From Candidatus Gastranaerophilaceae bacterium (lineage in GTDB: Bacteria; Cyanobacteriota; Vampirovibrionia; Gastranaerophilales; Gastranaerophilaceae), in assembly GCA_045538535.1 (NCBI GenBank), contig JAZSRN010000053.1, forward strand, positions 15,315-79,314: a stretch of 64,000 nt of DNA. The letters are read 5' to 3'. The position numbers were made by a program, and so were the translations under genes. The notes below the pieces were generated by a model that saw nothing but the letters and a program-made list of their open reading frames with translations, made no database searches and had not been told where the DNA came from. How positions within the stretch are numbered: position 1 is the first letter of the stretch; the number at the start of each line of letters is the position of its first letter. Below are positions 1 through 64,000 of the stretch, one piece after another.

Positions 1-327
1 GGCATGTATCTTGCAATGTCTAGAGTTGCTGAAAGAGAAGGATACCCAGAAATTGCAGAAGCATATAAAAGATATGCATTTGAAGAAGCAGAACACGCTG
101 CAAAATTCGCGGAACTTCTTGGCGAAGTTGTAACTGATTCAACAAAGAAAAACCTAGAACTTAGAGCGGATGCTGAACACGGCGCTTGCGAAGGCAAATT
201 GGCTATCGCAGTGCGTGCAAAACAATTAGGCTATGATGCAATTCATGATACAGTTCACGAAATGGCAAAAGACGAAGCTCGTCATGGAAAAGGTTTTGAC
301 GGATTATTGAAAAGATATTTTTCATAA
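1..327 (+). CDS. Rubrerythrin/ferritin-like diiron protein, C-terminal part (5' end outside window)
   Basis: The frame is open from base 1. Two ExxH diiron motifs are present ([18 protein letters not shown]). A strong hairpin terminator follows. Confidence 0.75.
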
Positions 328-351
328 ACTACGGAAACTAATATTACAAAC

Positions 352-382
352 AAACGGCGTTGGAGAAATCCAACGCCGTTTT
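352..382. terminator. Bidirectional rho-independent terminator between convergent genes
   Basis: AAACGGCGTTGG-agaaat-CCAACGCCGTTT is a perfect 12-bp stem with an A-run on one side and a T-run on the other. Confidence 0.85.
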
Positions 383-401
383 AACATATAAAAAAATAAA
401 A

Positions 402-689
402 CTAAATTCTATTGTGCCAAACTCCGCCTCGTCTATCAACAAAAGCATCGTAACAAGACCAAAATCTAAAAATACCTGTCAAACCAAGTACAGCGTGTGT
501 AACGTTCTTGTCAACCGGATTGTCTAACATCAATTGCCCCAACCCTGGCCAAATTAGCAACGAAACCGCTGCTGCACCTACTGATTTGCCGGAAACTTTA
601 CCCGGAGTACCTTCGGTACCGCCCGCCATAACCGGAGTAGCGGTTAATATTAAACCTAACAACAAAGTTAATACTAAAACTTTTTTCAT
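402..689 (-). CDS. Small secreted/membrane protein, unknown function
   Basis: N-terminal signal-like segment MKKVLVLTLLLGLILTATPVMA plus a second hydrophobic stretch. The family is not recognised. Confidence 0.45.
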   Translation of the reverse strand: MKKVLVLTLLLGLILTATPVMAGGTEGTPGKVSGKSVGAAAVSLLIWPGLGQLMLDNPVDKNVTHAVLGLTGIFRFWSCYDAFVDRRGGVWHNRI

Positions 690-705
690 ATTTAACTTCC
701 TTTCC

Positions 706-2391
706 TTAAAGATTTACTAACTCTTTTACTTCTTTACGTTTAATTTTTCTCGTTGTAGTTTTTGGTAACGCGTCTTTTCGAACTACAATTGTTCCCGGAC
801 GTTTATAAGATGTCAATTGATTACATAATAACTTAACATCATCTTTTACCATTTTAACCAAAGTTTCCTCATCGTATTTTGCAAACAAATGTTCATGCGG
901 GATTACTACAGCAACAACTTCTTCGGTTCCACCTTTTGCCCCAAAAGTTCGTGAATAACCAAACACGCAAGTTTCGGCAACATATTGACTTTTTTCAATA
1001 ACTGATTCAACTTCTTCAGGGAAAACCTTTTTACCACCGGATAATACAATCATATTTTTAATTCTACCGGTAATAAAAATATGTCCATCTTTATCAATCT
1101 TGGCAATGTCACCGGTATGCAACCATCCATCTTCATCGATAGTTTCAGCAGTAAGTTCAGGTTGATTGTGATAACCCTTCATCACAGAAGGCCCTCTCAA
1201 TTGCAATTCGCCGGTTTCTTTATCAATACGAGACTCAAAATGCGGTAACGGACGACCAACCGAAGCCAAGATATTTCTCTTATCGTAATTTACAGACACA
1301 ACCGGACTTGTTTCTGATAAACCATAACCTTGGTAAACTTTAATACCGATTCGCTCAAAAAATTGTCCGACGTTAACATCTAATGGCGCACCTCCCGAAA
1401 TACAACCGATAAAATGTCCGCCAAATTTGTCATGAATCTTTTTGAATAAGAGTTTTTTAATACCGTATGACGGAATAAATTTTGCTAAATGATACATGAA
1501 TTTAAAGATCATTTTAGTTGCTTTTGGCGCTTTTTCCAGTTCATTTTCAATACCCGCCTTTAATAACTTCAAAAATGCAGGAACAACAATCATAAACTCA
1601 ATTTGTTTTTCTGTCATTATGCTAAGTATATCTTTAGGTTTAAGACTTTGGGTATAATAAACCGAAAATCCGAAATTCAAGAATGTTGAGAAACCAACTG
1701 TCATCTCAAACAAGTGATTCATCGGCAAAATAGACAAAACTTTTACTTCTCTATCGTTTAAAATTTGTTTTAACGCAAAGGTTAAATCCTCTAATTGTGC
1801 CATCATGTTTGAAAAAGATATTTCAACACCTTTAGGAGCACCAGTAGTACCGGAGGTATAAATAATAAACGCTGTAGATTTAGAACTTCTATGACGCCAT
1901 TTAGTTTCATATTTATCCGGCAATTCATAAATATTCTTCAAATCAGTATATTTAGAATGTTCATCCATTGTGATAATTTCTCTTATTGAAGGAATTGATT
2001 TTTGAAGTTCTTTTGCGGTTTCAACGAACTGCTCAGATACCAACATAACTGTTGGTTCACAATCTTTCAATATTGATGTTAATTCATAGATTGTAAGTTT
2101 AATATCCAACGGAACTGTAGTCATACCGGAAATGATAGACGCAAAAACACACGCACCATATTCAGGTTTTGACTCCGAAAGAATTGCTAATCTTTCACCT
2201 TTTTTAACCTCCATATCATTAATCAAATGATACGCAAGCTTTCTGGACATAAGCCCTAAACCGCGGTATGTAAATTCTCTCCATCCAAAAGCACCTTTAA
2301 TCCCAAGTGCCACTTTTTCGTAGTAAAATTCTGTCTTGTCTTGCAGTAACGACAATACGTTAGTTGATCTTAATCCCATAAATTTCTCCAT
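706..2391 (-). CDS. AMP-dependent acyl-CoA synthetase (long-chain fatty acid-CoA ligase-like)
   Basis: AMP-binding signature YTSGTTGAPKGV, then GYGLSET and TGDIAKIDKDG motifs. The 561-aa length is typical of FadD-like ligases. Confidence 0.85.
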   Translation of the reverse strand: MEKFMGLRSTNVLSLLQDKTEFYYEKVALGIKGAFGWREFTYRGLGLMSRKLAYHLINDMEVKKGERLAILSESKPEYGACVFASIISGMTTVPLDIKLTIYELTSILKDCEPTVMLVSEQFVETAKELQKSIPSIREIITMDEHSKYTDLKNIYELPDKYETKWRHRSSKSTAFIIYTSGTTGAPKGVEISFSNMMAQLEDLTFALKQILNDREVKVLSILPMNHLFEMTVGFSTFLNFGFSVYYTQSLKPKDILSIMTEKQIEFMIVVPAFLKLLKAGIENELEKAPKATKMIFKFMYHLAKFIPSYGIKKLLFKKIHDKFGGHFIGCISGGAPLDVNVGQFFERIGIKVYQGYGLSETSPVVSVNYDKRNILASVGRPLPHFESRIDKETGELQLRGPSVMKGYHNQPELTAETIDEDGWLHTGDIAKIDKDGHIFITGRIKNMIVLSGGKKVFPEEVESVIEKSQYVAETCVFGYSRTFGAKGGTEEVVAVVIPHEHLFAKYDEETLVKMVKDDVKLLCNQLTSYKRPGTIVVRKDALPKTTTRKIKRKEVKELVNL

Positions 2392-2509
2392 ATATCCACT
2401 AAACTTATAATGTTATTTTATTATCCGCAATACAAAAAGTCAACATTTTAAGCTTTTTTCAACTTTTTTGTGTTAAAATTAGTTCACAAGAGAAGAAATA
2501 AGGATTATT

Positions 2510-3844
2510 ATGAAAAAAGTTTATATTGAAACACTAGGTTGCCAAATGAACAAATCAGATTCTGAAAGAATGCTCGGGATGTTATATCACTTTGGTTACG
2601 AAGAAACAACAACCGCTGAAGATGCAGATTTACTAATGATTAACACTTGCTCTATAAGACAGCTAAGTGAAGATAAAGCGTTCAGCCAAGTCGGCACTTG
2701 GGGACGTTGGAAAAAGCTTGGTAAAGATATAAAAATAGGTTTTTGCGGTTGCGTTGCACAACAAAAGGCTCAAGAGGTTTTGAAACGTGCGCCTTATGTA
2801 GATTTTGTTATGGGGACTCATAAACTTTATTCACTCCCTGAGATTATAAAAAGAGTGGAAAATGGAGAACGGGTTTGCGAATGCGAAGAAACACATCTTG
2901 TAAATGAAGACAAAGATAATGAATTCAAAATTATGCGCGTAAAATCTACTAACGCTTGGATACCGATAACTGAAGGTTGCAATAATTTTTGTACATACTG
3001 TATTGTACCGTACACAAGAGGTCGTGAACGTTCACGTGCACCCGAAACAATCATCAAAGAGGCTAAAGATGCACTAAACGAAGGTTTCAAAGAAATTACA
3101 CTACTGGGACAAAATGTTGATAGTTATGGCAAAGATTTTAAAGACAAAAACTATCGTCTGGCAAACCTTTTGAGAGACTTAAACGCACTTGAAGGCCAAT
3201 TTAGAATACGTTTTGTAACTTCTTATCCTACAGACATTACGGATGAATTGATTGATACCGTTGTTGAACTGGATAAAGTTTGCGAATATTTCCATATACC
3301 TATGCAATCCGGTAGTAGCGAAGTACTAAAAAAAATGAATAGACGCTATGACCGAGAAACCTATGCAAAAATTGTTCGACACGTACGCGCAAAAGTTCCG
3401 GATGTAACAATTACAAGTGACTTTATTGCAGGCTTCCCAGGTGAAACCGAAGAACAATTTGTGGAAACATTAACTGCTATAGATGAATTTGAGCTTGATT
3501 ATTCAAATGTAGCAGCTTATTCGCCAAGGGAAAAAACAGTTGCCGCAAAATGGGTCGACAAATATATTCCGGAAAACATAAAAGAAGAAAGATTTCAAAG
3601 ATTAAACAACAAGGTTAAGGAAAACTGTTTGAAATCCAACCAAAAATTTGTCGGTAGAGAAATGGAAGTTTTAATCGAAAGCTTTTATGAGCATAAAGGT
3701 CAAATGATTAACACCGGCAAAACCAGAAATAATAAAACGGTTCATATCCCTTGTAAAACTGATTTGACCGGACAATTTGTAATGGTTAAAATCGTTGGTA
3801 CAAAAACTTGGTATATGAACGGAGAGCTTTTAGAACAAATTTAA
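2510..3844 (+). CDS. miaB: tRNA-i6A37 methylthiotransferase (radical SAM MTTase)
   Basis: N-terminal MTTase motif ETLGCQMNKSDSE, radical SAM CNNFCTYC and a C-terminal TRAM-like region. GGA-rich RBS upstream. Confidence 0.8.
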   Translation: MKKVYIETLGCQMNKSDSERMLGMLYHFGYEETTTAEDADLLMINTCSIRQLSEDKAFSQVGTWGRWKKLGKDIKIGFCGCVAQQKAQEVLKRAPYVDFVMGTHKLYSLPEIIKRVENGERVCECEETHLVNEDKDNEFKIMRVKSTNAWIPITEGCNNFCTYCIVPYTRGRERSRAPETIIKEAKDALNEGFKEITLLGQNVDSYGKDFKDKNYRLANLLRDLNALEGQFRIRFVTSYPTDITDELIDTVVELDKVCEYFHIPMQSGSSEVLKKMNRRYDRETYAKIVRHVRAKVPDVTITSDFIAGFPGETEEQFVETLTAIDEFELDYSNVAAYSPREKTVAAKWVDKYIPENIKEERFQRLNNKVKENCLKSNQKFVGREMEVLIESFYEHKGQMINTGKTRNNKTVHIPCKTDLTGQFVMVKIVGTKTWYMNGELLEQI

Positions 3845-3932
3845 AACCCTAATCGAGAAAGCTTAACATTCGCAATAATTTATTGAAAAATAAGAGAAAA
3901 CCTTTTAATATTTTAAGATAAAAGAGGTTTAT

Positions 3933-4646
3933 ATGGCAAATATTCAAAAACGTATTCTTATTGTTGATGATGATAATGAAATTAGGGATTTATTAGAGTT
4001 CGATATCGCACAAAGCGGCTATTTTGTTGATACTGCAAAGGACGGTTTAGAAGGCTTAAATAAAGCCCTTAACAATACTTATGACTTGATTTTATTAGAT
4101 GTCATGATGCCCAAAATGAACGGTTTTGATGTTGCTAAAAATATTAGACAAGCAAAACTGGCAATTCCCATATTGATGTTAACGGCAAAAGGAACAATTG
4201 ATGATAAAACCGAAGGTTTCGACTCCGGAGTTGATGATTATTTGGTAAAACCCTTCGATATTCAAGAAGTTCTGTTGCGAATAAAAGTATTATTAAGAAG
4301 AAATCAGATTGAAGATAAAAATTCACTTTCCGATGAAGTCTTGCAAGCTGGAGATATACAAATTTTTCCTGAAAGTTTAGAAACTGTGGTGGTAAACAAA
4401 CGAACAAAACTTACCCCAACAGAATTTGAAATTTTATATTGCTTACTACAGCATTTTAACCAACCTGTAACTTTGGCAACACTACTGGATGAAGTTTGGG
4501 GATATGATAGCAACGAAGATGTCCGCATGCTTCGTGTTCACGTCGGAGGCCTTCGTAATAAAATTGAACCCGATCCGAAAAATCCAAAATATTTGCATAC
4601 AGTTACAAATGTTGGTTATAAATTAACACCATTTAGCGGAGAATAG
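3933..4646 (+). CDS. OmpR-family response regulator
   Basis: Receiver domain (ILIVDDD...LILLDVMMPKMNG...LTAKG) plus a winged-helix trans_reg_C tail (LTPTEFEIL...VHVGGLRNKIE). Confidence 0.9.
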   Translation: MANIQKRILIVDDDNEIRDLLEFDIAQSGYFVDTAKDGLEGLNKALNNTYDLILLDVMMPKMNGFDVAKNIRQAKLAIPILMLTAKGTIDDKTEGFDSGVDDYLVKPFDIQEVLLRIKVLLRRNQIEDKNSLSDEVLQAGDIQIFPESLETVVVNKRTKLTPTEFEILYCLLQHFNQPVTLATLLDEVWGYDSNEDVRMLRVHVGGLRNKIEPDPKNPKYLHTVTNVGYKLTPFSGE

Positions 4647-4650
4647 TTAT

Positions 4651-6342
4651 ATGGCTATAAAATTCAAATTACATAGATTAAAAATTGTCGAACAAATTGC
4701 GATAGTTTTTTTCTTTGCAGTACTTATTCCAATGTCGGTAAGCGGCTTTATCATCAACAATATTAACCAACAAGCAGTACGGGCACAATTAAGAGACTAC
4801 GCCGTTTTAATCGCAAACGTTGTATCAGATGAAATTGATTTTTATACAGATAATGTACGTGACAGAGTTAATCAAATAGCTTCTGCACTCAAATTTTTCA
4901 ACACAGATTCAGAAAAAAGAATTTATTTAAATTCCGTAATGCAAAAATTCGAAAATTGTAAAGGTTTTGAATTTGCCGAAACAAAAGAACAAGTAGAAGA
5001 ATTAACGGAACAAAACAAACTAGAACATAAATCCACAGTTGCGGCCGTTATGGATGACGGTCGATATCTTGTGGTTGCATACGATCCTAGTTCTCTAAAA
5101 GATGAACTTTTCCATTCTCTAAAAGATGATTCTCGCCAAATTTATGTGCTAACTAATGAAGGAAAATTAATGGCAGAGCACAACTATACAGAGAAAGATT
5201 TCAAAAAAACTATGGCATTATTGCCAAAAAATCTCAAAACAAATGTTGCCGTAATATTTGGAGATGTAAAAAATCAACCGCTTGTTTATGTAAAAAAAAC
5301 GGACCCTAAAATTACCATTATCGTCAATACTACAGAAAAAATAACAAATACCACTATTAACGAAGACAGAATAAAAATTATTCTCTCGATACTTGCTGCA
5401 ATTTCTGTAATTTTTGGCGTTACACTAATTTACATCTTTTACTTGTATATTAACATAAGACAACTCTTCAAAGGTGTTATTGCAATTTCAAAGGGTAATT
5501 ACGAGCGTCAAATAAGGCTTTTGACCAGTGCTTTTACGCCGTATGAAATCGTATTTCTTTCTAAAGAATTCAACAAAATGGCGGGCGAAATTCACAAATC
5601 ATACCTCCAATTAAAAAGAAATAACAAAGAATTAAAACAACTAAACGAATTTCGCTCAAATTTAATTGATACGGTTAGCCACGAATTGAGAACACCATTA
5701 ACAAGTATACAAGGCTATACTTCGCGTCTAATGCGTCAAGATATCGAAATCAATGAAGAAACAAAACAAAAATCGTTAAGAATCATTAAAGAGCAATCCG
5801 AAAGACTAAAACACTTGATAGAAGATTTACTGACAGTACCGGATATTGAAGGCATGCGCCTAAGAACAATTAGCGAATCAGTTTGGTTGCCGGAAGTTAT
5901 GGAAGATGCCAGAATGCTTATAAGAAACAAACGAGCAATGGAATTTAACATTAATATCGATGAAAACTTCCCGCATCTTTTAGGTGATAAAAATCGACTT
6001 ATACAAGTTTTTGTCAACTTACTTGAAAACGCTGCAAAATATGCCGATGAAAATACTACCATAAATGTAACGGCAAGATATGATGAAAAATTTGCAAAAA
6101 TTCAAGTAAACAACCAATGCCCACAAATTCCACCTAAAAAACTCAACAAATTGTTCGAAAAATTTGTCCGCCTTGACGACAATACAACAAGAACAACCGG
6201 AGGAACAGGCTTGGGTTTGTTTATTGTTAAAGGATTAATTGAAGCAATGAACGGAAAAATAACGTTGAGGTCAACTTCTGAAATAGGTTTTTCGGCAGAA
6301 GTTACAATCCCTCTTGATACACAAAACGAGGTTCTTGCCTAA
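4651..6342 (+). CDS. Membrane sensor histidine kinase (HAMP + HisKA + HATPase)
   Basis: Two TM segments, H-box SHELRTPLTSIQGY, N-box NLLENAAKY and G-box GGTGLGLFIVKG. Lies 4 nt downstream of the regulator. Confidence 0.85.
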   Translation: MAIKFKLHRLKIVEQIAIVFFFAVLIPMSVSGFIINNINQQAVRAQLRDYAVLIANVVSDEIDFYTDNVRDRVNQIASALKFFNTDSEKRIYLNSVMQKFENCKGFEFAETKEQVEELTEQNKLEHKSTVAAVMDDGRYLVVAYDPSSLKDELFHSLKDDSRQIYVLTNEGKLMAEHNYTEKDFKKTMALLPKNLKTNVAVIFGDVKNQPLVYVKKTDPKITIIVNTTEKITNTTINEDRIKIILSILAAISVIFGVTLIYIFYLYINIRQLFKGVIAISKGNYERQIRLLTSAFTPYEIVFLSKEFNKMAGEIHKSYLQLKRNNKELKQLNEFRSNLIDTVSHELRTPLTSIQGYTSRLMRQDIEINEETKQKSLRIIKEQSERLKHLIEDLLTVPDIEGMRLRTISESVWLPEVMEDARMLIRNKRAMEFNINIDENFPHLLGDKNRLIQVFVNLLENAAKYADENTTINVTARYDEKFAKIQVNNQCPQIPPKKLNKLFEKFVRLDDNTTRTTGGTGLGLFIVKGLIEAMNGKITLRSTSEIGFSAEVTIPLDTQNEVLA

Positions 6343-6794
6343 TGGACTTTATGAAACAAGCAATAAATGCACTAAATTCTCAAGATAATTTTTCTGAAAT
6401 TCCGGTATGCGCAATTATTACAAAAAATAACGAAATTATTGCTATAGGTTTTAATCATAAAGAAAGTAAAAATGATGTTACATCACATGCCGAAATTGAA
6501 GCATTAAGGCTTGCTTCACAAAAACTCGGCAGATGGCGTCTTGAAGATTGCGAAATGTACGTCACTCTAGAACCATGCCCTATGTGCGCTTGGGCAATAA
6601 TTCAATCACGAATTAAAACCGTTTACTTCGGCAGTTACGATGAACTCTATGGCGGATTAATGTCAAAGTTGAATCTTCGACAACTCGGAAACTCAAAACT
6701 GAAAGTTTACGGCGGGATAATGCAGACCGAATGCGACAAAATCCTTGAAAATTATTTTTCAAATTTAAGACTAAAAATTAACCCAAAAGAATAG
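6342..6794 (+). CDS. tadA: tRNA-specific adenosine deaminase
   Basis: CDA zinc motifs HAEIEAL and PCPMCAWA in a 150-aa protein. The start overlaps the kinase stop (TAATG). Confidence 0.85.
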   Translation: MDFMKQAINALNSQDNFSEIPVCAIITKNNEIIAIGFNHKESKNDVTSHAEIEALRLASQKLGRWRLEDCEMYVTLEPCPMCAWAIIQSRIKTVYFGSYDELYGGLMSKLNLRQLGNSKLKVYGGIMQTECDKILENYFSNLRLKINPKE

Positions 6795-6828
6795 TTGCCA
6801 TAATGTTTTTTTTAGCTAAAATAACATT

Positions 6829-7179
6829 ATGATAAAAAGATTTGTTTCACTAATTGTTTTGATTTTAGCGTTTTCTTTTGCATTTGCAGATGCAGAGACT
6901 TTTGAACGCGTAAAAGCTAGACATATATTAGTAAAAACCCAAAAAGAAGCCATCGCTATTAAAAAAGATTTGGACGAGGGCGGAAGCTTTAATTATTATG
7001 CTAAATACCACTCAATATGTCCGTCTGGACAAAATGGTGGGGATTTAGGATTTTTTGGAAAAGGACAAATGGTAAAAGAATTTGAAAACGCAGCCTTTGC
7101 GTTACCTATCGGACAAGTATCGGAGCCAATACACACGCAATTTGGTTGGCATTTGATAGTTGTTGATGACAGAATTTAA
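6829..7179 (+). CDS. Parvulin-type peptidyl-prolyl cis-trans isomerase with signal peptide
   Basis: ARHILV...GGDLGFFGKGQMVKEFENAAF...GWHLI is a PpiC-type rotamase pattern. Hydrophobic N-terminus. Confidence 0.85.
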   Translation: MIKRFVSLIVLILAFSFAFADAETFERVKARHILVKTQKEAIAIKKDLDEGGSFNYYAKYHSICPSGQNGGDLGFFGKGQMVKEFENAAFALPIGQVSEPIHTQFGWHLIVVDDRI

Positions 7180-7207
7180 AAAGGGTTGATAAAAAATCAA
7201 CCCTTTT
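7179..7207. terminator. Bidirectional rho-independent terminator
   Basis: GGGTTGAT-aaaaa-ATCAACCC flanked by an A-run and a T-run, between convergent genes. Confidence 0.85.
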
Positions 7208-7227
7208 ACTTTATCCACAACCGTTAA

Positions 7228-7599
7228 TTATTTTTCTGCATTTTCTTCGTTTTTAAGGTCTGTGCTATCTTGAGCTTTTTGAAGTTTTGCTTGAACTTTT
7301 TGGAGTTTTTTAATCAATTTTTGTTCTTGCTTGCGCACCTTTTTTTCACCTTCCGGAAGATAAAAATCAGCTTGGTCTACAAAATGCATTCTCTCCCAAC
7401 ATCCCGGAACTTGAGATTCCTTTGAACAAATACTGTTGCGCCAAGTTTCACCGGTTTTCTTATCCAACAAGATTGTCAACATATTATCAGCAGTGATAAT
7501 TTTGTATCTGTCCGTTTCATCAAATTTTGGATGTAAAAAATCCGCAACCAATAACACTAACACTATTGCAATAGCAGTATTTAGAATTTTGTCTTTCAT
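7228..7599 (-). CDS. Membrane-anchored hypothetical protein with K/Q-rich coiled tail
   Basis: Single N-terminal TM (AIAIVLVLLVADFL). No recognisable family. Confidence 0.45.
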   Translation of the reverse strand: MKDKILNTAIAIVLVLLVADFLHPKFDETDRYKIITADNMLTILLDKKTGETWRNSICSKESQVPGCWERMHFVDQADFYLPEGEKKVRKQEQKLIKKLQKVQAKLQKAQDSTDLKNEENAEK

Positions 7600-7743
7600 A
7601 ATCCTCTTCTCCTTCTTGGAATATTATAATATATAAATTAAAATTTGTCATCTTTTTACAAATAGCCCAAGTGGGTAATTCCCATTATTTATTTATAGAT
7701 TTATCATATCAACGAAGGCAAAAAATAGGAATAAGTAATATTT

Positions 7744-8412
7744 ATGGAAAACGATAAAATCCAACTTTATATTGTAGAAGACTACATGTTAACAAGGGCA
7801 ACATACAAGCATTTCTTAAGTAAAAAACAAGACATTGAACTTCTCGGAGACTTCGAAAACGCAGAAAACTGTATTGATGCAATGCAAGAAAAAGAAGCCG
7901 ATGTAATTTTGATGGACCTAGGACTTCCAAAAATGAACGGACTGGAAGCAACTAAAATCTTAAAAGAGCGTTATCCAGCCGCAAAAGTTATTATATTAAC
8001 CTCACACGAACAAGAAGAAGAAATTTTAGCATCATTAGCAACCGGTGCCAACGCATACGTTTTGAAAGATATTGATTTCGGCGTTTTATATAACGTCATT
8101 CAATTAGTAAACAACGGGGCAATATGGATTGATCCAAAAATCGCACAAGTTGCACTTTCCGCCTTCCCTAAACCGGTTTCGACAAATTTCAACAACCTTT
8201 ATGACAAAAAAGTTTTAGATACAAATCTTACCAAACGAGAAATTGAAGTTCTGCGTTTAATTGTACAAGGAAAATCAAACACTGAAATCGCGGACGAAAT
8301 CCTTATTAGTCCAAATACAGCAAAAGCCCACGTTTGCAGCATTTTGCAAAAATTATCGGTAACCGATAGAGTTCAAGCTGCGGTTAAAGCTGTTAAACAA
8401 AATTTATTATAA
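7744..8412 (+). CDS. NarL/LuxR-family response regulator
   Basis: Receiver domain (LYIVEDY...ILMDLGLPKMNG) plus a LuxR-type HTH (LTKREIEVLRLIVQGKSNTEIADEILISPNTAKAHV). Confidence 0.9.
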   Translation: MENDKIQLYIVEDYMLTRATYKHFLSKKQDIELLGDFENAENCIDAMQEKEADVILMDLGLPKMNGLEATKILKERYPAAKVIILTSHEQEEEILASLATGANAYVLKDIDFGVLYNVIQLVNNGAIWIDPKIAQVALSAFPKPVSTNFNNLYDKKVLDTNLTKREIEVLRLIVQGKSNTEIADEILISPNTAKAHVCSILQKLSVTDRVQAAVKAVKQNLL

Positions 8413-8438
8413 CGTCACGTTCAATAAAAGGGATAGAA

Positions 8439-10070
8439 ATGAAGACAATTATAGTTTATGCAACAATCGCAGTAATATGCGCAACCTTCACAATATGTAA
8501 TTCAATACCGATAGATACAGTCAGCAGATTTTTAATTTCAGTCTGCATACTTGTATTGACAGTATTAATACAACAATGGATTAGAATAAATACTCTTTCA
8601 TCAAGACTTGAATACAAAAAAAACTTTATAGAAACATTTATAAAAAATTGTCCTGATATCGTTGATATAAAAGATGAAAACTTTAAATATTTAGTTTGTA
8701 ACAGTGCTTTTTGCACCGCTTTTGGTATTGCTCAACCTAAAGATGTTGAAGGCAGAGATGATTTTTCTATAATGAATAACGAAGCTGCACAAATAATTCG
8801 TAATCACGACGAAATGGTTGTACGATATGGCGCAGTTGAAAAATACAATGTAAAAATCAAACTAAATGATACCGGTTATAAAATATATGAAATTATTTCG
8901 GCACCTATGAGACAAAAAGATGGTATTGTAGGTATCGTAACTATTTCAAGAGATATGACTATTAGAGAAAATCTAAGAAAACAATATATCGAAAATTTAT
9001 ATCAAATGAATGCTATACTGGAAAATCTACCAGTAATTGCATACCTTAAAGACAGAAACGGGAACTACATTAGAGGCAATGACAAGCTTGCAAAACTTTT
9101 CAATTGTCCTGAAAGCGAAATAATAGGCAGACCTACAAAAGATTTATACAGAGAACATGGAATAGACTCCGTAGAAGAAATCGACGAAAAAATATTCCAA
9201 GGTAAAAAAGGTGCGAATTTTGATATTAAAATTAAAATATCAGAAGGTAATGACGAATGGTTCAGAGTTTATAAAGCACCAATTTTTGACTCTTCGGATG
9301 AAGTTTCTGGAATAACGGTCTTTTTAACCAACATAACAGCCGAAAAAGACTTGGAAAAACAACGCGAAACATTTATCGCGACACTAAGTCACGATTTAAA
9401 AACACCTACAATCGCTCAAATTCGTTCTCTCGAGCTTTTACTTCGAGAAGACTTTGGCTCTTTAAATGAAGAACAACGAGACATGCTTAATTTGACACTT
9501 GATTCTTGCAGATATATGTACGAAATGGTAACAACCGTTCTTTCCTCATATAAATACGAAAGTGGTGAAGTTAATCTAAACTTGAAAGATACAAACATCC
9601 AAGAGCTTACGCAAGAATGTTGCAACGAAATAAAACATTTACTAAAAGAAAAAAATCTAACAATTAGAACAAATACAGAAAACTTATCAAACAACATTTT
9701 AATTGTCGATAAAGTGCAAATCAAAAGAGTCATAACCAACTTTTTATCTAACGCACTTTCATACGCTTACGACAACTCAGAAATTGTAATCACTATGGAA
9801 AATGACCGTAAAAACAATTTTATATTTAAACTAAAAAGTAAAAGCCCATACATCGAGCCAGAACTAATGAAAACATTGTTCAAAAAATATACAACACACG
9901 CTTCTAAATTCAATAAAGTGGGTGATGGTTTAGGTTTATATTTAGCAAAACAAATCGTAACTCTTCACGGTGGAAAAGTCCTTGCTGAAAGTTGTAAAAA
10001 TGAAGAAAATATCTTTGGTTTTATCCTTAAAGCAACAAGTAATGCTCAATTAATAGTCAAAGAAAACTAA
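8439..10070 (+). CDS. Sensor histidine kinase with PAS-like domains
   Basis: Two N-terminal TM segments, two PAS-like segments, H-box LSHDLKTPTIAQ and G-box GDGLGLYLAKQIV. Confidence 0.85.
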   Translation: MKTIIVYATIAVICATFTICNSIPIDTVSRFLISVCILVLTVLIQQWIRINTLSSRLEYKKNFIETFIKNCPDIVDIKDENFKYLVCNSAFCTAFGIAQPKDVEGRDDFSIMNNEAAQIIRNHDEMVVRYGAVEKYNVKIKLNDTGYKIYEIISAPMRQKDGIVGIVTISRDMTIRENLRKQYIENLYQMNAILENLPVIAYLKDRNGNYIRGNDKLAKLFNCPESEIIGRPTKDLYREHGIDSVEEIDEKIFQGKKGANFDIKIKISEGNDEWFRVYKAPIFDSSDEVSGITVFLTNITAEKDLEKQRETFIATLSHDLKTPTIAQIRSLELLLREDFGSLNEEQRDMLNLTLDSCRYMYEMVTTVLSSYKYESGEVNLNLKDTNIQELTQECCNEIKHLLKEKNLTIRTNTENLSNNILIVDKVQIKRVITNFLSNALSYAYDNSEIVITMENDRKNNFIFKLKSKSPYIEPELMKTLFKKYTTHASKFNKVGDGLGLYLAKQIVTLHGGKVLAESCKNEENIFGFILKATSNAQLIVKEN

Positions 10071-11503
10071 ACCACATTCATTTGTTGCGTAGTAGATGCT
10101 TGATTACGTTTTTTTATTTCATTTTCCAATCGAGTTTGAAAAGCCAACTGACGTTTTGCATTTGAATTCACCCGCGCCTTATCAATCAAACCACCAAGAT
10201 GTGAAAACGCCAAACCTATCAAACCTGAAATCAACAAACCTTTTGAACCTGAAATCAAATTCGCACCCAAAAGAAGTGATGAAGTAATGGTACCAACAAT
10301 AGGAATACCTTTGGTTAATGTTTTTGAAATTCTTTCATCTTTATTATCAGCACGCGCAATAACCGCACCGGCAATGGTAGATGAACCAACAACCGTCACG
10401 ATATCAGTAGGCGCGCCGCCTAACGACAAATCCCTAAACTTGTCAAAATAGCTATGCGTTTCACTTTTGACCGCTTTTTGTAATGCTTTATCCGCGCGCT
10501 CCGCACCTACGACAAGCTTATCATAATCACTTTGAGGAATTTTACCCTTTAAGGAAGCCAATAACTCTTGAACTTTGCCCGCTGAACCCATACCTGAACA
10601 CGTAATTTTATCTTGCAGCACTTTAACCGCATCGGCATATTTTGCTTTATCCGCGGCCAAAATTTCTTCTGTATAAAATCTCAAATTGCCATCAACAAAC
10701 GTTGCACCTTCACTGAACGAATGTCCGCGATAATGTCTTTTATCAAAGATATTACGAGTTTTTTCCAAAACTTTTTCATCCAAACCTCGCATAATATCTT
10801 GTTGTGATCTCAAACGATTTGCAATCGCGCTATGCGAAAAACCATCCGTAATCGAACTTTGTAAATTGGCGATATTTTTTTCAATATTTGCCCATTCTGC
10901 AGCCGAAAAACTTCCTTTATGTTTGTAAATTTCTTCAATCAAATCATTATATTTTGAATTAGCACTATGATAATTTCTATACACAGTATTTTGTGCCATA
11001 TTAGTAAAGAATTTTGTTATTCGTCTATTAATTTTAACCAATAAAGAATTTTCTCCGCCTAAGAATTTACTTTTGCATAATCTGTTATATCCGATATCTT
11101 TAAGATTATTTAGCGTATTTGTAAAATCTATTTTTTTAAGCGTCCAGTTAGTTGCATTTACAGCTTTGTCGTAAAATTTTCTAGCCGTTGAATCTGCCGG
11201 AACTTTTGCCGCTTGTTTTTCAAAGAAAGTTCTTAATTTACCAACACTTTTTTGGAAAAATTTTGGTGAAGCTTTTGATAAAATAGCAACTCCGGCAATC
11301 AATGTTATAGCCGAAGCTCCAGCTATCCAACCAATTAAGCCTTTTTTACTCTTCTTATCTTTATCTGTTGATAAAGTAACCGTATCACCACCAACGGTTG
11401 TCGGATTATATTGATTTAAAGTTCGCGTCGAAATATCATTGACTGTTTGCTCAGTCAAAAAAAATCTATTATTCATCGGTGAATTTGCAACGCTATTAAT
11501 CAT
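10067..11503 (-). CDS. Membrane protein of unknown function with C-terminal small-residue (glycine-zipper-like) hydrophobic region
   Basis: N-terminal TM GLIGWIAGASAITLIAGVAIL. C-terminal segment GIPIVGTITSSLLLGANLISGSKGLLISGLIGLAFSHLGGL. Shares an upstream box with the genes at 36779 and 38131. Confidence 0.55.
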   Translation of the reverse strand: MINSVANSPMNNRFFLTEQTVNDISTRTLNQYNPTTVGGDTVTLSTDKDKKSKKGLIGWIAGASAITLIAGVAILSKASPKFFQKSVGKLRTFFEKQAAKVPADSTARKFYDKAVNATNWTLKKIDFTNTLNNLKDIGYNRLCKSKFLGGENSLLVKINRRITKFFTNMAQNTVYRNYHSANSKYNDLIEEIYKHKGSFSAAEWANIEKNIANLQSSITDGFSHSAIANRLRSQQDIMRGLDEKVLEKTRNIFDKRHYRGHSFSEGATFVDGNLRFYTEEILAADKAKYADAVKVLQDKITCSGMGSAGKVQELLASLKGKIPQSDYDKLVVGAERADKALQKAVKSETHSYFDKFRDLSLGGAPTDIVTVVGSSTIAGAVIARADNKDERISKTLTKGIPIVGTITSSLLLGANLISGSKGLLISGLIGLAFSHLGGLIDKARVNSNAKRQLAFQTRLENEIKKRNQASTTQQMNVV

Positions 11504-11506
11504 AAA

Positions 11507-11554
11507 CTAACCTTATATATTTATAAAGTATTTTCACTTTTAAAAATTGCCCTA
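11507..11554 (-). promoter_or_regulatory. Conserved upstream box, copy 1 of 3 (gene strand TAGGGCAATTTTTAAAAG..ACTTTATAAA..AAGGTTAG)
   Basis: Hand alignment with 38008-38057 and 39002-39061. The TAGG(G)CA to TATA spacing is 22 nt in all three copies. Confidence 0.5.
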
Positions 11555-11575
11555 CCACACAAAAAATAATACTAT

Positions 11576-12724
11576 TTAATAACGTCCTTCTAAAATCTTA
11601 CCAAAATTATTGCCATGAGAATCGGTACCGCCAGTTGCAATCACATCTATATCCTTACATACATCCGCAACCGCTTGAACTAAATATTTCAATCTAGGAT
11701 ATTTATCAAAATATTTATCAGAATATATATAATTCAATTCGATAAACTTCAAATCACATGATTTTATAAACGATTTCAAGGCTTCATCATAAGAAATATC
11801 ACCTAAAAAATTATCACAACAATCAAAATCCCAGCCGTCTTCGAGTTTAGGACTCAATTCCAATAAAGCCGGATGCGCAAGCCCAATCGCACCAAAACAA
11901 TTTTTCAGTCTAATTTTAACATCCTCTAAACGCATTGTTGCTAACGTCGCCCGTCCATTTTGATTGGCATAAAACGGTTTGAATATCTCCAATATTTCAA
12001 TCGGGGAATAATATATACCCGCTTTGTTTAGCAAATCCTCAACATAATGTCTCGTAAATTTCAAAAACCCTGAACTTCCGCCGGTTTTTAATAAACAATG
12101 AAATTTACAAGACTCTTCATAGCTTGCGCCTAAATTCCATTTCTGATTAACTTTGTGCATAATCAATTTTGAATAATCTCTATTTTTATTCGTATAGGTT
12201 TCAAACATATCTATCAGACTTTTTTCAAACGGATTGATACAATAAATAATCGCATCAAACGGTATCGGCTTTTTAAAAACTTTTTCATTATCAAACCTAA
12301 AACAAGGCTCAACCCCTACCATCACTCTTATATTAGAATATTTTTTACAATTATGCGCAATCGTTTTTACAAGATGAACGGCCCCGGACAAGCAATCATG
12401 ATCTGTAATCCCGATTAAAAATCCACGTCCGGACTTTTCAGCTCTAATCTGCGCCTCATCTAAGATTTGCTCAATTGTTGCAGCGCCATCAGAAAAAACG
12501 GAATGACTATGTAAATTTATCAAATAATTTTCAGACTTAGGGTTGAAATTATCAAATGCGGCATTCTTCAATATGGCTTTCAACTCATCAAGACCTACAA
12601 TGGCCGACAGTTTATCAATATTAACACCTAATGCGAGCGCCAATGATTGAATATATTTTTTATCTAATTCCGTCCTATTATTAAAATCTATTTGCGGAAT
12701 TTCATTAATCGTCAGTGTATTCAT
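11576..12724 (-). CDS. PHP-domain metal-dependent phosphoesterase
   Basis: PHP motifs NLHSHSVFSDG, GITDHD, GVEPCF, GLAHP and GGTDSHG. Confidence 0.7.
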   Translation of the reverse strand: MNTLTINEIPQIDFNNRTELDKKYIQSLALALGVNIDKLSAIVGLDELKAILKNAAFDNFNPKSENYLINLHSHSVFSDGAATIEQILDEAQIRAEKSGRGFLIGITDHDCLSGAVHLVKTIAHNCKKYSNIRVMVGVEPCFRFDNEKVFKKPIPFDAIIYCINPFEKSLIDMFETYTNKNRDYSKLIMHKVNQKWNLGASYEESCKFHCLLKTGGSSGFLKFTRHYVEDLLNKAGIYYSPIEILEIFKPFYANQNGRATLATMRLEDVKIRLKNCFGAIGLAHPALLELSPKLEDGWDFDCCDNFLGDISYDEALKSFIKSCDLKFIELNYIYSDKYFDKYPRLKYLVQAVADVCKDIDVIATGGTDSHGNNFGKILEGRY

Positions 12725-12766
12725 ACCAAAATTTTAGCACAAAATCAACACGATTAAAAAGAACTA

Positions 12767-13417
12767 CTAAAATCCAAATGGATAATCGTCCGGAACCTTC
12801 CAACCGTTCGCTTGAATTAAAGCCGCACAACCATGGCGAAACTCAACATCTTGACGACATCCATGATCCGCTTTTTTTATTTTATCTGCACCTAACCCCT
12901 CATAATAAGTCGCAAATTTATATCTATTACCATGAGCAACCATTCTAAAAGTAAAACGTTCAGTTCCATCCTTTGCCATTGCATAATGCTTATTTTCGTT
13001 TAGCAATAGATGGGATTTTGGATAGTAATAAAAATGAATAGAATCTACACCTGTGAAATGATTAAACATTACAAACCCTGAACCATCTGACAAACGAACA
13101 ACTATTCTCTTATTATCAGAGCTAACATATGCATCTTGAACATTAAGTTTGCTTTTTAGATATTTGTTAAACCACTCTAGACACTCCGAACCATTAGCAT
13201 TAGATGAAAAAGTATCCCAATTTTGTACCGGTTCACCATGCTCGTATTCAGCAGCAATTACAGCTTGACTCATTGTTGAGTAGAATTTTTTCAGCTTAGA
13301 TTCTACAACCATTTTTCTATGATTACTCATTACCGTTGGAAGAGTTAACGCTGCAACAACCCCAACAATCCCCAATGTTATCAAAACCTCTGCTAATGTA
13401 AAAGCTAATTTTCGCAT
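12767..13417 (-). CDS. Prepilin-type N-terminal cleavage/methylation domain protein (type IV pilin / pseudopilin-like)
   Basis: MRKLA|FTLAEVLITLGIVGVVAALTLP class III signal. C-terminal C-x9-C-x6-NGWK motif. I prefer the ATG at 13417 (RBS AAGAGGA) over the TTG at 13432. Confidence 0.8.
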   Translation of the reverse strand: MRKLAFTLAEVLITLGIVGVVAALTLPTVMSNHRKMVVESKLKKFYSTMSQAVIAAEYEHGEPVQNWDTFSSNANGSECLEWFNKYLKSKLNVQDAYVSSDNKRIVVRLSDGSGFVMFNHFTGVDSIHFYYYPKSHLLLNENKHYAMAKDGTERFTFRMVAHGNRYKFATYYEGLGADKIKKADHGCRQDVEFRHGCAALIQANGWKVPDDYPFGF

Positions 13418-13550
13418 ATAATCCTCTTTCAAAAACTACAACATAGTAATAAAATTTCTTGTTTACAATACTTATTATAATTGATTTATATACGGTTTAC
13501 AACTATCGGATAGTTTAAAATTTACAAATATATACATTACAATTAACTGC

Positions 13551-13778
13551 ATGGGAAGAAAAGTATTCAAATACGACAAAATTTTATGTAGGAAGTTTGG
13601 CAAAAAAATTGCAAACTACCGTATTGAAGCTGATATTACCCAAGAAGAATTAGCATTCAGAGCAAATATTTCCCCAAGCTACATGAGCGCCATAGAACGA
13701 GGGATTACGGATACAACGATATCAACCGCAAAACGCTTGGCCAAAGCATTGCAAGTAAATATCACAGAATTATTCTAA
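13551..13778 (+). CDS. XRE-family HTH transcriptional regulator
   Basis: ITQEELAFRANISPSYMSAIERG HTH_3 pattern in 75 aa. Divergent from the pilin-like gene. Confidence 0.85.
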   Translation: MGRKVFKYDKILCRKFGKKIANYRIEADITQEELAFRANISPSYMSAIERGITDTTISTAKRLAKALQVNITELF

Positions 13779-13865
13779 TTTATACGCAAAAAACATATAA
13801 TTGGAGGATAAAATTTTCATAAATTATCGCTATACTTATAAAGCACATAAGTTGAGAGGTATATT

Positions 13866-14429
13866 ATGAAAAGAGATTATCAAGAATTAATTAACAATTA
13901 TCAAGGTGGCGACTTAGATTTATCAGGTTGCGAAATTAAGAGTTTAGTTTTAGGCGATATTGAAGGCAGCTTAAACCTATCAAAATGCGTTATTGGCAAA
14001 CTTTCAATCGGCTGGGTTTCAAGAGAATTAAACTTGTCTGGCGCAGAAATCAAGAAAATTGAAAGCCCTATCGATGCCAATTCAGTTGACATGTCCGGTG
14101 CAATAATCGGCAAATTACCGGTTCACATTTGGACAGACAGCTTAAACATGGAAAAATGCAGTGTTGAAAAATTAAACACTGATATTAGAGCAAACTATTT
14201 CAATATTAAAGGAACCAAATTTACTTCACTTCCTAAAATGATGAAAGTTCAAAAACTTGTAGTTGACTCAAAAGCTGCAAAAACTCTTCCGTTGACATCA
14301 TTAAGACAATGTGATGAACTAATCTTTGATGAATTTAGATATTCAGAGTATAGCGAATTTGTACGCAACAGTAGCTTTTCTGTAATTTCAAGCTCTGAAA
14401 GAGAAATGGAAGTTGTTTGCTCAATGTAA
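13866..14429 (+). CDS. Repeat protein (six 19-20-aa LNLSxxxIxKL units, LRR-like)
   Basis: Periodicity read directly from the translation. RBS GAGAGG upstream. Confidence 0.5.
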   Translation: MKRDYQELINNYQGGDLDLSGCEIKSLVLGDIEGSLNLSKCVIGKLSIGWVSRELNLSGAEIKKIESPIDANSVDMSGAIIGKLPVHIWTDSLNMEKCSVEKLNTDIRANYFNIKGTKFTSLPKMMKVQKLVVDSKAAKTLPLTSLRQCDELIFDEFRYSEYSEFVRNSSFSVISSSEREMEVVCSM

Positions 14430-14457
14430 TTTGCTGTGAACAAAAATCAAATCAATT

Positions 14458-14487
14458 AAAACTCTGGGTTATAAAATCCGGAGTTTT
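14458..14487 (+). terminator. Rho-independent terminator
   Basis: AAAACTCTGG-loop-CCGGAGTTTT, with one G-U pair. Confidence 0.65.
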
Positions 14488-14525
14488 AATTTTAAAATAA
14501 AATAACACAAAATACAAAAAAGTAC

Positions 14526-14554
14526 TTTACAAAAAAAAATCAGCATGTATTATA
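14526..14554 (+). promoter_or_regulatory. Possible sigma70-type promoter for tRNA-Ala
   Basis: TTTACA, a 16-17 nt spacer, then TATTAT/ATTATA about 65 nt upstream of the tRNA 5' end. Confidence 0.35.
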
Positions 14555-14619
14555 AAGAAGTGAGCCGAAATAAAGTTAGAAGAAACAAGTTTTGGTAAAC
14601 GAACCAGAAAAGAACTCGT

Positions 14620-14692
14620 GGGGGTTTAGCTCAGCTGGTAGAGCACCTGCTTTGCACGCAGGGGGTCAGGAGTTCGAATCTCCTAACCTCCA
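14620..14692 (+). tRNA. tRNA-Ala (anticodon UGC), CCA not encoded
   Basis: Cloverleaf folded by hand. Acceptor GGGGGTT/AACCTCC carries the G3:U70 alanine identity pair. D arm GCTC..GAGC, anticodon loop TTTGCAC, T arm AGGAG-TTCGAAT-CTCCT. Confidence 0.93.
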
Positions 14693-14699
14693 AAATTTA

Positions 14700-14728
14700 A
14701 AAAGACCTGTATCAAACAGGTCTTTTTT
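14700..14728 (+). terminator. Rho-independent terminator after the tRNA
   Basis: AAAAGACCTGT-atcaa-ACAGGTCTTTTTT. Confidence 0.85.
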
Positions 14729-14839
14729 ATTGTCCCACAAGGGTTTTCAGAGTTCAATGGCTCCAAAATTGATATATCTTTTTTATATACAATAAAATTA
14801 GCCTAAAAGCTAGGTGTAGCAATACTTATAGGAGGTTTT

Positions 14840-15037
14840 ATGAGAGAGGACAGGTTTAGGAGAGTCGAACACCAATGGGAAATTAACATGATTAAAGGTA
14901 AAAATTTTTCTGAAGAAGATAAAATAAAAATAGGAAAAAGTTTTTTAGAAATGATGAACCATTTTTATTCTGATCCAAAAAATGAAAAAGAATTTTGGGA
15001 ATGGTATGAGAAAAAACATGGACCTATGCAACTCTAA
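14840..15037 (+). CDS. Small hypothetical protein (65 aa, W/E/K-rich)
   Basis: Strong RBS TAGGAGG 5 nt upstream of the ATG, and a terminator downstream. Confidence 0.45.
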   Translation: MREDRFRRVEHQWEINMIKGKNFSEEDKIKIGKSFLEMMNHFYSDPKNEKEFWEWYEKKHGPMQL

Positions 15038-15128
15038 ATGAGTAAATAAAAATCTTGTTTTTTATGTCAAAGTCAATAACGGAGCCTTTTTCAAGAGTTC
15101 GGATGTTGTTACGTAAACTCCAAAATAG

Positions 15129-15160
15129 AAAACCGAATGACATCTGTTATTCGGTTTTTT
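15129..15160 (+). terminator. Rho-independent terminator
   Basis: AAAACCGAAT-loop-ATTCGGTTTTTT. Confidence 0.7.
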
Positions 15161-15161
15161 A

Positions 15162-15398
15162 TTTTTCGTCATTGCGAGAGCGAAAGCCCGAAGCAATCTA
15201 GCCTTTGTCGATTTTAATTGGTCGGAAGTTTGCATTTTCAAACTAGACGAAAACGGTCTTTTCTTGCACTTTTTTGCACACTTTTGCATTAACCTTGCAC
15301 AAAATTGCACCAATTTTGCATACTTTTGCATTCTCTAGTAGGGTTGACTTCAACCAAACACTATTCTTTTTCGGTAGACTGAAGTCTACCCTACTTGC
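15162..15398. repeat. Composite ~235-bp repeat, copy A (GC-rich hairpin + GGTCGGAAGT..GACGAAAACGGTCTTTT core + phased TTGCA array + terminal stem-loop)
   Basis: Aligns end to end with 16424-16655 in direct orientation. Ends in a 16-bp imperfect inverted repeat, AGTAGGGTTGACTTCA (15337-15352) and TGAAGTCTACCCTACT (15380-15395). Confidence 0.85.
15264..15331. repeat. Array of seven TTGCA(C/T) motifs phased at 10-11 bp, copy A
   Basis: Motif starts at 15264, 15274, 15284, 15295, 15305, 15316 and 15326. T/A tracts between motifs share the same phase. Confidence 0.85.
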
Positions 15399-15440
15399 TA
15401 CTGGCTGATAAAGTGGTCATTTTTTTTAGCATTTTGAATT

Positions 15441-16280
15441 TTAGTGGTGACAGCCGTAGCCGAATCTACTGGTATCATACCCTAAGGCTGTTAAGTATGG
15501 GTAATTAAAGTTGTTACCAGGAGATTCAAAAATGCGCTTTACTTCAAGCAGTTTATTATTCTTTTCTGCTAAGGCAAGTATTACTTTACGCATGTGCTTT
15601 TTTACTTCTGGTGAAATTGAGTTAAATTCTTCAATTGTTGTAGTCAAGTCAATTAATCTCTGTACAAGAGAATATCTACTTTGTTTCCAGTATTTTGGTT
15701 TAATATCTAACATTTTTATAACGTATTCTATGTTATTTTCATCGATTTTTAAAATGGCATCTAATAGTTTTTCTGGTTCATATTCCATTTTTACATTAAC
15801 CCCCCAATATATTCCTGGGACTATAGTCGATTTTGTCTCTTTAGCATAGTGATTAATATCATTGGCAATTTTTCTTGCTTCATTACGAACATCTTTTATT
15901 GTGTTTTGTGAGGTTTTATTTGCTCTTTGTCCTTGATAAGATGAAATACTCTGAGAATTTGACTGAATATTTTGTGTTTCCTGAAAAATTGATTTAAATT
16001 CATCTATATTAAGTAGTTGATCATTGGTTTTATCATATAAGGACATTTGAAAATTATCGATACCTAATTCATTAATCTCTTTTTGAGAGATATACATATC
16101 TTTAGGCGCATTATCAAGCATGTTAAACGTCTTATAAATTATGTTATTAGCGGTTTCTGTTCTGTTATTTTGTGCAGTACCAGCCATAGGTGATGCCAAC
16201 GCTGTTGTTAATACCATACATTGTAATGCCTTTTTAGGCGTTGTAAATGAGGTATTTGATTGAGTGGGAGTAATCGTCAT
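15441..16280 (-). CDS. Hypothetical protein (279 aa) with one EF-hand-like loop
   Basis: RBS AAGGAA. DKTNDQLLNIDEF resembles a Ca-binding loop. Otherwise unrecognised. Confidence 0.45.
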   Translation of the reverse strand: MTITPTQSNTSFTTPKKALQCMVLTTALASPMAGTAQNNRTETANNIIYKTFNMLDNAPKDMYISQKEINELGIDNFQMSLYDKTNDQLLNIDEFKSIFQETQNIQSNSQSISSYQGQRANKTSQNTIKDVRNEARKIANDINHYAKETKSTIVPGIYWGVNVKMEYEPEKLLDAILKIDENNIEYVIKMLDIKPKYWKQSRYSLVQRLIDLTTTIEEFNSISPEVKKHMRKVILALAEKNNKLLEVKRIFESPGNNFNYPYLTALGYDTSRFGYGCHH

Positions 16281-16423
16281 ATAAATTCCTTTCTTATCTT
16301 TAATACTTTGATTGCAACAAAATTAAAACCTGTAAAAAAAAAATTTGCTATTAATTCAAGAATGAGCTTGTAGAAAAATTTTCCTAAATAGTTCAAATTG
16401 ATTGTCAAAACATATAGAAAGTA

Positions 16424-16655
16424 TTTTTCGTCATTGCGAGGGCAAAAGCCCGAAGCAATCTAGTTCTTACCAACTTTAAACGGCCGGAAATTTACCAATC
16501 CAAACTGGACGAAAACGGTCTTTTCTTGCACTTTTTTTCACTTTTTTTCACACTTTTGCACTAACCTTGCACAAAATTGCACTGTTTTTGCACTTAAAAA
16601 ATTGTTGGGTTTTACCCAACCTACCCACTATTTTTTCGGTAGACTGAAGTTTCCC
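16424..16655. repeat. Composite ~235-bp repeat, copy B
   Basis: Direct repeat of 15162-15398. Its right end supplies the last codons and stop of ORF 16628-17071 and a hairpin, GTTGGGT-ttt-ACCCAAC. Confidence 0.85.
16526..16593. repeat. Array of seven TTGCAC/TTTCAC motifs phased at 10-11 bp, copy B
   Basis: Motif starts at 16526, 16536, 16546, 16556, 16567, 16577 and 16588. Confidence 0.85.
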
Positions 16656-17071
16656 ATACATGCTTTTATAGATTCAAAGAATTCTTCATCAGACATCGGC
16701 TTAAATCTAGACTTAATAACTCCAGTACTTTCATTCAATGTAATTGATTTATTAGGAACAAAACCATTCATTAATACAATTTCAGATTTTGCTTTAATAG
16801 GTTGTTCAAATTTAGGGAGGGCTTCAGCTATTGTAGATAATCCACCATATTTAAAAGGATTGGTAAACATATTCAAGAAACAAGTTTTTTTACCTTTATA
16901 TTTTGCACCCATTGAAAGCATTACACTATCTTGTGTTAAAGCTGTATTTGGTAAAGTTTTATTTACTAATGTTGTAGCTTGTAGCAATTCCCTTATTCCA
17001 TTTTTTGTTGGGGTATTGGTTACTAAATTACGGCATTGAACTTTTGACACACAATCTACAAAATTTACCAT
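16628..17071 (-). CDS. Hypothetical protein (147 aa)
   Basis: Strong RBS AAGGAG 7 nt upstream of the ATG. Preferred over the overlapping plus-strand ORF 16602-17039, which starts inside the repeat. Confidence 0.5.
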   Translation of the reverse strand: MVNFVDCVSKVQCRNLVTNTPTKNGIRELLQATTLVNKTLPNTALTQDSVMLSMGAKYKGKKTCFLNMFTNPFKYGGLSTIAEALPKFEQPIKAKSEIVLMNGFVPNKSITLNESTGVIKSRFKPMSDEEFFESIKACMGNFSLPKK

Positions 17072-17217
17072 TTTAAAACTCCTTTATAATTATTTAACTA
17101 CACCTAAAAACATTAACGTCAATGAATATTTAAAATTGACTAAATATTACAAAATCCTTTCTATATACTTTTTTATATTTATCATAAACCTTCTAAAAAT
17201 ATTTTTTGCTAGTTAAC

Positions 17218-17276
17218 ATAAAAATTATCAAACCAACTGTTCTTTTTTCTCAAACCTAGTGTCAAAATACAATTGT
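17218..17276 (-). promoter_or_regulatory. Shared promoter box U, copy 1 (gene strand TTGACA..TTGAGA-N18-GATAAT)
   Basis: About 47 of 58 positions are identical to 18372-18429 by hand alignment. GATAAT lies at 17224-17229 on the minus strand. Confidence 0.5.
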
Positions 17277-17280
17277 CCAG

Positions 17281-17530
17281 TTTGGTCGGAAGTAAAAAGT
17301 AAAACTGTCATGCTGAACTTGTTTCAGCATCTTGCCACTTAGGCGTGTTCACTACATTCTGGTGAGACCCTGAAATGAATTCAGACTGACAAAATGGTCG
17401 GAAGTCTATAAATCCAAGCTGGACCAAAACGGACTTTTGATGGACTTTGTTTTTCCATTTTTATACACCCTCACCCGAGCTTTGGGCACCCTCTCCTACA
17501 AGGGGCGAGGGTAATAAAAGTCCTATTTGA
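17281..17530. repeat. Mosaic of GC-rich hairpin modules, block C
   Basis: GGTCGGAAGT occurs at 17284 and 17396. The core CTGGACCAAAACGGACTTTT (17419-17438) is shared with blocks A and B. Hairpins are ATGCTGAA/TTCAGCAT (17310-17330) and ACCCTC/GAGGGT (17488-17512). Confidence 0.75.
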
Positions 17531-17559
17531 GAATTTTGAAGGAGTAAATAAAGTCGGGT

Positions 17560-18312
17560 TTAACCTTTTCTTATTTTTTCCATTTTTTCAATCAAGGTTC
17601 TTTCAATAATTTCATACTTTTCTTCAAAAGCACATTTTTTATTAATATTCACTTTAGAACCATATTTCATAGATTCATTGAACGCTAATGCTTCGTTAAT
17701 AATGGCATATCTAAAAAACTGCAAGGCATTTACTTGTTTTTCTTCCGGCATTGTTGCTAAAAACTTATTCAAACGATTTTCAAACCTTTTTTGCCAATTA
17801 AAAAGTTTATCTAATATTGAAATGCTACTATAAATATTTTTTTCAAAAAAGTTCGCAATAGGCTTATTAATAGAATTTACTCTTGCATTTATTTTTGGAT
17901 TTAAAAGACTTACAAATAAATGAAAAGTTTCATGCATAAGGAATTCACTATCGTATTTCTTAATTTTGTATTTATGATAACTTGTTGCACCGTCTTTGCT
18001 AGCTTTTACACCAAGATATAAATTATTTTTAAATCTATGAAAATAACCAAGTGTTTGTGAAGTCCACATATTAACAGGACGAACATCTAATTTAAAATTT
18101 TTTGGTATAAAGTTTTTTGAAAGAACGTATTTCATTTCCTCTATTGTCATAAACCCTTTTTTCATTTTTTCATTTGCTAATTGATAAAATTCAGCATTAA
18201 GTTCTTGGGCTTTTACAAGTCCAGATGTAACAGGGCCTTTAGGACCTACTATATTACGAACAATTTGAGATTTATTGGGGATAGTTTTTATCATGCTAAA
18301 CCTAAAACTCAT
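17560..18312 (-). CDS. Hypothetical protein (250 aa) with HExxH motif
   Basis: FLMHETFHLFV is a zincin-like HExxH. No signal peptide. The start codon is uncertain because no clear RBS is present. Confidence 0.45.
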   Translation of the reverse strand: MSFRFSMIKTIPNKSQIVRNIVGPKGPVTSGLVKAQELNAEFYQLANEKMKKGFMTIEEMKYVLSKNFIPKNFKLDVRPVNMWTSQTLGYFHRFKNNLYLGVKASKDGATSYHKYKIKKYDSEFLMHETFHLFVSLLNPKINARVNSINKPIANFFEKNIYSSISILDKLFNWQKRFENRLNKFLATMPEEKQVNALQFFRYAIINEALAFNESMKYGSKVNINKKCAFEEKYEIIERTLIEKMEKIRKG

Positions 18313-18371
18313 AAATTTTAAATTTTGACTAAATATTTACGATATTAAGTTTGTAAGTTGATTGAAACGCA

Positions 18372-18429
18372 ACAAAAATTATCAAGCTCACTGTTCTTTC
18401 TTCTCGAATCAAGTGTCAAAACACAGTGT
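18372..18429 (-). promoter_or_regulatory. Shared promoter box U, copy 2
   Basis: Aligned to 17218-17276. GATAAT lies at 18378-18383 on the minus strand. Confidence 0.5.
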
Positions 18430-18522
18430 ATCAGAAATTTTGACATAAAGTATCGCAAGTTTGACATATTAATCGGAAGTTTGTCGAATGTATTTTATAA
18501 TCCGGTATTTTAAAATCCTTAA

Positions 18523-18867
18523 ATGCAAAGAATTGTACGAAATACCTTGTTAAATTACATACCTAACAATTTCACTATAGAAAAAGAGATTAACACAGCA
18601 AGAGTTTATGAGCTTAATAATAAACCTATCAAAAATCACGATATAATTTACTTATGCGAAAGAGAAATTAGAGCAAAGGACAATTTTGCCCTACAATTTG
18701 CGATAGAAAAAAGCAAGGAGTCTGTAGGTTGGGTGAAACCCAACAAAATTTATCTACAAGTTGTCCAAAGAGATTATTTCGTTTTTTCTTCTAATTTATT
18801 TTTCATTTTTGCCGCCAAAGGAGTTGATACGGCAGGAGCTATTACTCGTTTTGCAATTATTGATTGA
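18523..18867 (+). pseudogene. Truncated duplicate of the photolyase 5' end (66 codons), then read-through into unrelated sequence
   Basis: 18511-18720 matches 20661-20870 with 7 mismatches. Homology stops abruptly at 18720. The remaining frame is antisense to ORF 18774-19430. Confidence 0.8.
18724..18746. repeat. Hairpin element GTAGGTTGGGTGAAACCCAACAA, an inverted copy of 16602-16624
   Basis: Its reverse complement matches 16602-16624 at 22 of 23 positions. It starts 3 nt after the photolyase-duplication breakpoint. Confidence 0.8.
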
Positions 18868-19430
18868 AGTACAATTGCTGTAAATGTACTAAGGCCATTT
18901 ATTACCATATTATAACGAGGCGTTTTTTCTAGAGGTTTTAATATTTTTTCAAATCCTTTTGTAATCTTATTCACAGACATAGGGCCTAATATAAAAGATA
19001 AAACTACCGTTGTTAGACATGCCATAACATCATATGAGCCCATAAATAATCGCTTTTCACGTGAATAATCAGGATTAGTAAAGGATTGAGATGTACTTAC
19101 AATCCCCGTCATTAAATCTTTCAATATATTACCAATAAGCACTGCATTAATTATCGTTTTTCCTAAATCGTTTGTTTTATGACCACCGACTTTGTTAAAT
19201 AATTTTGCAAATTTTTCAAAAATTTTTGTTATAATTTCATCTGTTTTTTTATGGAATTTGCTTGTTGATAGTTTTTTATCAAGCTCATTTTGAGCAAGCG
19301 TACATGTTTGTGCCGCTAATTCTTTTATTTGTTTGTAGTCTTCTAGAGAAGGTGTTTTACCTAAGCGATTTATCATTCTATTGACATTTTTTAATGATTC
19401 ATAAGAATTTATTGGAGGTATTTTATTCAT
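18774..19430 (-). CDS. Hypothetical membrane protein (218 aa)
   Basis: RBS GGAGGG. Hydrophobic segments in the C-terminal half. Overlaps the upstream ORF by 8 nt. Confidence 0.5.
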   Translation of the reverse strand: MNKIPPINSYESLKNVNRMINRLGKTPSLEDYKQIKELAAQTCTLAQNELDKKLSTSKFHKKTDEIITKIFEKFAKLFNKVGGHKTNDLGKTIINAVLIGNILKDLMTGIVSTSQSFTNPDYSREKRLFMGSYDVMACLTTVVLSFILGPMSVNKITKGFEKILKPLEKTPRYNMVINGLSTFTAIVLQSIIAKRVIAPAVSTPLAAKMKNKLEEKTK

Positions 19431-20526
19431 TTTTACCCTCCGTATTTTTGTTTAAATTTAACAATTTTACAGCTTTACCATGAATTACATTCAGAAATAT
19501 TCTGCTAAGAATAACTACCGTAACAATATTCATTGCTATTTTAGGTTTTATTTTCGCAAGTTCATAGTTCCCTACAGCATCTGCAATAATCTTAAATTTT
19601 TTTCTAACATAGTCTATATTTTCCGGTTTTATAATTCCTTGCTTAATTTGTCTTTCAAAATTCCGAACATAGCTTTCATAGGTTTCAGGTTCAAAAGCAT
19701 CGATAGTTATTAATTTGCGAGCATCATTTTCTGAAAGTATATCTTTTAACCCGCCTTTTTCTTGTGCCATATTCGTTAATTCGATAAATAATCGCTTCGC
19801 TTCATTAGGGTTATATTTAATATTTTCAAATTGATTTACCAAAATCTTTCCATGCTCTTTAATTTGCTCTCTAATTTCTTTTGTTTCAAATATATTATTT
19901 GAAAGAATCTTCGGCATATATACATTAAAAAGCTTATCAAAAGCTCCTTGTAAAGTAAAAGTAGCAAGAACCGACAACGGTTCTCTTATTATTACGTATG
20001 CTTTTTCATCCTTAGAGGATTCTTTTTTCCCTATAATGCTTGTTAATATTACAAGAGGCATAATAAAAAGTTTTCCGACAGAATTGATAAGGTTATTATA
20101 AAGTTCATCTCCCATTTTGGCTTTTGAATTTTGAAAACTCTGTCCAAGATTATATAACGTTTTGGTAAAAAATTTCTTAATTTTTCCTTGAGATTCAAGG
20201 AGTTTATCTATATTAGTTTCATCTTTAATCTTTTGGATATTTTCCAACTTTGAATACTGTTTTTCAATCCGTTTTGCTTTATTATAAATATATTCAGGAC
20301 TATGTGTTCTTAATATTCCAGTTTTATACGCAGCAAAACCAACGGCTGTCAACCATAACGATGTAGCCGTCACATCCGCAATTTTTTTTACATTATTATG
20401 TCCAGATTTTTGGTATTTGATTTCGTTTTTAGGTTCAATAAACCAATCGCGATGTTCAATATGTTTAACTAAACTTATATCATACATATACATAACAACG
20501 TTCATAAAAATAAATTTTGCTACCAA
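19423..20526 (-). CDS. Hypothetical membrane protein (up to 367 aa, start uncertain)
   Basis: Long K/I/N-rich ORF with TM segments near both ends. The TTG start at 20526 sits 2 nt from a TATATA box, so a downstream ATG (for example 20505) is more likely. Confidence 0.45.
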   Translation of the reverse strand: MVAKFIFMNVVMYMYDISLVKHIEHRDWFIEPKNEIKYQKSGHNNVKKIADVTATSLWLTAVGFAAYKTGILRTHSPEYIYNKAKRIEKQYSKLENIQKIKDETNIDKLLESQGKIKKFFTKTLYNLGQSFQNSKAKMGDELYNNLINSVGKLFIMPLVILTSIIGKKESSKDEKAYVIIREPLSVLATFTLQGAFDKLFNVYMPKILSNNIFETKEIREQIKEHGKILVNQFENIKYNPNEAKRLFIELTNMAQEKGGLKDILSENDARKLITIDAFEPETYESYVRNFERQIKQGIIKPENIDYVRKKFKIIADAVGNYELAKIKPKIAMNIVTVVILSRIFLNVIHGKAVKLLNLNKNTEGKNE

Positions 20527-20672
20527 CTATATAAAGTTAAACAAATTTATACGAGCATTTTTGCAACCGACACACTACAATACAGATAAAAAACTCAACA
20601 ATCTAACACTTTGACCTAAACATTAGATATTTAGTGAATATGTTTTTTTATTCTGCATTTTATAATCCTTAA

Positions 20673-21950
20673 ATGCAAAGAATTGTACGAAACACCTTAT
20701 TAAATTACATACCTAACAATTTCACTATAGAAAAAGAGATTAACACAGCAAGAGTTTATGAGTTTAACAATAAACCTATCAAAAATCACGATATAATTTA
20801 CTTATGCGAAAGAGAAATTAGAGCAAAGGACAATTTCGCACTACAATTTGCGATAGAAAAAAGCAAGGAGTTAGACTTGCCATTAAAAATAATTCATCCA
20901 AAGATTAATTATGAACACGCATCAAAACAAAGATTTATTGACAATCAAATAGAACAAGCAAAAACTCAATTTTGGGATATAGGTTTAGATTTTGAAATAA
21001 TCAAAAATACATCGCTTGAAATAATAAAAAATACAAATCCGGCTATTTTAATTGTTGATTTTAATCCGATTTTAAAAAGAGATTACTTAAAAAACACTAA
21101 TTGCAAGATTTATGAGATTGATGGCCATAATATAATTCCTACAAGATTTGTTTCAGACAAACAAGAATATAGCGCAGCGACTCTAAGAACAAAAATTTAT
21201 CATAAAATATATCCATTCTTAACCGAGTTTGACAATTTAATAACAGAAAAAGTAGAAGCAGATTGTGTTTTAGAAACTTTCATTAAAAACAAATTACCGT
21301 ATTATGCAGAATATAAAAATGACCCGTCAAAAAATGTTATATCAAGTTTATCAAAATATTTAAATCTAGGTTTTATTTCAAGTCAAAGAGTTGCACTTGA
21401 AGTTATAAAATCCGGAGCAAATAATATAAATAAAGAAACATTTTTAGAAGAATTAATTATTAGAAAAGAATTGGCAGATAATTTTTGCCTATATTCAAAA
21501 AGTTTTAAAGATTTTTCTTCAATTCCAAACTGGGCAAAAATCTCTCTTAATAATCACCGATTAGATATTCGCCCGTACCTATATTTACTCCAAGATTTAG
21601 AAAAGGCAAAAACACATGACCAATTATGGAATGCTGCGCAAATCCAATTGATAAAAGAAGGAACAATTCACGGATATTTAAGAATGTACTGGGCAAAGAA
21701 AATCTTGGAATGGAGCAGTTCACCAGAAGACGCTCTAAAAATAGCGATTTACTTAAATGATAAATATGCTTATGATGCACCATCTGCGAATGGTTATGTC
21801 GGAGTTTTATGGGCAATTGGAGGTTTACACGATAGAGCATTTGCGGATTATCCAATAACTGGCAAAATACGCCGAATGAGTTATAACTCTACAAAAAGAA
21901 AATATGATTTGTCCACTTATATAAACCACAACAATCGCAATTTATTTTAA
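20673..21950 (+). CDS. phr: Deoxyribodipyrimidine photolyase, class II-like
   Basis: C-terminal FAD-binding pattern IHGYLRMYWAKKILEW ... NGYVGVLWAIGGLHDRAF in a 425-aa protein. Confidence 0.8.
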   Translation: MQRIVRNTLLNYIPNNFTIEKEINTARVYEFNNKPIKNHDIIYLCEREIRAKDNFALQFAIEKSKELDLPLKIIHPKINYEHASKQRFIDNQIEQAKTQFWDIGLDFEIIKNTSLEIIKNTNPAILIVDFNPILKRDYLKNTNCKIYEIDGHNIIPTRFVSDKQEYSAATLRTKIYHKIYPFLTEFDNLITEKVEADCVLETFIKNKLPYYAEYKNDPSKNVISSLSKYLNLGFISSQRVALEVIKSGANNINKETFLEELIIRKELADNFCLYSKSFKDFSSIPNWAKISLNNHRLDIRPYLYLLQDLEKAKTHDQLWNAAQIQLIKEGTIHGYLRMYWAKKILEWSSSPEDALKIAIYLNDKYAYDAPSANGYVGVLWAIGGLHDRAFADYPITGKIRRMSYNSTKRKYDLSTYINHNNRNLF

Positions 21951-22751
21951 TTTTGAAAGATTTTCTATTCGTTGCTGAGGCGAAGGGTGCGTAGAAAAAT
22001 AATGAACAAACTCCGGAACATTATAATTCTTTTCCAGATAATTAAAAAACTCAACTGCCGAACGATTTGAACCATAACGCTTTTTAACATAATTGTTCGC
22101 AAAACTATCAGCGGACAACTCTTGTTCTTTCGAGTAACTAAGTTCAGTCAACCCTCCGGCACTATATGTCAATTGTCCAATACCGCTAGAAGAAGAACCC
22201 GCGGTTAAAGGGAGTGTCAACACTTGCCAAATTAGTTGTCTGCCTATACTCTTTAAATGATCGCGGTGACGATAATGCCCAAGCTCATGCGCCATTACAA
22301 ATGCCAACGCTTCATCGTTTTTAAGTTCTTTTAACAAGCCGGATGTCACTAAAATCGTCCCGTCCGGAGTAACCATAGCATTTACATCTTTTGATTCTAA
22401 CACGTATAACGGGAAATCATTTTTTGCTTGCAATACCTTATCATGCACAACAATTTCTTTTTTTATTTTCTCTAATTTTTTCAGCTCGTATTGATATTTC
22501 AAATCGTTGGTAAATCTGTTTTGCGCACGATAAAGACTTTCTAACTTAAATTGAGTTTTATAAGTCATTTTGTCAACCACAAAATTTGCAGCAAGACCGG
22601 ATACAACATACAACACCAAAATAATTGACAACACACTTGCGATTAGCCAACAAAATTCTTTACCGTCCGAAGTTTTTGAAATATTCACATTATCTTCAAG
22701 CATTGAAATATATCTAGCTTTTTGCATTTCGTAATCGGAATTATTTTTCAT
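21942..22751 (-). CDS. M48-family zinc metallopeptidase, membrane anchored
   Basis: AFVMAHELGHYRHRDH HExxH motif and an N-terminal TM. Confidence 0.8.
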   Translation of the reverse strand: MKNNSDYEMQKARYISMLEDNVNISKTSDGKEFCWLIASVLSIILVLYVVSGLAANFVVDKMTYKTQFKLESLYRAQNRFTNDLKYQYELKKLEKIKKEIVVHDKVLQAKNDFPLYVLESKDVNAMVTPDGTILVTSGLLKELKNDEALAFVMAHELGHYRHRDHLKSIGRQLIWQVLTLPLTAGSSSSGIGQLTYSAGGLTELSYSKEQELSADSFANNYVKKRYGSNRSAVEFFNYLEKNYNVPEFVHYFSTHPSPQQRIENLSKLK

Positions 22752-23196
22752 AAGTTATAGCAGTCCCATAAGCAATAACAGCAAGTCGCGGAATTACGTT
22801 CCCATTTGTGGATAAATCGGATAACATTGCTGATTCGATTTTTACATTAATAACCATATCTGCTTGGCGTGCTTTTTCACGCATTCTTAATATAGCTTCT
22901 CTTCTGCCTCTATCCATTAATGATTCAAATGTAGTTAATCTTCCACCAAAAACATTTTTAAAACTTGCAACAAAGTTCTTGAAATAATCGCCACTTACAA
23001 CAACTTCACCCGTAACAAGCTCAGATTTTGCAACCTTACGCTTTGAAGACCATTTTTTAATTTGAAAATTCACAACTGGCTTATTATATAAACGAATTTC
23101 TCTTTTTTTTAATTTTTTAAAATGACTTTTTTCAATAGAACTTCCGATAAAATAAGTTATCAAAAGAATTGAAACCAGTACTATTATATCAAACAT
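22741..23196 (-). CDS. YbjQ/UPF0145-like domain protein with N-terminal TM
   Basis: FKNVFGGRLTTFESLMDRGRREAILRMREKA parallels the neighbouring YbjQ protein. TM MFDIIVLVSILLITYFI. Confidence 0.65.
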   Translation of the reverse strand: MFDIIVLVSILLITYFIGSSIEKSHFKKLKKREIRLYNKPVVNFQIKKWSSKRKVAKSELVTGEVVVSGDYFKNFVASFKNVFGGRLTTFESLMDRGRREAILRMREKARQADMVINVKIESAMLSDLSTNGNVIPRLAVIAYGTAITYEK

Positions 23197-23214
23197 TTAT
23201 CGATTTCCTTAATT

Positions 23215-23553
23215 CTAAACCTCTGTAGCAACTGTTACCGGAACAACCGTAACCGCAGTTCCATAAGCATAAACCTCCGCAGCCCCAGCAGTAACCGCAG
23301 AAGTTGCAAATCGCACATTTATAACCGCATTTGCACCGAGTCTTTGAGCTTGATACTTCATCCTATCTATAGCTTCTTTGCGTGCTTCTTCCAAAAGTTC
23401 AGTATAACTTCTCAACTCGCCACCAACCATGTTTTTCATACTTGCACCAAAATCTTTAAACACGTTTTTAGCTCTAACTGTAGAACCTGAAACAACACCA
23501 TATTGATTTGTAATCTTCATTCCCGGAACTGATTCAATGTTTGTCAAATACAT
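23215..23553 (-). CDS. YbjQ/UPF0145 family protein
   Basis: FGASMKNMVGGELRSYTELLEEARKEAIDRM...GANAVINVRF. I prefer the ATG at 23553 (RBS GGAGG). Confidence 0.8.
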   Translation of the reverse strand: MYLTNIESVPGMKITNQYGVVSGSTVRAKNVFKDFGASMKNMVGGELRSYTELLEEARKEAIDRMKYQAQRLGANAVINVRFATSAVTAGAAEVYAYGTAVTVVPVTVATEV

Positions 23554-23625
23554 AATAACCTCCAACTGTATTCTTTATTAAGAATATAGCCAAAGCCACT
23601 TTTTAACATCAACAATATGATTGAT

Positions 23626-24993
23626 TTATACGTTATTACTGTACTTACTTAGAACTTCACACATACATTCGTGCGCAATTTTAACCACATAATCCATATC
23701 TTTACGTTCAAAAATCAATGGAGGATTAAAATAAATAACGTCACCAAGCGGCCTTAACAAAACGCCTTTAGTCAAGGCTAATTTATAAATTTGATAACCA
23801 ATGCGCAATTTTGAAGGAAAAGATTTTTTACTTTCTTTATCTTCAATAATTTCAATTGCATTTATCAATCCGATATTACGAACTTCTCCCACATTAGAAT
23901 TGTTTGCAAAAGTTTTTCTTATCAAATCATTAAAATAAATCGCATTTTCATTTGCTTGTTTTAGGATTTTACCATCTTCCATCATTTTAAGGACTTCAAC
24001 TGCTGCCGACGCTGCAAGAGGATTTCCGGCGTATGTATGACTATGCATAAATGCTTTACCTTTAACATAATCCGCATAAAAAGCGTCGTAAATTTTTTGC
24101 GTAGTAATCGTTATCGCCATTGGCATATAACCACCGGTCAACCCTTTTGATACACACATAATATTAGGGGAAACACCGGCATGGTCAAATGCAAACATTT
24201 TCCCTGTTCTGCCAAATCCCGTCGCAATTTCATCAGCAATTAAATGGACGTCGTATTTGTCGCAAAGCTGTCTCAATTTTGTTAAATACAAAGGCGGATA
24301 GACTTTCATACCTGCTGAACCTTGTAATAACGGTTCCACAAGGATTGCACAACAATCTTTTCCAAATTCCGCAAATACTTTTTCAGCATTTTCGAAACAT
24401 TCACATTTACAATCACATCGATCTTTATTGTATGGACATCTATAACAATCAGGCGCCGGCACCTTGACTGTATTGAGCAGAATGGGTTTATAAATCTCTG
24501 AATACAAATCAACCGCACCAACCGACAATGCTCCGATAGTTTCACCATGATAAGCATCCGTCAACGCCATGAATTTTGTTTTTTGTGTGTTACCAGTTTG
24601 TTGGTGATATTGGAAACTCATTTTCATAGCCATTTCAACCGATGAAGAACCATTGTCGGCAAAATTAAATTTACACAACCCTTTCGGAACAATTTTAGAT
24701 AATCTTTCACAAAGTTCTATCACCTTTTTATGTGTAAAATTTGCAAAAATAACATGTTCTAATTTGTCAATTTGTTCTTTTACAGCCTTATTTATTTGAG
24801 GATTACAATGCCCCAAAAGATTACACCACCAAGAACTGATGACATCTATATAACGATTACCATCAATATCGTACAAATAAACCCCTTCACCTCGCTCAAT
24901 AACAATCGGTGGCAAGGTCTCATAATCTTTCATTTGTGAGCACGGATGCCAAATATATTCTAAATCTTTTTCGACCCAATTCATATTTTCCAT
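23626..24993 (-). CDS. bioA: Adenosylmethionine-8-amino-7-oxononanoate aminotransferase
   Basis: Class III aminotransferase pattern (IADEIATGFGRTGKMFA, SHTYAGNPLA). Directly abuts bioD. Confidence 0.88.
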   Translation of the reverse strand: MENMNWVEKDLEYIWHPCSQMKDYETLPPIVIERGEGVYLYDIDGNRYIDVISSWWCNLLGHCNPQINKAVKEQIDKLEHVIFANFTHKKVIELCERLSKIVPKGLCKFNFADNGSSSVEMAMKMSFQYHQQTGNTQKTKFMALTDAYHGETIGALSVGAVDLYSEIYKPILLNTVKVPAPDCYRCPYNKDRCDCKCECFENAEKVFAEFGKDCCAILVEPLLQGSAGMKVYPPLYLTKLRQLCDKYDVHLIADEIATGFGRTGKMFAFDHAGVSPNIMCVSKGLTGGYMPMAITITTQKIYDAFYADYVKGKAFMHSHTYAGNPLAASAAVEVLKMMEDGKILKQANENAIYFNDLIRKTFANNSNVGEVRNIGLINAIEIIEDKESKKSFPSKLRIGYQIYKLALTKGVLLRPLGDVIYFNPPLIFERKDMDYVVKIAHECMCEVLSKYSNNV

Positions 24994-25677
24994 CTATAAC
25001 TCCTTAAAGATTGCAAGCAAAGCATCATTATCTATATTTATAACCGTTGAATTTTCCAAAACTTCAGCAAGAATTTTACACCCGGAAAGATTCGCTATTT
25101 GTAATTTATTATCTAATTCCATAAAATCAGAGGGATTATAATTATTTAAAATAAGACCTTCAATATGGATATTTTTATTCTTCAAATATTCAGTTGTCAA
25201 AACGGCTGAATTTATTGAGCCAAGCTTGGTGCCAGCAACCACGACGGCGCTAAGATTTAACGCTTTTATTACATCCGCAAGTAAAAGATTGTCTTCAATA
25301 TTAAATGGACAAACAACACCTCCAGCACCTTCAACTACTACATAATCATATTTTTTTGTGCGCACATTAAAATCCGAAACAATTTTTTCAAGTTTTATTG
25401 GATTTTTTTCAATCTTTGCCGCTAAATGTGGAGAAACAGCAGTTTCAAAAATGTACGACGCAAAGCTATTTGAATCTCCCTCAAGACCGGATACTAACTG
25501 AACATGTTCACAATCTCCGGCAACAAGTTTCCCATTTTTACGATAGGCACCACTCAAAGCCGGCTTATAATAACCGCAATTAAAACCTAATTCTCGCATT
25601 TTTTTTACAATAAGTGCGGATACATAAGTTTTACCTACATCGGTTCCAGTAGCTGTAATAAAAATACCTTTAGTCAT
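24994..25677 (-). CDS. bioD: Dethiobiotin synthase
   Basis: P-loop TATGTDVGKTYVS in a 227-aa protein, upstream of bioA. Confidence 0.88.
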   Translation of the reverse strand: MTKGIFITATGTDVGKTYVSALIVKKMRELGFNCGYYKPALSGAYRKNGKLVAGDCEHVQLVSGLEGDSNSFASYIFETAVSPHLAAKIEKNPIKLEKIVSDFNVRTKKYDYVVVEGAGGVVCPFNIEDNLLLADVIKALNLSAVVVAGTKLGSINSAVLTTEYLKNKNIHIEGLILNNYNPSDFMELDNKLQIANLSGCKILAEVLENSTVINIDNDALLAIFKEL

Positions 25678-25745
25678 AACTATAATTTTGCCATAAAAAA
25701 AAGAACAATACCAGTTGTATTGTTCTTTTTGAAATTATTTTAGTT

Positions 25746-27710
25746 CTATAGTGAACCTCCGCCTCCGTCTTTGAAGTAATCATAGTGACGAGGATCCGGA
25801 TAATTATCTATATATTGTTGTGCCGGAGCCGGTTGAGCTTTCACGTCGTTTCTGTATCTACTAGCTAATAGCGCATCGAAATTTGGTGAAAGTGTCAATT
25901 CAAAGTGGAAACGTCCATATTTTCTATCAGTTTCCCAACGGTTATTGATTAGTGGGAAGCCCCAATATAAACGTGCACTCAAATCAGCCGGCAATTGGAC
26001 TCTTAGACCTAAACCAACTGAAGATACGAAATAACTACCGTCATAAATATCTTCTTTTGCTGCCGGGAAAATACCTGCATGGTCTGTAAAAATAGCACCT
26101 TTTATATATTTACCAACGAACGCGCGTTTTTCGCCATCACGACCAGTAATTTCTCTAGGTAAAAGCGGGAACATCAATTCACCACTCAAGAAATAACCGT
26201 TTTTACCAATCATGATACCTTCGTTGTAACCTCTAACCGTAGCTAAACCACCGGTTTGGAATTGATCAAGATACGGAATATGTTTGTTGCCAGGTATAAT
26301 TTGGTAATTGCTTCGAATTTGACCGATTACACCGTGTGAAAAGTCGTGTAAGCGAACAATACTACCACTATATTTGAAATAATCAGATTCTTTGTCAAAA
26401 ATAGGGAACGCATAGTAGAAATCTTGGTTCAAATACCAAATACCATATTTAGTATCTTTTCTCAATTGGAATCCGATATCAGCTGAAGTAACTTGGTCTC
26501 TATCTAATTCAATCAAGTTATCAAATAACGTAGTTCTTGAACGTTTGTAGTTCAATGCAGCTAACCCTTTTAATTCCAAGCCCGGCTTACGCACGATAGG
26601 TTGTTGGAAATATAAAGAGTACATATATGATTTACTTTTCAAATCTAAATCTTTAAGTGCACCGTAACCGATTTTAGCAAATGTTGAAGAATACATAAAA
26701 CCAATACGTCCGTCACCTTTGTTAACCGGAATATTGTAATCAAAGAACGGCGATTGTGCATGACCGCTCAAATATGTACCGACAGACATTCTATCTCTTT
26801 GATGGAACAATGAATCGTTATAAAGCATTACACCGCCACGTAAACGACCAGTAGTATAACGACCAGCGTTATCCATAACTCCGGCAATATGCCAAGGGAA
26901 TGTTTCGTGTGCTTCAAGTTCTATATCTGTAGTTCCAGGTTTTGTACCTGCTTTAAGGTTTGCGGTAAGGTTTACACCTTCGTGATATCTGTTAAAATCT
27001 AGTACATCTTTTTCTAATTCAACGACATCGAAAATTTCACCAGCTTTTTGTGGCATTCTGTTCAAGATAAAATTATCTGTAGTATGTCTGTTATTTTCTA
27101 CAGTAATTTGACCAACGCGGCTTTCCATCAAACCGATATAAATTTTGCCTTCTGAAACTGTTTGTTCCGGCAAAAATGCTCGCGCGGTAATATAACCTTT
27201 ATTTTCGTACAATTTATTTAAGTCATCAATTACTGATTGCAAATCTTCCATATAAACTTCTTTACCAACCAAACGACCGGCAATTTCGTTTATTTCAGAG
27301 GAAGAAAGAATTTCTGAAGGCGCAACCTCAACTGATGTAACATAAATACCACTAATTTCAGTCGCACTTACATTACCTTGTACCGGCTGTCCATCTTTTC
27401 CTATACCATACCCACCGGAATGCGTACCGTTCAAATCTCTAATAATTTCGGAAGTGTTATCAGGATCTTCTTCCAATTGTTTACGTCGTTCGTAATACTG
27501 ATAATCGCGCTCAACGGCCTTACGACTACGACTGTATCTCATATTTACGGTATCGTTCATATAACTGGTACCGGCTTGATACTGCATTTCCGTTCTAACT
27601 TCGGCCGGCACATCCATTGCTTGGACTTGAGACATTAACGAAAACAAGCAACAAGTTGCAAGTCCCATCAAAGTTCTCTTCATAACATAGCTATTGCTGT
27701 TTTTACTCAT
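25746..27710 (-). CDS. ShlB/FhaC/HecB-type outer-membrane transporter (TpsB-like, POTRA + beta-barrel)
   Basis: Signal peptide, POTRA-like NKGYITARAFLPEQTVSEGKIYIGLMESRVGQITVE, and an alternating beta-strand C-terminal half. Confidence 0.7.
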   Translation of the reverse strand: MSKNSNSYVMKRTLMGLATCCLFSLMSQVQAMDVPAEVRTEMQYQAGTSYMNDTVNMRYSRSRKAVERDYQYYERRKQLEEDPDNTSEIIRDLNGTHSGGYGIGKDGQPVQGNVSATEISGIYVTSVEVAPSEILSSSEINEIAGRLVGKEVYMEDLQSVIDDLNKLYENKGYITARAFLPEQTVSEGKIYIGLMESRVGQITVENNRHTTDNFILNRMPQKAGEIFDVVELEKDVLDFNRYHEGVNLTANLKAGTKPGTTDIELEAHETFPWHIAGVMDNAGRYTTGRLRGGVMLYNDSLFHQRDRMSVGTYLSGHAQSPFFDYNIPVNKGDGRIGFMYSSTFAKIGYGALKDLDLKSKSYMYSLYFQQPIVRKPGLELKGLAALNYKRSRTTLFDNLIELDRDQVTSADIGFQLRKDTKYGIWYLNQDFYYAFPIFDKESDYFKYSGSIVRLHDFSHGVIGQIRSNYQIIPGNKHIPYLDQFQTGGLATVRGYNEGIMIGKNGYFLSGELMFPLLPREITGRDGEKRAFVGKYIKGAIFTDHAGIFPAAKEDIYDGSYFVSSVGLGLRVQLPADLSARLYWGFPLINNRWETDRKYGRFHFELTLSPNFDALLASRYRNDVKAQPAPAQQYIDNYPDPRHYDYFKDGGGGSL

Positions 27711-27952
27711 CTATTTTACCTTTTTCATATTTATTAGTCGCGTACTATTATTCTATTAAAAATTGGTAATATATTTTTTTGCCATATTTTTTACAAAAAT
27801 TAATATTTTCGCAAATTCGTGACAAAATATTTCTTTACGTATATAATTATATAAAATTACTCATGGCTTGTAAAGTTAGCATCATAAAAATACATCGCTT
27901 GATGTAGAAGTAAAAAATATATACACCACAGAGCGGATATAAGGAGATTATA

Positions 27953-28453
27953 ATGAAAAAAACATCAAAAAAATTGGCCGTTATCACTGCATTGTTAATA
28001 ACTCTTAATGCAAGTTATACTCTTGCGGCACCAAAAGTAACAGAAAAAGCTCCGGACACAACAGCTACACAAACAATAGTAAATAACGTTGCAATAGTAG
28101 ATGTTTCAAAAGTTGTTTCTTCATCCGCACAAGTTGCAGCCCTAAAAAAAGAACAAGAAGCAAAAAGTAAAGAGTTGATTACCTTTGTAGAAAAAGCAAG
28201 AAAAGACATTGCCGCAACAACAGACGCCAAGAAAAAACAAGCGTTAGAAGAAAAATACAACAAACAATTAGCTGAGAAAAAAGAAGCTATTGACAAAAAC
28301 TATGCTAAAAAACTTGCCGATATCGATACAAACATATCAAAACAAATAGAAGCAATTGCAAAAGCCGAAGGTTATAGTGTTGTAGTTGCAAAAGGTGTTG
28401 TATTGTACGGCGGCGCTGATATTACAGAAAAAGTTATCAAAGCGTTAAAGTAA
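27953..28453 (+). CDS. OmpH/Skp-like periplasmic chaperone
   Basis: Signal peptide, K/E/A-rich coiled region, VAIVDVSKVV start and SVVVAKGVVLYGG end, typical of OmpH. Confidence 0.7.
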   Translation: MKKTSKKLAVITALLITLNASYTLAAPKVTEKAPDTTATQTIVNNVAIVDVSKVVSSSAQVAALKKEQEAKSKELITFVEKARKDIAATTDAKKKQALEEKYNKQLAEKKEAIDKNYAKKLADIDTNISKQIEAIAKAEGYSVVVAKGVVLYGGADITEKVIKALK

Positions 28454-28627
28454 TCCTTTCATTTTTTTGTTTATGCTTTGTTACAGGGCTCTTGAGTGTA
28501 AAACTCTTGAGCTCTATTTTTATTATAAAATCACATTTCAAAAGCCATTTATTCCCCCACTATCTTATTGAGTTTTTATTTTTTTTAAGTTATGATTTTT
28601 GCGAACTAGAAAAAGGGGAGCTATTTA

Positions 28628-29935
28628 ATGGTTATATTAGAAGAGTTAAAAACAATTAACGACGTAATCAAAGATATTGCACATTTTGTACAAGAAGATA
28701 AATTTGTAAGTCCGGACTTTATGGAATATTTAAAAACAATAGGTATCGGATCTACACAACAAAACATCAATTTTCAATCCGCATGTTTTAATTATATTTT
28801 TGAAAGAAACCTCGGAGAAGAAAGAAAATCCATTATTGAATTATACAAACAATCAGACGAATTCAAGACAAAATCCAAAGATGACAACAAAATCAAAGAC
28901 ATTGTAAACGCTCTTGATAATTCGATATCTTCAATTTTTGAAATCAAAAGAGTTTTAAAATGTGGATTTAAATTATATAACATTATCAACGAAAAAGAAT
29001 ACGATGTGACATCTTTAGTAAAAATGTCATCATTCAAAGGTCTTGGCGTAGGCCAACACACTATAGCTCGTATTTTTATTTTTGAAAACGCACCTTATTT
29101 GCTAGAAATTTCAGGAGTACTCCCAGCTTACAGAACAGACGACGCTTTAAGATTTGCCGTTGCCAAAATTATTCAAAATCCGGAAATAGTCTACTTAGAC
29201 AACCCTGAAAAAGAAGCAGAAATACAAAAAGACGTCGAAAATATTTATGAAAAATTTATCGAATTATTTGGAACTGACGAAATTGTAACAACAAATAAAT
29301 ATGCAGATGAAATCATCGGAATATTCAACGATTACGCCGAAACCGGAGAAAAATCTGATTTTCAAGAGTTAATACAAAAACCAGATACATTAAGATTTTT
29401 TGATGTTTCAGAGTTCAACAATTCGTATGACAACTTCCTTGAAAATTCACTCGGCGGATTTTCATCACACAAGGAAACTTACGATGTTGCAGTTATTTAT
29501 GATAGAGAACTAGGTTTGTATGCTATACCATTTTATGAAACTTTCAATAAAATATTTGAAGAAAAAGATTACAAATCTATTGAAGGATATGACAAATGTG
29601 TTGACTATTTCTTAAATAACGATAAATTTTCCGCAAACATCATTAAACGAGTTGCGGCAAAACACAAAAACTTTATGGATGTAATTAATGCTATTTACAA
29701 CACAACTATAACTCTAGATGAGCTATTAAACAAATACAAATCAAGATATTTAAAAAATAAAATCTATTCATCAACTACAGTGCTATACAAGTCTAAAGTA
29801 TTCTCTAGAACTTTAGGGATAATCGAAGAATATGAAGAAAAACCAAAAATCGAAACGAAGGGTGTCGGCAGAAACGACCCTTGTCCTTGCGGAAGCGGTA
29901 AAAAATTCAAAAAATGCTGTGGCGCAAATGTATAA
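28628..29935 (+). CDS. SEC-C metal-binding motif protein
   Basis: C-terminal GRNDPCPCGSGKKFKKCCG. The remainder is unrecognised. Confidence 0.7.
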   Translation: MVILEELKTINDVIKDIAHFVQEDKFVSPDFMEYLKTIGIGSTQQNINFQSACFNYIFERNLGEERKSIIELYKQSDEFKTKSKDDNKIKDIVNALDNSISSIFEIKRVLKCGFKLYNIINEKEYDVTSLVKMSSFKGLGVGQHTIARIFIFENAPYLLEISGVLPAYRTDDALRFAVAKIIQNPEIVYLDNPEKEAEIQKDVENIYEKFIELFGTDEIVTTNKYADEIIGIFNDYAETGEKSDFQELIQKPDTLRFFDVSEFNNSYDNFLENSLGGFSSHKETYDVAVIYDRELGLYAIPFYETFNKIFEEKDYKSIEGYDKCVDYFLNNDKFSANIIKRVAAKHKNFMDVINAIYNTTITLDELLNKYKSRYLKNKIYSSTTVLYKSKVFSRTLGIIEEYEEKPKIETKGVGRNDPCPCGSGKKFKKCCGANV

Positions 29936-29938
29936 CAC

Positions 29939-29971
29939 AAAAAATGGTGACCTAAAAAGGTCACCATTTTT
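29939..29971. terminator. Bidirectional rho-independent terminator
   Basis: AATGGTGACC-taaaaa-GGTCACCATT flanked by A and T runs. Confidence 0.85.
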
Positions 29972-30188
29972 ATATTTTAAAAATATTCTTCTTTTTTAAC
30001 TTTTTCTTATTTACAACTAATCCACATTTTGAACAAGCCAAAACCTCTCCGGTAGAATCAATCGGCATAAAAACATGCTCACACTGACCAGATGTATCGT
30101 CCTCATTTGCCTCAACTAAAGGGCTATATTGAGAAGTAAAATCTTTTTTCTTATTTATAAATTTACATATCAATTCCAAAAAATACAT
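29970..30188 (-). CDS. Small zinc-ribbon-like protein (72 aa)
   Basis: CEH...CSKC pattern. 1-nt spacing to cdd suggests an operon. Confidence 0.4.
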   Translation of the reverse strand: MYFLELICKFINKKKDFTSQYSPLVEANEDDTSGQCEHVFMPIDSTGEVLACSKCGLVVNKKKLKKKNIFKI

Positions 30189-30189
30189 T

Positions 30190-30573
30190 CTACAAAATAA
30201 AACCTTCCGGCAACAATTCGTTGAGATTATAAATTTTTAATTCTTGATTACTTTTAGTGATAACATCACAACCTTGTTCAATTTGGAACTCATGTAAAAC
30301 TTCTCGACAAGCACCACAAGGAGTACAATTATCTTTGTTTGGAGAATATATTGCAATAGCCTTAACCTTCTTGTCTCCTGCAGCTATAAGACTTCCTATT
30401 GCGTTACGTTCAGCACAAATAGTAAGGCCAAAACTCGAGTTTTCAAAATTACAACCACAGTATACATTATCATTCTCCGATAATGCACAAGCACCAACGG
30501 CAAACTTTGAATATGGAGAGTATGAATTTTTTGAAACTTCTTCCGCTTTTTGCATTAAAAATTCGTAGTTCAT
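30190..30573 (-). CDS. cdd: Cytidine deaminase
   Basis: CAERNAI and PCGACREV zinc motifs in 127 aa. Confidence 0.85.
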   Translation of the reverse strand: MNYEFLMQKAEEVSKNSYSPYSKFAVGACALSENDNVYCGCNFENSSFGLTICAERNAIGSLIAAGDKKVKAIAIYSPNKDNCTPCGACREVLHEFQIEQGCDVITKSNQELKIYNLNELLPEGFIL

Positions 30574-30667
30574 ATTATAATCCTTATTAATCTCTTTTAA
30601 ATCAGTTTATATTATTTAGAAAATTTTACAATCCGCTAATCGAAGGAATATATGTTATAATTACATT

Positions 30668-31495
30668 ATGAGAAAAGTACTTTTAGCAATATTAATTTTA
30701 TTCATAAATATTCAAGCAAATTTAGCTGCCAATTTTGAAGTTGTTGTTTTACCGACTTCAATTTGCAAAATAACGGACAATTACTACAGTTTTGATAACG
30801 TTGACGAAATTTTTGCAAAAGACATCACTAAACAATTTAATTCTTCGCACAAAATACATGCTTTTAGCATTGATGAACTTCAAGCAAAAATTTATACTGA
30901 CGCAACTACAAAATCAAAAGTTTGTTCCGCAATAAATCAATATAACAAATTAGGAACAATCAATTATCAAAACTTTAAATCCCTTGCAAAATCATTTAAT
31001 GCACGCTCAATACTTTTAATATCCGCTACATCCGAAACCTTCGATGGCGAAATAAAAAAAGATGTTTGGGAAAGTCTAAATATATCAAGCGCCTTTGACA
31101 TCAAGCAAATGAACAATATGAAAATAGACGCCGTATTATTAGATAATGTTAACGATTTGGTAATGTATAGCGCGGTATATAACTTCCCACTTGCAGATAA
31201 AAACGGTTCTTTTCAAGCTATGAACTACGCACAAGCAACCGAGCATTTAGAAAAAATTAAACATTTTTCAAAAGAAATTTTATCAAAATCAATCGCCCAA
31301 AACGTTACTCTAAGATTTTTTCCGAAAAGCATTAGACCAATAGAAGTAAAAAGCACCGGCGATAGTGTAGATTCCGGACTTTTGAAATACAACAAAAATA
31401 TTCCGTCAATGCATAAATTTGGCAAAAAACGCCAAGAAAAACAACGCGATGAATTCAAAGAAGATGAATTTGGCGAAATGATTTACGGTCTATAA
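30668..31495 (+). CDS. Secreted hypothetical protein (275 aa)
   Basis: Signal peptide MRKVLLAILILFINIQANLA. Confidence 0.5.
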   Translation: MRKVLLAILILFINIQANLAANFEVVVLPTSICKITDNYYSFDNVDEIFAKDITKQFNSSHKIHAFSIDELQAKIYTDATTKSKVCSAINQYNKLGTINYQNFKSLAKSFNARSILLISATSETFDGEIKKDVWESLNISSAFDIKQMNNMKIDAVLLDNVNDLVMYSAVYNFPLADKNGSFQAMNYAQATEHLEKIKHFSKEILSKSIAQNVTLRFFPKSIRPIEVKSTGDSVDSGLLKYNKNIPSMHKFGKKRQEKQRDEFKEDEFGEMIYGL

Positions 31496-31605
31496 ATTTA
31501 GTGATATTGACTTAATCTTATTTGGCAACAGACATTATCCAAGTGGAGATAGATAGGTTTCCAATCTCTTGTACAATAAACTTGTACAACGAAAGGAAGT
31601 AGCTT

Positions 31606-31827
31606 ATGAACAAATTTTTATCTATGTTTATCGTTTCAGGTGTATTAGCATTTATGGCCCCGAGCGCATTTGCTTGGCAATACGAAGGCCTAAACAGCCT
31701 AAATCCATTTACAGGATTTAGAGTTTGCAATAAGTGTGAAAAAGTTAAAAAGGACAAATGTTCAAAAATCAAAGAATGCCCATGCAAAGTACAAAAAGTT
31801 ACTAAGTGTCCTTGTCAAATTCGATAA
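31606..31827 (+). CDS. Small secreted cysteine-rich, lysine-rich protein (73 aa)
   Basis: RBS GAAAGGAAG, signal peptide ending SAFA, seven Cys in the last 33 residues, and a terminator downstream. Confidence 0.55.
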   Translation: MNKFLSMFIVSGVLAFMAPSAFAWQYEGLNSLNPFTGFRVCNKCEKVKKDKCSKIKECPCKVQKVTKCPCQIR

Positions 31828-31831
31828 CACT

Positions 31832-31857
31832 AAAGCGGTGAAAATTCACCGCTTTTT
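31832..31857. terminator. Rho-independent terminator
   Basis: AAAGCGGTGAA-aa-TTCACCGCTTTTT. Confidence 0.85.
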
Positions 31858-32200
31858 ATTTTAGGAAATTTTCATATTGTGATTTTAAAAACGAAATTGA
31901 ATTAATATAAAAATCCAATTCTTTATCGTTCAAACTATATATAAGATTGGCAAATTTTTCACGTTTTGAATTGTTTTGAAACTTAGCTTGCACCCCAAAC
32001 TCAGATATATCTATATTTAAAACTTCAATAATTTTAAAAAACGTAACCAAAGAAGGTATGTTAGCTCCAGTTTCAATTTTACAAATTTGCTTTTCGCCCA
32101 CACCGATTTTTTCTGCAAGTTCACTTTGAGTCAAACCTGCATATTTGCGATATTCACGAATCTTTTTAGCAATAAAATTTTTTTCTTCAAAAACGGCCAT
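31856..32200 (-). CDS. XRE-family HTH transcriptional regulator
   Basis: LTQSELAEKIGVGEKQICKIETG. I prefer the start at MAVFEE (32200), preceded by AAGGGAG. Confidence 0.8.
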   Translation of the reverse strand: MAVFEEKNFIAKKIREYRKYAGLTQSELAEKIGVGEKQICKIETGANIPSLVTFFKIIEVLNIDISEFGVQAKFQNNSKREKFANLIYSLNDKELDFYINSISFLKSQYENFLK

Positions 32201-32422
32201 AATCTCCCTTTCTTTTAGATAGCTTAACGTTATTGAAAAATTAAATAAACCACCTATAGGGTATATAGCCCAATCAATCAACCACATTGTTACTAAATAT
32301 TTACATTACCTTTGTTAAAAAAGTATACTATAGGTCTTTTATGATAAGATAAAAAGTAACATATAGGCAACTTTATTTTAACAATCAACCTATAATTAAC
32401 ATGTGGACGGAGAAATGAAAAA

Positions 32423-34213
32423 ATGAAAAACAGAGCAATTATATGCGTATTTTGGGAACGTAATGGCCATTTAAGAAGATATGTCGAATATTATTTACAA
32501 CATTTAAAAAGAATTTCTCAACGACTAATCGTTGTCATTAACGGTGACATAACATTGGAAAGTGAACAAATCCTAAAAGATTTAGGATTAGAATACTATT
32601 GCAGAGAAAATAAAGGGCTTGATTTTGGCGGTTATAAATACGGTATCGAAAAAATTGGCTACAACAATTTATATAAATATGACGACTTGATTTTGACCAA
32701 TACAACTTGTTATGGCCCAGTATATCCACTTGAAGAAATGTTTGAAGCAATGGATAAAAAAGATTGCGATTTTTGGGGAATAACAGAACATCCGCAAACC
32801 CGAAAAATAAAAAAACATCTACAATCATATTTTCTTGTTTTCAGAAATTCCATAATAAAGAGCGAAACGTTCCAAAAATATTGGAAAAATTTACCGATTA
32901 TTTCTGATTACAAAAAAGTTGTGGAAAAACTGGAGACTCGTTTAACTTCGCATTTTAAAAGTTTTGGTTTTTGTTATTCCGCATATATTCCAATAAAAGA
33001 CAATTTTACACTTAATCCTATGCTGATAACCGACAAATTATTACAAGAAAACCGTCTCCCATTAATTAAACGTAAAGCAATATGCGGTGCCTTTAAATCT
33101 TTTGTCGGTTGTACACCTATAAACTATACTGAAAAAATCTTAAACTATTTGAAAGAGCATACTGATTATAAAATAGCAATAATATACGAAGATATTATAA
33201 ATTCATATGCCATGTCTGAAATTAGACAATGCTTAGGATTAAATTGGTGCTTACCAACAGATAATGCATTAGCAAAAATTAATAAAAACAAAAAGATTGC
33301 ACTCATTTTATATATTTACTATCCAGATTTAGTAGATTATTGCTTAAATTACGCACAATCCATGCCGGAAAATGCCGATATATATATAGTCACCTCAAGA
33401 GAAGATACAAAAAAAATCTGCGAAGAAAAAATGCTCTCATTCAAATGCAACCATTATGAAATCAGATTAAAACCAAATCGAGGAAGGGATGTTAGTGCAT
33501 ATCTAGTTACATGTAGAGATATTTTCAAAAAATATGATTACGTCTGTTGTATGCATGATAAAAAAACGCCAACAGCAAAAAACAACTTAATTGGAGAATC
33601 TTTCGCTGAACATTGTTTTAGAAGTTGTTTAGAAAGCAAAGATTATGTCAAAAATGTATTATCCATTTTTGATAATAACGAAAAAATAGGTCTTCTTTGT
33701 CCTTTTCCGCCATTAGCAATGGGCTATCACTTTTGGCTAGGAAATGAAATTGGAGCCGCCAATTATACAAATTTAAAACATTTGTATAATTACTTTAACT
33801 TAACCGTTCCATTTGACAAAACACCTATTGTTCCCTTAGGTGCTATGTTTTGGATACGGACAAAAGCACTAAAAAGATTATTTAGCAAGAAGTGGGAATA
33901 TACAGATTTTCCTGATGAACCTCTTGCTAATGACGGAACAATTTCACACGCAATAGAAAGATTTTATCCTTATATAACTCAAGAAGAAGGATACTTTTCT
34001 GGATATATATGTCCAATTACAATAATCAACTATAAAACTAATTTATTATTGTATTTTTATCGCTACTACAAATATATTGTCGAAAACAACATTTGTTTAG
34101 CTCAAGGCTTTAAGTGGATTTTCTCAATAGGAAACCATTTTTCAAACGGGAGAAAAATAAAAATATTAACTATTTTTGGACTAAACATTCGACTTAAAGA
34201 ATTGAAAGGTTAG
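32423..34213 (+). CDS. Rhamnan synthesis protein F (RgpF)-like glycosyltransferase
   Basis: 596 aa with a duplicated RgpF-like pattern (NKGLDFGGYKYGI ... NRGRDVSAYL). Confidence 0.65.
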   Translation: MKNRAIICVFWERNGHLRRYVEYYLQHLKRISQRLIVVINGDITLESEQILKDLGLEYYCRENKGLDFGGYKYGIEKIGYNNLYKYDDLILTNTTCYGPVYPLEEMFEAMDKKDCDFWGITEHPQTRKIKKHLQSYFLVFRNSIIKSETFQKYWKNLPIISDYKKVVEKLETRLTSHFKSFGFCYSAYIPIKDNFTLNPMLITDKLLQENRLPLIKRKAICGAFKSFVGCTPINYTEKILNYLKEHTDYKIAIIYEDIINSYAMSEIRQCLGLNWCLPTDNALAKINKNKKIALILYIYYPDLVDYCLNYAQSMPENADIYIVTSREDTKKICEEKMLSFKCNHYEIRLKPNRGRDVSAYLVTCRDIFKKYDYVCCMHDKKTPTAKNNLIGESFAEHCFRSCLESKDYVKNVLSIFDNNEKIGLLCPFPPLAMGYHFWLGNEIGAANYTNLKHLYNYFNLTVPFDKTPIVPLGAMFWIRTKALKRLFSKKWEYTDFPDEPLANDGTISHAIERFYPYITQEEGYFSGYICPITIINYKTNLLLYFYRYYKYIVENNICLAQGFKWIFSIGNHFSNGRKIKILTIFGLNIRLKELKG

Positions 34214-34220
34214 GATAATT

Positions 34221-35393
34221 ATGAAAAAATTTTTATTGGCTGGTTTTTATTTTGATGGCTATCACGGTTCTATGATGCACATATGCGAAATTGCCAAATA
34301 TCTGAAATCCATCGGTTTTGATGTAACAATTGCTGCAGTTTCAATAACAGATGAAATTAAAAATTATGTTAAAGATATTGGGATAAACCTTGTGCAAGTC
34401 CTTGATATTCCCCAAAAGTCGTTTTTTGATTATGGTTTGTGCTACCACTTTCCAATTTTATCATTTTTATTACATCAAGGAGTAGTAATTGACAAATTAA
34501 TTATTGGTAGTCTGTCATCGATTTTGGAATTAGAAATGCCAAATCTAATATACAAGTACGGAATTCCTATCCACGTACATAATGCGTCATTAAAGGAAAA
34601 ATTCAAAAAAGAACTGTTAATTTATCCGTCAAACATATATGTAATGCCTAATCTAGTTCCTATTGAATATTTGAATTTTAAAAAACAAACGTCAAATGAT
34701 CAAATAAAAAATATCGCAATTGTGTCAAATCACATCCCAAAAGAGATACGAGAAGCAACTTCGTTACTTGCATTGCAGAAAATAAATATTGATATTTATG
34801 GTAAAGCCGATAATTACATCGCAATTACACCTCAAATTTTATCTCAATATGATGTAATAATTTCTATAGGGAAAACAGTTCAATACGCGTTAGCACTTGG
34901 TATCCCCGTTTATAATTATGACCATTTTGGTGGAATGGGCTATATCAATACAGAAAATATTAAACGAGAAGAATACTATAATTTTTCTGGACGCTCAAGC
35001 TTTAGAAAAATAGAAGCAGATGATATTGTTTGTGAATTATTGGCATATTATAAACAAACACTCGCCGAAAAAGATAAACTAAAAGAATATGCAGCCCGCA
35101 CATACGCCATAAACACTAATATGGAAGGGCTTATTTCATATTTAGATAAATTACCTCCTAGTAACATCGAAGAGTTTTTACAAAATGAAAAATTATATAT
35201 TAAATGTTGTAATTTTATCATTTATCAATGTTCAAATTTATTCAATGAAAATAAGCACTTAAAATACGTGATAAATAATCTAAAACTACATTTACTTATA
35301 AAATACAGAATCAAATTATTTTTCTATAAACACATATTAAAAAACACATTCAAAAGGGAAAAATACGAAAAATTACTAGGTATATGGAGGTAA
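34221..35393 (+). CDS. Hypothetical protein, possible glycosyltransferase
   Basis: Operon context only. No clear motif. Confidence 0.35.
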   Translation: MKKFLLAGFYFDGYHGSMMHICEIAKYLKSIGFDVTIAAVSITDEIKNYVKDIGINLVQVLDIPQKSFFDYGLCYHFPILSFLLHQGVVIDKLIIGSLSSILELEMPNLIYKYGIPIHVHNASLKEKFKKELLIYPSNIYVMPNLVPIEYLNFKKQTSNDQIKNIAIVSNHIPKEIREATSLLALQKINIDIYGKADNYIAITPQILSQYDVIISIGKTVQYALALGIPVYNYDHFGGMGYINTENIKREEYYNFSGRSSFRKIEADDIVCELLAYYKQTLAEKDKLKEYAARTYAINTNMEGLISYLDKLPPSNIEEFLQNEKLYIKCCNFIIYQCSNLFNENKHLKYVINNLKLHLLIKYRIKLFFYKHILKNTFKREKYEKLLGIWR

Positions 35394-35395
35394 AT

Positions 35396-35614
35396 ATGAC
35401 AGATAAAATAAGATTTCTTAACCTCTCCAAGCGTGAAAAACTGGTCATTGAATACCTTGTGCAAGGATTCACAAATGGAGAAATTGGACGAAAACTAGGA
35501 TGTTCAGAAAGTTGCATCAAAATACACGTTTCAAACATCCTTTCAAAAATGGACGTTAGAAATCGAGCACAATTAGGGTTTGTAATCGGAAAAGATTATA
35601 CCTCTAAAAATTAA
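35396..35614 (+). CDS. Stand-alone LuxR-type HTH protein
   Basis: LSKREKLVIEYLVQGFTNGEIGRKLGCSESCIKIHVSNILSKM. RBS GGAGG before the ATG at 35396. Confidence 0.7.
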   Translation: MTDKIRFLNLSKREKLVIEYLVQGFTNGEIGRKLGCSESCIKIHVSNILSKMDVRNRAQLGFVIGKDYTSKN

Positions 35615-36447
35615 TATTCGATATCTCTAAGAGTTTTAAAAATCCTATCTGTAATTTGCTGGATATACTCTTGACTTACCATACCATTTATTACAGCATC
35701 TGCAATCGGGTACGTAGGACGAATGTATTGTTGTGCCGTTTTATTGACATCAGCAAATTGTAAATCCGCAGCCTCTCCGGTTTTTCCTCGAGAAGCAGCA
35801 CGCTTATACCAACGCTCTTTTATAACTTCAAGCGGAGTAAATACATAAACCTTTACATCCATTACATCCCGAACATTATCATTTAGAACATACAATCCTT
35901 CTGTTAAAATGACTTTTGCAGGCTTCTTAATTTCACCATTAGGGTCAGATTCACACGTCACAAAATCATATCTTGGTGACATAATGGCTTTACCAGCCTT
36001 TAAATCAATTAAATGACTTTTCATTAAGTCTAAATTAATAGCATCAGGAGTATCAAAGCTAAAACCGGTCTTGAAAAGCTCTTCATAACTTCCGGCTTCT
36101 TTCAATTCTTTTGATGTATCTTTATAATAATCATCACATCTTATTACTGTATAAATCCCTTCAGTCTTGTCTTTTACACAAGCTTTAATTGTGTTATCTA
36201 CAAAAACCGTCTTACCCGAAGCGCTTTCGCCGGTAATACCAATCAAAAAAGTTTGTTTCTTTTCTTGCACAACCTTACGCGCAATATCCATAATCAAATT
36301 ATCTGAAATTTGCAAAAACAACGGTTGTTTTTCTTTTTTATCATCCTCAAGAATTTTCTTTAACGCATCAACAATTGTAGATATGATTTCCATATCTCGT
36401 CGGCTTGAATAATAGTTATAGTCTGTTACTTGAAAACTTGACATCAT
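35611..36447 (-). CDS. Uridine kinase/phosphoribulokinase-family P-loop kinase
   Basis: P-loop GITGESASGKT. The fold assignment from the surrounding pattern is tentative. Confidence 0.55.
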   Translation of the reverse strand: MMSSFQVTDYNYYSSRRDMEIISTIVDALKKILEDDKKEKQPLFLQISDNLIMDIARKVVQEKKQTFLIGITGESASGKTVFVDNTIKACVKDKTEGIYTVIRCDDYYKDTSKELKEAGSYEELFKTGFSFDTPDAINLDLMKSHLIDLKAGKAIMSPRYDFVTCESDPNGEIKKPAKVILTEGLYVLNDNVRDVMDVKVYVFTPLEVIKERWYKRAASRGKTGEAADLQFADVNKTAQQYIRPTYPIADAVINGMVSQEYIQQITDRIFKTLRDIEY

Positions 36448-36605
36448 GATAAGCTATTCCCCTTTTTCTCTAATTATAACATTTTACTTTAAAGGAAAAA
36501 AAAATTCCCACTATGCTAAATTTTGTAACAATTATATTTTATTTTCTAAAGTATAACGTTATTTATTCCGTAAATATTGGTATAGAGAAAATAAGGAGTA
36601 AAATT

Positions 36606-36773
36606 TTGCACGACGAAATTTTTAGAACAGCTTTATGTGAAGCGAAGTCAGAATCATATTCTGCATTAAAAAATGAAGTAATATCAATGGAAAAAGCCAT
36701 TGAAAGATTTTTGGCCAATGTATTTGAATGCGCAGGCAGCTTTACAGAACGAGATTTTCAATCTTCAAAATAA
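36606..36773 (+). CDS. Possible small protein (55 aa, TTG start)
   Basis: AAGGAG lies 7 nt upstream of the TTG at 36606. The longer 36513 start has no RBS. Confidence 0.35.
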   Translation: MHDEIFRTALCEAKSESYSALKNEVISMEKAIERFLANVFECAGSFTERDFQSSK

Positions 36774-36778
36774 AACAT

Positions 36779-37978
36779 TTAACCTTTGAGATTTAGTCCT
36801 AATCGATTTTTCAAGTCAGCCGCAACCGTACCGAACGATTGCTCTAAGGGTAAAGTGTCCCTACCGTTCTTAGCAAGTGTATCAATATGCTCTTTTGCTA
36901 TGCCCATAAATTCAACTTTATCTTTATCAGAATTTTTAAGTTGTTTAATTATGGCTTCGCCTTGTGCTTGTCTGTGTTTTTCAAGTTCGGATTTGCCAAC
37001 TATGGCTTTCATACCTTTTCCGGCAAAATGTCCAACAACCATACCGCAAGCCATACCGACCAAACCGCCGACAATAGCACCGACTGCGTTACCAATACCT
37101 GGAACAACTGTGCCAAGTAACGCACCGAGTTTAGCACCGGCAATACCTCCGACTTTTGCACCAGCCCAGAAACCAGCCGTTTCAGCTGCCACTACAGCCG
37201 TAGATTTCAATAACTGTTTATTACCTTTACTTGTTCCTAATGTTTTATATGTTTCTATAATTTCCGGAGCTTCACACGCAAGAGAAATACCGGCAAATAA
37301 GGCATTACCTTTTACCCCGCTCGCAATTTTACGGAATATCGGTGATTTAACCGCCCAACTTTTTGTTTTACCGCTCAAATACGTTACACCAGTATATTTT
37401 TTAGCACCCGCAATTATTTTACCGGTTGTTGTTGTCGGTTTTAAATTACCATTAATTTTTGCATTATGAACATTTAATTTTGCTTCTGCAACTTTTTGTT
37501 CAATTTCCGCCAAAGCCTTTGCTTGATCTACACCTTTTAAACCTTTAGCATTATTAACTGCGGTTCGTACATCATCAAAGTAAGCCATTTTGCGAGAATT
37601 TCTTATAAACTTTGCTCTTTCCGCAGCTGAAGCACCAGCAGAAAGCGGTTGAGGCATCGAATATTTTGCACCAAGACCATTTATTCTGTTCATTCTATCA
37701 AGATTCATGGCCGTTTGGAAAATATTATTGCCCTTCATCGATTGGTTAAGTGCATTTTGAGCCACACCATTAGCTTTCAGAGCTTGCCAAGCACTTTGAT
37801 AATTACCTCGATTTTGCCATAACCAAGTCCCTCCGTTCCAAGCTGCCGGTACTGCTGAAAACGCAGCCATAAAACCGAAACCGTCTAATGGCCCGATTTG
37901 TTTCATTGCTGAAACACCCGCAACTGAATATGAGAGTCTTGCCAACTCGTTATTTACCTTAACGAAATTGTAGTTCAT
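36779..37978 (-). CDS. Glycine-zipper membrane protein, unknown function (399 aa)
   Basis: aa 261-322 read AVVAAETAGFWAGAKVGGIAGAKLGALLGTVVPGIGNAVGAIVGGLVGMACGMVVGHFAGKG. No signal peptide. Confidence 0.6.
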   Translation of the reverse strand: MNYNFVKVNNELARLSYSVAGVSAMKQIGPLDGFGFMAAFSAVPAAWNGGTWLWQNRGNYQSAWQALKANGVAQNALNQSMKGNNIFQTAMNLDRMNRINGLGAKYSMPQPLSAGASAAERAKFIRNSRKMAYFDDVRTAVNNAKGLKGVDQAKALAEIEQKVAEAKLNVHNAKINGNLKPTTTTGKIIAGAKKYTGVTYLSGKTKSWAVKSPIFRKIASGVKGNALFAGISLACEAPEIIETYKTLGTSKGNKQLLKSTAVVAAETAGFWAGAKVGGIAGAKLGALLGTVVPGIGNAVGAIVGGLVGMACGMVVGHFAGKGMKAIVGKSELEKHRQAQGEAIIKQLKNSDKDKVEFMGIAKEHIDTLAKNGRDTLPLEQSFGTVAADLKNRLGLNLKG

Positions 37979-38007
37979 CTTTTTCCCTTAAATTTTAATT
38001 CCCCGTA

Positions 38008-38057
38008 GTTATATAAAGTTTTTTTGTTTAAAATAATTGCCTAATTATTAAGAAACA
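38008..38057 (-). promoter_or_regulatory. Conserved upstream box, copy 2 of 3
   Basis: Gene strand reads TTCTTAATAATTAGGCAATTATTTTAAAC..AAAAAACTTTATATA. It begins directly after the upstream gene's terminator. Confidence 0.5.
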
Positions 38058-38085
38058 TTAAAAGAGCAGAAAACATTTTCTGCTC
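38058..38085 (-). terminator. Rho-independent terminator of 38131-38976
   Basis: Minus strand reads GAGCAGAAAA-tg-TTTTCTGCTC followed by TTTT. Confidence 0.8.
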
Positions 38086-38130
38086 ATAAATAAGGGGTAT
38101 TGTTATATATATTAAGGGGAGGATAAATTA

Positions 38131-38976
38131 TTAACTCATATAATTTAATTTTTGTGGCTGATTCATCATATAATTCATACTTGAAGGATTCATCATATTA
38201 TAACCCATTGAATTCATACCAGTAGCATTCATCATAAAATCATCATTCATTGTGCCCATCGCAGACATCATATAAGCATTTTGCAATTGCTGAATTTGTT
38301 GAGGAGTCATAGTCGACACTTGCGAATTTGCACTATATGATCCAAATGCTGGTGCATTACTTGATTGAGATTGATTATACGCCATTTTTGCAGCTTCCTC
38401 AGCTTCCATTTTCTTTTCGGTATATGTTTTGCCGACAACTGCACTTGCTAACATTTCACCGGCAATCCATCCTAATAAACCACCTACAATAGGAATAGGA
38501 CAAATAGCTTGGCCTATAGCTGCACAAGCCGCTCCTGAAGCCAACCTTGCCGTTGCCTTACCGGTTTCTAAAAGACCAGAACCAATACCTTCTTCAGTAG
38601 TTGCTTTAAATATATTCGGAAGTTCAAATGCAATCATTAAAGCAGAACCGATAAGTGGTAAACGTTTAACTAGTTCATTTCCGGCACCTTTAAATGAACT
38701 CCAGAAACCCTTTCCGGCCTTCCAAGCATTTTTCATATCTTTTGGAAGCGACATTGCAGAATCTTTCATGCCTTTCCATACATTTGTACCTTTAGTGGCA
38801 TTTTCAGCAGCTTTAAAACCATCTTTAATTTGAGTTCCAAAGTTGGTAAATCTACTTTTTCCGGCAGCTTTGAATACAGAACCACTATTTTTTATAGATT
38901 GTTCAACAGCGGTTTGGTATTTTACATCAAATAGGAGTTTTCCAACATTACTCGCAATTCTACCTATAGAAACCAT
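38131..38976 (-). CDS. Glycine/small-residue zipper membrane protein with Met/Asn/Gln-rich C-terminal tail (281 aa)
   Basis: LASGAACAAIGQAICPIPIVGGLLGWIAGEMLASAVVG. The tail reads YMMSAMGTMNDDFMMNATGMNSMGYNMMNPSSMNYMMNQ. Confidence 0.6.
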   Translation of the reverse strand: MVSIGRIASNVGKLLFDVKYQTAVEQSIKNSGSVFKAAGKSRFTNFGTQIKDGFKAAENATKGTNVWKGMKDSAMSLPKDMKNAWKAGKGFWSSFKGAGNELVKRLPLIGSALMIAFELPNIFKATTEEGIGSGLLETGKATARLASGAACAAIGQAICPIPIVGGLLGWIAGEMLASAVVGKTYTEKKMEAEEAAKMAYNQSQSSNAPAFGSYSANSQVSTMTPQQIQQLQNAYMMSAMGTMNDDFMMNATGMNSMGYNMMNPSSMNYMMNQPQKLNYMS

Positions 38977-39001
38977 TTTCTACCTACCTTAAACTTTATA
39001 A

Positions 39002-39061
39002 CTAACCTTACCTATATAAAGTTTTTTAGAGTTAAAAAATTGCCTATAATATTAAGAAATG
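39002..39061 (-). promoter_or_regulatory. Conserved upstream box, copy 3 of 3
   Basis: Gene strand reads TTCTTAATATTATAGGCAATTTTTTAAC..AAAAAACTTTATATAGGTAAGGTTAG. Confidence 0.5.
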
Positions 39062-39114
39062 TTAACTTACTTAATCAACTTTACAGAAACAACCAAAAGT
39101 TGTATAATTAACCT

Positions 39115-39306
39115 ATGTATTGCCAAGATGGAAAAATCTATATTGAAACAACCGATTTGTGTATAACTTGTGACAATTACGCACGAGGTGTAGCATGTCC
39201 TTTACTCACAGCATTAGGTGAAGGAGCAGTTTTTATGGAAGATTGTTTAACGGTTGAAGATTGTGGGTTTTACAAAGAGTTTAAACGGAATTTACACATA
39301 GTTTAG
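39115..39306 (+). CDS. Possible small Cys-rich protein (63 aa)
   Basis: ORF only, with no clear RBS. Lies 11 nt upstream of the dehydrogenase gene. Confidence 0.3.
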   Translation: MYCQDGKIYIETTDLCITCDNYARGVACPLLTALGEGAVFMEDCLTVEDCGFYKEFKRNLHIV

Positions 39307-39317
39307 AAGGAAAATAT

Positions 39318-40310
39318 ATGCAAAAAATTACATTAATAAACGGTGATGGCATCGGCCCTGAAATAAGTGATGCCGTTGTAAAAATTATAGATGCAAGCGG
39401 ATTAAAAATAGATTGGGATATACAAAGTGCCGGCGCAGACGTAATAGAAACCGAAGGCACACCGCTTCCACAGAGAGTTTTAGACTCTATCAAAAGCAAC
39501 AAAATAGCTCTAAAAGCTCCTGTTACAACCCCTATCGGAAAAGGATTTCGTTCAGTTAATGTTCAATTACGCAAAGATTTGGATTTGTATGCAAATTTAA
39601 GACCTTGCAAAAACCTTCCAAACATAAAAACAAAATTCGACAATGTAAATATTGTTGTTGTTCGAGAAAACACCGAGGATTTGTATGCCGGTATAGAACG
39701 CCAAGTTGATGAAGATACAGCTGAAAGCATAAAAATCATAACTCGTAAAGCTTCCGAACGTATAAGTCGCTTTGCATTTGATTATGCGGTAAAAAACGAA
39801 AGGAAAGAAGTTTGTGTTGTAACAAAAGCAAACATAATGAAATTATCCGACGGATTATTTTTAGAATGTTTTAGGCAAGTAGCAGAAGATTATCCTCAGA
39901 TTTCAGCAAAAGAAATTTTGGTCGACAATCTGTGCATGCAACTGGTTCAAAATCCGACAAAATTTGACGTTTTGGTATTGCCAAACCTTTATGGCGATAT
40001 TGTATCAGACCTATGCGCCGGATTAATCGGAGGATTAGGAGTCGCACAAGGCGCTAACATTGGTGAAGATTATGCCGTATTTGAACCGGTACATGGTTCT
40101 GCACCGGATATTCAAGGCCAAAATATAGCCAATCCAACCGCATTATTATTATCTGCAATTGAAATGTTACGCTACATAGGACAAAACACATACGCTGACA
40201 GAATTGAACGAGCATTATTTATGACTCTTAAGGCTGGAATTTGTACTCCGGACTTAGGAGGAGTAGCTACAACCACTCAATTTAGAGAGGCAATTATTCG
40301 CGCCTTATAA
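39318..40310 (+). CDS. Isocitrate/isopropylmalate dehydrogenase family, most like NAD-dependent isocitrate dehydrogenase
   Basis: LINGDGIGPEI, RSVNVQLRKDLDLYANLRP, VVRENTEDLYAG and NLYGDIVSDL motifs in 330 aa. Confidence 0.8.
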   Translation: MQKITLINGDGIGPEISDAVVKIIDASGLKIDWDIQSAGADVIETEGTPLPQRVLDSIKSNKIALKAPVTTPIGKGFRSVNVQLRKDLDLYANLRPCKNLPNIKTKFDNVNIVVVRENTEDLYAGIERQVDEDTAESIKIITRKASERISRFAFDYAVKNERKEVCVVTKANIMKLSDGLFLECFRQVAEDYPQISAKEILVDNLCMQLVQNPTKFDVLVLPNLYGDIVSDLCAGLIGGLGVAQGANIGEDYAVFEPVHGSAPDIQGQNIANPTALLLSAIEMLRYIGQNTYADRIERALFMTLKAGICTPDLGGVATTTQFREAIIRAL

Positions 40311-40324
40311 CAAAAAACATTTAA

Positions 40325-41284
40325 TTATTCATATAAAAAACACTTAACACTGTGCGAGTCCGAAAAACTTGTTTCCACCGGACAATTGGATTTGCAAACA
40401 TCCATACAATATTTACACCTTGTATGGAATTTACATCCACTCGGCAAATTCGTTGGTGAAGGGATATCACCTTTTAAAAGCTCTTCTCTATTTTGCAAAT
40501 TATCAAATTTTGGGATAGCACTTAATAAAGCTTTTGTATAAGGATGTTTTGGATTATTAAAAATTTCTTCAGTTAATCCGACTTCAATAATTTCGCCAAG
40601 GTACATTATTGCTACCCTATCCGCAAGATATTCAATAACGCTCATATCATGAGTAATAAGCAAAAACGTCAAATTATAAGACTCTTTCAATTCTTTTAAA
40701 AGATTAATTATCTGCGCTTGAATACTGACATCCAAGGCACTTACAGGCTCATCTGCAAGAATAAACTTTGGAGACAAAACAAGTGCTCTTGCTATAGCAA
40801 TACGCTGTCTTTGACCTCCCGAAAACTCATGCGGATAAAGTTCTAAACAATTTTCATCCAAACCAGCTTGTTTTAATTTATCTCTAACAATATCATCCAT
40901 TTCTTCTTTTGCATATTTACAATTAATTTCAAGCGGCTCTCGCAAAATTTCGCCTATTTTCATCTTTGGATTTAAACTGGAATAAGGATTTTGAAAAATC
41001 ATTTGAGCTTTTTGGCGAAACTCTTTGTGCTGGACTTTTGTTTGACACCCCAAATCAATACCATCAAACACTATAGAACCTGATTTTGCCTCTTTAAGTT
41101 TGAGAATTGCTTTTGCCAAAGTTGATTTACCACAACCGGATTCGCCTGCCAACGCTAAAATTTCGCCTTCTTTAATATTTATAGAAACATCATTTACTGC
41201 TTTTACTATCTCGGTTTTTGATAATAAACCTTTTCGAGTTTCATATTCAACATTTAAATCTTTTATCTCAATTAAATTGGCCAT
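40325..41284 (-). CDS. ABC transporter ATP-binding protein, oligopeptide/dipeptide (OppF/DppF) type
   Basis: Walker A GESGCGKST, signature FSGGQRQRIAIARAL, Walker B ILADEP, and a C-terminal Cys-rich oligopeptide-type extension. Confidence 0.85.
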   Translation of the reverse strand: MANLIEIKDLNVEYETRKGLLSKTEIVKAVNDVSINIKEGEILALAGESGCGKSTLAKAILKLKEAKSGSIVFDGIDLGCQTKVQHKEFRQKAQMIFQNPYSSLNPKMKIGEILREPLEINCKYAKEEMDDIVRDKLKQAGLDENCLELYPHEFSGGQRQRIAIARALVLSPKFILADEPVSALDVSIQAQIINLLKELKESYNLTFLLITHDMSVIEYLADRVAIMYLGEIIEVGLTEEIFNNPKHPYTKALLSAIPKFDNLQNREELLKGDIPSPTNLPSGCKFHTRCKYCMDVCKSNCPVETSFSDSHSVKCFLYE

Positions 41285-41440
41285 ATCAGTAGTTTAATAA
41301 GAAAAACTTTTAAAATCAATTATTCAAATGGATATAAATATTTCATCTTCAATCATAGTTGTTTGCCATTCTAACAAAATCATGATAATATAATACTAAT
41401 ATAAAGATTTCGAGCATAATGATATTAGGAAGAGAGTCAG

Positions 41441-42526
41441 ATGGATTTCAAACAAAGTATTTTTATTCAAATACTCAAACAAATAAACTTCCATATTAAA
41501 TACATTATAAATAGTACTAAACGGATTGATTTTATAGAAAAACAAATTGTTGCAAATTCAAGCTATTGGGACGATTTATGGTACATTAAGACCTATAACC
41601 ACAATTTTACTCGCAAAGAAGCTTTGAATTATTGGTATAAAAAAGGCTGGTTAAAAGGTGAAAATCCTTCAAAATATATTAACACAAAATACTGCTTACA
41701 TCGGTGTAATGGCCAAAACCCAATATTAGCTTATTTAAACAAAGACTTAGTATTTTTCCCTGATAATAAAAATAATTATAAAGATAAATCGGATGCAACC
41801 AAAATCACTGAATACCTCGAATATAAACAAACCCGAAAGGCTAAATCCGTTATCTACACAAGCATAACAAACGATTATGACGACATAAGAGAAATTGAAA
41901 CACACAAATATATCGACAAAGATTGGGATTATGTATGTTTTTCTGATAATGAAGATTTAATCAAACAAGGACAAGTTGGAATTTGGGAAATCAAACCATT
42001 ACAATTTTGTGAAAAAGATAGTATTCGAAATCAGCGTTGGCACAAAATGTTTGCACATATATTATTCCCGGAATACGAAGAAAGTATTTATATTGATGGG
42101 AATATAAATATTCTAAGCCCATATTTATTTGACCTAGTTAAAAATACCGAAAAAATATTTCTCCAACCAAAACATTTTAAGAATTTATGTATTTATGGTG
42201 AATATAAAGATGTTCTATCTAAACGCCTTGATAAAAGAGAACTAATTAAAAAAGAACGAGATTTTATTAAGAACGAAGGAATGCCTCGTAATTATGGCTT
42301 TGGAGAAAACAATATTTTATACAGAAAACACCACCATCAACAAATAAAAAATATTATGAACGATTGGTGGAACATGCTATCTGACTACGCAAAACGTGAT
42401 CAATTGTCACTTGCATATTTACTATGGAAGAACAACATAAAACTTGAAGAACACACTTTTGAAAATGCAAGATTTCAAACCGATAATTTCTATATTTTCG
42501 GGCACAAGAAAGGTTGGCCAAAATGA
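41441..42526 (+). CDS. DUF616-like putative glycosyltransferase
   Basis: The VIYTSITNDYDDI...WHKM...RDQLSLAYLLW pattern resembles DUF616. Polysaccharide-cluster context. Confidence 0.5.
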   Translation: MDFKQSIFIQILKQINFHIKYIINSTKRIDFIEKQIVANSSYWDDLWYIKTYNHNFTRKEALNYWYKKGWLKGENPSKYINTKYCLHRCNGQNPILAYLNKDLVFFPDNKNNYKDKSDATKITEYLEYKQTRKAKSVIYTSITNDYDDIREIETHKYIDKDWDYVCFSDNEDLIKQGQVGIWEIKPLQFCEKDSIRNQRWHKMFAHILFPEYEESIYIDGNINILSPYLFDLVKNTEKIFLQPKHFKNLCIYGEYKDVLSKRLDKRELIKKERDFIKNEGMPRNYGFGENNILYRKHHHQQIKNIMNDWWNMLSDYAKRDQLSLAYLLWKNNIKLEEHTFENARFQTDNFYIFGHKKGWPK

Positions 42527-43470
42527 ATATACTAATTACCGGAGGCGCAGGATTTATAGGTTCAACACTTGCAGATAGGCTACTTAAAGAAAACAATAAC
42601 GTAATAGTTATTGATAATTTTAATGACTATTATGACATTTCACTAAAAGAACAAAACGTCAAAAACAATATTAATAATCCTAATTACAAATTATACAGAG
42701 GAGATATTTGCAACTCCGAACTTTTACAAGAAATTTTTTCCAAAAACGATATTGATACAGTTATACACACAGCAGCTAGAGCCGGAGTTCGTAAATCAAT
42801 AGAAGAACCTCTCGAATATATTCACTCTAATATTCAAGGAACGGTTAACATCCTTGAACAAATGAGGCAACACCACGTCAATAAAATAATATTTGCATCA
42901 TCATCTTCTGTTTATGGAAACTGCAATGCTGAAAGGTTTTCAGAAGATTTAAAAACTTCCGAACCTATTTCGCCATACGCCGCAACAAAACTGGCTTGTG
43001 AGCAATTTTTATATACATATTCAAAACTTTACAACATACAAGCTATTTGTCTGCGCCTATTTACAGTCTATGGCCCTAGACAAAGACCGGATTTAGCAAT
43101 TCGAAAATTCATAGAACTTATAGAACAAGATAAGCCTATACCGGTTTATGGAGATGGAACAACAATTAGAGACTATACGTATATCGATGATATTATCGAA
43201 GGTTTTTGTGCAGCAATCGAATATAACAAAACTCAATACGAAATCATAAACCTAGGAGGCGGCAATCCTATAACATTAAACAACCTGATTGAAACAATAG
43301 AAGGCTTAATGGATAAAAAAGCTAAAATCCAAAATTCATCCAGACAAGCCGGAGATGTCGACAAAACAATAAGCGATATAACAAAAGCAAGAAATCTATT
43401 GAATTACGAACCAAAAATTTCACTTAAAAATGGAATTAAAAATTTTATCGACTGGAAAAACTCACATTAA
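42514..43470 (+). CDS. NAD-dependent nucleotide-sugar epimerase/dehydratase
   Basis: Rossmann TGGAGFIGS and catalytic YAATKLACE (YxxxK). Confidence 0.85.
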   Translation: MAKMNILITGGAGFIGSTLADRLLKENNNVIVIDNFNDYYDISLKEQNVKNNINNPNYKLYRGDICNSELLQEIFSKNDIDTVIHTAARAGVRKSIEEPLEYIHSNIQGTVNILEQMRQHHVNKIIFASSSSVYGNCNAERFSEDLKTSEPISPYAATKLACEQFLYTYSKLYNIQAICLRLFTVYGPRQRPDLAIRKFIELIEQDKPIPVYGDGTTIRDYTYIDDIIEGFCAAIEYNKTQYEIINLGGGNPITLNNLIETIEGLMDKKAKIQNSSRQAGDVDKTISDITKARNLLNYEPKISLKNGIKNFIDWKNSH

Positions 43471-43491
43471 TATATATTCATAAGGATAAAT

Positions 43492-44499
43492 ATGGAAAAA
43501 CGAATTATACCTATAGCAATAATTACGGATAATAAATTAGCTTTTTCGGTTGCAACATTGATTGTTAATTTATTAGAAACTAAAAACGACAACACTTTTT
43601 ATGATTTAAATATTGTTGTGACAACCAATTTTGAATCCGACAACATAGACAAAATTCAAAATCTTGAACAACAGTATAAAAACCATTGTTCAATAAATTT
43701 TGTAAAAATGGATGAACGTTTTAAAGAAGCTAAAAACGGCACCGGATACATTTCAAACGCATGTGCTTTTAAAATGTGTTTTGGAGAACTATTCCCGCAA
43801 TATTCAAAAATATTATATTTAGATACTGATATTATAGTATTTGAAGATTTGAGTGAATTATACAATAATGAACTAGATGACAATTATATTGGCGGAGTTT
43901 TCTCGTTAGGCCACTATTTAAAACGAAGAGAATTAATTCAAGAACTTGCTATCCCGGATTTATCAAGTTACATAAATGCCGGCGTATTACTTCTCAATTT
44001 GGATAAAATCAGAGATGATAATATTGAAAGACAACTACAAGAACTTGTGGGAAGTTATAAAGATTCAGTAGACCAACATATTTTTAACAAAATTTGTTAC
44101 AACAAAATTAAACTTTTACACCCAAAATACAATATAACAAATACGAATATTGAATATTATAACAATGGTTCCGGAATAATCGCGTTTACAAACAAAGAAA
44201 TTCAAGAAGTAAGAAACAATCCCGTAATTTATCACTACACCGGAAAATACAAACCTTGGAATTCGTACAATTTGAGATATGCTTTGATATGGCTAAGATA
44301 CTACAAAAAAACAGCTTATAGTACATATCCACTGACCCTGTCGTTATTTATATCAGAGAAACACGCTAACAAAAAAATAAAAATGAAACTCTACAAAAAA
44401 TTTATTCATTACACGTACAGATTGCTTTATCTAATCACTAAATCTGACTTTATTAACGATAGAATAGAAAGACATCAACGCCGATACATAATAGACTAA
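43492..44499 (+). CDS. Glycosyltransferase family 8
   Basis: DxD in LYLDTDIIV and the HYTGKYKPW motif. Confidence 0.75.
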   Translation: MEKRIIPIAIITDNKLAFSVATLIVNLLETKNDNTFYDLNIVVTTNFESDNIDKIQNLEQQYKNHCSINFVKMDERFKEAKNGTGYISNACAFKMCFGELFPQYSKILYLDTDIIVFEDLSELYNNELDDNYIGGVFSLGHYLKRRELIQELAIPDLSSYINAGVLLLNLDKIRDDNIERQLQELVGSYKDSVDQHIFNKICYNKIKLLHPKYNITNTNIEYYNNGSGIIAFTNKEIQEVRNNPVIYHYTGKYKPWNSYNLRYALIWLRYYKKTAYSTYPLTLSLFISEKHANKKIKMKLYKKFIHYTYRLLYLITKSDFINDRIERHQRRYIID

Positions 44500-44507
44500 C
44501 AAATATT

Positions 44508-45113
44508 TTAAGAAGGATTGACTTCTCTTCTGCCTTCTAAAGCCTTTGTAATTGTTATCTCATCTGCATATTCCAAATCCCCACCAACCGGAAGTCCAAA
44601 AGCAATTCGAGAAACTTTTATTCCAAATGGCTTTATCAATTTGCTTAAATAAAGACTTGTAGCTTCACCCTCAACAGAAGGACTCAACGCCAAAATAACT
44701 TCATTAACCCTTTCATCCGTCAATCTATTCAATAGCTCTTTAACCCTAATGTCATCGACACCAATACCATCCATCGGCGATATAACACCTTGCAAAACAT
44801 GATAAAGACCTTTGTATTCATTAGTTTTTTCTATCGCAATTAAATCTTTAGTCTCCGCAACAACACAAATAAGGCTTTTATCTCTTGTTGTTGATGTACA
44901 AATTTCGCAAGGACTAGACGCAGATAAATTGAAGCAAACTTCACAAGTTCTTGTGTTTTCTTTTGCTTCAATCATACTCTGCGCAAACCTTTCAATCTCC
45001 TCCTTTGACATCCTTAACAGATAAAACGCCATTCGCTGAGCCGATTTTGGTCCAATAGAAGGAAATTTTTGAAAATGTTCAATTAAAGTTGCTATAGATT
45101 TTGGATAAATCAT
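44508..45113 (-). CDS. recR: Recombination protein RecR
   Basis: HhH FPSIGPKSAQRMAFYL, zinc finger CEVCFNLSASSPCEIC and a Toprim region. I prefer the ATG at 45113. Confidence 0.9.
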   Translation of the reverse strand: MIYPKSIATLIEHFQKFPSIGPKSAQRMAFYLLRMSKEEIERFAQSMIEAKENTRTCEVCFNLSASSPCEICTSTTRDKSLICVVAETKDLIAIEKTNEYKGLYHVLQGVISPMDGIGVDDIRVKELLNRLTDERVNEVILALSPSVEGEATSLYLSKLIKPFGIKVSRIAFGLPVGGDLEYADEITITKALEGRREVNPS

Positions 45114-45138
45114 GCCGGCACTCTTTAAAAACAATAAA

Positions 45139-45474
45139 TTATAAGTTCAAACCTGGAATATTTATACCACCAGTTACAGCTTTCATTTTTGTTTCCATTT
45201 CTTTTGTAGCTTTATCACTGGCTTGTTTTATAGCAGAAGAAATGATATCTTCAAGCATTTCAATAGACTCAGCATCAACTGCAGAAGGATTTTCCGGATT
45301 GATTGCTTCAGCGCTCAATTTGATAGCCTTAAATTTACCCTGACCGTCACAAGTAACTTTTACTGCACCACCAGCTGATTCACCAACAATTTCAGTTTCA
45401 GCTAGTTGTTTTTGAGTATCTTTCAATCTTGCTTGCAATGTTTGAGCTTGCTTCATCATCTGCATAATATTCAT
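45139..45474 (-). CDS. ybaB: YbaB/EbfC nucleoid-associated protein
   Basis: NIMQMMKQAQTLQ...GGAVKVT.DG pattern with the classic ybaB-recR pairing. Confidence 0.9.
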   Translation of the reverse strand: MNIMQMMKQAQTLQARLKDTQKQLAETEIVGESAGGAVKVTCDGQGKFKAIKLSAEAINPENPSAVDAESIEMLEDIISSAIKQASDKATKEMETKMKAVTGGINIPGLNL

Positions 45475-45560
45475 AGCTTATTCTCCTTAATTTATACACA
45501 TATCCATGCGAAAACACTTAACATTTCGCTTTTTTAACAATTTTATTATACAATAAAAAT

Positions 45561-46349
45561 ATGCAAAAATGTACTTATGTATCAGAATCTTTAAAAAACG
45601 GACGCCTTATGCGCTGGACGTTCATGCCGTTAAAGGTATATATTGCACCTATGAAGTTTTATTCAAAACAAGGTCAAGATTACAAATATAACGGACTTGT
45701 ACGACGCGCACTTCAAGAATGGGAACAAGCTACAAAGGGCAAAGTTCGCTTTAAAGTTGTGCCTACATTGTTAGAATCAAATGTCAACATAGATTGGAAA
45801 AGAGTTGAACGCAAAGCTCTCGGCTGTTGCTATTTTAGCTATGACCCATCAAACCGACTTTATGGAGCAGAAGTCTCAATCGGACTGACTGACGGCCTTA
45901 TACACAAGGATTATATGAGTGAAGACGAAGTTTATCATACAATTTTGCACGAAATAGGGCACGCTATAGGGTTAGGCCATAGCCCCTTTAAAGAAGACAT
46001 AATGTACACCCCGCATCAAAAAGGTATTACAAAAGTTTCGGCCGGCGATGTGCGTACCATAAATTGGCTTTATACGTTCCCACAAGGTTATTCTACTCAA
46101 GAAATAGCATCAAAATACGGCGTCGGGGCCTCAGATTTAGACGAGCTTGTACTAAAAATTTTAAACAAACAATCAAATTCCGAATTTGAAAAAGTAAAAC
46201 AGAATATTAAACCTCAAAATCGAGACTTGCTTGAAGAATCAGAGAGCATTGCTAACTTACGCAAATATCACCTTGCACTACAAAATGTCAAAATCTCAGA
46301 AGACATGACAAAATTTTTCAAAACCCAACAACAAAACAAAAACAAGTAA
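45561..46349 (+). CDS. Matrixin-like (M10) zinc metalloprotease
   Basis: HEIGHAIGLGHS followed by a Met-turn, IMY. Confidence 0.75.
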   Translation: MQKCTYVSESLKNGRLMRWTFMPLKVYIAPMKFYSKQGQDYKYNGLVRRALQEWEQATKGKVRFKVVPTLLESNVNIDWKRVERKALGCCYFSYDPSNRLYGAEVSIGLTDGLIHKDYMSEDEVYHTILHEIGHAIGLGHSPFKEDIMYTPHQKGITKVSAGDVRTINWLYTFPQGYSTQEIASKYGVGASDLDELVLKILNKQSNSEFEKVKQNIKPQNRDLLEESESIANLRKYHLALQNVKISEDMTKFFKTQQQNKNK

Positions 46350-46361
46350 ATGCACAATTCT

Positions 46362-46781
46362 TTAATTTCTTTTTCTACCGGTATTTATATCTATAATTTC
46401 TGAAACATAAGGCAAATAACTGTATTTACCCATAAATGACGTAATCGCAAGATAAGTCAACAACCCATAAACTAAAATCTGAATTATAGAATACCCAAAC
46501 AATAACGGCATATTTAGGTAGAATGTAATCTGTGCTGTCAATGCATTTATAAATGGTATATAGGCCAAAATATCACAAATAAAATGTAGTAAATATGACA
46601 ACAAAACAAATGCTATCGAAATAAATATAGATTGAAAAATGTGATATTGCATAAATGGTCTCAAGTTAGCTTTAGTGAACAACCCCAACAACAACCAAAT
46701 AAATCCGACCATACCCATTGTATAGTAACTTAAAGCCGCAACAATTCTTTCAATCATATAAACTTTATTTTTATCAGCCAT
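46362..46781 (-). CDS. Four-TM membrane protein, Tic20/DUF4870-like
   Basis: ERIVAALSYYT...FMQYHIFQSI pattern. Tentative. Confidence 0.45.
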   Translation of the reverse strand: MADKNKVYMIERIVAALSYYTMGMVGFIWLLLGLFTKANLRPFMQYHIFQSIFISIAFVLLSYLLHFICDILAYIPFINALTAQITFYLNMPLLFGYSIIQILVYGLLTYLAITSFMGKYSYLPYVSEIIDINTGRKRN

Positions 46782-47847
46782 TAATTTTGTCTAATTCTCC
46801 GCTACGTTTTTTATCAATATATTCTTCTAATATTTGCATATAAACCAACTTAAATTCATCATTTTCAGGCTCAATATTCATAGACGCTCTATAAGCCGCA
46901 ATAGAATTTTCAATCTCACCTTTTAGATAATGTGCATTTCCTAAAAGCATATACGTTTGCGCATCATTTGGTTTTGCATGAAGAACTTTTTTATATAAAT
47001 CCATTGCTGAATCAAGATGATTAAAATTAGTATAAAGATTTGCTAACAATACTTGAGCATTAGTTTCTTGAGGCGAAATTTCAATAGCTTTGTTGTACAT
47101 TGCAACTGCCATATCATATTCTTCAAATTCTGAAAGTGATATTGCATAACAAATATACGCTTTATAATTATCACCTTCCATTTGTAGAGCTTTTTCATAA
47201 TAAGCATAGGCATTTTCTTTATCTTTCATCAAGGTATATGTGTTACCTATACAAATTGCAACGATTTTATTGTCCGGATTTAACACAAATACACGTTTGT
47301 ACAAATCCAAGGCTGTTTCATAATCAAACAATTTAAAACAAACATTACCCATATCCACAAGAGCAGTTATATTCTCTGCATCAAGTGACAACGCTTTTTC
47401 ATAATAAGCTTTCGATTCAATATAATCCTCATTATCATTATACAAAAGTGCAATAGCATTATAAATTTCCGGATTTGTAGAATTCAAATCAATTGCACGA
47501 TTATAATAGAAAAGTGCTTTATCAAAATTTTTCCATTCAGCAAAAACATTGCCTATGTTATAATAAATCAAATAGTTTTTAGGGTTAATTTCAAGAGCAC
47601 GATTATAATAAGAAAGAGATTTTCTGAAATCTTTTTCATAAAACCACATTGACCCCATACCGATAAGCGCACGCACATCGTTCGGATGAATAGTCAAAAG
47701 ACTTTCCAAAACCGACATTACTTTATCATAATTTTGCTCTTCCAAATATAACTCAGCCAAATTGTGATAATTTTCTGCATTTTGAGGGTCTTTTGCCATT
47801 AAAGTTATTGCTTCATTAATTTTTTGATTTAGCTCTTCTCTTTCCAT
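46774..47847 (-). CDS. Tetratricopeptide repeat protein
   Basis: About nine 34-aa TPR units (A..YY..AL...P.N). Confidence 0.8.
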   Translation of the reverse strand: MEREELNQKINEAITLMAKDPQNAENYHNLAELYLEEQNYDKVMSVLESLLTIHPNDVRALIGMGSMWFYEKDFRKSLSYYNRALEINPKNYLIYYNIGNVFAEWKNFDKALFYYNRAIDLNSTNPEIYNAIALLYNDNEDYIESKAYYEKALSLDAENITALVDMGNVCFKLFDYETALDLYKRVFVLNPDNKIVAICIGNTYTLMKDKENAYAYYEKALQMEGDNYKAYICYAISLSEFEEYDMAVAMYNKAIEISPQETNAQVLLANLYTNFNHLDSAMDLYKKVLHAKPNDAQTYMLLGNAHYLKGEIENSIAAYRASMNIEPENDEFKLVYMQILEEYIDKKRSGELDKING

Positions 47848-47925
47848 AAAAAATCCTTAAATTTACTACTTTAAATATTGTAACCAATATTACTAAAACA
47901 TGCAAAACTATTTAGAAATGTAAAA

Positions 47926-48324
47926 CTACTTCGCAAAATCTGCGAATTCTTTACTATTTTCTTTCCATTCATCTTCAGAAACTGAAAACGCATTGTTCCA
48001 AAATTTCTCAATAGCATAAGCTTCTCGTTCATCACGATGTAAAATATGCACAACAACATCGCCATAATCCAACAAATTCCAACGATTTTTGGCATCGTTT
48101 TCCATTCGTACCGGCAAACGCGAAAAAATCTCTTTTATTTTTTCTCTTGTATTGGCCATCAAAGCTTTTACCTGAGGGGTTGAATCTCCCGTAACTATTA
48201 CGAAATAATCAGCTAATGATGACACATTACTAATATTTAATATTGTAATATCTTTTCCTAATTTATCATCTAATGCCCTTGCAATAACACAAGCAAGCTT
48301 TAATGATGAAATTTCTTCTGTCAT
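47926..48324 (-). CDS. rsfS: Ribosome silencing factor RsfS
   Basis: DYFVIVTGDSTPQVKAL...WNLLDYGDVVVHI..R..Y.IE.FW. Confidence 0.85.
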   Translation of the reverse strand: MTEEISSLKLACVIARALDDKLGKDITILNISNVSSLADYFVIVTGDSTPQVKALMANTREKIKEIFSRLPVRMENDAKNRWNLLDYGDVVVHILHRDEREAYAIEKFWNNAFSVSEDEWKENSKEFADFAK

Positions 48325-48401
48325 AGATTTTCCTTTTTTATTATACTTTCAAATCCATTATAGCATAAGAATATCATAATTATAAGTATCAAATCTTATA
48401 A

Positions 48402-49196
48402 TCAATTAAAAACTTTATCTCTAAGCCTTTTAAGCCCCGCTCCGTAAAAATATTTCAATTGTTCCGGAAAATTTTTCTCAATATCAACCAAATACATATC
48501 ATGTGCAATAAACGATTTCAAAAGGGTAACAATTTCAACATTTTTAGTAGTAATAAAGTTAGTTTCATCATTACGATTATAAACTTCTCCGAACATACAA
48601 ACTTCATCATCGGCAACCATAAAAAGATATCGTTGCCCCAAATTCGCTGGCATAATTCGGGCTCCCGAATGCAAAAAAACCGTCCCAAAACTACAAGCAA
48701 ATTTTTCACCGTAGCCTACAATTTTTATATCCAATCCTCTATGATAAGCCTCCAAAAGAGGTTTCTCAAGATATTTAAAATCTTGTGTCCAAACTTCTAA
48801 GAAAATCTGTTTTTTAGCTGTCGAAATAACTTCTACTAAAGCCTCTATTATTTTTATATAACCGTTGACAGATGCAACTGGCTCAATACAATTATCTTTG
48901 ACATTTGGCAATTTTTTATCAAGAAAATTTATTGTAGAGTCAATTTTCTTTTTATAACGCTTTGTCAGTTCCTTCGGCTTTATTGGCGAATATGTAATAG
49001 GTTTTTGCGAAGAAACAATAACAATTTGTGCATTTTCAAGGGCTTTCAAAGTATCATAAGCTCTAGCTTGCGGAATATCAGCCAATTTACTAACTTCATA
49101 TCCGGTTGCAGGATACTTTTTCAATAATGCCAAGTAAACCTTAGCCTCATACCCATTTAAACCTATTTGTTTTAGTTTTTCTACTAATTCATCCAT
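48402..49196 (-). CDS. TrmB-family transcriptional regulator
   Basis: N-terminal wHTH LGLNGYEAKVYLALLKKYPATGYEVSKLADIPQARAYDTLKALE plus a C-terminal TrmB-like domain. Confidence 0.75.
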   Translation of the reverse strand: MDELVEKLKQIGLNGYEAKVYLALLKKYPATGYEVSKLADIPQARAYDTLKALENAQIVIVSSQKPITYSPIKPKELTKRYKKKIDSTINFLDKKLPNVKDNCIEPVASVNGYIKIIEALVEVISTAKKQIFLEVWTQDFKYLEKPLLEAYHRGLDIKIVGYGEKFACSFGTVFLHSGARIMPANLGQRYLFMVADDEVCMFGEVYNRNDETNFITTKNVEIVTLLKSFIAHDMYLVDIEKNFPEQLKYFYGAGLKRLRDKVFN

Positions 49197-49231
49197 AAAT
49201 TAATTCTATCAAAATTTTTAAAAATTAGCAA

Positions 49232-49264
49232 ATCGCCTTATTTGAAAATTTCAAATAAGGCGAT
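49232..49264 (-). terminator. Terminator formed by a perfect 16-bp palindrome
   Basis: ATCGCCTTATTTGAAA-a-TTTCAAATAAGGCGAT. Confidence 0.75.
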
Positions 49265-49288
49265 ATAAAAATAACAAATCAAAAATTT

Positions 49289-49447
49289 CTACGCTAAACC
49301 CAAAACTTTTTTATACCAAGTAAAAGTTTCAAGTTCTAGACCATTGAACGTTGTTTTTAGGCATTGTTTTTTCAAATAACTTTCAAACTCTTCATTAAAT
49401 TTCGATTTGATACAATTTTCCTCTTTTGCAGACACAGAAACTTTCAT
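49289..49447 (-). CDS. Small protein (52 aa), not in the supplied ORF track
   Basis: AAAGGAG lies 7 nt upstream of the ATG. Translation is MKVSVSAKEENCIKSKFNEEFESYLKKQCLKTTFNGLELETFTWYKKVLGLA. A palindromic terminator follows. Confidence 0.5.
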   Translation of the reverse strand: MKVSVSAKEENCIKSKFNEEFESYLKKQCLKTTFNGLELETFTWYKKVLGLA

Positions 49448-49600
49448 AGACAGACTCCTTTATTAACACGTAACCCTTTTGCTGAATATATTATAACATA
49501 CAATTAGAGAATTTTCTAGTGGCATAAAATCAAAAATCGTAAAGATTTGCCCTATAACTAAAAAACGAAATGTAAATTTTAATTAAGAACTTTTGTTTAA

Positions 49601-50272
49601 TTAATAATTACGATATTTAATAATTTCAGATAACTCCTTTTTAGGATGTTTTTCATCACCGGTATTTAGATGCCCATAGGTATTTTTAACTTTCTTTATC
49701 AGACGTTCTCTATCGGGTTCAAAATAAATTTCAGAATACAAACAAACCCCATTTTTCACAATTGGAGCTTCTTCTCCGGCAAAAACATCATCATATTTAC
49801 GTTTAAAATCTCTATGTGCCATTGCATTTAAGGATAGACAATCAATCTCCTCTTGAATTGAACTTATTCCGTCATCATCTTTTGCATGACCGGCCTCATG
49901 GAAAATTGCTTCTGTAATAGCCAAGACAACGGCCTTACTTTTAGTATTTTTATAAATTTCATTTATTCTAATAGTTTTTTTATCAATATCCCATTGCGCA
50001 TGAACATTTTTGTCCGACAATTTTTCAAATTTTATTTTAATTCCATTATCTTTAATAAAGTTATAAGCTTCTTCACCGGATTTAAACGGCGGAGTTGCAC
50101 CGACCGCTTTTACAAACATCACGTCATCATAACTCAATTGAACATTTTTTAGTTCGTTTAAGGCCAACTCCAAAACATCTTCCCCCGCTTTATGCGAGCC
50201 AAAATTATGAGGATAGAGACCATTATTAAACTTCACTGCATTAACCCTAAGCATGTAATAATTGTACCACAT
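49601..50272 (-). CDS. Hypothetical protein (223 aa) with HExxH motif
   Basis: AIFHEAGHAKDD. No signal peptide. Confidence 0.45.
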   Translation of the reverse strand: MWYNYYMLRVNAVKFNNGLYPHNFGSHKAGEDVLELALNELKNVQLSYDDVMFVKAVGATPPFKSGEEAYNFIKDNGIKIKFEKLSDKNVHAQWDIDKKTIRINEIYKNTKSKAVVLAITEAIFHEAGHAKDDDGISSIQEEIDCLSLNAMAHRDFKRKYDDVFAGEEAPIVKNGVCLYSEIYFEPDRERLIKKVKNTYGHLNTGDEKHPKKELSEIIKYRNY

Positions 50273-50308
50273 AAAGATTATTTTAAATATTTATGTTAAC
50301 ATTAAACC

Positions 50309-51217
50309 ATGATACTTATAGGCGAAAATATACATATTATATCAAAAACCGTTCGGGAAGCCCTACTAAATCGTGACGAAAAGTTTATAAACGACTTAAT
50401 TGTTGCACAACAACAAGTTGATTACATAGATTTAAACATCGGCCCGGCTAAAGGTCAAATGGAGAATATATTTTCTTGGATTATTGAAAATAACAAAAAT
50501 ATAAAAATCTCATTTGACACAACAAACACTACCGAAATGAAAAACGGGCTAAACGCTTATTCAAATAATGATTGCTTTATCAACAGCATAAGTTACGATG
50601 AACCTAGAATGTCCGAATTCATCAATCTGGCATTAGCAAAAGATTGTAATCTGGTTGCTCTTACAATGTCTAAAGAAAAAGGGATACCAAAAACAGCAGA
50701 TGAACGTTTAGAATTAGCTTTCAATATTTACGAAAAATGCATCGAAGCTGGTCTAAATTCTGAAAAACTTTTTTTCGACCCGCTTATTTTGCCTATATCT
50801 ATTGAACAAACACAAGCACAAGAAGCTTTGAACACTATAAAAATGCTTAAAGAAAGTTTCGAACATCCTATCAAAACAATAATCGGATTGTCAAACATAT
50901 CTAATGGATGCCCAACAAGCTTAAGACCGCTAATCAATCGTGTTTTTGCAGTATTAGCATACGGTGCGGGACTAGATGCGGCAATTATTGATGCAAAAGA
51001 TTCTGAATTAATACGTATTATTAAAATGCTCGAACGAAACACTCCTCAAAATAACACTGATGAATTATACATAAATTTAAGCAAAATGGTGGAAAATTTC
51101 GAAGATATTTCATCAATTTCGTACGATACCAATTGCAGTGAACAATCTGTAATAATTAAAACTGCCGAAATTTTGCTAAATAATAAAATATATTCAGAAA
51201 GTTATACCAAAATTTAA
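50309..51217 (+). CDS. Pterin-binding domain protein (methyltetrahydrofolate methyltransferase / DHPS-like TIM barrel)
   Basis: The LIGENIH...DYIDLNIGP...GLSNISNG pattern is typical of pterin-binding domains. Confidence 0.6.
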   Translation: MILIGENIHIISKTVREALLNRDEKFINDLIVAQQQVDYIDLNIGPAKGQMENIFSWIIENNKNIKISFDTTNTTEMKNGLNAYSNNDCFINSISYDEPRMSEFINLALAKDCNLVALTMSKEKGIPKTADERLELAFNIYEKCIEAGLNSEKLFFDPLILPISIEQTQAQEALNTIKMLKESFEHPIKTIIGLSNISNGCPTSLRPLINRVFAVLAYGAGLDAAIIDAKDSELIRIIKMLERNTPQNNTDELYINLSKMVENFEDISSISYDTNCSEQSVIIKTAEILLNNKIYSESYTKI

Positions 51218-51316
51218 CTTTACACATCTCTAATTTTTTGCTAATATGTTATCAGTTGAAGGTTATTTGAGGGCAGAAAAATAAAAAGGCAATTAATTAT
51301 ATTATCAATTTTAGCA

Positions 51317-53323
51317 TTGACGCTTCCGGGACTAAAAACCCTTGCCTATTCATCGGCACAAGCAAACACTTTGTATCAACAAGCTTGCACTGCTGAATAC
51401 CAAAACAATTTTGAAGAGGTTGTATCTAATCTGCTAAAAGCCATCGAAATCGTAGGCGATGACGCAACATTATACACAAAACTTGCAGGCGCATACACAG
51501 AACTTGGCGAGTACGATAAAGCAATTGATGTTTATCGCAAAGTTTCACAATTAAAACCGGATGATGCGTTCATATATATTAGTATCGGAAGCATTTTAGA
51601 AACTCAAAATAATTACCAAGAAGCCCTTGAAGCATATCAAAAAGCCATTACACTGTTTCCAGATTACAAATACAACTACTTGAATATTGCTAACGCACAA
51701 TACCATCTAAAAGATTACAAATCAGCAATAGAAAGTTATAATAAATTTTTAAGCATATATTCCAGACACTCAGAAGCCCGAGAAAGCTTGGCCGGTGCAT
51801 ACTTGGGGAATAACATGCCGGAAAAAGCTATAGAACAATATCGCAATCTTTATGCCATTAACCCTAATGATTTTAAAGATTATGTAAATTATGGTATTGC
51901 TCTTTATCAAACCAAAAATTACGAAAAAGCAGTGGAAATCCTAGAAGCTGGCCTACCTAAAATCAAAGATAACGTTACCGCACACGTAACCTTGGCACTA
52001 AGCTATCAAGAACTGGAACAAAATCAAAAAGCATACAATGAATATCAAACTATTTTTGAAATGCAACCGGATTTTGACGGTATAAGATTTGATTACGCAA
52101 ATTTGCTTGCGGATATGAACCAAAATACCGAAGCAATTGCGCAATACAACCTTTATATTGCCAAATATCCAGAAAATTATCTTGCGTATAAAAATCTGGG
52201 TATCGTATACAAAAAGCTAAACAATCCGCAAATGGCCATCACAAATCTTGAAAAATCGTTGGCTATCAATCCAAACGATGCCGATACTAAAAAACATCTT
52301 GCACAAAGCTATCATGTAAATAACGATTATGATAACGCGATAAAACTTTATGATGAATTATTAATCACAAACAAAAATGATTACGATACAAAATACAACA
52401 AAGCAGTTGCACTACATGCACAAAAAAAATACGATTTGGCAATACCTATTTATAACGAACTTCTAAAAGTTAAAGATGATGAAAAATTGAAGTCAAACCT
52501 TGTGGCTGCACTTCTTGCGCAAGGTCAATTACTTTTAAACGACAAAAATTACACACAAGCGGTTGAACAATACATAAAAGTTGCGAAAATAAACCCTAAT
52601 GACAGTTTGGCATATTACGGCCAAGCAAAATGCTATAGAGCCTTAGGCGAAAACGAAAAGGCCGCAACAAACTATGAAAAAGCCATTGCTTTAGCGCCGG
52701 AAAAAACCGCATTTAGCAATGAATACGCAGATTTTATCGCTGCGACCGCGGCTTCGGGAGCTGATGAATTCAGTACAATGTTACAAACCGGTGGTGAATT
52801 GCCTGAAATAAATTTGCCGCTTGATATGTTCAGTCCATATACTGAAGCGGATAAAGAAAAAAGTCTCGCGCTTATCCAATCCGGTGACAACAACTTTAAG
52901 TCACAAAATTATGACGCAGCAATTGCGGACTATCAAGAATCCCTAAAATTATTCGCAAATGATGATGTCACGCTCCTTAAAATCGGAAACTCATACAAAC
53001 TTAAAAATGACATAAAAAATGCGATAAATTTTTACAAAAAAGCTATTTTCGTAAACCCTTCATACGCAGACGGTTGGTTTAATTTAGGTCTTGTTTATGC
53101 TGAAGAAAACAATTTGGCGAAAGCTAAAGAAAGTTTTTATCGAGTAACCGCCCTAAATCCGTCATACGCAAACGCATACTATGCATTAGCAATGGCATAC
53201 GAAAAAGAAAACAACAACGTTGAGGCCGTTAAAAATTACACTTTATATGTAAATTACGCAAAAGACGCAGATGAAACAATTCTCAACGCGGCAAAAGAAA
53301 AAATCAAAACGTTAGGTCAATAG
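51317..53323 (+). CDS. Large TPR repeat protein, probably secreted (start uncertain)
   Basis: More than 15 TPR units. The frame is open from 51272, and the upstream residues complete a signal-peptide-like segment. Confidence 0.75.
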   Translation: MTLPGLKTLAYSSAQANTLYQQACTAEYQNNFEEVVSNLLKAIEIVGDDATLYTKLAGAYTELGEYDKAIDVYRKVSQLKPDDAFIYISIGSILETQNNYQEALEAYQKAITLFPDYKYNYLNIANAQYHLKDYKSAIESYNKFLSIYSRHSEARESLAGAYLGNNMPEKAIEQYRNLYAINPNDFKDYVNYGIALYQTKNYEKAVEILEAGLPKIKDNVTAHVTLALSYQELEQNQKAYNEYQTIFEMQPDFDGIRFDYANLLADMNQNTEAIAQYNLYIAKYPENYLAYKNLGIVYKKLNNPQMAITNLEKSLAINPNDADTKKHLAQSYHVNNDYDNAIKLYDELLITNKNDYDTKYNKAVALHAQKKYDLAIPIYNELLKVKDDEKLKSNLVAALLAQGQLLLNDKNYTQAVEQYIKVAKINPNDSLAYYGQAKCYRALGENEKAATNYEKAIALAPEKTAFSNEYADFIAATAASGADEFSTMLQTGGELPEINLPLDMFSPYTEADKEKSLALIQSGDNNFKSQNYDAAIADYQESLKLFANDDVTLLKIGNSYKLKNDIKNAINFYKKAIFVNPSYADGWFNLGLVYAEENNLAKAKESFYRVTALNPSYANAYYALAMAYEKENNNVEAVKNYTLYVNYAKDADETILNAAKEKIKTLGQ

Positions 53324-53325
53324 TA

Positions 53326-53739
53326 TTGAAAAAATTTATCATAACATATTGTCTTTTAATACTTTTTTTAACCGGAACAAATTTTGCATACGCAAAACGA
53401 GAAAAACCGATTATTTTGTTTAACAAAAACCCAATAACTCAAGATAACGTTGCTGAATTTTGCGATACATTCAACCGAGGCGAGCGAATACATTACTTAA
53501 TTACAACTCCTAAAAAAATTCGTTCGAGATTTATGTATATTCAAATTGTAAAAATGGGAAAACTGGAACGCCTCGGGTACGATTTGGCGTACGGCGAGAC
53601 CGTTCGATTAAAAGATGAACAACAATTTTATTACACCGATTATATAGTATTAAACGATTCGGGCACTTACGTAATGAAAGTGTACACCAAAGATAACCCA
53701 CGCAAAGTGTACGCAATTGCCCAATTTTTGGTTAAGTAA
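53326..53739 (+). CDS. Secreted hypothetical protein (137 aa, TTG start)
   Basis: Signal peptide MKKFIITYCLLILFLTGTNFAYA. Confidence 0.5.
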   Translation: MKKFIITYCLLILFLTGTNFAYAKREKPIILFNKNPITQDNVAEFCDTFNRGERIHYLITTPKKIRSRFMYIQIVKMGKLERLGYDLAYGETVRLKDEQQFYYTDYIVLNDSGTYVMKVYTKDNPRKVYAIAQFLVK

Positions 53740-53774
53740 AAAGAGGCGACAAAATTGCCGCCCAATAACTTATA

Positions 53775-54470
53775 TTAATAATCCATCTTCCATCCATTTT
53801 GAGCAAGGTAATTATAACAACCTTGACCTTCTAATTGCCCTTCTTTGCAATCTTCAGGATTACCAGAATCAACTAATATGCCATCATTTCTTAAATCAAA
53901 TAGAAACACATCATACCCATATTTATTTGGCGCCTTAAAACCATTTACATCCATTTCAATAACCCCTAAAGAATTTCCAACGCCATTACCTATCATCATA
54001 CTCATCATAGCATTATCATTTAACACAAGCATAGTTGCCCCACGCATATTATTAGTGCCAGTATTTGATAAATTAGTAAATTTATAGTCGTTAGGTGCAA
54101 TTGCATAATCTATAATATTAAAATATTTTTTCAAATCATTTTTAAAGAAATTTTGACACAATTGACTAGCTTGTTCTAAATTGGAATTTGAACAGTCAAC
54201 ACTATCCGTAGAAAGTTGAACAAATGGTTCCGTATCTTCCAAGCTATCAACACCTCCAGCATCTGCACGCATTTTTTGGAATCCTTGTTCAAGAGTTGAT
54301 ACTGTTTTTCTTAATTGAGCAACCCAAACTTGCTTTTTGTGACTAGCAATCAAATTTGGCATTGTTAATGCTGCAACAATACCAATAATACCTAACGTAA
54401 TTAACACTTCTGCTAACGTAAACCCAAGCCGAATATTAACATTAGTACTCTTTTTGCAAAATAATTCCAT
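53775..54470 (-). CDS. Prepilin-type N-terminal cleavage/methylation domain protein
   Basis: RLG|FTLAEVLITLGIIGIVAALTMP. C-terminal C-x9-C-x6-NGWK motif. RBS AAAGGAA. Confidence 0.8.
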   Translation of the reverse strand: MELFCKKSTNVNIRLGFTLAEVLITLGIIGIVAALTMPNLIASHKKQVWVAQLRKTVSTLEQGFQKMRADAGGVDSLEDTEPFVQLSTDSVDCSNSNLEQASQLCQNFFKNDLKKYFNIIDYAIAPNDYKFTNLSNTGTNNMRGATMLVLNDNAMMSMMIGNGVGNSLGVIEMDVNGFKAPNKYGYDVFLFDLRNDGILVDSGNPEDCKEGQLEGQGCYNYLAQNGWKMDY

Positions 54471-54544
54471 AAAAATTCCTTTCTCTTTCTTTAGTAAAAC
54501 ACTTTTAATTAAAAACAGTCTATCAAACTAAAATCCGATACGGA

Positions 54545-54592
54545 AAAATAGGTCACAGACTTTAATGCAAGTTTAGGGCAAAATAGGTCACA
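54545..54592 (+). promoter_or_regulatory. Two 13-bp direct repeats AAAATAGGTCACA (candidate operator)
   Basis: The copies lie at 54545-54557 and 54580-54592. The second overlaps the first base of the XRE start codon. Confidence 0.45.
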
Positions 54593-54801
54593 TGTCAAGA
54601 TTAAAAAAATTAGGTAACAATATAGCATGCGCACGAAAAGCAAAAGGTTTTTCGCAAGAATTATTGGCCGAAAAAGTTGACTTATCTAGGGAATACATTG
54701 CTCGTGTAGAAAATGGTCAAAAAAATATTAGCCTAAAAAAACTTTTTATGATTGCAGATACGCTAAACATTAAATTTTCGGACTTAACTAATTTCGACTA
54801 A
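54592..54801 (+). CDS. XRE-family HTH transcriptional regulator
   Basis: FSQELLAEKVDLSREYIARVENG in a 69-aa protein. Confidence 0.85.
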   Translation: MSRLKKLGNNIACARKAKGFSQELLAEKVDLSREYIARVENGQKNISLKKLFMIADTLNIKFSDLTNFD

Positions 54802-54958
54802 ATATCGCATAAAATGGATAAAAATAACAAATAATTATATTTAAACTTAGGAAAAATGCGTCTAATCTTTCTCTTAATATTAGTTCATATACTAACAAAA
54901 TAAATATTGCTGTTTTTTTATAAATACTGTATTATTAAAACAAGATTGGATTGTGTAG

Positions 54959-56119
54959 ATGACTAAAAAATATTTTTTACCGCAAAAAGCTGAATTAAAA
55001 CAATTAAAAATTACAGATATTAGCTTGCCAAAACCCGATTTGAAAAACATTTACGAATCAAAAACCGTAGCTATCGGCAAGTGGCTTATTGCTTGGATTG
55101 ATAACGATTTAAAGTCTAACAAAATCAAACATAACGAACTTTTGCCGTCAAAATCTGATTTTGCATATTACCTAGGCGTAAGTATCGGAACTATACAAAA
55201 CGCTTTTAGATACATTGAAGATTTAGGCTGGATAGAATCAAAACAGTGTATCGGGACTTTAGTCAAAGATAAAAACTCTTCGACATCAAACATCCGAAAA
55301 TTAACTTCAAAACGCGAAAAAGCAATCGAAGCCATTAAAAAATACATTTGGGAAAACAATTACAAATGCGGACAAATTTTGCCATCATCACGTTTAATCG
55401 CCGACAGAATCAACTCTTCTCCAAATACCACTCGTCTTGCCCTTGAATATTTGGGAACACAAGGAGTCTTGAAACATAAATTCAAAAAAAGTAATGAAGC
55501 CGGATGGGTTGTACAAAAATCAGATTTTGAATTCCAAAATTATTCTTCGGATAATATCTCCGGCACAACACTTGTTGAAAAGGTGGAAGAAGAACTTAAA
55601 GAATTTATTTCTCAAAACCTAAAAATCGGAGACAAACTTCCAGCGCATTCAGAGTTGTCGAAAATACTAAAAGTTAGCATCAAAACCGTTCACGATGCGC
55701 TTTCTCATTTGATTGATAACGGAATTTTGCTTGCTCGTCGCGGACGTTATGGCACAACAGTTATCAAAATGCCTTACTCCAACAATATTGACGTCAAAAA
55801 AGAAACCTCGATATTTGCACCGGCAAAAGATACGGCATTTTACTATTATGAAAAAACTCAAAATCACATAAAAAAAATGATTGCTGAAAAATATCAAATC
55901 GGCGAAAAATTACCGTCAATAGTTGAACTTTCAAAAGAATTAGACATAAGCCCAAATACTATCCGAAAAGCATTTGGTAACCTCGCAAAAGAAGGTTATT
56001 TGGCATTTTCAAGAGGGCGCTACGGCGGAACTTTTGTCCTCGACATTCCGGAGATGGAAGAACACGCATTCAAATGGTTAGCGGTAAATCCTAAATTCGC
56101 GGAATTGTATAAAAATTAG
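54959..56119 (+). CDS. Protein composed of four tandem GntR-type winged-helix domains
   Basis: Four repeats of the pattern LPS..(E)L...L.VS..T...A...L...G.L....G.G..V, around aa 36-103, 118-187, 205-270 and 294-361. Confidence 0.7.
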   Translation: MTKKYFLPQKAELKQLKITDISLPKPDLKNIYESKTVAIGKWLIAWIDNDLKSNKIKHNELLPSKSDFAYYLGVSIGTIQNAFRYIEDLGWIESKQCIGTLVKDKNSSTSNIRKLTSKREKAIEAIKKYIWENNYKCGQILPSSRLIADRINSSPNTTRLALEYLGTQGVLKHKFKKSNEAGWVVQKSDFEFQNYSSDNISGTTLVEKVEEELKEFISQNLKIGDKLPAHSELSKILKVSIKTVHDALSHLIDNGILLARRGRYGTTVIKMPYSNNIDVKKETSIFAPAKDTAFYYYEKTQNHIKKMIAEKYQIGEKLPSIVELSKELDISPNTIRKAFGNLAKEGYLAFSRGRYGGTFVLDIPEMEEHAFKWLAVNPKFAELYKN

Positions 56120-56195
56120 TCTAAAAATTGACAAAATATCAAAAAACTTATATAATCTAGACGTTATAGTATTATTTATTATAAAGGATTATTAT

Positions 56196-56867
56196 ATGAG
56201 AAAGATATTTTCTAACAAAACACAACGCCAAGCGTTCACACTTGCAGAAGTTTTAATAACATTGGGTATTATCGGCATTGTGTCTGCAATTACAATGCCA
56301 ACATTGATTAGCAACCATAAACAACAGACTTATATGACAACCTTGCATAAAGTCTACAACGAAACACATCAAGCATTAACCCAATTAAAAACTGACAAAA
56401 ACGTGGAAACTTTGACTGAAGCTGGCTTAAATTCTAATGCAGCATTAGCTGACTGGGCAAAAAAATATTTCAAAGTTCAAACTGATTGCGGTACAAGTGC
56501 TACACCGTGTTTTGCTCCTTCATACAAGCATTTAAAAGGTGCAACCGTCAGCGACATATCATTTACAAGCGGTGCTAGTTGTTTCCAACTTCCAAGCGGT
56601 GCATCCATAAGACCATATTACAAGAGTGAATACGAAAAGAAAATTAATCTTTTTGTCGACACAAACGGTGCAAAAGGCCCAAATATTTTGGGTAGAGATG
56701 CATATTTATTAGGAATATACAATAACGGAACAATTGATGACTATGATGGAGGTTCTGTACCATTGACTCCGGCAAGACGAACTGCGCTATATAACAATAA
56801 ATGCAATTCCACTACTGGCAGTGTTTGGGGTTGTTTTGGCAACGTATTAAACAACGGCTGGAAATAG
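56196..56867 (+). CDS. Prepilin-type N-terminal cleavage/methylation domain protein
   Basis: RQA|FTLAEVLITLGIIGIVSAITMP. The C-terminus is C-x9-C-x6-NGWK. Confidence 0.8.
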   Translation: MRKIFSNKTQRQAFTLAEVLITLGIIGIVSAITMPTLISNHKQQTYMTTLHKVYNETHQALTQLKTDKNVETLTEAGLNSNAALADWAKKYFKVQTDCGTSATPCFAPSYKHLKGATVSDISFTSGASCFQLPSGASIRPYYKSEYEKKINLFVDTNGAKGPNILGRDAYLLGIYNNGTIDDYDGGSVPLTPARRTALYNNKCNSTTGSVWGCFGNVLNNGWK

Positions 56868-56868
56868 A

Positions 56869-57525
56869 TTATACATTACAAATTTTTGAATATTCACAAG
56901 AGGCACATTTATCAGATTTTTTACAATCAAAAGATGTGTCTTTTGTTATTTCAGCACAAACGTTTTCTATTATATTTTTATATTGCGCTTTCAAATTGTC
57001 ATCAAATAAAACTTCCACATTACGATTATTTTTCAAATCAATATAAACAAACTGTATCTTACGAGTATCTCCTTTAGAGCGCAAAAACTCATCTAATATT
57101 AACAAATACGAAATCGTTTGAAAATCATACTGTGGATTTTTTGGAACTGAACCGGTCTTGTAGTCCAAAATATAATATCCGGACTCATCTTTCATTAAGG
57201 CATCAAGTCTTCCGCTCAACCAATACCCGCTAATATTTGCAGACAAATTATATTCTGAATTTACATAACACTTTTTAAAATAACTATTTTCACAAAGTTT
57301 TTGGAAAATTTCGGTTTCTTCAAAGTTTAAAGCCTCACCTAATTTCGTAATATCTTGTCCGCTCAAGTAATAATGTGCAAGTGCATGGATTTTTTTACCT
57401 TTTACAAAATAAGATGAAGGCATAGGGATATTGATTTTTTCAAGATACTTAAGCCTATATTTATAAGGGCATTCACTATATGTTTTTAGCATATTCGGGT
57501 AAAATATAATCGAATTTTTAAGCAT
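56869..57525 (-). CDS. PD-(D/E)XK nuclease with Cas4/AddB-type four-cysteine Fe-S cluster motif
   Basis: One N-terminal Cys (YSECPYKY), RLDAL...ILDYKTG catalytic core, QxxxY (FQTISY) and C-terminal CKKSDKCASC. ATG 57525 has RBS GGAGG and overlaps the helicase stop by 8 nt. Confidence 0.75.
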   Translation of the reverse strand: MLKNSIIFYPNMLKTYSECPYKYRLKYLEKINIPMPSSYFVKGKKIHALAHYYLSGQDITKLGEALNFEETEIFQKLCENSYFKKCYVNSEYNLSANISGYWLSGRLDALMKDESGYYILDYKTGSVPKNPQYDFQTISYLLILDEFLRSKGDTRKIQFVYIDLKNNRNVEVLFDDNLKAQYKNIIENVCAEITKDTSFDCKKSDKCASCEYSKICNV

Positions 57526-60500
57526 TAATGACCTCCACATCCCCAATGATTTGTTCGAAAATCATACTCGGCTTTTCAATTTTCATTTTACCATAGCTTT
57601 TAACATTAGTCGCGGCAGTAATATATAAATACTTACGCGCGCGGGTAATTGCAACATATAATAATCGCAAATGTTCAGATATCAATTCTTTTTTTAACTC
57701 AAAAACCGTTTTTTTCTTATATTTTGGATTTAGTTGTTTTAATTGTTCCGGCAAAGAACTGCCTTTCAATTCAAACCCATTAAAATCAATGTTCAAATTT
57801 TTCTCCAACAATTCGGGAATAAAAACATAATCAAACTCATCACCTTTTGACTTATGCATTGTCATAATTTGAATTTTACCCACCAAAACATCATTAGCTG
57901 CTTCATCTTCTTCTGAGAAAAACCTAAAGCCACTCAAACTTTTACGTTTTGATAATTCATACAAACGTTCTAAAACATAGTTAAAACCGGAATTTGTCAC
58001 AGACAAACGTTTTATGAGGGTACCTATCAAGTAAATATTAGATTTTTCAATCTCACCTGAAAAATAATAAAGTCCTATTTTCATCGCCAATTCATCAATA
58101 GGCAAATGAGCAAACGAAATCCAATAATTTACATCCCAATAAAACTGTTCAAGATATATATTTCCGATAACATCACAATTCAATTGCACAAAAGGATTTT
58201 CATATTTCCGAATATCCGAAGCCATACGACCATTATACAATCCAAAATCAGACAAAACCTCATACTGTGTTGCTAAATTGTCATTATCGAACGGTCGTTG
58301 AATGATTTTAAGCATTGCAAATATTACTTTAAATATTGATTTTTGCTCTAAAGATTCACTTCTAGTAATTGCTTTTAAACCACTATTATTTATAAAATTT
58401 TGCCACTCAATAACTTGATAATTCGTTCTTAACAAAATCCCAAACGTTGCTTTCGGATTTTTTTTAAGTGCTTTCTTAATTTCTCTAAGCACATAATTCC
58501 GCTCTTCCGAAATTGTTTTGAAAACCCTTGCTTGTATAGCATTTTCACTAACCGGATTTTTACCTTCTACCGGTTTCATCATCATATTATAAAAAGAATT
58601 TTTGTAACTCGGCCGTTTTTCAGCCCATTCAACCAAAGCATTTGCAAGTTTCCAAACACCTTCACAACAACGCTGAGAACAATCCATACTTACGGGATTG
58701 CTCTCTTTTATAAAATTACGAAATCCCTCGACATCGGCATTTGAAAATGTTGTAGTAATAGCTTGATTTATATCCCCACAACGTATAAGATTCTGGTGTT
58801 TTCCACTCAAAAGATTTATTAACCGTTGCTGAATTTCGGAAGAATCTTGCGCTTCATCTTCTATAATATAATGACAAACATTTTGATAATACGCCAATAT
58901 ATCCGGATTTTCTTCCAATAATTTTACAGACGAAATCAAAATATCATCATAATCTATTAAATTGTTTTCTGCCAATTTTTTTTGATAAGCAAGGAAAAAT
59001 TCCTTAAATTTTAATATCTTTTTGTCCGTAATTCTTGCATCAAAACTAACATTAGAAAATTTACAACACGAAAGGCAACTCATAAACTCTTCGGTTTCTT
59101 TTTGTTTTAAACCTAATTCCGCAGAAACCTCTTTTACAATTCGAGTTTTTTGAGTATCATCACAAATTTCAAAATCTGATGATAAGTTTAATCTTTCAAA
59201 ATTCGAATTTTCTTTCAAAATCCTCAATGCTAAACCATGAATAGTGCTAATGTTAGGTAATTGATTTGACTCCGGTCGAATATTTTTAATTCTCTCCCTA
59301 AAATTACGCGCTGCAGATTCCATATATGTCATAACGAAAATATTTTCAGGGTTTACACCTTGATTAAGGATTTTTAATATTAAAGCCAATAAAATAGTTG
59401 TTTTACCGGCACCCGGAACCGCGGATATTGCCATTTTACCAGCCTTATATTCTAATACGGGTTTTTGGTCATCCCGAGGAATTATAGGCTTTACACTTTT
59501 GATTTCATTGTTTTTTTCTGTATTCTCTTTTACACAGATATGGTTTTCTATTCCGCCGAAATTCTCAACACCACTACTATCAAACAAACTAGAAAAAGCG
59601 TATACTTTTTCTTCAGACAATAAAGTTAACTTTCGTAGAATTTTTGCAGTTTTTTCTGTCGAAAGATTTATATTATCTTCAATCGTAAATTCATTTTTTT
59701 CCCAACCTTTTTGAAAAACCCAAGCATTATATAATGGCCCCGTATCCGATTTTATCCACTCAGAATTTGAAACATCGAGCCAGAAGGAATATTTCACTTT
59801 TACTTGATTATCTATTATTTTTTGCGGAGTCCCTACAACCAAATCGTTCTTAAATATTTCAACTTTAGAAACGGGATTTTCAGCAATAATTGAATTTTCG
59901 ATTTGTGTTAAAATTTCTTCTTTTCTATTGATGAAATCAGCACCTAAAACATTCTCAAAATCTTCAATCTGCTTTACAAAAAAATTAAACTTTACAAGTT
60001 CCTCTAATTTCACCAAAGAAAAATCGGCCAATTGGTTAAAAATATCCACAACTTGCTCGGAAAGATTTCGGTTATCCCTTGAACCTTCGTCCAAAACTTT
60101 GAGTAACAAATTGTATTTAGCCAAATATTCATTCGGCAACACCTCACAAACATCTAGTTTTTTGGTTTTAGTAAAATTTACTAATATTTCACGACAATAT
60201 TTCAACGGAATACCTAAAAAACCTGTCAATATACTTCGGATATCAAATTCACTCAAATTGTTTTTCAATTCAGAATTCAATTTTAGAATATTTATAACAG
60301 ATAACACTAAACGATTTTGAATTAACTTTTCATTACCGGATAAATATTTTGTTTTTACGAATTTACGCAATTTTTCACGCAATGAAAACTTTAACATATC
60401 ATCAATTACCGGCGTAACAATAGAAATTTCACAAGGTTTAACATTTCTATCTAAAAGAGAATTAATCTCTTCAATAACAAAATCTACCATCGATGCCCTT

Positions 60501-61438
60501 TTTGACAACGAAAAACTTTTAAAATTTTCTAAAATATTTTGTTCGTTATTAAGAACATTTAAAAACAACTTCTCTGCATCTTGCAAACCACAAGACTCCA
60601 AAACTTCAGATGTAGAATTGGTAAAAACATTTTCAAACTCCCAAACCGACATCCTATCTGCACTCAAATAACCACAACGACTCCCACCTTTTTTATCGTA
60701 TACAATAAAATAATCCGTAAGTTGAGGCGCAAGATATTTTATAAACTCAAAACAAACCGGTGTTATTTCATCTCCATCATCTAAAATTAAATATTTAATT
60801 TTTTCGAAACAATTGGTATTCTTGTACAAATAATTAAAAACCAAAATTTGTCTCAAATAATCCATCTGCCGATAAAAAAGAGTTTTCGACAAAAATTTTT
60901 TCAATGTCAATTTAATATCGGCCGCAAACCCCTCCTTCAGAATTTTTGATCTTTCCTCAACATCTTTGTCTGAAAGATTATTTTGCACAATAAGTGAATA
61001 CCTTCTAAATATTTGATGCAAAAGGGATTTTTTAGAATTATACCCTTTAAATTCAACTTTTTTGAGAATGTCACGAAGCAAAAATTGCGAAACCTCAAGC
61101 CCCGCCAAATTTGGCAAAACCGTTGGATTATTAAACGGATTAGACTGCTCTATACTTGCCCAATTATCAGTTATCGCATTATAAACCAAAGAATTAAACG
61201 AGTGCACTTGCAATTTTTCAAACGAGTTTATTGTTAATAAAGGTAATATTTTTTCAATAAATTTATCTTTTAAACTTGAATTTAAAACAAGAACCAAAAT
61301 TTCAGAAGCATCAATGCCACTGTTCAGCAATTGCGCATACTTTTGAATTAAAAAATCCGTTTTATTACTCGACAAATCCGCTTCTACTAACAACTTTACA
61401 TCCCTTTTTAATTTTAATTTTAACATGAAAAAACACAA
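57518..61438 (-). CDS. UvrD/AddA-type helicase fused to an N-terminal degenerate AddB-like helicase-like half (1306 aa)
   Basis: The C-terminal half carries Walker A AVPGAGKTT (about aa 675), IIEDEAQDS, MTMHKSKGDEFDYVFIP and VAITRARKYLYI. The N-terminal 650 aa has degenerate equivalents (DLSSNKT, ILDDGDE). No nuclease domain is present. Confidence 0.8.
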   Translation of the reverse strand: MCFFMLKLKLKRDVKLLVEADLSSNKTDFLIQKYAQLLNSGIDASEILVLVLNSSLKDKFIEKILPLLTINSFEKLQVHSFNSLVYNAITDNWASIEQSNPFNNPTVLPNLAGLEVSQFLLRDILKKVEFKGYNSKKSLLHQIFRRYSLIVQNNLSDKDVEERSKILKEGFAADIKLTLKKFLSKTLFYRQMDYLRQILVFNYLYKNTNCFEKIKYLILDDGDEITPVCFEFIKYLAPQLTDYFIVYDKKGGSRCGYLSADRMSVWEFENVFTNSTSEVLESCGLQDAEKLFLNVLNNEQNILENFKSFSLSKRASMVDFVIEEINSLLDRNVKPCEISIVTPVIDDMLKFSLREKLRKFVKTKYLSGNEKLIQNRLVLSVINILKLNSELKNNLSEFDIRSILTGFLGIPLKYCREILVNFTKTKKLDVCEVLPNEYLAKYNLLLKVLDEGSRDNRNLSEQVVDIFNQLADFSLVKLEELVKFNFFVKQIEDFENVLGADFINRKEEILTQIENSIIAENPVSKVEIFKNDLVVGTPQKIIDNQVKVKYSFWLDVSNSEWIKSDTGPLYNAWVFQKGWEKNEFTIEDNINLSTEKTAKILRKLTLLSEEKVYAFSSLFDSSGVENFGGIENHICVKENTEKNNEIKSVKPIIPRDDQKPVLEYKAGKMAISAVPGAGKTTILLALILKILNQGVNPENIFVMTYMESAARNFRERIKNIRPESNQLPNISTIHGLALRILKENSNFERLNLSSDFEICDDTQKTRIVKEVSAELGLKQKETEEFMSCLSCCKFSNVSFDARITDKKILKFKEFFLAYQKKLAENNLIDYDDILISSVKLLEENPDILAYYQNVCHYIIEDEAQDSSEIQQRLINLLSGKHQNLIRCGDINQAITTTFSNADVEGFRNFIKESNPVSMDCSQRCCEGVWKLANALVEWAEKRPSYKNSFYNMMMKPVEGKNPVSENAIQARVFKTISEERNYVLREIKKALKKNPKATFGILLRTNYQVIEWQNFINNSGLKAITRSESLEQKSIFKVIFAMLKIIQRPFDNDNLATQYEVLSDFGLYNGRMASDIRKYENPFVQLNCDVIGNIYLEQFYWDVNYWISFAHLPIDELAMKIGLYYFSGEIEKSNIYLIGTLIKRLSVTNSGFNYVLERLYELSKRKSLSGFRFFSEEDEAANDVLVGKIQIMTMHKSKGDEFDYVFIPELLEKNLNIDFNGFELKGSSLPEQLKQLNPKYKKKTVFELKKELISEHLRLLYVAITRARKYLYITAATNVKSYGKMKIEKPSMIFEQIIGDVEVINA

Positions 61439-61557
61439 AAAAAAAATAAAAAATCATCCTAAAATACTATTGATTTTTGCCGACATATAAGCTAGTCTTG
61501 TATTCAAGGAATTACTGAGAGTTCAGTAAGAGAGAATTAAATAACATGGAGGCAAAC

Positions 61558-61764
61558 ATGCAAGAATTACAAGAACAAATCGGATTTTCAGCTGGTGAAA
61601 TTTATGATTATTTGAGCAGCAATGGAGAAGTAACTTTCTCTAAAATGAAAAAAGAATTAGACTTGAAAGGTAACTTTGCAGACTTAGGTCTTGGTTGGTT
61701 AGCTAGAGAAGATAAAGTAGAAATTTCTAAAAAAGGTTCTTCAGTTAGCGTAAGACTTAAATAG
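61558..61764 (+). CDS. Small winged-helix protein (DUF2582-like)
   Basis: GEIYDYLSSNGEVTFSKMKKEL...LGWLAREDKV. RBS GGAGG before the ATG at 61558. Confidence 0.55.
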   Translation: MQELQEQIGFSAGEIYDYLSSNGEVTFSKMKKELDLKGNFADLGLGWLAREDKVEISKKGSSVSVRLK

Positions 61765-61784
61765 TTGAATAAAAAATTCATTGT

Positions 61785-61815
61785 AAAAAAGACCACACAA
61801 TCGTGTGGTCTTTTT
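61785..61815. terminator. Bidirectional rho-independent terminator
   Basis: AAAAAGACCACAC-aatc-GTGTGGTCTTTTT. Confidence 0.85.
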
Positions 61816-61844
61816 GTCCCTAAATCCGGTAACTGTACCCTGCG

Positions 61845-62033
61845 CTATTCCAGCAAATCTTCTAATAACGACGCATTTTTACTTGCAGTCGTAGATTCAC
61901 GAACTTTTTGCTTGTAAATATAAGTTCGCAAAGCCTCTCTAATCAATTCACTACGTGAACGATTTTCACCATCCGCAACCTGATCAATCTTATTCAAAAA
62001 ATCTTCAGGCATAGAAATTAATACTCGAGCCAT
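61845..62033 (-). CDS. CopG/ribbon-helix-helix family protein
   Basis: MARVLISMPEDFLNKIDQVADGENRSRSELIREALRTYI is a typical RHH N-terminus. Confidence 0.75.
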   Translation of the reverse strand: MARVLISMPEDFLNKIDQVADGENRSRSELIREALRTYIYKQKVRESTTASKNASLLEDLLE

Positions 62034-62275
62034 GTATACTCCTTTTCTCTTTCAACATGTATTTTCTCTATATTTATATAAAAACGACAAGATATAAAAA
62101 AGTGCTAAATTTTATATAAAGAATATATGGCTTTGCGGAAAACCTAGGCAAAACAAGACTTTACAAGTTTACATTTCTTAATATATTTTGTATTTTTCTC
62201 AAATAAGTTAAAACGACTTTACAGAACGATTATTTTAATATACTATATAAAAAAAAGTATCCGATGGAGAAATAC

Positions 62276-62986
62276 ATGGAATTCAAGAGAATATTATTAA
62301 AAATAAGCGGGGAAGCACTTTTAGGAGAACAACAATTCGGAATTGACCAAAATCCGGTCAAAATGATTGCGCACGAAATCCAAAAAGCGCGTGAATTGGG
62401 CGCAGAAATTGCCGTTGTTGTTGGAGGCGGAAACATTTTCCGAGGAATGAGAAACTCTGCAAAATTAGGTATGGATCAAGCTTCCGGAGATTATGTTGGC
62501 ATGCTGGCTACAGTTATGAACGCAATCGCCTTGCAAAGTGCTCTTAACCAAATCGGAATTCCTTGCAGAGTGCAAAGTGCAATTGCAATGAATCAAATCG
62601 CAGAACCATATATTAGGCACAGAGCAATTCGTCATCTTGAAAAAGGACGTGTAGTAATTTTTGCTGCCGGCACCGGAAATCCATTCTTTACAACTGATAC
62701 CGCAGCCGCACTAAGAGCTTCCGAAATTAACGCCGAAGCTATGCTTATGGCTAAAAACGGCGTTGACGGGGTTTATGATGATGACCCACGTACAAATCCT
62801 AATGCTAAAAAATTAGAAGATATCACTTATGATGATATCATCAAACACGATTTAAAAGTTATGGACACTTCGGCTTGCACATTATGTAAACAAAACAACA
62901 TACCTATAGTAGTTTTTGATTTCGATGCGCAAAACGGAATCTGTGATATCCTAAATGGCAAAAAAATAGGAACATCAATTAAATAA
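62276..62986 (+). CDS. pyrH: UMP kinase
   Basis: [22 protein letters not shown] and [16 protein letters not shown] prefer the ATG at 62276 (GGAGA upstream). Confidence 0.9.
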
Positions 62987-63023
62987 ATGTATTAATATTA
63001 TAAATAAAGGAAAGAGGTTAAAA

Positions 63024-63590
63024 ATGGCAGAATCACTAGAAGAACTTTTTTTATTCGGTGAAGAAAAAATGGAAAAAGCTATTGCTCAGTTGCGTCGTGA
63101 ATTTGGACAAATACGTTCGGGCAGAGCTAATCCGTTAATTTTAGATAAAGTTGTAGTTGATTACTATGGTGCACCAACACCATTAAGACAAATGTCTCAA
63201 GTTACGGTTCAAGACGGGACAACATTGGTTATCACACCGTACGACAAATCAATTTTGAAAGAAATTGAAAAAGCTATCATCAAAGCTGAAATCGGTATCA
63301 CCCCAAATAGTGACGGTGTTTGCATCAGATTAGCATTCCCACCGCTAACTGAAGAAAGAAGAAAAGAAATCGTTAAAGATGTTAAAAAATTGGGCGAAGA
63401 TGCAAAAGTTGCAGTTAGAAATATTCGCCGCGATATGACAGATGACCTTAAAAAACTTGAAAAATCAGAAAATATGCCGGAAGATACCGTTAAAGATAAT
63501 CAAAATGAAATCCAAAAATTAACGGATAAATACACCGGAATTATTGATTCTGCAGTAGCAGACAAAGAAAAAGAGGTTCTCACAGTATAA
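63024..63590 (+). CDS. frr: Ribosome recycling factor
   Basis: [23 protein letters not shown]...V...D...L.I.P.D in a 188-aa protein downstream of pyrH. Confidence 0.92.
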
Positions 63591-64000
63591 TGGATGTTAT
63601 AAAAGGCTTGAATAAAAACGCAACAAGAATGCTGACCGGCTTGATTATGGGTACAATTGCAATGTTATCTATAATTCATGGTGGTGTTGCATTGCTTGCA
63701 CTTGTACTTTTGGTAATATTTGCGGCATCTAGAGAATATGTAAAAATTCTCGAACACAAAGGTTTTTATCCAAGCCTTAAAGTCATCCTTTTATCAGAAG
63801 CTTTCTTAGCAGCAATTGCATATTTTCAACGTTTTGACCTTGTTGCAGTTGCCCTAACATTTTGTACGGTTATAACATTTATGTGGGTACTATTCAAAGG
63901 ACGTCAACCATATATCGCAAATGCAGCAACAACAATCTTAGGATTTGTTTATTGTGGCTGGTTTCCTTTACATTTATTATTTTTAAGAAATTTAAACTGT
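63590..64000 (+). CDS. cdsA: Phosphatidate cytidylyltransferase, N-terminal part (3' end outside window)
   Basis: The ATG overlaps the frr stop (TAATG). The polytopic hydrophobic translation [21 protein letters not shown]...REYVKIL stays open to the window end, in the pyrH-frr-cdsA synteny. Confidence 0.65.
   Translation, partial: MDVIKGLNKNATRMLTGLIMGTIAMLSIIHGGVALLALVLLVIFAASREYVKILEHKGFYPSLKVILLSEAFLAAIAYFQRFDLVAVALTFCTVITFMWVLFKGRQPYIANAATTILGFVYCGWFPLHLLFLRNLNC

Follow-up and report, generated by a model that had tools for sequence, protein, structure and literature searches.

The interval from a tRNA-Ala unit to phr in a Gastranaerophilales-like genome as a probable gene-insertion hotspot without mobile-element genes

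We analyzed a 64-kb stretch of DNA (the window) and conclude, with a probability of roughly 0.6, that the interval running from tRNA-Ala and an adjoining gene for a 65-aa protein to phr, the photolyase gene, is a hotspot of gene insertion that lacks mobile-element genes. The host genome is Gastranaerophilales-like and resembles those of gut/rumen Melainabacteria. An earlier note on this DNA had proposed a variable locus shaped by recombination, and comparison with related contigs agreed with it: tRNA-Ala lies directly upstream of phr in contig L002, the near-identical contigs L088 and L099 depart from the window at module boundaries, and the DNA to the right of the tRNA-Ala/65-aa-gene unit differed in all eight distinct contigs reaching past this unit.

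The block had been described as starting directly after tRNA-Ala. The interval is indeed about 6 kb long, but its first 440 bp belong to the conserved tRNA-Ala unit. Because the tRNA and the 65-aa gene form a conserved unit of ~520 bp, the variable DNA begins at ~15134. The features of the left edge are as follows.

14610-15133, plus strand: conserved anchor unit (tRNA, terminator hairpin, 65-aa gene and ~95 nt of conserved 3' sequence)
14619-14693, plus strand: tRNA-Ala(TGC)
14699-14727: terminator hairpin of the anchor unit
14840-15037, plus strand: 65-aa gene with an AGGAGG ribosome-binding site
15122-15165: bidirectional terminator-like hairpin at the left edge of the variable DNA (-22.5 kcal/mol, z-score -8.4)

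Homology to all other contigs stops at 15125-15133, and the hairpin found there differs contig by contig. At least seven different right flanks follow the 65-aa gene among the compared contigs, including a phr-type promoter box, as in the window, in L096; the module that lies downstream of ORF C in the window, directly after the 65-aa gene and without A, B or C, in L091; and a type I restriction-modification system at the position equivalent to the variable block in L090 and L093. Despite these unlike flanks, the anchor unit is 97-98% identical in eight of the ten contigs L089-L098 (94.8% in L096 and 91.4% in L097), contigs that were chosen because they encode an identical 65-aa protein. A comparison of L091 with L092, two different species, gave 98.0% identity for the anchor unit and 72.0% for the flanking genes. 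This difference is suggestive, as it would be expected if recombination repeatedly passed through the anchor unit.

The ORF list confirmed five minus-strand ORFs, which we call A to E, at the positions reported before. No significant match to any of them was found in Pfam, NCBIfam, PHROG or PADLOC, in keeping with the earlier failure to recognize a family.

15441-16280, minus strand: ORF A, 279 aa, an orphan with host-like codon usage (GC3 0.25)
16628-17071, minus strand: ORF B, 147 aa, with ~65 conserved N-terminal residues and variable C-termini in the alignment
17560-18312, minus strand: ORF C, 250 aa, likely true start at the ATG at 18294
18774-19430, minus strand: ORF D, 218 aa, with two or three hydrophobic segments, always paired with E
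19423-20526, minus strand: ORF E, 360 aa from the ATG at 20505, overlapping D by 8 nt

A search of 5.8 billion protein clusters returned no homologue of A, the sole match being A itself, and B belongs to a small family with 13 relatives among 1.84 billion representative proteins. ORF C has eight homologue clusters, across which an HExxH motif (HETFH), the only motif shown by any of the five ORFs, is invariant; C is probably a metal-dependent hydrolase, and its AlphaFold2 model (pLDDT 74, pTM 0.72) gave no fold match in the PDB. ORF E has 39 homologue clusters and is all-helical with two transmembrane-like hydrophobic segments. Its AlphaFold2 model (pLDDT 65) likewise gave no fold match, and D and E are probably membrane-associated. 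In related genomes C occurs in three other gene contexts and E-D, as an intact overlapping pair, in four; these contexts, at 50-85% identity, prove no mobility because synteny in the clade is generally low. PADLOC recognized no defence genes among A-E and returned nothing significant, the best match (E = 0.006) being to a Cas13b-associated membrane-protein model. Thus, the suggested effector, surface-protein or defence cargo found no backing in PADLOC or fold matches. D-E and C are conserved lineage-wide gene families and not obviously mobile cassettes. The genes filling the interval are lineage-specific proteins with no assigned function.

The spacers are long, as had been noted: they measure 403, 347, 488 and 461 bp, whereas the median in the window is 78 bp. 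The reused sequence modules reported in them are real and, within the 64 kb, confined to this block, and folding agreed with the earlier description of GC-rich hairpins. The modules are arranged as follows.

15158-15400, plus strand: X module copy 1, with a hairpin (15168-15199), a GGTCGGAAGT core at 15220, AAACTAGACGAAAACGGTC at 15240, seven phased TTGCA(C) boxes (15264-15330) and nested hairpins (15337-15395)
16420-16664, plus strand: X module copy 2, laid out like copy 1 apart from its hairpin, overlapping the last 12 codons of B
16597-16629: hairpin of X copy 2 and terminator of B, GTTGGGT-loop-ACCCAAC
17122-17271, minus strand: promoter-side module upstream of B, with 27-nt and 52-nt elements and TTGAGA-18-GATAAT
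17273-17559, plus strand: downstream module of C, in which two GGTCGGAAGT cores (17284 and 17396) flank an 85-nt palindromic MITE-like element (17306-17391), with an X core copy (17392-17451) and a hairpin (17467-17512)
18311-18425, minus strand: promoter-side module upstream of C, a paralogue of 17122-17271
18719-18751: hairpin GTTGGGTGAAACCCAAC, an inverted copy of 16597-16629

The X module, of ~245 bp, is present in two full copies with 81-89% identity, in each of which the seven TTGCA(C) boxes follow a 10-11 bp phase, and the ~55-nt core of the module recurs at 17392-17451. Promoter scanning and alignment showed that the 52-nt and 27-nt elements, including the promoter-like TTGAGA-18-GATAAT, are common to the upstream regions of B and C, which thus have a common promoter-like module; A has a TTTTGACA box. 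The downstream module of C is 87.6% identical to its counterpart in L091. The two copies of the 33-nt hairpin are the sole long inverted pair. The motif TCGGAAGT occurs eight times in the 64 kb, four of these being plus-strand copies in the spacers S0, S3 and, twice, S2; spacer S1 has a variant, CCGGAAAT.

A duplicate of the 5' end of phr, which had been taken for the right border of the block, exists but is internal, lying 2150 bp to the left of the real phr.

18426-18721, plus strand: ancestral-type phr promoter region (18426-18522) followed by a truncated phr' (ATG at 18523, 66 codons)
18507-18721, plus strand: direct-repeat copy R1, 16 nt of leader and 66 phr codons
20657-20871, plus strand: direct-repeat copy R2, leader and first 66 codons of the intact phr (20673-21950)

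R1 and R2 are 96.7% identical over 215 bp and bracket D and E. The sequence upstream of phr' is closer to the phr upstream regions of L002 and L001 than is that upstream of the functional copy. The R1 joint, AAGGAGT|CTGTAGG, falls at the left edge of the hairpin at 18719-18751 and within a GGA(A)GT microhomology that phr codons 64-66 share with a core-like motif at the same position in L088. As the sole readable junction, this ordinary microhomology joint speaks against a new mechanism.

Three related contigs bear directly on the history of the interval. In L002, the only such genome found, phr follows the orthologous tRNA-Ala after ~170 nt, with homologous promoters, and the DNA between them is homologous to 18426-18522 of the window; this arrangement resembles an empty site. 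L088 is 98.5% identical to the window over 2355 nt and independently confirms the order D-E-phr, but an inverted copy of the 85-nt MITE-like palindrome replaces 18418-18718, that is, the phr promoter region and phr'. L099 matches the window, at 98.4% identity, only in C and the modules on either side of it (17516-18425); past this breakpoint it carries other genes, a large membrane protein and ORFs of 293 and 196 aa. The structural departures of these two contigs from the window are at 18417-18425, the right end of the C promoter-side module and a breakpoint in both, and at 18719. L088 and L099 cover parts of the block only, and the junctions from the 65-aa gene through A and B to C are known from the window's contig alone.

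The reported lack of an integrase, a transposase and a tRNA-derived direct repeat held within the window. No integrase or transposase domain was found in 58 distinct scanned ORFs of at least 120 aa, a domain scan that left out one listed ORF (23626-24993); with no transposase domain in the 64 kb, no composite transposon or IS unit was recognized either. The tRNA 3' end has no second copy, as its 29-nt pattern occurs once in the window at up to three mismatches, and no attC-like site was found, the core common to the spacers having neither an inverted repeat nor a conserved fold. The window does encode RecR and AddAB-like genes. The viral contigs, phage records and plasmids searched contained no relatives.

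Hotspots of horizontal gene transfer without mobile genetic elements turn over via homologous recombination at their conserved flanks (Oliveira, Touchon et al. 2017, PMC5635113). The present locus resembles them as a short chromosomal interval beside a tRNA and between conserved genes, with strain- and species-specific gene content, no integrase or transposase, and an unusually conserved flank that is consistent with border recombination. Furthermore, two marks of such hotspots, bounding genes that are adjacent in some genome and unlike gene content in close relatives, were found in L002 and in L088 and L099, respectively. It differs from them in its tandem units with a common non-coding frame and in the duplication scar borne by the flanking gene phr. 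Integron arrays share with the block co-oriented unrelated small ORFs, repeated hairpin-containing spacers and an array that itself lacks a recombinase. However, there is no IntI or attI in the 64 kb, the spacers are mosaics of 350-490 bp where an integron would have single attC sites (57-141 bp), the units come with promoter-like modules, integron cassettes being mostly promoterless, and the hairpins differ between spacers, none being common to all.

The block lies 3' of a tRNA gene, as do islands and satellites with tRNA-targeting tyrosine integrases, and the tRNA-linked tycheposons of marine cyanobacteria are further tRNA-targeting integrative islands. One such element occupies the same tRNA-Ala in L090, where it carries an integrase, an excisionase-like HTH_17 protein, VapE-like, PrimPol and Fic proteins, and a 47-nt direct repeat of the tRNA 3' end, from tRNA position 14647. 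Unlike such islands, the window has no integrase and no tRNA-derived repeat, and its variable DNA begins only past the conserved 65-aa gene. The 85-nt palindrome resembles REP/MITE-like elements in that it is found in either orientation and is spread over several genomes (L088, L091, L100, L035 and, at 92.7% over 41 nt, the Ignavibacteriales contig L027), but no cognate transposase was found for it, and its target-site duplication is ambiguous, with GGTCGGAAGT on both sides at unequal distances. Altogether, nothing here calls for a new mechanism beyond classical islands and integrons, as the features fit the documented hotspots without mobile elements.

Could A-E instead be ordinary resident genes, vertically inherited and lineage-specific? 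The modules would then be shared regulatory sites and terminators (operator/promoter sequences with TCGGAAGT and TTTTGACA, and curved TTGCA arrays), and the differences from relatives would reflect only the generally scrambled gene order of the clade. E-D and C do show purifying-type conservation with invariant motifs, codon usage is host-like, phr and its neighbors also lack synteny in relatives (the neighbors differ in 13 of 14), and the TCGGAAGTTTG motif is also present upstream of phr in L002. We nevertheless consider this explanation unlikely: contigs 98.4-98.5% identical already differ structurally, with sharp breakpoints at module edges, the truncated phr copy and the 215-bp direct repeat are scars of recombination rather than regulatory features, neither strand has a gene downstream of X copy 1, and A is without any homologue.

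The repeated motifs might also belong to a new site-specific cassette system, integron-like in function and unrelated in origin, in which the ~55-nt X core (GGTCGGAAGT ... AAACTGGACGAAAACGGTC) would be the site for a recombinase encoded elsewhere and promoter-bearing cassettes would be captured beside tRNA-Ala. Although the core is kept in five copies in three genomes, TCGGAAGT recurs as described, and the L091 homology at its left end and the R1 joint in both L088 and the window show the motif or something close to it, this is very doubtful, as the sample is those five copies, the breakpoints at 15133 and 18417-18425 lack the motif, no core lies beside the C and E-D homologues of other species, the core has no conserved attC-like folded structure, and no recombinase was found within the 64 kb. 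Such events would not be recent, because the copies are 75-89% identical. The presence of TCGGAAGT at four spacer positions, of the CCGGAAAT variant at a fifth and of the motif at one joint is unexplained by plain homologous recombination and counts against the hotspot reading. Finally, a chimeric join of strain variants, with the repeats as mis-joins, is scarcely credible. The source is an uncultured-genome contig of 84,898 nt, contigs of other samples (L093, L094 and L110) end inside tRNA-Ala, and A occurs on this contig only; against this, D-E-phr is seen again in the independent assembly L088, C between its two flanking modules in L099, and the left flank as far as the tRNA in L109-L111, the 65-aa gene is joined to a terminator in ten contigs, and the repeat copies, 3-25% diverged, are too unlike for collapse or mis-joining.

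For the insertion hotspot that we favor, the ancestral order would have been tRNA-Ala(-65-aa gene), terminator, phr promoter and phr. Three self-contained minus-strand transcription units, A, B and C, may have been added to the right of the anchor unit and to the left of the phr promoter, each made up of an unrelated ORF with an X-type module downstream and a TTTTGACA-containing promoter module; A, B and C lie in three tandem units with a common non-coding frame. The conserved two-gene operon E-D would have been inserted at phr codon 66 along with a fresh phr 5' end, leaving the truncated phr' as a scar. We infer the direction of each gain or loss from the end products in a few, mostly short contigs.

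Direct repeats flank each insert: the two X copies of ~245 bp around A, X core copies of ~60 bp around B, 52-bp promoter-module copies around C and the 215-bp phr repeat around D-E. Apart from the phr repeat they are diverged (75-89% identical) and might just as well be regulatory DNA duplicated locally long ago. Such repeats would match the product of a single crossover with a circularized fragment (Campbell-type integration). Campbell-type integration and homology-facilitated illegitimate recombination (PMC3240628) are alike in that every insert here lies between direct repeats of local sequence, the one readable joint falls in 4-5 nt of microhomology and the D-E insert is anchored on one side in phr homology; they differ in being known mainly from laboratory transformation and conjugation, whereas here they are deduced from end products. 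The locus could thus have been assembled by two processes together, host homologous recombination between short sequences in common (those of the anchor unit, of phr and of the reused spacer modules) and illegitimate joining mediated by microhomology, and the flanking repeats would permit RecA-dependent loss of each unit. The tRNA-Ala/phr hotspot looks like a member of the already described recombinase-free class rather than a new cassette machine.

The genes outside the ~6-kb block between tRNA-Ala(TGC) and the photolyase gene phr were found to be tightly packed (median gap of 78 nt) and include ordinary genes for two-component systems, biotin genes, an Omp85-family protein and TPR proteins, as well as RecR and AddAB-like nuclease/helicase genes, all in a low-GC window (~32%). 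Prepilin-type (N_methyl/DUF6613) genes are scattered in the window (12767-13432, 53775-54470 and 56196-56867) and in related loci (including L081 and L084), often adjoining XRE-type HTH genes, and no GC-skew inflection that might mark a replication origin was observed. The nearest relatives of the photolyase are encoded in uncultured Gastranaerophilales/Melainabacteria genomes from rumen and gut (top match RUG13389, 77% amino-acid identity); it is curious in itself that gut and rumen bacteria should have a class II enzyme. Within the block, the tRNA gene and the five minus-strand ORFs described in the earlier note were all located at the coordinates claimed, its long spacers measured 403, 347, 488 and 461 bp, and the reused spacer modules that it reported were borne out, none of them occurring in the 64 kb outside the block. 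The features are as follows.

14619-14693, tRNA-Ala(TGC)
14840-15037, plus strand, gene for a 65-aa protein
15158-15400, X module (~245 bp), copy 1
15441-16280, minus strand, ORF A
16420-16664, X module, copy 2 (81-89% identity between copies)
16628-17071, minus strand, ORF B
17306-17391, palindromic element of 85 nt
17392-17451, further copy of the X core (~55 nt)
17560-18312, minus strand, ORF C
18507-18721, R1, duplicated 5' end of phr
18774-19430, minus strand, ORF D
19423-20526, minus strand, ORF E
20657-20871, R2, 5' end of intact phr

The note had the block beginning directly after tRNA-Ala, which proved incorrect: a conserved unit formed by the tRNA and the 65-aa gene, which has a strong ribosome-binding site, comes first (the anchor unit, 14610-15133), and variable DNA starts at ~15134. 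An identical 65-aa protein is encoded on 22 contigs, ten of which were examined (L089-L098 among the related loci). In eight of the ten the anchor unit (520 bp) was 97-98% identical to that of the window, a value that is biased for the coding part because the contigs were picked by the identical protein, and that is unaffected for the ~240 nt of the unit that are non-coding. Left and right flanks are both variable, and right flanks of at least seven kinds stand after the 65-aa gene among the contigs examined, most of which represent different species. Comparison of two of these contigs, L091 and L092, showed 98.0% identity for the anchor unit and 72.0% for 2.4 kb of syntenic flanking genes. 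A 520-bp, tRNA-linked unit conserved far above its surroundings deserves attention in its own right. Many assemblies break within it, and in one contig (L096) the 65-aa gene is present without the tRNA. The 65-aa gene had no family or structure match, and it was not found in the JGI metagenome set, either by protein or by exact 33-mer.

The proposal that the block is a variable locus gained support from a relative with an arrangement resembling an empty site and from two nearly identical sequences that differ from the window at a module edge. In the former (L002, phr 75% identical), tRNA-Ala(TGC) has a clearly homologous promoter region and is followed by a terminator, with phr ~170 nt further on; in alignments, the DNA between the two genes fits window 18426-18522, which precedes the truncated phr copy (phr'), better than it fits the region upstream of intact phr. 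A phr-type promoter box like that of the window stands after the 65-aa gene and a terminator in L096, and in L091 the module found downstream of C in the window follows the 65-aa gene (87.6% identity over 218 nt), without A, B or C. Judging from these alignments, the ancestral order would have been tRNA-Ala(-65-aa gene), phr promoter, phr.

Of the two nearly identical sequences, L088, from an independent run, was 98.5% identical to the window over 2355 nt and reproduced the D-E-phr order. Left of 18719 it lacks the promoter box and phr' and carries instead an inverted copy of the 85-nt palindrome, and its homology with the window resumes at 18417. L099, from another assembly, was 98.4% identical to 17516-18425 only, that is, to C with its downstream and promoter modules, and past 18425 it has three genes absent from the window. 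Thus, the two breakpoints (18417 and 18425) coincide with the promoter-module end. Because synteny is generally low in the clade, only these near-identical comparisons carry real weight; the neighbours of phr were not conserved in 13 of the 14 relatives, the tRNA in L002 being the sole exception, and an exact look-up of phr gave no match.

The three units that contain A, B and C stand in tandem and have one layout, consisting of an X-type module, an unrelated minus-strand ORF and a promoter module. Direct repeats made of local sequence surround A (two X copies, spacing of 1262 bp), B (X core copies, 914 bp), C (a 52-nt promoter element, 1154 bp) and the D-E pair (the phr repeat, 2150 bp). The phr 5' duplicate, which the note took for the right border, is real and lies inside the block: R1 comprises a 16-nt leader and 66 codons, is 96.7% identical to R2, and together with R2 brackets D and E. 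The R1 joint (marked by a slash) reads AAGGAGT/CTGTAGG and the equivalent place in L088 reads GGTAGGAAGT/CTGTAGG, which locates the joint within GGA(A)GT microhomology. Such products would be expected of two processes, namely integration of a circularised fragment with some local homology by one crossover into the chromosome, and illegitimate end joining. A dedicated recombinase would not be required, and the repeats around each unit would provide a route for its later loss. We infer these steps from the end products, not from observation. Hotspots without mobile elements, in which homologous recombination is raised at conserved flanks, are a known class (PMC5635113), and the block matches it. 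It is a new example of an already known kind of locus, and a new cassette mechanism was not supported.

The phr' frame (18523-18867, plus strand) has kept a promoter-like region and remains open for 114 codons, passing through a hairpin and then antisense into the 3' end of D; it could be the source of an antisense transcript. A TATAAT/TAAAAT box lies ~7 nt upstream of the phr ATG, without a ribosome-binding site (20655-20675 and 18499-18525), and is conserved at the phr start in relatives (L001-L006), so the mRNA that is translated for phr may be leaderless.

As the note had stated, neither an integrase nor a tRNA-derived direct repeat was found in the window. In this respect it differs from L090, where the equivalent tRNA-Ala holds a classical island: the full tRNA is followed by an integrase, HTH_17, VapE-like, PrimPol and Fic genes, and at the border of the island the tRNA 3' end is repeated directly over 47 nt. 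This repeat runs on into the 65-aa gene, after which stands a type I restriction-modification system. The L090 locus (contig positions 1-20198; see also L093) includes the element, ~9.7 kb long with a tyrosine integrase, and the restriction-modification system, which an AAA_15/21 ATPase accompanies. A phage or plasmid origin was rejected, as no relatives were found in IMG/VR, INPHARED or PLSDB, and literature searches on Gastranaerophilales genomic islands, and on one block hairpin sequence, returned nothing relevant.

Each X module copy contains a GC hairpin (GTCATTGCGAG...GAAGCAATC), then the core (GGTCGGAAGT-N13-AAACTGGACGAAAACGGTC), seven TTGCA(C) boxes phased at 10-11 bp and further hairpins. 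The promoter-side module, common to the upstream regions of B and C, consists of 27-nt and 52-nt elements with TTGAGA-18-GATAAT on the minus strand, and only its TTTTGACA box is found upstream of A. The block hairpins fold well in computation. A structured RNA in the X core was rejected, as RNAalifold gave ~-4 kcal/mol without covariation on both strands and Rfam matched the tRNA alone. The TTGCA(C) arrays (15264-15330 and 16526-16592) lie within T-tracts, and their steps correspond to one helical turn; such DNA could be intrinsically curved, or it could bind protein along the array. Nothing similar was found in the remainder of the window or in related loci totalling ~1.7 Mb. Downstream of X copy 1 there is no gene on either strand.

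The core recurs in the block spacers. The motif TCGGAAGT occurs eight times in the window, four of them on the plus strand within block spacers, as well as in the phr upstream region of L002, and it or a close variant is also present at the R1 joint and where the homology with L091 has its left end. The other breakpoints are without it, and the core has no conserved fold. We consider it very unlikely that the core is the attachment site of an undescribed, lineage-specific cassette-capture system whose recombinase, encoded elsewhere, would add promoter-bearing gene units after the conserved tRNA-Ala/65-aa-gene platform. The recurrence of TCGGAAGT could mean that duplicated DNA has a common ancestor, that the motif is an operator, or that it is a recombination site.

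Several Gastranaerophilales contigs have the 85-nt palindrome (GTCATGCTGAAC..., -31.6 kcal/mol), in one orientation or the other. Its sites outside the window are L088 2365-2437, L091 10369-, L100 2933-2960, L035 5053- and L027 6018-6058. The last is an Ignavibacteriales contig with a 41-nt stretch at 92.7% identity, which makes the palindrome a MITE/REP-like repeat found across phyla.

In agreement with the note, none of the five ORFs showed a recognisable family signature (no significant match in Pfam, NCBIfam, PHROGs or PADLOC). PDB sequence-profile searches also gave nothing for A-E, and neither C nor E, as an AlphaFold2 model, had a PDB match below E = 0.4 in Foldseek. Paralogy among the ORFs was rejected (no pairwise BLASTP match below E = 0.1), as was an N-terminal signal common to B and C, considered from an RN(L/I)V...T..G motif (hhalign probability of 0.1). 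The codon usage of A-E resembles that of the host, at slightly lower GC3. For A, no relative whatever was found. B has 13 relatives with an N-terminal region of ~65 aa in common; in this family (P0075-P0087) the region (MVNFADCVSKVQCRNLVTNTPTK...) is strongly conserved and the C-termini are unrelated, with total lengths of 45-203 aa. The X module supplies the final 12 codons of B. C has eight homologue clusters with an invariant HETFH motif and occurs in three further neighbourhoods; its model (pLDDT 74, pTM 0.72) has a mixed alpha/beta N-terminal half with an HExxH helix. From the invariant motif alone, it is a reasonable guess that C is a metal-dependent hydrolase. E and D overlap by 8 nt in every contig examined, and the pair was found in four other, mutually unrelated neighbourhoods (E 65-83% identical). 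E is modelled as all-helical (pLDDT 65) with two hydrophobic segments, and D has two or three. For both C and E-D, the coding regions alone, and not the modules, are common to other species. Two further frames are probably not genes: an 89-aa ORF (15062-15331, minus strand) is an X-module translation that the second X copy does not preserve, and a 145-aa ORF (16602-17039, plus strand) runs antisense across B. No evidence was obtained for defence, toxin or surface roles of the cargo. Three protein families without known function or fold are of note here, that of B with its N-terminal domain, that of C with its HExxH motif, and the membrane pair E-D.

Current concepts are unchanged by these results, unless the repeated core turns out to be a recombination site. 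The block preserves readable scars of insertion without a recombinase, namely the shortened phr' and the direct repeats on both sides of every unit, at a tRNA-Ala hotspot that in relatives also takes up integrase islands and restriction systems. It shows where and how strain-specific genes gather in poorly studied non-photosynthetic cyanobacterial relatives of the gut and rumen.

What the first reader, a model, noticed from the sequence alone, without database searches (positions are those of the whole stretch)
15162..16655. Two ~235-bp composite direct repeats bracket a single ORF
15162-15398 and 16424-16655 align end to end in direct orientation. The shared order is as follows.
- TTTTCGTCATTGCGAG(A/G)GC(G/A)AAAGCCCGAAGCAATCTAG, a GC-rich ATTGC..GCAAT hairpin.
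- A moderately conserved segment containing GG(T/C)CGGAA.
- AAACT(A/G)GACGAAAACGGTCTTTTCTTGCAC.
- A seven-unit TTGCA array.
- CACTATT(C)TTTTTCGGTAGACTGAAGT.

The two copies flank ORF 15441-16280. Copy B also contributes the last codons and stop of the next ORF (..NFSLPKK*) and a hairpin plus T-run that would terminate it. A non-coding unit this long, internally structured, kept in two copies 1.26 kb apart and partly fused to a coding end, is not explained by simple terminators. It could mediate excision or duplication of the enclosed gene.
Basis: seen in the sequence. Interest (0 to 1): 0.62.

Follow-up and report, generated by a model that had tools for sequence, protein, structure and literature searches.

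The report
Mosaic hairpin repeats between island genes
The two 240-base repeats are real, but they are two diverged members of a modular, hairpin-rich repeat family that fills gene spacers in variable, tRNA-linked islands of gut Melainabacteria, not a matched pair built to move the gene between them.

Summary
15160-15399 and 16422-16664 align in direct orientation (76% over 251 columns, E 2e-45). Each carries seven TTGCA-type motifs spaced 10.3 bp apart on average.

They are not a local duplication. Each copy resembles copies in other Gastranaerophilales genomes (88-91%) more than it resembles its partner (76-82%). A third unit lies at 17220-17548.

The units are mosaics with a fixed module order:
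- a promoter-like box;
- an m0/m2 scaffold with GGTCGGAAGT on both sides of an exchangeable hairpin;
- either variable hairpins or the TTGCAC array;
- an m4 module or a REP-doublet end.

Two hairpin types have the REP form, a GTAGG head before the stem. In two relatives a RAYT-type Y1 transposase gene sits inside such an array next to one of them.

The unit end has replaced the last nine codons of ORF 16628-17071; a unit-less allele exists. The enclosed ORF is a complete orphan. The island starts at a strain-variable hotspot beside tRNA-Ala.

Best reading: a BIME/REP-like selfish mosaic repeat family, apparently undescribed, that marks rearrangement junctions. I found no evidence for excision of the enclosed gene. 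The function of the array is unknown.

The parts
14619..14693 (+). tRNA-Ala (TGC). It anchors the variable island and has the same orientation as all three units.
   Evidence: ARAGORN; Rfam RF00005, 70.9 bits.
14840..15037 (+). 65-aa ORF inside a 520-bp segment (14610-15133) that is 97-98% conserved in many contigs with unrelated flanks.
   Evidence: The exact protein is on 22 contigs. blastn homology ends at 15125-15133 in all of them.
15094..15133 (+). Degenerate copy of the tRNA-Ala 3' end (T arm plus acceptor, ..TAAACTCCAAAAT). Strain-variable DNA begins right after it.
   Evidence: the repeat finder D8; sequence read; homology breakpoints.
15160..15399 (+). Unit A. Modules: m1 hairpin 15168-15198; GGTCGGAAGT 15220-15229; m2b core 15240-15262; TTGCA array 15264-15330; REP-doublet right end 15337-15397. 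It lacks the box and m0.
   Evidence: It is 91% identical to L124 over 185 nt.
15441..16280 (-). Enclosed ORF of 279 aa. It is an orphan with an AGGA ribosome-binding site.
   Evidence: Only itself among 5.8 billion clusters. No hit in Pfam, PADLOC or NCBIfam. Depth about 0-2.5 in four gut metagenomes, against 38-76 for unit B in three of the four.
16422..16664 (+). Unit B. Modules: m1 16430-16460; GGCCGGAAAT 16482-16491; m2b 16502-16524; array 16526-16592; REPg hairpin 16604-16620 (terminator-like on the minus strand); half of the right-end REP 16637-16659. A decayed m0 lies at about 16400-16421.
   Evidence: It is 91% identical to L065 over 114 nt and 84.5% to L123 over 142 nt.
16628..17071 (-). 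ORF of 147 aa (the MVNFxDCVSKVQCRNLVTNTPTK family). Its last 11 codons plus the stop (16628-16663) are unit-derived.
   Evidence: Close homologs P0003 and P0004 end in ..ESIKDIKVIREKG, whereas the window and P0002 end in ..ACMGNFSLPKK. DNA homology to the unit-less allele L127 stops at 16663.
17220..17548 (+). Unit C. Modules: box 17220-17273; m0 17272-17293; other hairpins 17294-17395; GGTCGGAAGT 17396-17405; m2b 17416-17438; m4 17516-17548. It has no array.
   Evidence: It is 88% identical to L135 over 218 nt.
18370..18427 (+). Second copy of the box. On the minus strand it reads as a promoter-like TCGAGA-18-GATAAT upstream of ORF 17560-18312.
18724..18746 (+). Second REPg hairpin (GTAGG head plus GTTGGGTGAAACCCAAC), inverted relative to the one in unit B.

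Best explanation
A and B are two independently assembled members of a lineage-wide, modular intergenic repeat family of Gastranaerophilales (gut Melainabacteria). In kind it is comparable to the BIME/REP mosaics of enterobacteria.

A unit has a conserved scaffold:
- a promoter-like box;
- m0, ATTGTCCGTTTTGCTCGGAAGT;
- a second GGTCGGAAGT;
- m2b, AAACTGGACGAAAACGGTCTTTT.

Into and beside this scaffold sit small exchangeable hairpin elements. After m2b comes either a set of variable GC-rich hairpins or a 53-75-nt array of TTGCAC motifs on one face of the helix. The unit ends in m4 or in a doublet of REP-type hairpins.

Inferred mechanism:
- The REP-type hairpins (GTAGG head plus stem) are moved in trans by a RAYT-type Y1 HUH transposase.
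- The scaffold and array are carried along or spread by recombination.
- As dispersed homologous DNA, the units become the junctions at which gene-sized segments are gained, lost and swapped in a tRNA-linked hypervariable island. That is why single orphan ORFs sit between them.
- The array is most likely a cooperative binding platform for an unidentified DNA-binding protein.

Shown: family membership, mosaicism, hairpin exchange at an orthologous site, replacement of a gene's 3' end by a unit end, the hotspot context, and REP/RAYT linkage in relatives.

Inferred only: the transposition mechanism, the recombination role and the array's function.
For: 1. Other copies exist. Extended matches occur in 8 Gastranaerophilales genome loci, in 2 metagenome contigs and in loci fetched through proteins. 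All show the same module order and orientation.

2. A and B are not a local duplication. B vs L065 is 91% over 114 nt, and B vs L097 is 88%. A vs L124 is 91% over 185 nt, and A vs L005 is 90% over 101 nt. A vs B is 76-82%.

3. The units are mosaics. Module depths in four gut metagenomes range from about 12 to about 1470 within one 330-nt unit, and contig breakpoints fall at module borders. The tRNA-Tyr loci L072 and L065 carry the same scaffold, with a REPg hairpin in one and the m1 hairpin in the other at the same spot.

4. Some hairpins are REP-like. REPg and the right-end hairpins have a GTAGG, GTAAG or GTCGG head. Their stems covary (GTTGGGC/GCCCAAC vs GTTGGGT/ACCCAAC). The right end of A and of L124 is an inverted REP doublet (z about -6). 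A Y1_Tnp gene (PF01797, E 2e-12) in L005, and a truncated copy in L065, lie inside such arrays with REPg 26 nt upstream.

5. A unit end forms a gene junction. Homology to the unit-less allele L127 stops at 16663. The native tail DIKVIREKG is replaced by the unit-encoded ACMGNFSLPKK. The 97%-identical allele L132 has a different set of modules downstream.

6. The setting is a hotspot. The segment 14610-15133 is 97-98% conserved, and the DNA to its right is unrelated in other strains, with type I R-M and other genes there.

7. The unit / single ORF / unit layout recurs in L005, L065, L072, L014 and L025.
Against: - No RAYT gene lies in the 64-kb window. The trans-acting enzyme is therefore unproven for this genome.
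- No empty scaffold or empty insertion site was found for the scaffold itself, so its mobility is inferred only from its distribution.
- The 53-nt array core is identical in four copies from different genomes, while the adjacent scaffold differs by about 20%. That is unexpected for junk DNA. It points either to selection for a function or to very recent spread, and neither is explained.
- The m1 hairpin shows no compensatory changes among 7 copies.
- The copy number in this genome is unknown. Only three copies were seen in 64 kb, and all three are in one island.
Confidence: 0.68

Rival explanations
1. Excision or duplication pair. A and B are a matched pair of direct repeats. Recombination between them loops out or duplicates ORF 15441-16280.
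For: They are in direct orientation 1.26 kb apart, with shared exact stretches of up to about 30 nt. The enclosed ORF is absent from four related metagenomes although the units are abundant there. L025 shows a comparable layout in which long direct repeats bracket a unit plus one ORF.
Against: A and B are only 76-82% alike, and each is closer to copies elsewhere. No junction or circle was detected. The same units flank most ORFs in such islands, so nothing is specific to this gene. No recombinase lies nearby.
Confidence: 0.1
2. Site-specific cassette boundaries. The units are attP/attC-like sites of small single-gene elements that accrete in tandem at tRNA genes, with the recombinase supplied in trans.
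For: Units lie less than 100 nt downstream of tRNA genes and in the tRNA's orientation in L072, L065 and L124, and near tRNAs in L025 and the window. Copies of tRNA 3' ends flank segments at window 15094-15133 and three times in L025. The size (about 240 bp) and the phased short repeats recall integrase arm sites (my own knowledge of lambda attP).
Against: The units share no core sequence with the tRNA 3' end (window). Gene orientation relative to the units varies: the same gene family points leftward in the window and rightward in L005. Homologous genes do not end at fixed unit borders. No integrase lies within 10 kb here or in the annotated loci.
Confidence: 0.1
3. Shared cis-regulatory platform. 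The unit is mainly a regulatory region. The box and m4 act as outward-facing promoters. The TTGCAC array serves as head-to-tail binding sites for a winged-helix (OmpR/PhoB-type) regulator or a nucleoid protein that co-regulates the island's orphan genes.
For: The box matches TTGAGA-18-GATAAT upstream of two minus-strand ORFs. m4 ends in TTGA, followed by a -10-like TATAAT before a plus-strand ORF in L005. Seven motifs at 10.3-bp spacing fit cooperative binding on one helix face. The array sequence is invariant across genomes. Arrays lie 90-220 bp upstream of plus-strand ORFs in L124 and L123.
Against: Three of the six arrays (A, L005, L132) lie between convergent genes or face no gene. Promoter-like matches in the region are no more frequent than in shuffles (19 found vs 18.4 expected). 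This reading does not explain the hairpin mosaicism or the module-wise copy numbers.
Confidence: 0.1
4. Structured non-coding RNA gene or genes.
For: One gut metatranscriptome holds contigs of relatives' copies of m1-m2 and of the unit C hairpins.
Against: Whole-unit folds are not better than shuffles (z -2.0 and -1.3). There is no Rfam match. m1 shows no covariation. Contigs carry no strand information, and DNA carry-over cannot be excluded.
Confidence: 0.03

Closest known systems
BIMEs (bacterial interspersed mosaic elements: REP palindromes combined with extra-REP motifs, some binding IHF or gyrase) of enterobacteria (from my own knowledge)
   Same: They are extragenic mosaics of about 100-300 bp built from a few short modules in a constrained order. 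They contain REP-type palindromes in direct or inverted pairs plus non-palindromic motifs that may bind architectural proteins. They often lie at 3' ends of genes.
   Different: The sequences are unrelated and the phylum is different. The scaffold has GGTCGGAAGT on both sides of an exchangeable hairpin. The seven-unit helically phased TTGCAC array has no BIME counterpart. The link to tRNA genes and hypervariable islands is strong.
REP/REPIN elements with RAYT (Y1 HUH) transposases (from my own knowledge)
   Same: The hairpins are short and imperfect, with a GTAG-type head 5' of the stem and compensatory stem changes. Inverted doublets occur, as at the right end of A and of L124. In relatives a Y1_Tnp gene is flanked by the cognate hairpin.
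   Different: Only two of the modules are REP-like, and most of the 240-bp unit is not. In the relatives the second REP lies inside the RAYT ORF rather than downstream of it. No RAYT was seen in this window.
Neisserial intergenic mosaic elements (NIME/dRS3), Correia elements and 'minimal mobile elements' (from my own knowledge)
   Same: These are repeat mosaics that lie between genes in variable regions. They are thought to serve as substrates for recombination that swaps gene cassettes between strains.
   Different: Neisseria relies on natural transformation and 20-bp dRS3 repeats, which also serve as phage integration sites. Nothing comparable was shown here.
Integron attC sites and cassette arrays
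   Same: Single, mostly orphan ORFs are separated by structured imperfect-palindrome repeats in arrays. The REPg stem even fits GTTRRRY/RYYYAAC.
   Different: There is no integrase or attI. ORF orientation varies. The units are two to four times longer than attC sites. The 7-bp stem with a 3-nt loop lacks the L boxes and extrahelical bases. Cassette borders are not fixed.

Membership tests
REP/REPIN-RAYT system | Short imperfect palindrome with a conserved GT[AG]G-type head 5' of the stem | tested here: met
   REPg copies in the window, L005, L065, L072, L082, L123 and L132 mostly carry a GTAGG, GTAAG or GTCGG head (L123 reads TTAGG). The stems covary C-G and T-A. The right-end hairpins also start with GTAGGG. 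This applies to two modules only, not to the whole unit.
REP/REPIN-RAYT system | A cognate RAYT (Y1_Tnp) gene in the same genome, flanked by the REPs | tested here: inconclusive
   This is met in the relative L005 (PF01797, E 2e-12, REPg 26 nt upstream and an inverted copy inside the ORF). L065 has a truncated copy. There is no RAYT in the 64-kb window. The whole genome could not be searched.
REP/REPIN-RAYT system | High copy number, dispersed, extragenic | tested here: inconclusive
   The elements are dispersed over many loci of related genomes. Module depths are 10-300 times those of neighbouring single-copy genes in gut metagenomes. This window, however, holds only three units and two REPg copies, all in one island.
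BIME-like mosaic repeat | Recurrent combinations of a small set of motifs in constrained order, with members differing by presence or absence of motifs | tested here: met
   The module map covers 9 or more loci. The order is always box, m0, [hairpin], GGTCGGAAGT, m2b, [array or hairpins], then m4 or the REP end, always in that orientation.
Integron cassette array | IntI integrase and attI next to the array, with attC sites carrying R''-L''/L'-R' boxes | tested here: not met
   No integrase lies within 10 kb. ORF orientation varies. The only GTTRRRY/RYYYAAC pair is a 17-nt hairpin with no L boxes.
Local tandem (segmental) duplication | The two copies are each other's closest relatives, and the flanking unique sequence is duplicated too | tested here: not met
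   B is 91% identical to L065 and A is 91% identical to L124, against 76-82% for A vs B. Nothing outside the unit is duplicated.
tRNA-targeting integrative element (att sites) | Direct repeats of the tRNA 3' end bounding the element, with a tyrosine integrase | tested here: inconclusive
   A degenerate copy of the tRNA-Ala 3' end at 15094-15133 bounds the 65-aa-gene segment. L025 has three copies of the tRNA-Met 3' end. Units A, B and C carry no tRNA-derived core, and no integrase was found.

The most novel reading that the evidence does not exclude
The unit / single ORF / unit arrays could be a REP/RAYT-driven counterpart of an integron. In this reading, GTAGG-headed hairpins at the unit ends act as left and right ends for the Y1 HUH transposase. 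Its gene is itself one of the 'cassettes' in two relatives. Any single gene bracketed by two like-oriented hairpins could then be excised as single-stranded DNA and re-inserted at another unit. This would shuffle a repertoire of orphan proteins at tRNA-linked hotspots. The invariant TTGCAC array would be the docking platform for a host or element protein. The evidence does not exclude this. The gene-unit junction at 16663 lies a few bases from a hairpin head, and the same gene family occurs on either side of units in both orientations.
Probability: 0.1. Interest if true: 0.72.

Novelty: new member of a known kind. Interest (0 to 1): 0.36.

Why it matters
Gut Melainabacteria are uncultured and their genome dynamics are almost unstudied. 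Two full-text searches for repeat families in this group found no description.

This locus shows three things:
- Their variable, tRNA-linked islands are built from single orphan genes interleaved with mosaic repeat units.
- Such units can rewrite the 3' ends of genes.
- At least some modules look like substrates of a RAYT-type transposase.

This matters for annotation, because unit-encoded protein tails and spurious ORFs inside units will be called as genes. It matters for assembly, because contigs break at these modules. It also bears on how these organisms diversify their accessory genes.

The TTGCAC array is identical across species while its surroundings drift. It is a concrete, testable candidate protein-binding site.

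Tried and rejected
I used the window, one genome-contig scan, one metagenome scan, protein-anchored loci and metagenome contig depth instead.
- The genome contigs pattern GACSAAAACGGWCTTTT was too loose. About 110 of its 120 loci were chance hits, and only 8 had extended similarity.
- Viral, phage and plasmid origin. There were no matches for the array or the core in viral contigs, and none for unit A in the phage or plasmid collections.
- Replication origin or DnaA-box cluster. TTTTGCACA fits the relaxed DnaA box TTWTNCACA, but only one or two of the seven motifs fit well. The window shows no GC-skew turn near 15-16 kb. The array is multi-copy. Rejected.
- Sigma-54 promoter. The TTGCA spacing fits the -24/-12 geometry, but the essential GG is missing. 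Rejected by reading the sequence.
- Intrinsic DNA bending. Array B ranks third in the window for phased T-tracts, but array A is not among the top eight windows. Bending is therefore not the conserved feature.
- Peptide coding. The 10-11-nt period is out of frame, and ORF 15062-15331 is a by-product of the repeat.
- Target-site duplication. GGTCGGAAGT flanks the inserted hairpin on both sides, but the two copies share a variant only in L082. This is not convincing.
- Excision joints in metagenome contigs. Those seen have short sides inside repeats and cannot be interpreted.
- A common N-terminal leader among the island ORFs. The pattern is weak and does not align significantly.
- Rfam searches and whole-unit folding gave nothing.
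Full report
**Observation**

The window is AT-rich (32.7% G+C). A blastn of the window against itself aligns 15160-15399 with 16422-16664 in direct orientation, at 75.7% identity over 251 columns (E 1.8e-45). The repeat finder reports the left 129 nt at 82% and the right 33 nt at 88%. The two longest conserved cores each occur exactly twice in 64 kb, with none expected by chance.

Array A has seven exact TTGCA motifs at spacings of 10, 10, 11, 10, 11 and 10. Array B has five TTGCA and two TTTCA at a mean spacing of 10.33. No shuffle of the window gave a run longer than two.

- ORF 15441-16280 lies on the minus strand between the copies.
- Copy B supplies the last codons (..NFSLPKK*) of minus-strand ORF 16628-17071.
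- Copy B also supplies a terminator-like hairpin with a T-run.

Three corrections apply:
- The ATTGC..GCAAT hairpin folds convincingly only in B.
- The right end of A is a 60-nt palindrome (z -5.9), and B keeps only half of it.
- A third unit at 17220-17548 shares the core.

**Organism and tools**

Relatives of the unit come from records named Candidatus Gastranaerophilaceae, Gastranaerophilales or 'Cyanobacteria bacterium SIG26/SIG28', and from animal gut and faecal metagenomes. The window therefore belongs to a gut melainabacterium.

**A family, not a local duplication**

A scan of species-representative genomes with a loose 17-mer returned mostly chance hits. Eight Gastranaerophilales loci, however, had extended similarity to the unit. 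A metagenome scan across the junction of core and array gave two more.

| Comparison | Identity | Length |
|---|---|---|
| B vs L065 | 91% | 114 nt |
| B vs L097 | 88% | 122 nt |
| B vs L123 | 84.5% | 142 nt |
| A vs L124 | 91% | 185 nt |
| A vs L005 | 90% | 101 nt |
| A vs B | 76-82% | whole unit / left 129 nt |

Nothing outside the unit is duplicated. So is the idea that A and B are a matched pair.

**Anatomy**

I mapped short module consensuses over the window and the related loci. The order and orientation are always the same:
- a 'box' (window 17220-17273 and 18370-18427);
- m0, ATTGTCCGTTTTGCTCGGAAGT;
- an exchangeable hairpin;
- a second GGTCGGAAGT;
- m2b, AAACTGGACGAAAACGGTCTTTT;
- either variable GC-rich hairpins or the TTGCAC array;
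- m4, AAGTCCGTAAAAAGTCCAATTTGGGAATTTTGA, or a hairpin doublet.

Unit A lacks the box and m0. Unit B has only a decayed m0. Unit C has the full scaffold but no array.

At the tRNA-Thr-Thr-Tyr locus of two species, the scaffold is the same. The hairpin between the two GGTCGGAAGT copies differs: REPg in L072 and m1 in L065.

In four gut metagenomes, summed contig depth within unit C varies from about 12 to about 1470 between adjacent modules. Loose ends pile up at module borders. The modules therefore have separate copy numbers and histories.

**REP-like modules and a RAYT**

Hairpins of the type GTTGGG(C/T)-loop-(G/A)CCCAAC always carry GTAGG, GTAAG or GTCGG just 5' of the stem on one strand. 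Their innermost pair covaries as C-G or T-A.

The right end of A and of L124 consists of two such headed hairpins in inverted orientation: GTAGGG-TTGAC..GTCAA and GTAGGG-TAGAC..GTCTA. Folded as DNA this gives -14 to -15 kcal/mol with z about -6.

In L005, a 178-aa ORF inside a unit/ORF array matches Pfam Y1_Tnp (PF01797, E 2e-12). One REPg lies 26 nt upstream of it, and an inverted copy lies inside the ORF. L065 has a truncated copy that is 95% identical. From my own knowledge, a GTAG-type head, inverted doublets and a flanked RAYT gene are the hallmarks of REP/REPIN systems. No RAYT lies in this window.

**The coding fusion explained**

ORF 16628-17071 belongs to a family with a conserved 60-residue N-terminus (43 clusters). 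Its closest relatives P0003 and P0004 end in ..FFESIKDIKVIREKG. The window and P0002 end in ..FFESIKACMGNFSLPKK.

At the DNA level, homology to the unit-free allele L127 stops at 16663, which is the unit's right border. The unit end has therefore replaced the native last nine codons. The hairpin half inside the ORF is decaying: it reads GGGAGAC in L132 and GGGAAAC here.

L132 is 97% identical through the gene but carries a different set of modules downstream, and it lacks ORF 15441-16280. Unit borders are thus rearrangement junctions between close strains.

**Context**

The segment 14610-15133 holds tRNA-Ala, a 65-aa ORF and a degenerate copy of the tRNA 3' end. It is 97-98% identical in contigs whose flanks differ on both sides. 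Immediately to its right, other strains carry type I restriction-modification genes or other genes. The units therefore lie in a hypervariable, tRNA-linked hotspot.

In relatives, units sit less than 100 nt downstream of tRNA genes and in the tRNA's orientation. Nearly every ORF in such arrays is separated from the next by a unit. In L025, three copies of the tRNA-Met 3' end plus about 190 nt bracket a unit and one ORF.

ORF 15441-16280 has no relative among 5.8 billion protein clusters and no family match. It is practically absent from four metagenomes in which unit modules are abundant. No integrase or other recombinase lies within 10 kb of the island.

**The array**

Its 53-nt core, CTTTTCTTGCACTTTTTTGCACACTTTTGCATTAACCTTGCACAAAATTGCAC, is identical in A, L124, L005 and L123. 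The scaffold just upstream differs by about 20% among the same copies. This is the least 'junk-like' feature of the unit.

The motifs lie on one face of the helix, which suits cooperative head-to-tail protein binding. Bending is not a consistent property. The arrays have no fixed relation to genes:
- two of six are 90-220 bp upstream of plus-strand ORFs;
- one is upstream of a minus-strand ORF;
- three face no gene.

I rejected DnaA-box, sigma-54 and coding readings; see Tried and rejected. The array's function is unknown. My best guess is a binding platform for an unidentified protein.

**Verdict**

The repeats are real and well described. They are two members of an apparently undescribed, BIME/REP-like mosaic repeat family of Gastranaerophilales. 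This family populates the spacers of variable islands and marks, and probably promotes, rearrangement junctions.

Excision of the enclosed gene through these two copies is possible in principle but has no supporting evidence. Earlier notes of this scan describe similar modular hairpin repeats in other Gastranaerophilales windows. I treated those notes as leads only, and the results above were obtained independently here. Two full-text literature searches found no description of such repeats in this group.

Noticed in passing
window 14610-15133: This 520-bp segment holds tRNA-Ala, a 65-aa ORF and a degenerate copy of the tRNA 3' end. It is 97-98% identical in 22 contigs whose neighbours differ on both sides. 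It looks like a mini integrated element or att scar that marks a hotspot. In L134 a VapE / Prim-Pol / HTH_17 / Fic element abuts the 3' half of the tRNA.
   Followed up: partly
L025 4143-5835: The last 17 nt of tRNA-Met plus about 190 nt of hairpin-rich DNA occur three times in direct orientation. The second and third copies bracket a unit and a single 238-aa ORF. This is the same layout as the finding, but here it is anchored on a tRNA end.
   Followed up: partly
L005 6257-6793; L065 6338-6646: A RAYT-type Y1 transposase gene sits inside a unit/ORF array. It has an inverted copy of its own REP hairpin in frame within the ORF (..NVGQVCPTD..). The L065 copy is truncated just after that hairpin.
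   Followed up: partly
window 17304-17391: The hairpin modules of unit C (GTCATGCTGAACTCGTTTCAGCATC and its neighbours) reach summed contig depths of 400-1470 in gut metagenomes, far above the other modules. They also appear in one gut metatranscriptome. They may be shared with other taxa.
   Followed up: no
window 15441-16280, 17560-18312, 18774-19430 and ORFs between units in L005, L014, L045, L065, L072, L124: Many island ORFs begin M-(K/R/Q)-I/V-(N/T/S/Q) and carry a ..P.F(K/G).. motif within the first 25 residues. This could be a shared leader. The pattern is weak and did not align significantly.
   Followed up: partly
window 17216/18375: Contigs in two metagenomes join the upstream region of ORF 16628-17071 directly to a box copy more like the one at 18375. 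In those strains the segment holding unit C and ORF 17560-18312 is absent or placed elsewhere.
   Followed up: no
window 15062-15331 (minus strand): This 89-aa ORF is produced entirely by unit A, with KCAKKCKK-type repeats from the array. It should not be annotated as a gene.
   Followed up: yes

Follow-up and report, generated by a model that had tools for sequence, protein, structure and literature searches.

Judged by layout, the documented mechanism closest to the one suggested by the repeat arrays described here would be that of the IS1535/IS607 transposons. In IS1535, four 9-bp direct repeats in helical phase, 20-60 bp from the tip of the left end (LE), are where the serine transposase TnpA nucleates; the right end (RE) has fewer repeats, and in IS1535/IS607 dimers of TnpA spread as a cooperative filament that captures the other end (PMC6188088). 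Tn7-like elements also carry arrayed sites, in their case for TnsB, and insert downstream of tRNAs (PMC8649781).

We analyzed a 64-kb stretch of DNA from a Candidatus Gastranaerophilaceae bacterium (hereafter the window), by Pfam content an ordinary Gram-negative chromosome segment, which holds two arrays, A and B, of a TTGCAC-type hexamer. Among named proteins, those most similar to the proteins of the window come from Candidatus Gastranaerophilales / Gastranaerophilaceae metagenome-assembled genomes. Comparison of aligned copies identifies these arrays as the helically phased subterminal repeat block in the LE of small non-autonomous gene cassettes of Candidatus Gastranaerophilales, three of which stand head to tail in the window at 15160-18425, just downstream of a tRNA-Ala gene (Table 1).

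Table 1. Features of the cassette stack in the window, with positions counted from the first nucleotide of the window.
Feature	Position	Strand	Details
tRNA-Ala gene	14619-14693	+	precedes the cassette stack
Probable LE-tip remnant	14721-14735	+	TCTTTTTTATTGTCC; directly after the tRNA-Ala terminator; weak, with 3 mismatches to the tip consensus
LE of cassette A, tip missing	15160-15229	+	hairpin module CGTCATTGCGAG..CGAAGCAATC, core GGTCGGAAGT (15220-15229); complete versions in L014 and L015
In-phase units 5' of array A	15230-15263	+	TTGCAT 15230, CTAGAC 15243, ACGGTC 15253; aligned across 8 copies
Array A	15264-15331	+	seven TTGCA(C/T) hexamers read from the sequence, starting at 15264, 15274, 15284, 15295, 15305, 15316 and 15326; spacings 10, 10, 11, 10, 11 and 10 bp
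Two REP-like GTAGG+hairpin units closing LE A	15338-15394	15338 on +, 15394 on -	
Cargo ORF of cassette A	15441-16280	-	279 aa, orphan
Degenerate RE of cassette A	16371-16414	+	..TTCAAATTGATTGTCAAAACATA; degenerate relative to the RE consensus
LE of cassette B	16415-16491	+	first-core remnant TAGAAAGT, hairpin module, second core GGCCGGAAAT (16482-16491)
In-phase units 5' of array B	16505-16525	+	CTGGAC 16505, ACGGTC 16515
Array B	16526-16593	+	seven TTGCAC or TTTCAC hexamers starting at 16526, 16536, 16546, 16556, 16567, 16577 and 16588; spacing 10-11 bp; one extra TTTTTTTCAC unit relative to array A
REP-like GTAGG+hairpin closing LE B	16604-16655		GTTGGGTTTTACCCAAC; terminator-like on the - strand; a second, degenerate hairpin comes next
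Cargo ORF of cassette B	16628-17071	-	147 aa, no family match
RE of cassette B	17220-17271	+	AAAAATTATCAAACCAACTGTTCTTTTTTCTCAAACCTAGTGTCAAAATACA; sigma-70-like match on the - strand toward the cargo gene
LE of cassette C, abutting RE B	17272-17470	+	ATTGTCCAGTTTGGTCGGAAGT; cloverleaf-like insert 17294-17395; duplicated core 17396-17405; TGGAC-type phased block replaces TTGCAC
Cargo ORF of cassette C	17560-18312	-	250 aa, no family match
RE of cassette C	18374-18425	+	followed by the ancestral upstream region of a photolyase-like gene

A sequence-only reading of the window had described seven phased hexamers in each array, on one face of the helix, within a segment that should be intrinsically bent and that resembles neither a coding region nor a terminator. 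The hexamers were confirmed by reading the sequence and by shuffle controls. Within the window, the longest chain of TTGCAY at 10/11-bp spacing contained seven units, whereas across 300 shuffles the longest chain was 1 in 285 and 2 in 15; other hexamers in the window never formed a chain longer than three at this spacing, and TTGCAY-N5-TTGCAY occurred 4 times against an expectation of 0.09. Phasing upstream of array A reached farther than previously described, through the in-phase units at 15253, 15243 and 15230. We found the AA/TT Fourier peak at 10.5 bp, with a power of 3.35 for array A (shuffle maximum 2.1) and 5.23 for array B (shuffle maximum 1.5). Curvature was predicted for 100-bp segments with the Bolshoy-Trifonov wedge model, and on this model array B, at 115 degrees, ranked first and array A, at 105 degrees, ranked fourth among all 100-bp segments in the 64 kb (mean 34, sd 18). 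Among all copies, TTGCAC-type arrays fell between the 99.3rd and 100th percentile of predicted bend. The placement on one helix face and the bend are thus borne out as predictions.

The arrays lie inside a repeat of about 240 bp (15160-15395 and 16422-16660, 83% identical, same orientation) composed of the hairpin CGTCATTGCGAG..CGAAGCAATC, the core GGTCGGAAGT, the phased block, and one or two GTAGG+hairpin units; with its modules taken together, the LE of cassette B spans 16415-16660. Because the ORF that spans array A is broken in array B, we regard the array as non-coding; a coding repeat was rejected on the same ground and because a period of this length cannot be divided by 3. No conserved RNA fold or terminator was found over the array in an alignment of eight copies, in agreement with the last part of the sequence-only reading. 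Two further candidates were rejected on motif content, namely a sigma-54 promoter, as TTGCAC-N5-TTGCA lacks the GG of the -24 element, and a DnaA-box cluster, as just 1-2 units match TTWTNCACA.

Each cassette is about 1 kb long, mostly contains a single gene, and runs from LE through one or two GTAGG+hairpin units and the cargo to RE. The LE opens with the tip TGTATTTTATTGTCCGTTTTGGTCGGAAGT (consensus TGTATTTTATTGTCC(G/A)(T/G)TTTGGTCGGAAGT); next come 4-12 short motifs with a period of about 10.5 bp, and then one or two GTAGG+hairpin units. Complete LEs were recovered in loci L014, L015 and L006. Since most LEs have (T)GGTCGGAAGT twice, with a hairpin or cloverleaf module of 69-112 bp in between, the distance from tip to array is not fixed. 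The RE spans about 55 bp (consensus ..AAAAATTATCAAAnnnnnCTGTTCTTTCTTCTCAAACCnAGTGTyAAAATACA) and ends in the tip TAAAATACA; D5, a 52-nt repeat returned by the repeat finder, is this RE, present as REs B and C (Table 1) and recurring in relatives. Both ends are sharp, the sequences to the left of LE tips (n = 7) and to the right of REs (n = 9) being unrelated. LE and RE share the inverted tip TGTATTTTA, with 9/9 matches at the tip and 18/30 overall, which makes a 9-bp terminal inverted repeat with 5'-TGT...ACA-3' termini. The TTGCAC motif does not occur in the RE, which has only a loosely phased TTGAnA. Cargo between an LE and the next RE comprises one, occasionally two, ORFs, most without a family match; among the exceptions are a Fic protein, an ADP-ribosylglycohydrolase and a DUF805 protein. 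PADLOC returned no matches for the cargo proteins, and a homology search with the 279-aa protein of cassette A matched only itself. No transposase or integrase domain, and no replication or partition gene, was found by Pfam in essentially all window ORFs of at least 100 aa, and the cargo ORFs scanned in L001, L002, L003, L005, L006, L014 and L018 likewise held no transposase or integrase domain.

The RE tip contains an extended -10-like element, TGTyAAAAT, that faces the next LE, and one reading of this arrangement is that the LE is a non-coding RNA gene whose product is either a protein sponge, with UUGCAC as its repeated motif, or an RNA of the guide or bridge type. Transcription would start from the promoter-like TGTTAAAAT in the RE tip and run through the RE-LE junction. 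In keeping with such a gene, the 5' part of the LE holds complementary GTCCAGTTTGG and CCAAACTGGAC, some changes between copies are G-U-compatible on the + strand, and whole-element folds have z-scores of -2.6 to -3.8. However, the commonest 5' arm, GTCCGTTTTGG, is mismatched to its proposed partner, the consensus fold over the array is negligible (-8 kcal/mol in eight copies) and without covariation, and window copies A and B fold differently, leave the array mostly unpaired, and have no upstream promoter-like element. A search of Rfam 15 at gathering and permissive thresholds returned only tRNA, tmRNA and noise, the latter including weak Clostridiales-1 matches well below threshold. We consider an RNA gene highly improbable. 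A retron or bridge-RNA-like RNA in particular was rejected, given that neither a reverse transcriptase or recombinase nor covariation was found.

Relatives came from pattern scans and from a single search whose query was a spurious ORF. Further copies lie in the metagenome-assembled genome 'Cyanobacteria bacterium SIG28' (L001), in JGI, ENA and Logan metagenome contigs (L002, L003, L005, L006, L014, L015), and in an IMG/VR contig (L018), the assemblies holding copies being SUTU01, JAEIGA01, ERZ27256852, ERZ28436053 and IMG 3300011008. Many copies are found at contig ends, as is usual for multicopy repeats. L018 was the sole match in pattern scans of viral contigs, through the RE pattern, and the 281-bp element used as a query gave no relevant match in plasmid and phage collections. 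We found no description of these sequence strings or of Melainabacteria repeats in the literature.

Among loci with a visible flank, the RNA gene that precedes the stack differs from one to the next: it is tRNA-Ala in the window, tRNA-Gln in L006, tRNA-Tyr in L014 and tmRNA in L018, and in L015 the stack follows a tRNA 3' end identified by eye. One L014 cassette (LE 5696 ... RE 4841) is bordered on both flanks by ACCACCGT, an 8-bp duplication (7 bp if the terminal A is shared), and an uninterrupted GATTCTCACCACCGTGGTGG, corresponding to the unoccupied site, adjoins tRNA-Tyr on the same contig. Together, duplication and empty site have the form of a transposition footprint, and this is the sole target duplication that we observed. 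The last 10 nt of tRNA-Tyr and about 57 nt downstream are present three times in L014, where the LE tip is joined to the same flanking sequence at three different offsets. This triple tRNA-Tyr 3' segment, together with a 262-bp duplication within the window, shows that the stacks have been shaped by homologous or site-specific recombination as well.

The positions behind tRNA genes bear on a second reading, in which a tyrosine integrase and/or an Xis/Cox-type directionality factor would use the hexamers as arm-type sites, the cassettes are integrase-less integrative modules, and the RE-LE junctions are attP-like products of successive integration by tRNA genes. Phased direct repeats are typical of the P' arm sites of lambda and of Xis/Cox filaments, and both the head-to-tail stacks at tRNA or tmRNA genes and the tripled tRNA-Tyr segment of L014 would fit this origin. 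We nonetheless find it improbable. The three offsets at which the L014 LE tip meets the same flank do not describe a single crossover. This LE and RE recur behind five different tRNA/tmRNA genes, element and target have no core in common, and the 8-bp duplication is site-specific to one insertion. Loci with cassettes yielded no integrase; the only fragment of one (L010/L011) belongs to loci that have neither LE nor RE motifs.

With sharp inverted ends, a target duplication in one case, a passenger gene and no transposase found, the cassettes have the features of mobile insertion cassettes or non-autonomous transposons. The best-supported reading, to which we give a probability of roughly 45%, is that the arrays are a transposon-like LE block that bends the end and/or binds a trans-acting recombinase or accessory protein for cassette mobility. 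Under this mechanism, T/A tracts and hexamers set on one helix face would produce a static bend of about 100 degrees, and equivalent major-groove sites would be lined up no farther than about 130 bp from the tip. A trans-acting transposase, recombinase or accessory DNA-binding protein could coat or wrap the block, which, once coated, would mark the LE and help to pair the two ends. The mechanism is proposed by analogy with TnpA of IS1535/IS607 on phased repeats and with TnsB, TniA and IstA on arrayed end repeats; that a protein binds, that the block serves mobility and which enzyme acts are inferred, and no mobilizing enzyme was found in the loci that hold cassettes.

The comparison with known transposons is close in some respects and breaks down in others. 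Like IS607 left ends, the cassette LEs have phased short direct repeats with A/T-rich spacers, tens of bp inside the end and more numerous in the LE than in the RE. In contrast, IS607 has no terminal inverted repeats, no target duplication and GG ends, whereas a 9-bp inverted tip is present in the cassettes, one of which also shows an 8-bp duplication; in addition, no serine recombinase/resolvase domain was found, and cassette arrays contain 7-10 units rather than 4-5. The TGT...ACA termini, multiple subterminal repeats and asymmetric ends resemble those of Tn7-like, Tn402/Tn5053, IS21 and Mu-type elements, and insertion in one orientation downstream of tRNA genes with side-by-side accumulation is shared with Tn7-like elements. 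Sites for TnsB/TniA, however, are 15-22 bp long and inverted on both ends, and Tn7, Mu and Tn402 carry the same site at each end, while TTGCAC is confined to the LE and the motif varies among LEs with the same tip. The Tn7-like duplication is 5 bp, as opposed to 8 bp in the cassette, and no tnsABC, tniABQ or istAB genes were found in cassette loci. We have therefore not assigned the cassettes to a named family, since inverted tips and duplication contradict IS607, and the LE-only motif, unit length and 8-bp duplication contradict Tn7. LE positions 11-20 (TGTCCGTTTT) resemble the Tn402 inverted repeat, TGTCGTTTT, a likeness that carries no weight in this assignment.

Mobile insertion cassettes (MICs) and MITEs with passenger genes are likewise short, with transposon-like inverted ends, a passenger gene and no transposase, and are presumably mobilized in trans. 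Known MICs use the ends of an identified insertion sequence (e.g., IS231), whereas no parent element was identified for the present cassettes, which further differ in being stacked at tRNA/tmRNA genes and in having a long phased repeat block. The GTAG + 7-8 bp hairpins that flank the arrays in either orientation, within a mosaic of short reusable modules, recall REP/BIME sequences; unlike these, the GTAGG+hairpin units are confined to the cassette island within the 64 kb, and the phased array is not itself a REP. No RAYT was found. An integron attC site (57-141 bp palindrome, RYYYAAC ... GTTRRRY, with intI) was rejected, as the element is about 240 bp and not a single palindrome and no integrase was found; GTTGGGT..ACCCAAC, which has the order of the attC boxes reversed, is one of several hairpin types.

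Variation of the block between copies provides a view of what is conserved in it. Among the eight TTGCAC-type LEs, the central 44 nt of the array are almost invariant, spacers included, and the flanks vary by whole modules; unit number ranges from 4 to 7, changing at the array edges in whole steps of 10-11 bp. This near-identity may reflect recent spread, not selection. On the same tip and core we found alternative blocks built from TGGAC (window cassette C, L001, L014), from ATGTCC/AAGTCC (L001, L018) and, less clearly, from TTTACTCA (L018). Their AA/TT peaks fell at 9.5-11.5 bp, two of them above every shuffle and the rest within shuffle range, and the predicted bend of five alternative blocks lay between the 90th and 99th percentile. 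Alternative motifs at a similar period indicate that the period is better conserved than the motif, a check that the sequence-only reading had proposed and whose outcome is moderately positive: the period of about 10-11 bp persists with other motifs, while only some copies exceed their shuffles. Because the motif changes from one LE to another while the tip stays the same, one tip-recognizing protein would not read all arrays sequence-specifically, and the motif differences favor either a structural role or separate accessory proteins.

The block could instead be an architectural or neutral by-product with no dedicated sequence-specific partner, left where slippage duplicated a 10-11 bp unit within AT-rich end DNA; at most it would act as a bend or as a region for nucleoid proteins (H-NS-like silencing of acquired cassettes). 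Shifts by whole units at array edges, a motif that varies among LEs while the period stays at about 10-11 bp, strong predicted curvature and the variable tip distance all accord with this account. We regard it as unlikely: plain duplication of one unit should give a constant length, yet the mixture of 10 and 11 bp holds the mean at about 10.3-10.5 bp; spacers differ between units yet are invariant between copies; and at least four motif versions of a phased block at the same place in the LE argue that the layout is selected.

Short motifs with A/T spacers every 10-11 bp, on one helix face and with bending, are also a feature of OmpR/PhoB operators, ParR/parC and Xis/Cox filament sites, but these are fixed beside a promoter, a par operon or an att core, and none of these contexts was found at the arrays. 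For an operator, the geometry is apt, as a hexamer with a 4-5 bp A/T-rich spacer at 10-11 bp is the layout of the pho box and of OmpR sites, and the window encodes both an OmpR/PhoB-type regulator (3933-4646) and a GntR-like protein with four GntR-type HTH stretches (54959-56119), either of which might bind direct repeats and control the neighboring cassette genes. It seems quite improbable that the arrays serve in this way. We found no consistent relationship to promoters in position or orientation, the array lying 3' of the cargo gene in the window and upstream of cargo in L005 and L006, and the same array is paired with unrelated cargo genes. The sigma-70-like match on the - strand of the RE (TTGAGA-18-GATAAT, toward the cargo) belongs to a class of promoter-like matches no commoner in the region than in shuffles.

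The sequence-only reading had also placed the arrays in the class of cooperative protein-binding arrays and likened them to iterons or centromeres. The class is reasonable, because the sites lie on one face, the segment is predicted to bend, and a period of about 10-11 bp recurs in other copies; the likeness to iterons or centromeres is not favored by context, the arrays lying in a chromosome segment with no rep, parM/parR or parA/B near them and being internal to a repeated, transposon-like cassette end. Nor does context favor the link to the four-wHTH protein at 54959-56119 on which that reading had speculated. The arrays could in principle be the origin iterons or ParR/RHH/TubR-type centromere of an integrated plasmid-like or satellite element, as seven to ten short direct repeats on one helix face with a strong predicted bend would suit this role, R1 parC has 11-bp repeats, and the origins of SaPI and P4 use short repeats. 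To this we give very little credence. Neither the window nor any related locus yielded a rep, primase-helicase, parM/parR, parA/B or tubZ/R gene, and no partition gene adjoins any copy. A replicon cannot be encoded by cassettes of about 1 kb whose only gene is an orphan, arrays stand in tandem, two or three of them within 2.3 kb, and plasmid and phage collections were without matches. The 10-11 bp unit is also shorter than plasmid iterons, which are usually 17-22 bp.

Taking the arrays again as a transposon-like LE block, a broader and more doubtful proposal is that the cassettes constitute an undescribed family of single-gene mobile cassettes in non-photosynthetic Cyanobacteria (Gastranaerophilales), devoid of a recombinase and homing behind any tRNA/tmRNA gene, whose LE has an exchangeable phased block: a common tip and core joined to one of at least four motifs, each recurring about once per helical turn. 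Should matching DNA-binding proteins read the blocks, or should the bend alone matter, the modular end architecture and the mode of targeting would both be new for bacterial transposons. Gut Melainabacteria have not been cultured, and next to nothing has been described of their mobile elements; if the cassettes are mobile, orphan and defense-like genes (Fic, ADP-ribosylglycohydrolase and many of no family) would be shuffled into safe sites behind tRNA genes with no recombinase resident there. The phased block would offer a simple test case for intrinsic bend versus protein filament as the definer of a transposon end, and the conserved LE and RE a search key for the missing enzyme in complete genomes.

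Within the window itself, the LE tip is missing from copy A and largely from copy B, and these two copies may be immobile relics. An empty cassette site was not recovered around photolyase homologues, in about 90 kb of related genomes that lack the cassette and in which synteny is not conserved, and comparison with L007 and L013 identified 18426-18520 as the ancestral upstream region of the photolyase gene. At the other edge of the stack, a 65-aa ORF lies between the possible LE-tip remnant and cassette A.

In the metagenome contig L014 (7010-4640, minus strand), the final 10 nt of tRNA-Tyr are present three times together with ~57 nt of downstream sequence, and after each of these copies comes a cassette left end (LE), with a joining offset that differs every time; the 65-nt segment after the native tRNA-Tyr 3' copy is likewise repeated. 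Cassettes also lie downstream of the tmRNA gene of L018 (11411-12300), an IMG/VR contig that carries a phage terminase gene at 6883-8184 and is otherwise chromosomal in appearance. One LE at this locus contains three TTTACTCA units spaced 10-11 bp apart.

Folded and repeated elements of the cassettes and their surroundings. L001 is the 'Cyanobacteria bacterium SIG28' MAG; L005, L006, L014 and L015 are metagenome contigs.
Feature	Window	Other loci	Remark
~100-nt three-hairpin module	17294-17395	L001 6090-6190; L005 1-160; L006 4890-5045 and 7560-7655; L014 4440-4550; L015 1-50	
Hairpin unit CGTCATTGCGAG...CGAAGCAATCC	15167-15200; 16429-16462	L016 1500-1580; L017 1500-1590	within cassette ends in the window
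REP-like GTAGG+hairpin units	15338; 15394; 16624; 18724		
Orphan genes of the 1.9-kb insert	18774-19430; 19423-20526		both minus strand

The ~100-nt module of the window and its relatives is predicted to fold into a closing stem and three hairpins (GTCATSCTGAA..TTCAGSAT / CTTRCC..GGTAAG / CTGAA..TTCAG..TGAC). We observed a copy of (T)GGTCGGAAGT on each side of the module in every case, an arrangement resembling that of an element inserted site-specifically with duplication of 10-11 bp. Rfam returned no matches for the module. The CGTCATTGCGAG...CGAAGCAATCC hairpin is 85-92% identical across 35-40 nt to intergenic inverted repeats, unannotated there, on plasmids of Methylocystis, Methylosinus, Novosphingobium and Rhodoferax; by this sequence comparison, it looks like a REP-like unit found in more than one phylum.

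The GTAGG units, with hairpins of 7-8 bp and stem sequences of several kinds, are confined to the cassette island within the 64 kb window, and L001 contains ten such units within 6 kb. The unit at 18724-18744 marks the exact end point of the first copy of a 262-bp direct repeat (18460-18721 and 20610-20871, 90% identical). The duplicated sequence comprises the region upstream of the photolyase-like gene and the N-terminus of that gene, and the two copies are separated by a 1.9-kb insert that carries two orphan genes. In related Gastranaerophilales genomes (L010/L011, 1-8600), the photolyase-like gene adjoins a defence island (type I R-M, AbiH, Abi_C) that also has a truncated tyrosine integrase, and we found no cassette ends across this interval.

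Elsewhere in the window, the 386-aa protein encoded at 54959-56119 has an unusual architecture: it is made up of four GntR-type winged-helix domains in tandem and lacks an effector domain. Three proteins (12767-13432, 53775-54470 and 56196-56867), one of them with DUF6613, bear N-terminal prepilin-type methylation motifs, a sign that the organism may have pseudopilins of a type IV pilus or competence system. Finally, a PD-(D/E)XK/Cas4-like nuclease gene (56869-57546) overlaps the end of a UvrD-type helicase gene (57518-61438, 1306 aa), a pair that looks AddAB/AdnAB-like.

Follow-up and report, generated by a model that had tools for sequence, protein, structure and literature searches.

The 210-nt repeat formed by the 5' end of a photolyase gene, phr, is most likely an ordinary recombination scar between strain variants and not a new kind of mobile element. 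It lies in a stretch of 64,000 nt that was analyzed as a whole (the window), where the left copy of the repeat is cut off after codon 66, the right copy is the start of an intact phr, and a two-gene membrane operon stands between them. We see about an even chance that this arrangement arose by one illegitimate join and one homologous exchange between two phr-upstream haplotypes, in the pattern known as homology-facilitated illegitimate recombination (HFIR). Two other strains serve for comparison, one represented by a contig of the same species from an independent Logan assembly (SRR24653778; L083) and the other a third strain (L091). The features discussed below are as follows, with positions in the window.

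18374 to 18425, minus strand: D2, a shared motif of promoter type that precedes the 250-aa gene at 17560-18312; its right end is a breakpoint between strains.
18426 to 18462, no strand assigned: spacer specific to the window's genome, which separates D2 from the L-type phr promoter, with no counterpart in L091 or L083.
18463 to 18510, plus strand: left phr upstream (promoter) region, L-type, aligned with 20613-20660 and closer to L002.
18511 to 18721, plus strand: left high-identity copy, truncated, with the leader of 12 nt and phr codons 1 to 66.
18523 to 18867, plus strand: chimeric 114-aa ORF, with 66 phr residues and then 48 across the hairpin, antisense to ORF218.
18719 to 18721, no strand assigned: illegitimate junction with AGT microhomology, from comparison of phr, L083, and the window.
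18719 to 18751, no strand assigned: hairpin element H, AGTCTGTAG-GTTGGGT-GAA-ACCCAAC, a small clade-typical intergenic element, also found in a second copy and in relatives.
18774 to 19430, minus strand: ORF218, second gene of the operon, a predicted all-helical membrane protein (AlphaFold2 model).
19423 to 20505, minus strand: ORF360, leading gene of the operon, with an 8-nt overlap with ORF218; its product is predicted to be a helical membrane protein.
20506 to 20612, no strand assigned: intergenic region between ORF360 and phr, common to L083.
20613 to 20660, plus strand: right phr upstream (promoter) region, R-type, across which L083 is collinear.
20661 to 20871, plus strand: right high-identity copy, forming the start of the intact phr, from alignment with the left copy.
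20673 to 21950, plus strand: intact class II photolyase homologue of 425 aa, with matches to TIGR00591 and 2xry.

Pairwise alignment within the window found 18511-18720 and 20661-20870 identical at 203 of 210 positions without gaps, the mismatches lying at 18513, 18543, 18549, 18613, 18618, 18687, and 18690. Each copy comprises a 12-nt leader and 66 codons, with the ATG at 18523 in the left copy and at 20673 in the right, and exact blocks of 63 and 68 nt are common to both. A repeat of this length and make-up, with seven differences, had been described in an earlier sequence-only reading, as had the continuation of the right copy into a 425-aa gene (ORF 20673-21950), and both descriptions hold. 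That reading also placed the end of homology exactly at 18720; there is a break there, but identity extends 1 base beyond, to 18721/20871. Its claim that the sequences upstream of the two copies are unrelated does not stand. Positions -60 to -13 of both copies are identical at 30 of 48 sites (62%; shuffle P = 2e-5), and other Gastranaerophilales have a conserved region upstream of phr to which both versions align. With the corresponding region in L002, one of the related phr loci, the left version (18463-18510) shares 77% identity and the right version 65%. With homology reaching about 48 nt further upstream in both copies, the repeat unit is about 260 nt long and its divergence is a mosaic, 38% in the 48-nt promoter versus 3.3% from -12 to +198. 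Uniform decay after one duplication in place does not yield such a pattern.

The substitution patterns of the two copies, which the sequence-only reading had proposed to compare, add to this picture. Among the six coding differences, a single one changes the amino acid, giving the left copy Leu31, the commonest state in relatives; the other five are synonymous (P of about 0.008 for random placement, from a test on 6 sites only, which counts against the explanation that we prefer). The synonymous bias and the Leu31 state indicate that the differences arose in intact genes. Counted on the alignment, the left and right copies differ at 7 sites, the right copy and the L083 phr at 4, and the left copy and the L083 phr at 9, so that the left copy is an outgroup to the other two. 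The L083 alleles match the right copy at 6 of the 7 sites, along the whole length. Taken with the synonymous bias, this outgroup position suggests where the left copy came from: it looks like a piece of a different functional allele and not like an in-place copy that decayed.

By full-length similarity, the product of the intact gene is a member of the class II CPD photolyase superfamily. It gave E = 8e-96 against the class II CPD photolyase of Methanosarcina mazei (2xry), E of about 1e-96 against 2xry and 8oet, and E = 1e-112 against TIGR00591, with a score of 377.6 bits that falls short of the curated cut-off, 550. At E <= 1e-100 it has 953 relatives, the nearest other one being 82% identical. 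A scan of a genome collection with phr gave other species only, with at most 77% amino-acid identity and no shared neighbours. An exact-product look-up with the window's phr returned 0 identical records, and a degenerate pattern for the species-specific phr peptide NYIPNNFTIEKEIN had 0 matches in a JGI metagenome scan. The left fragment would no longer have a photolyase function. The chimeric 114-aa ORF that starts in it is probably not functional, and the exact-product look-up found no identical 114-aa product on record elsewhere.

Two reverse-strand ORFs had been placed between the copies. Both exist, but the second starts at 20505 and not at 20526; its homologues and a 360-aa NCBI protein record put the true start of ORF 19423-20526 at the ATG at 20505, which gives a product of 360 aa. 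ORF218 and ORF360 each have two to three hydrophobic, possibly membrane-spanning segments by sequence prediction. The ORF218 family has 99 representatives at E <= 1e-3, and ORF360 has 34 homologues of about 355 to 365 aa. An ORF360 homologue is paired with an ORF218 homologue in every sufficiently long locus, down to 35% identity. The AlphaFold2 model of ORF218 (pLDDT 90.9) had no PDB fold match, the best E being 1.0, the ORF360 model (pLDDT 64) had no fold match either, and PDB fold searches with both models gave nothing better than E = 0.4. The operon is a conserved one, and one of its products has a confidently predicted fold with no apparent counterpart among solved structures. Neither the two operon proteins nor the neighbouring unknown genes had a significant match in Pfam, NCBIfam, PHROG, or PADLOC, and look-ups with ORF367, ORF218, and the 250-aa gene returned no exact product. 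Paralogy among the cassette proteins was ruled out, the best pairwise E-value being 0.13.

The comparison with other strains delimits what is peculiar to the window. L083 is collinear with it over 18716-21071 at 98.5% identity, and the operon adjoins phr there in the same position, without the left phr fragment. The L083 contig, assembled from k-mers, extends just 125 nt beyond the hairpin on the left and could be chimeric at the repeat element there. Homology breaks in it at the same junction, and where the window has the phr fragment, L083 has about 95 nt of unrelated repeat-like sequence on that side of the hairpin; about 295 nt in the window replace these 95 nt, the window's own assembly being the one source for the left junction. 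In L091, 98.35% identity with the window is confined to 17516-18425, with other genes beyond. From the two comparisons, the segment of about 295 nt at 18426-18720 is specific to the window's genome. The 1.94-kb insert had been taken for newly inserted foreign DNA, a view that we abandon: L083 has the same operon beside phr without the left fragment, and the insert and phr are equal in G+C content (29.1% versus 29.0%), so that composition gives no signal of a foreign origin. The search for an empty site that had been suggested was run on the available sequence collections and found no single phr with left-type upstream sequence and no insert; the sole same-species contig across the region has the insert. 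Likewise, an L-type promoter on a complete phr, which would represent the second haplotype, was not observed in any collection searched.

At the junction, phr reads ...AAGGAGT/TAGAC, L083 reads ...TAGGAAGT/CTGTAGG, and the window reads ...AAGGAGT/CTGTAGG. The AGT at 18719-18721 is common to phr (AAGGAGT) and to the L083 sequence left of the hairpin (GGAAGT). Written out across 18720/18721, the window sequence is GCAAGGAGT/CTGTAGGTTGGG. Hairpin H has a second, inverted copy at 16597-16629, with only two copies in the 64 kb, and it is also found downstream of phr in L001, the closest species found, and after an unrelated gene in L084. On the left flank, the D2 motif is 85% identical to 17220-17271, upstream of a 147-aa gene, and is also present at the left end of L083. 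Further left, a tRNA-Ala gene at 14619-14693 was the only match in Rfam.

Several known classes of element were considered. Target duplications made by transposons range from a few bp to about 14 bp. The 210-nt repeat is far too long for one, as the sequence-only reading had argued, and this length, together with the lack of any transposase family match, rules out a transposon or IS insertion; no inverted repeat pairing the insert ends was listed in the repeat search. The attC sites of integrons are imperfect palindromes of about 60 to 140 nt with RYYYAAC...GTTRRRY ends, and an integron needs the IntI integrase. Hairpin H is ruled out as an attC site, having GTTGGGT and ACCCAAC in reverse order, 3 nt apart, and two copies in 64 kb, and no integrase match was found among the ORFs scanned between 7.7 and 31.5 kb. 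A tRNA-linked island was also ruled out, the 3' end of the tRNA-Ala being repeated nowhere in the window and no integrase having been found. Searches of Pfam, NCBIfam, PHROG, and PADLOC found no recombinase or replication gene in the insert or near it.

The explanation that we prefer would start from two haplotypes, both from this species or close relatives. The first, as in L083, would have the order hairpin H, ORF218, ORF360, R-type promoter, and phr, and the second, with a functional phr allele that had diverged slightly, would have supplied the L-type promoter and codons 1 to 66. The chromosome would be a recombinant of both, in which a single illegitimate join at the 3-nt AGT brought hairpin H, at its left edge, up against phr codon 66/67 and an ordinary homologous exchange of linear DNA took place in the shared flank. 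The direction could be either way, with the phr fragment coming in beside a resident operon or the operon and a new phr 5' end coming into a resident phr. The transfer route is one that we infer. HFIR has been described in Streptococcus pneumoniae, Acinetobacter baylyi, and Pseudomonas stutzeri, and its junctions typically have a microhomology of 3 to 10 bp, with insertion and deletion of similar size (PMC3240628). The window's junction is like these in being one new junction with a 3-nt microhomology, which falls within that range, beside sequence homologous between strains (the flanks of the segment are 98.35 to 98.5% identical to the other strains), with a few hundred nt gained, about 100 nt lost versus the other strain, and no recombinase gene. 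It differs in that HFIR is usually a simple insertion-deletion, whereas here the 5' end of the anchor-side gene is duplicated and the event is inferred from genome comparison. Indeed, HFIR usually yields a deletion and not a duplication (PMC3240628), and the net product here contains a duplication, which counts against our explanation, as does a literature search on natural transformation in this clade that gave nothing relevant. The failure to observe the second haplotype, a left junction known from one assembly, and the chance that L083 is itself chimeric weigh against it too. A further likeness is to the orphan fragments of T6SS effector-immunity, Rhs, and CDI systems (PMC5361080), where a truncated, allele-like piece likewise lies beside an intact gene, the module is joined by one homologous and one illegitimate exchange, and the copies are from different strains. 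Those systems have 3' fragments and immunity genes under toxin-immunity selection, whereas the window has a 5' fragment of a DNA-repair gene.

The sequence-only reading had offered Campbell-type integration or a recombination accident; recombination, and not transposition, did make the structure, but the Campbell form is not favoured. A circle with the hairpin, the operon, the R-type promoter, and phr 1-198 would have entered the resident phr 5' end by a single crossover and duplicated 210 nt. Direct repeats around an insert, 96.7% identical, the left truncated at codon 66 and the right intact, resemble the classical product, and single-crossover integration of circular molecules in E. coli did give duplications of 109 to 950 bp in selected recombinants (PMC3240628). 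Compared with those E. coli products, however, the window has no plasmid or phage backbone, no phase switch, and an insert that occurs without the duplication in another strain. The insert holds two uncharacterised membrane-protein genes only, with no replication, recombinase, or transfer gene, and the viral-contig scan found no relatives of ORF360. L083, with the operon beside phr and no left repeat, is neither the integrated nor the empty form, and its agreement with the right copy at 6 of 7 sites would confine the crossover to the extremes of the repeat, 30 nt at its end or 2 nt at its start; the allele-phase switch that a crossover within the repeat would produce is absent. The circle would also first need the same illegitimate phr-to-hairpin junction. 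In light of the L083 arrangement, the lack of a recombinase or replication gene, the equal G+C content, the missing phase switch, and the missing empty site, we regard Campbell integration as possible with a low probability. Also unlikely is an origin from two full tandem phr genes, one from a relative, with a deletion from codon 66 to the hairpin that removed most of the left one. The left copy does have its own native-type promoter and a mostly synonymous, allele-like divergence, L001 has the same hairpin about 130 nt past its phr stop codon, and the junction microhomology suits a deletion as well as a join. However, this history would require two events, an additive acquisition and then a deletion, and a second phr 5' end is absent from all 14 of the closest related phr loci tested (L001-L014). 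L083 would have to have lost the whole left gene independently, up to the very same edge of the hairpin, and the window's hairpin has the orientation opposite to that in L001.

Simple tandem duplication in place, from the hairpin to phr codon 66, after which the left operon was lost and the fragment decayed neutrally, would by sequence logic produce exactly the new junction between phr codon 66 and the hairpin. It is disfavoured, and very improbable in our judgment: about equal similarity would be expected throughout, yet the promoters are 62% identical and the coding parts 97%, the differences are biased to synonymous sites (P = 0.008), and the left copy is further from the right copy than another strain's phr is, while extra deletion and replacement steps would be needed. 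There is a small chance that the 18720/18721 join is an artefact of a sample with two strains, produced during metagenome assembly or by chimeric molecules in the library. The window comes from an uncultured gut bacterium, and the species is otherwise represented by contigs of separate samples or assemblies, which shows that strain variants exist; the sole independent contig across the region is without the junction, and the 114-aa product is not recorded identically elsewhere. However, the end of the phr fragment and the hairpin have only 3 nt in common, too few for a k-mer graph to join them. The copies were kept separate with 7 consistent differences and were not collapsed, and L083 independently confirms that operon and phr are neighbours, as well as the right-hand junction. 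A broader joint reading, which we hold to be a long shot, would make the 6 kb from tRNA-Ala to phr a hotspot of cassette swapping between strains and the captured phr promoter and 5' fragment not inert. The cassettes would be self-contained, each with its own promoter, and would be swapped at the D2 motif and hairpin H by a mechanism independent of any locally encoded recombinase; the left phr promoter would drive transcription antisense to the operon, putatively subjecting the operon to the control that acts on phr.

With recombination between strain variants as the preferred explanation, no new type of mobile element is revealed. The insert had been called excisable, and we agree that deletion between the copies is plausible because of the exact blocks that they have in common. 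RecA-type recombination between them could delete the operon and leave a hybrid phr under the L-type promoter, and a strain-variable site with a deletion-prone unit of 2.15 kb could confuse assembly and annotation. Scars of this kind would be separable from in-place duplications by their mosaic divergence and synonymous bias. The locus would offer a clean natural example, from uncultured gut Melainabacteria, of how illegitimate and homologous recombination together may reshuffle accessory genes and leave fragments behind.

The duplication of the photolyase gene (phr) 5' end claimed in the sequence-only reading is real: 18511-18720 and 20661-20870 align gap-free with seven mismatches (18513, 18543, 18549, 18613, 18618, 18687 and 18690), and each copy comprises 66 codons preceded by 12 nt of leader. 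The copies do part at 18720 as described, with identity reaching one base more, to 18721/20871. The features concerned are as follows.

14619-14693, tRNA-Ala
18511-18721, left high-identity copy, gap-free alignment with 20661-20871
18774-19430, reverse strand, ORF218, 218 aa
20661-20871, right high-identity copy, gap-free alignment with 18511-18721

The right copy runs on into the full phr, a 425-aa ORF (20673-21950), and the left copy reads into a chimeric ORF of 114 aa. The sequences further upstream had been called unrelated, which did not hold, as the adjoining 48 nt are homologous (30/48 identical; shuffle P=2e-5), which brings the duplicated unit to about 260 nt. Divergence between the copies is 38% in the promoter, jumping to 3.3% from -12 onward. 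Both upstream versions align to a motif conserved upstream of phr in other species, and the upstream region of one relative (L002) is closer to the left version (77% identity) than to the right (65%).

The 425-aa ORF is homologous to class II photolyases: it matches 2xry, the enzyme of Methanosarcina mazei (E=8e-96), and TIGR00591 (E=1e-112), the latter with 377.6 bits, short of the curated cut-off; Pfam PF00875 was matched only weakly. The nearest phr loci are from uncultured gut and rumen Melainabacteria (Gastranaerophilales), and phr neighbours are not conserved in those closest species. The best match was 77% identical in amino acid sequence in a collection of species-representative genomes and 82% in a large protein collection, the window's own protein aside. 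This homologue is kept across dark-living gut and rumen Gastranaerophilales (953 relatives at E<=1e-100), and its role may be something other than light-driven repair.

Comparison of substitution patterns in the two copies, which had been proposed as a check, showed that, of six differences in the coding part, five are synonymous (P=0.008 if sites were placed at random), in tests on the copies that are based on six or seven sites. The sole replacement leaves the left copy with Leu31, which is the residue seen most often among relatives. When phr of L083, an independent same-species Logan contig (SRR24653778), was added to the alignment, the left copy was the outgroup (by our count, left-right 7 differences, right-L083 4, left-L083 9). 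Together these features give the left fragment the look of a segment from a different functional allele, not of an in-place decayed copy of the neighboring phr.

Between the copies lie two ORFs, both on the reverse strand as first read, with an 8-nt overlap; the homologue-supported start of the longer is instead the ATG at 20505, giving 360 aa (ORF360). ORF360 and ORF218 each have two or three hydrophobic segments, and both genes occur in the same order in every related locus long enough, at 99% to ~35% identity. Members of the ORF218 family (99 cluster representatives) always occur with an ORF360 homologue. The surroundings vary between species, and homology is limited to the two coding regions, 18775-20523. 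Neither protein was named by any library. The AlphaFold2 model of ORF218 is confident (pLDDT 90.9) and all-helical with seven helices, that of ORF360 is weaker (pLDDT 64), and neither found a fold match in the PDB (best E=1.0 for ORF218). Together the two genes make up a conserved membrane operon whose function is unknown; its G+C content is 29.1%, equal to phr at 29.0%.

The operon had been taken as the inserted part, and same-species contigs argue otherwise. Between 18716 and 21071, L083 aligns collinearly with the window (98.5% identity), which confirms the intact 5' end of phr, the right-type promoter, the operon and the hairpin. Left of the hairpin, where this k-mer contig extends only 125 nt, it has ~95 nt of unrelated repeat-like sequence after the promoter-type motif D2, and the phr fragment is absent. 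A third strain, L091 (GCA_045531805.1), is 98.35% identical solely over 17516-18425, with other genes beyond. The genome-specific piece is therefore 18426-18715, not the operon. Neither an empty site nor a second haplotype was found in the sequence collections searched.

The window is ordinary chromosome with housekeeping genes on both sides; no ORF scanned from 7.7 to 31.5 kb matched integrase or transposase families, and no repeat of the tRNA-Ala 3' end was found in the window. The 147-aa and 250-aa genes share the conserved upstream motifs D4 and D2 (17122-17148 with 17220-17271; 18311-18337 with 18374-18425). Between-strain homology breaks at or within D2 in both L091 and L083, and the tRNA-Ala-to-phr region therefore behaves as a strain-variable, cassette-like site. 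Another contig from SRR24653778 (L082) is without ~1.74 kb (23919-25661), most of bioA and bioD, as if this strain had lost biotin synthesis genes by deletion. Relatives of the 250-aa gene (17560-18312) in other lineages (L100, L106, L107) adjoin a Mu-like prophage and a giant protein (2261-2552 aa); close by, a 182-aa tyrosine recombinase is encoded on one strand in L106 and on the other in L107, pointing to a possibly invertible segment.

The left copy is joined (slash) at AAGGAGT/CTGTAGG, where phr reads AAGGAGT/TAGAC and L083 reads GGAAGT/CTGTAGG, with 3 nt of microhomology (AGT, 18719-18721). The join falls on the left margin of a small hairpin, AGTCTGTAG-GTTGGGT-GAA-ACCCAAC (18719-18751), found also at 16597-16629, downstream of phr in the related locus L001 (3774-3841) and, in L084 (12997-13020), following an unrelated gene. 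With the consensus AGYYTGTAG-GTTGGGT-NNN-ACCCAAC, the element follows genes in several species of the clade and is without the T-run of a classical terminator. A ~240-nt intergenic repeat (15160-15400 and 16422-16664, 82-89% identical), downstream of two genes on the reverse strand whose function is unknown, contains the hairpin GTCATTGCGAG..GCCCGAAGCAATC and six or seven TTGCAC/TTGCAT motifs at ~10-11 nt spacing (15260-15330, 16522-16592), which look like iterons or a putative array of protein-binding sites.

Every viable model needs one illegitimate join, of phr codon 66/67 to the hairpin edge. The most economical full account, which we rate at about even probability, is recombination between two upstream haplotypes, in which a homologous exchange in a shared flank would be combined with a microhomology join linking codon 66/67 to the hairpin edge. 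Campbell-type integration of a circle, as proposed from the sequence alone, would give the same final map, and duplications of 109-950 bp made in this way are known from experiments (PMC3240628), but circular-element functions are absent, the L083 arrangement matches neither the integrated nor the empty form, and the repeat shows no switch of allele phase. The original observation stands and its interpretation has partial support; this route is unlikely, disfavored against haplotype recombination.

Equally improbable is a second full phr truncated afterwards by deletion, at which the hairpin downstream of phr in L001 hints. Tandem duplication with decay is rated lowest, as it conflicts with both the mosaic divergence and the bias towards synonymous changes. 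An assembly or library artefact is hardly more credible, since the junction offers an assembler no k-mer overlap to follow, although it is without independent confirmation. Stretches of 63 and 68 nt are identical in the two copies, which would make homologous deletion of the 2.15 kb unit plausible.

The two-haplotype account of the phr fragment fits the pattern of homology-facilitated illegitimate recombination, with microhomology of 3-10 bp and an insertion and deletion similar in size (PMC3240628), and related displacement scars have been described at T6SS, Rhs and CDI loci (PMC5361080). The feature is a known kind of recombination scar, in a poorly studied lineage.
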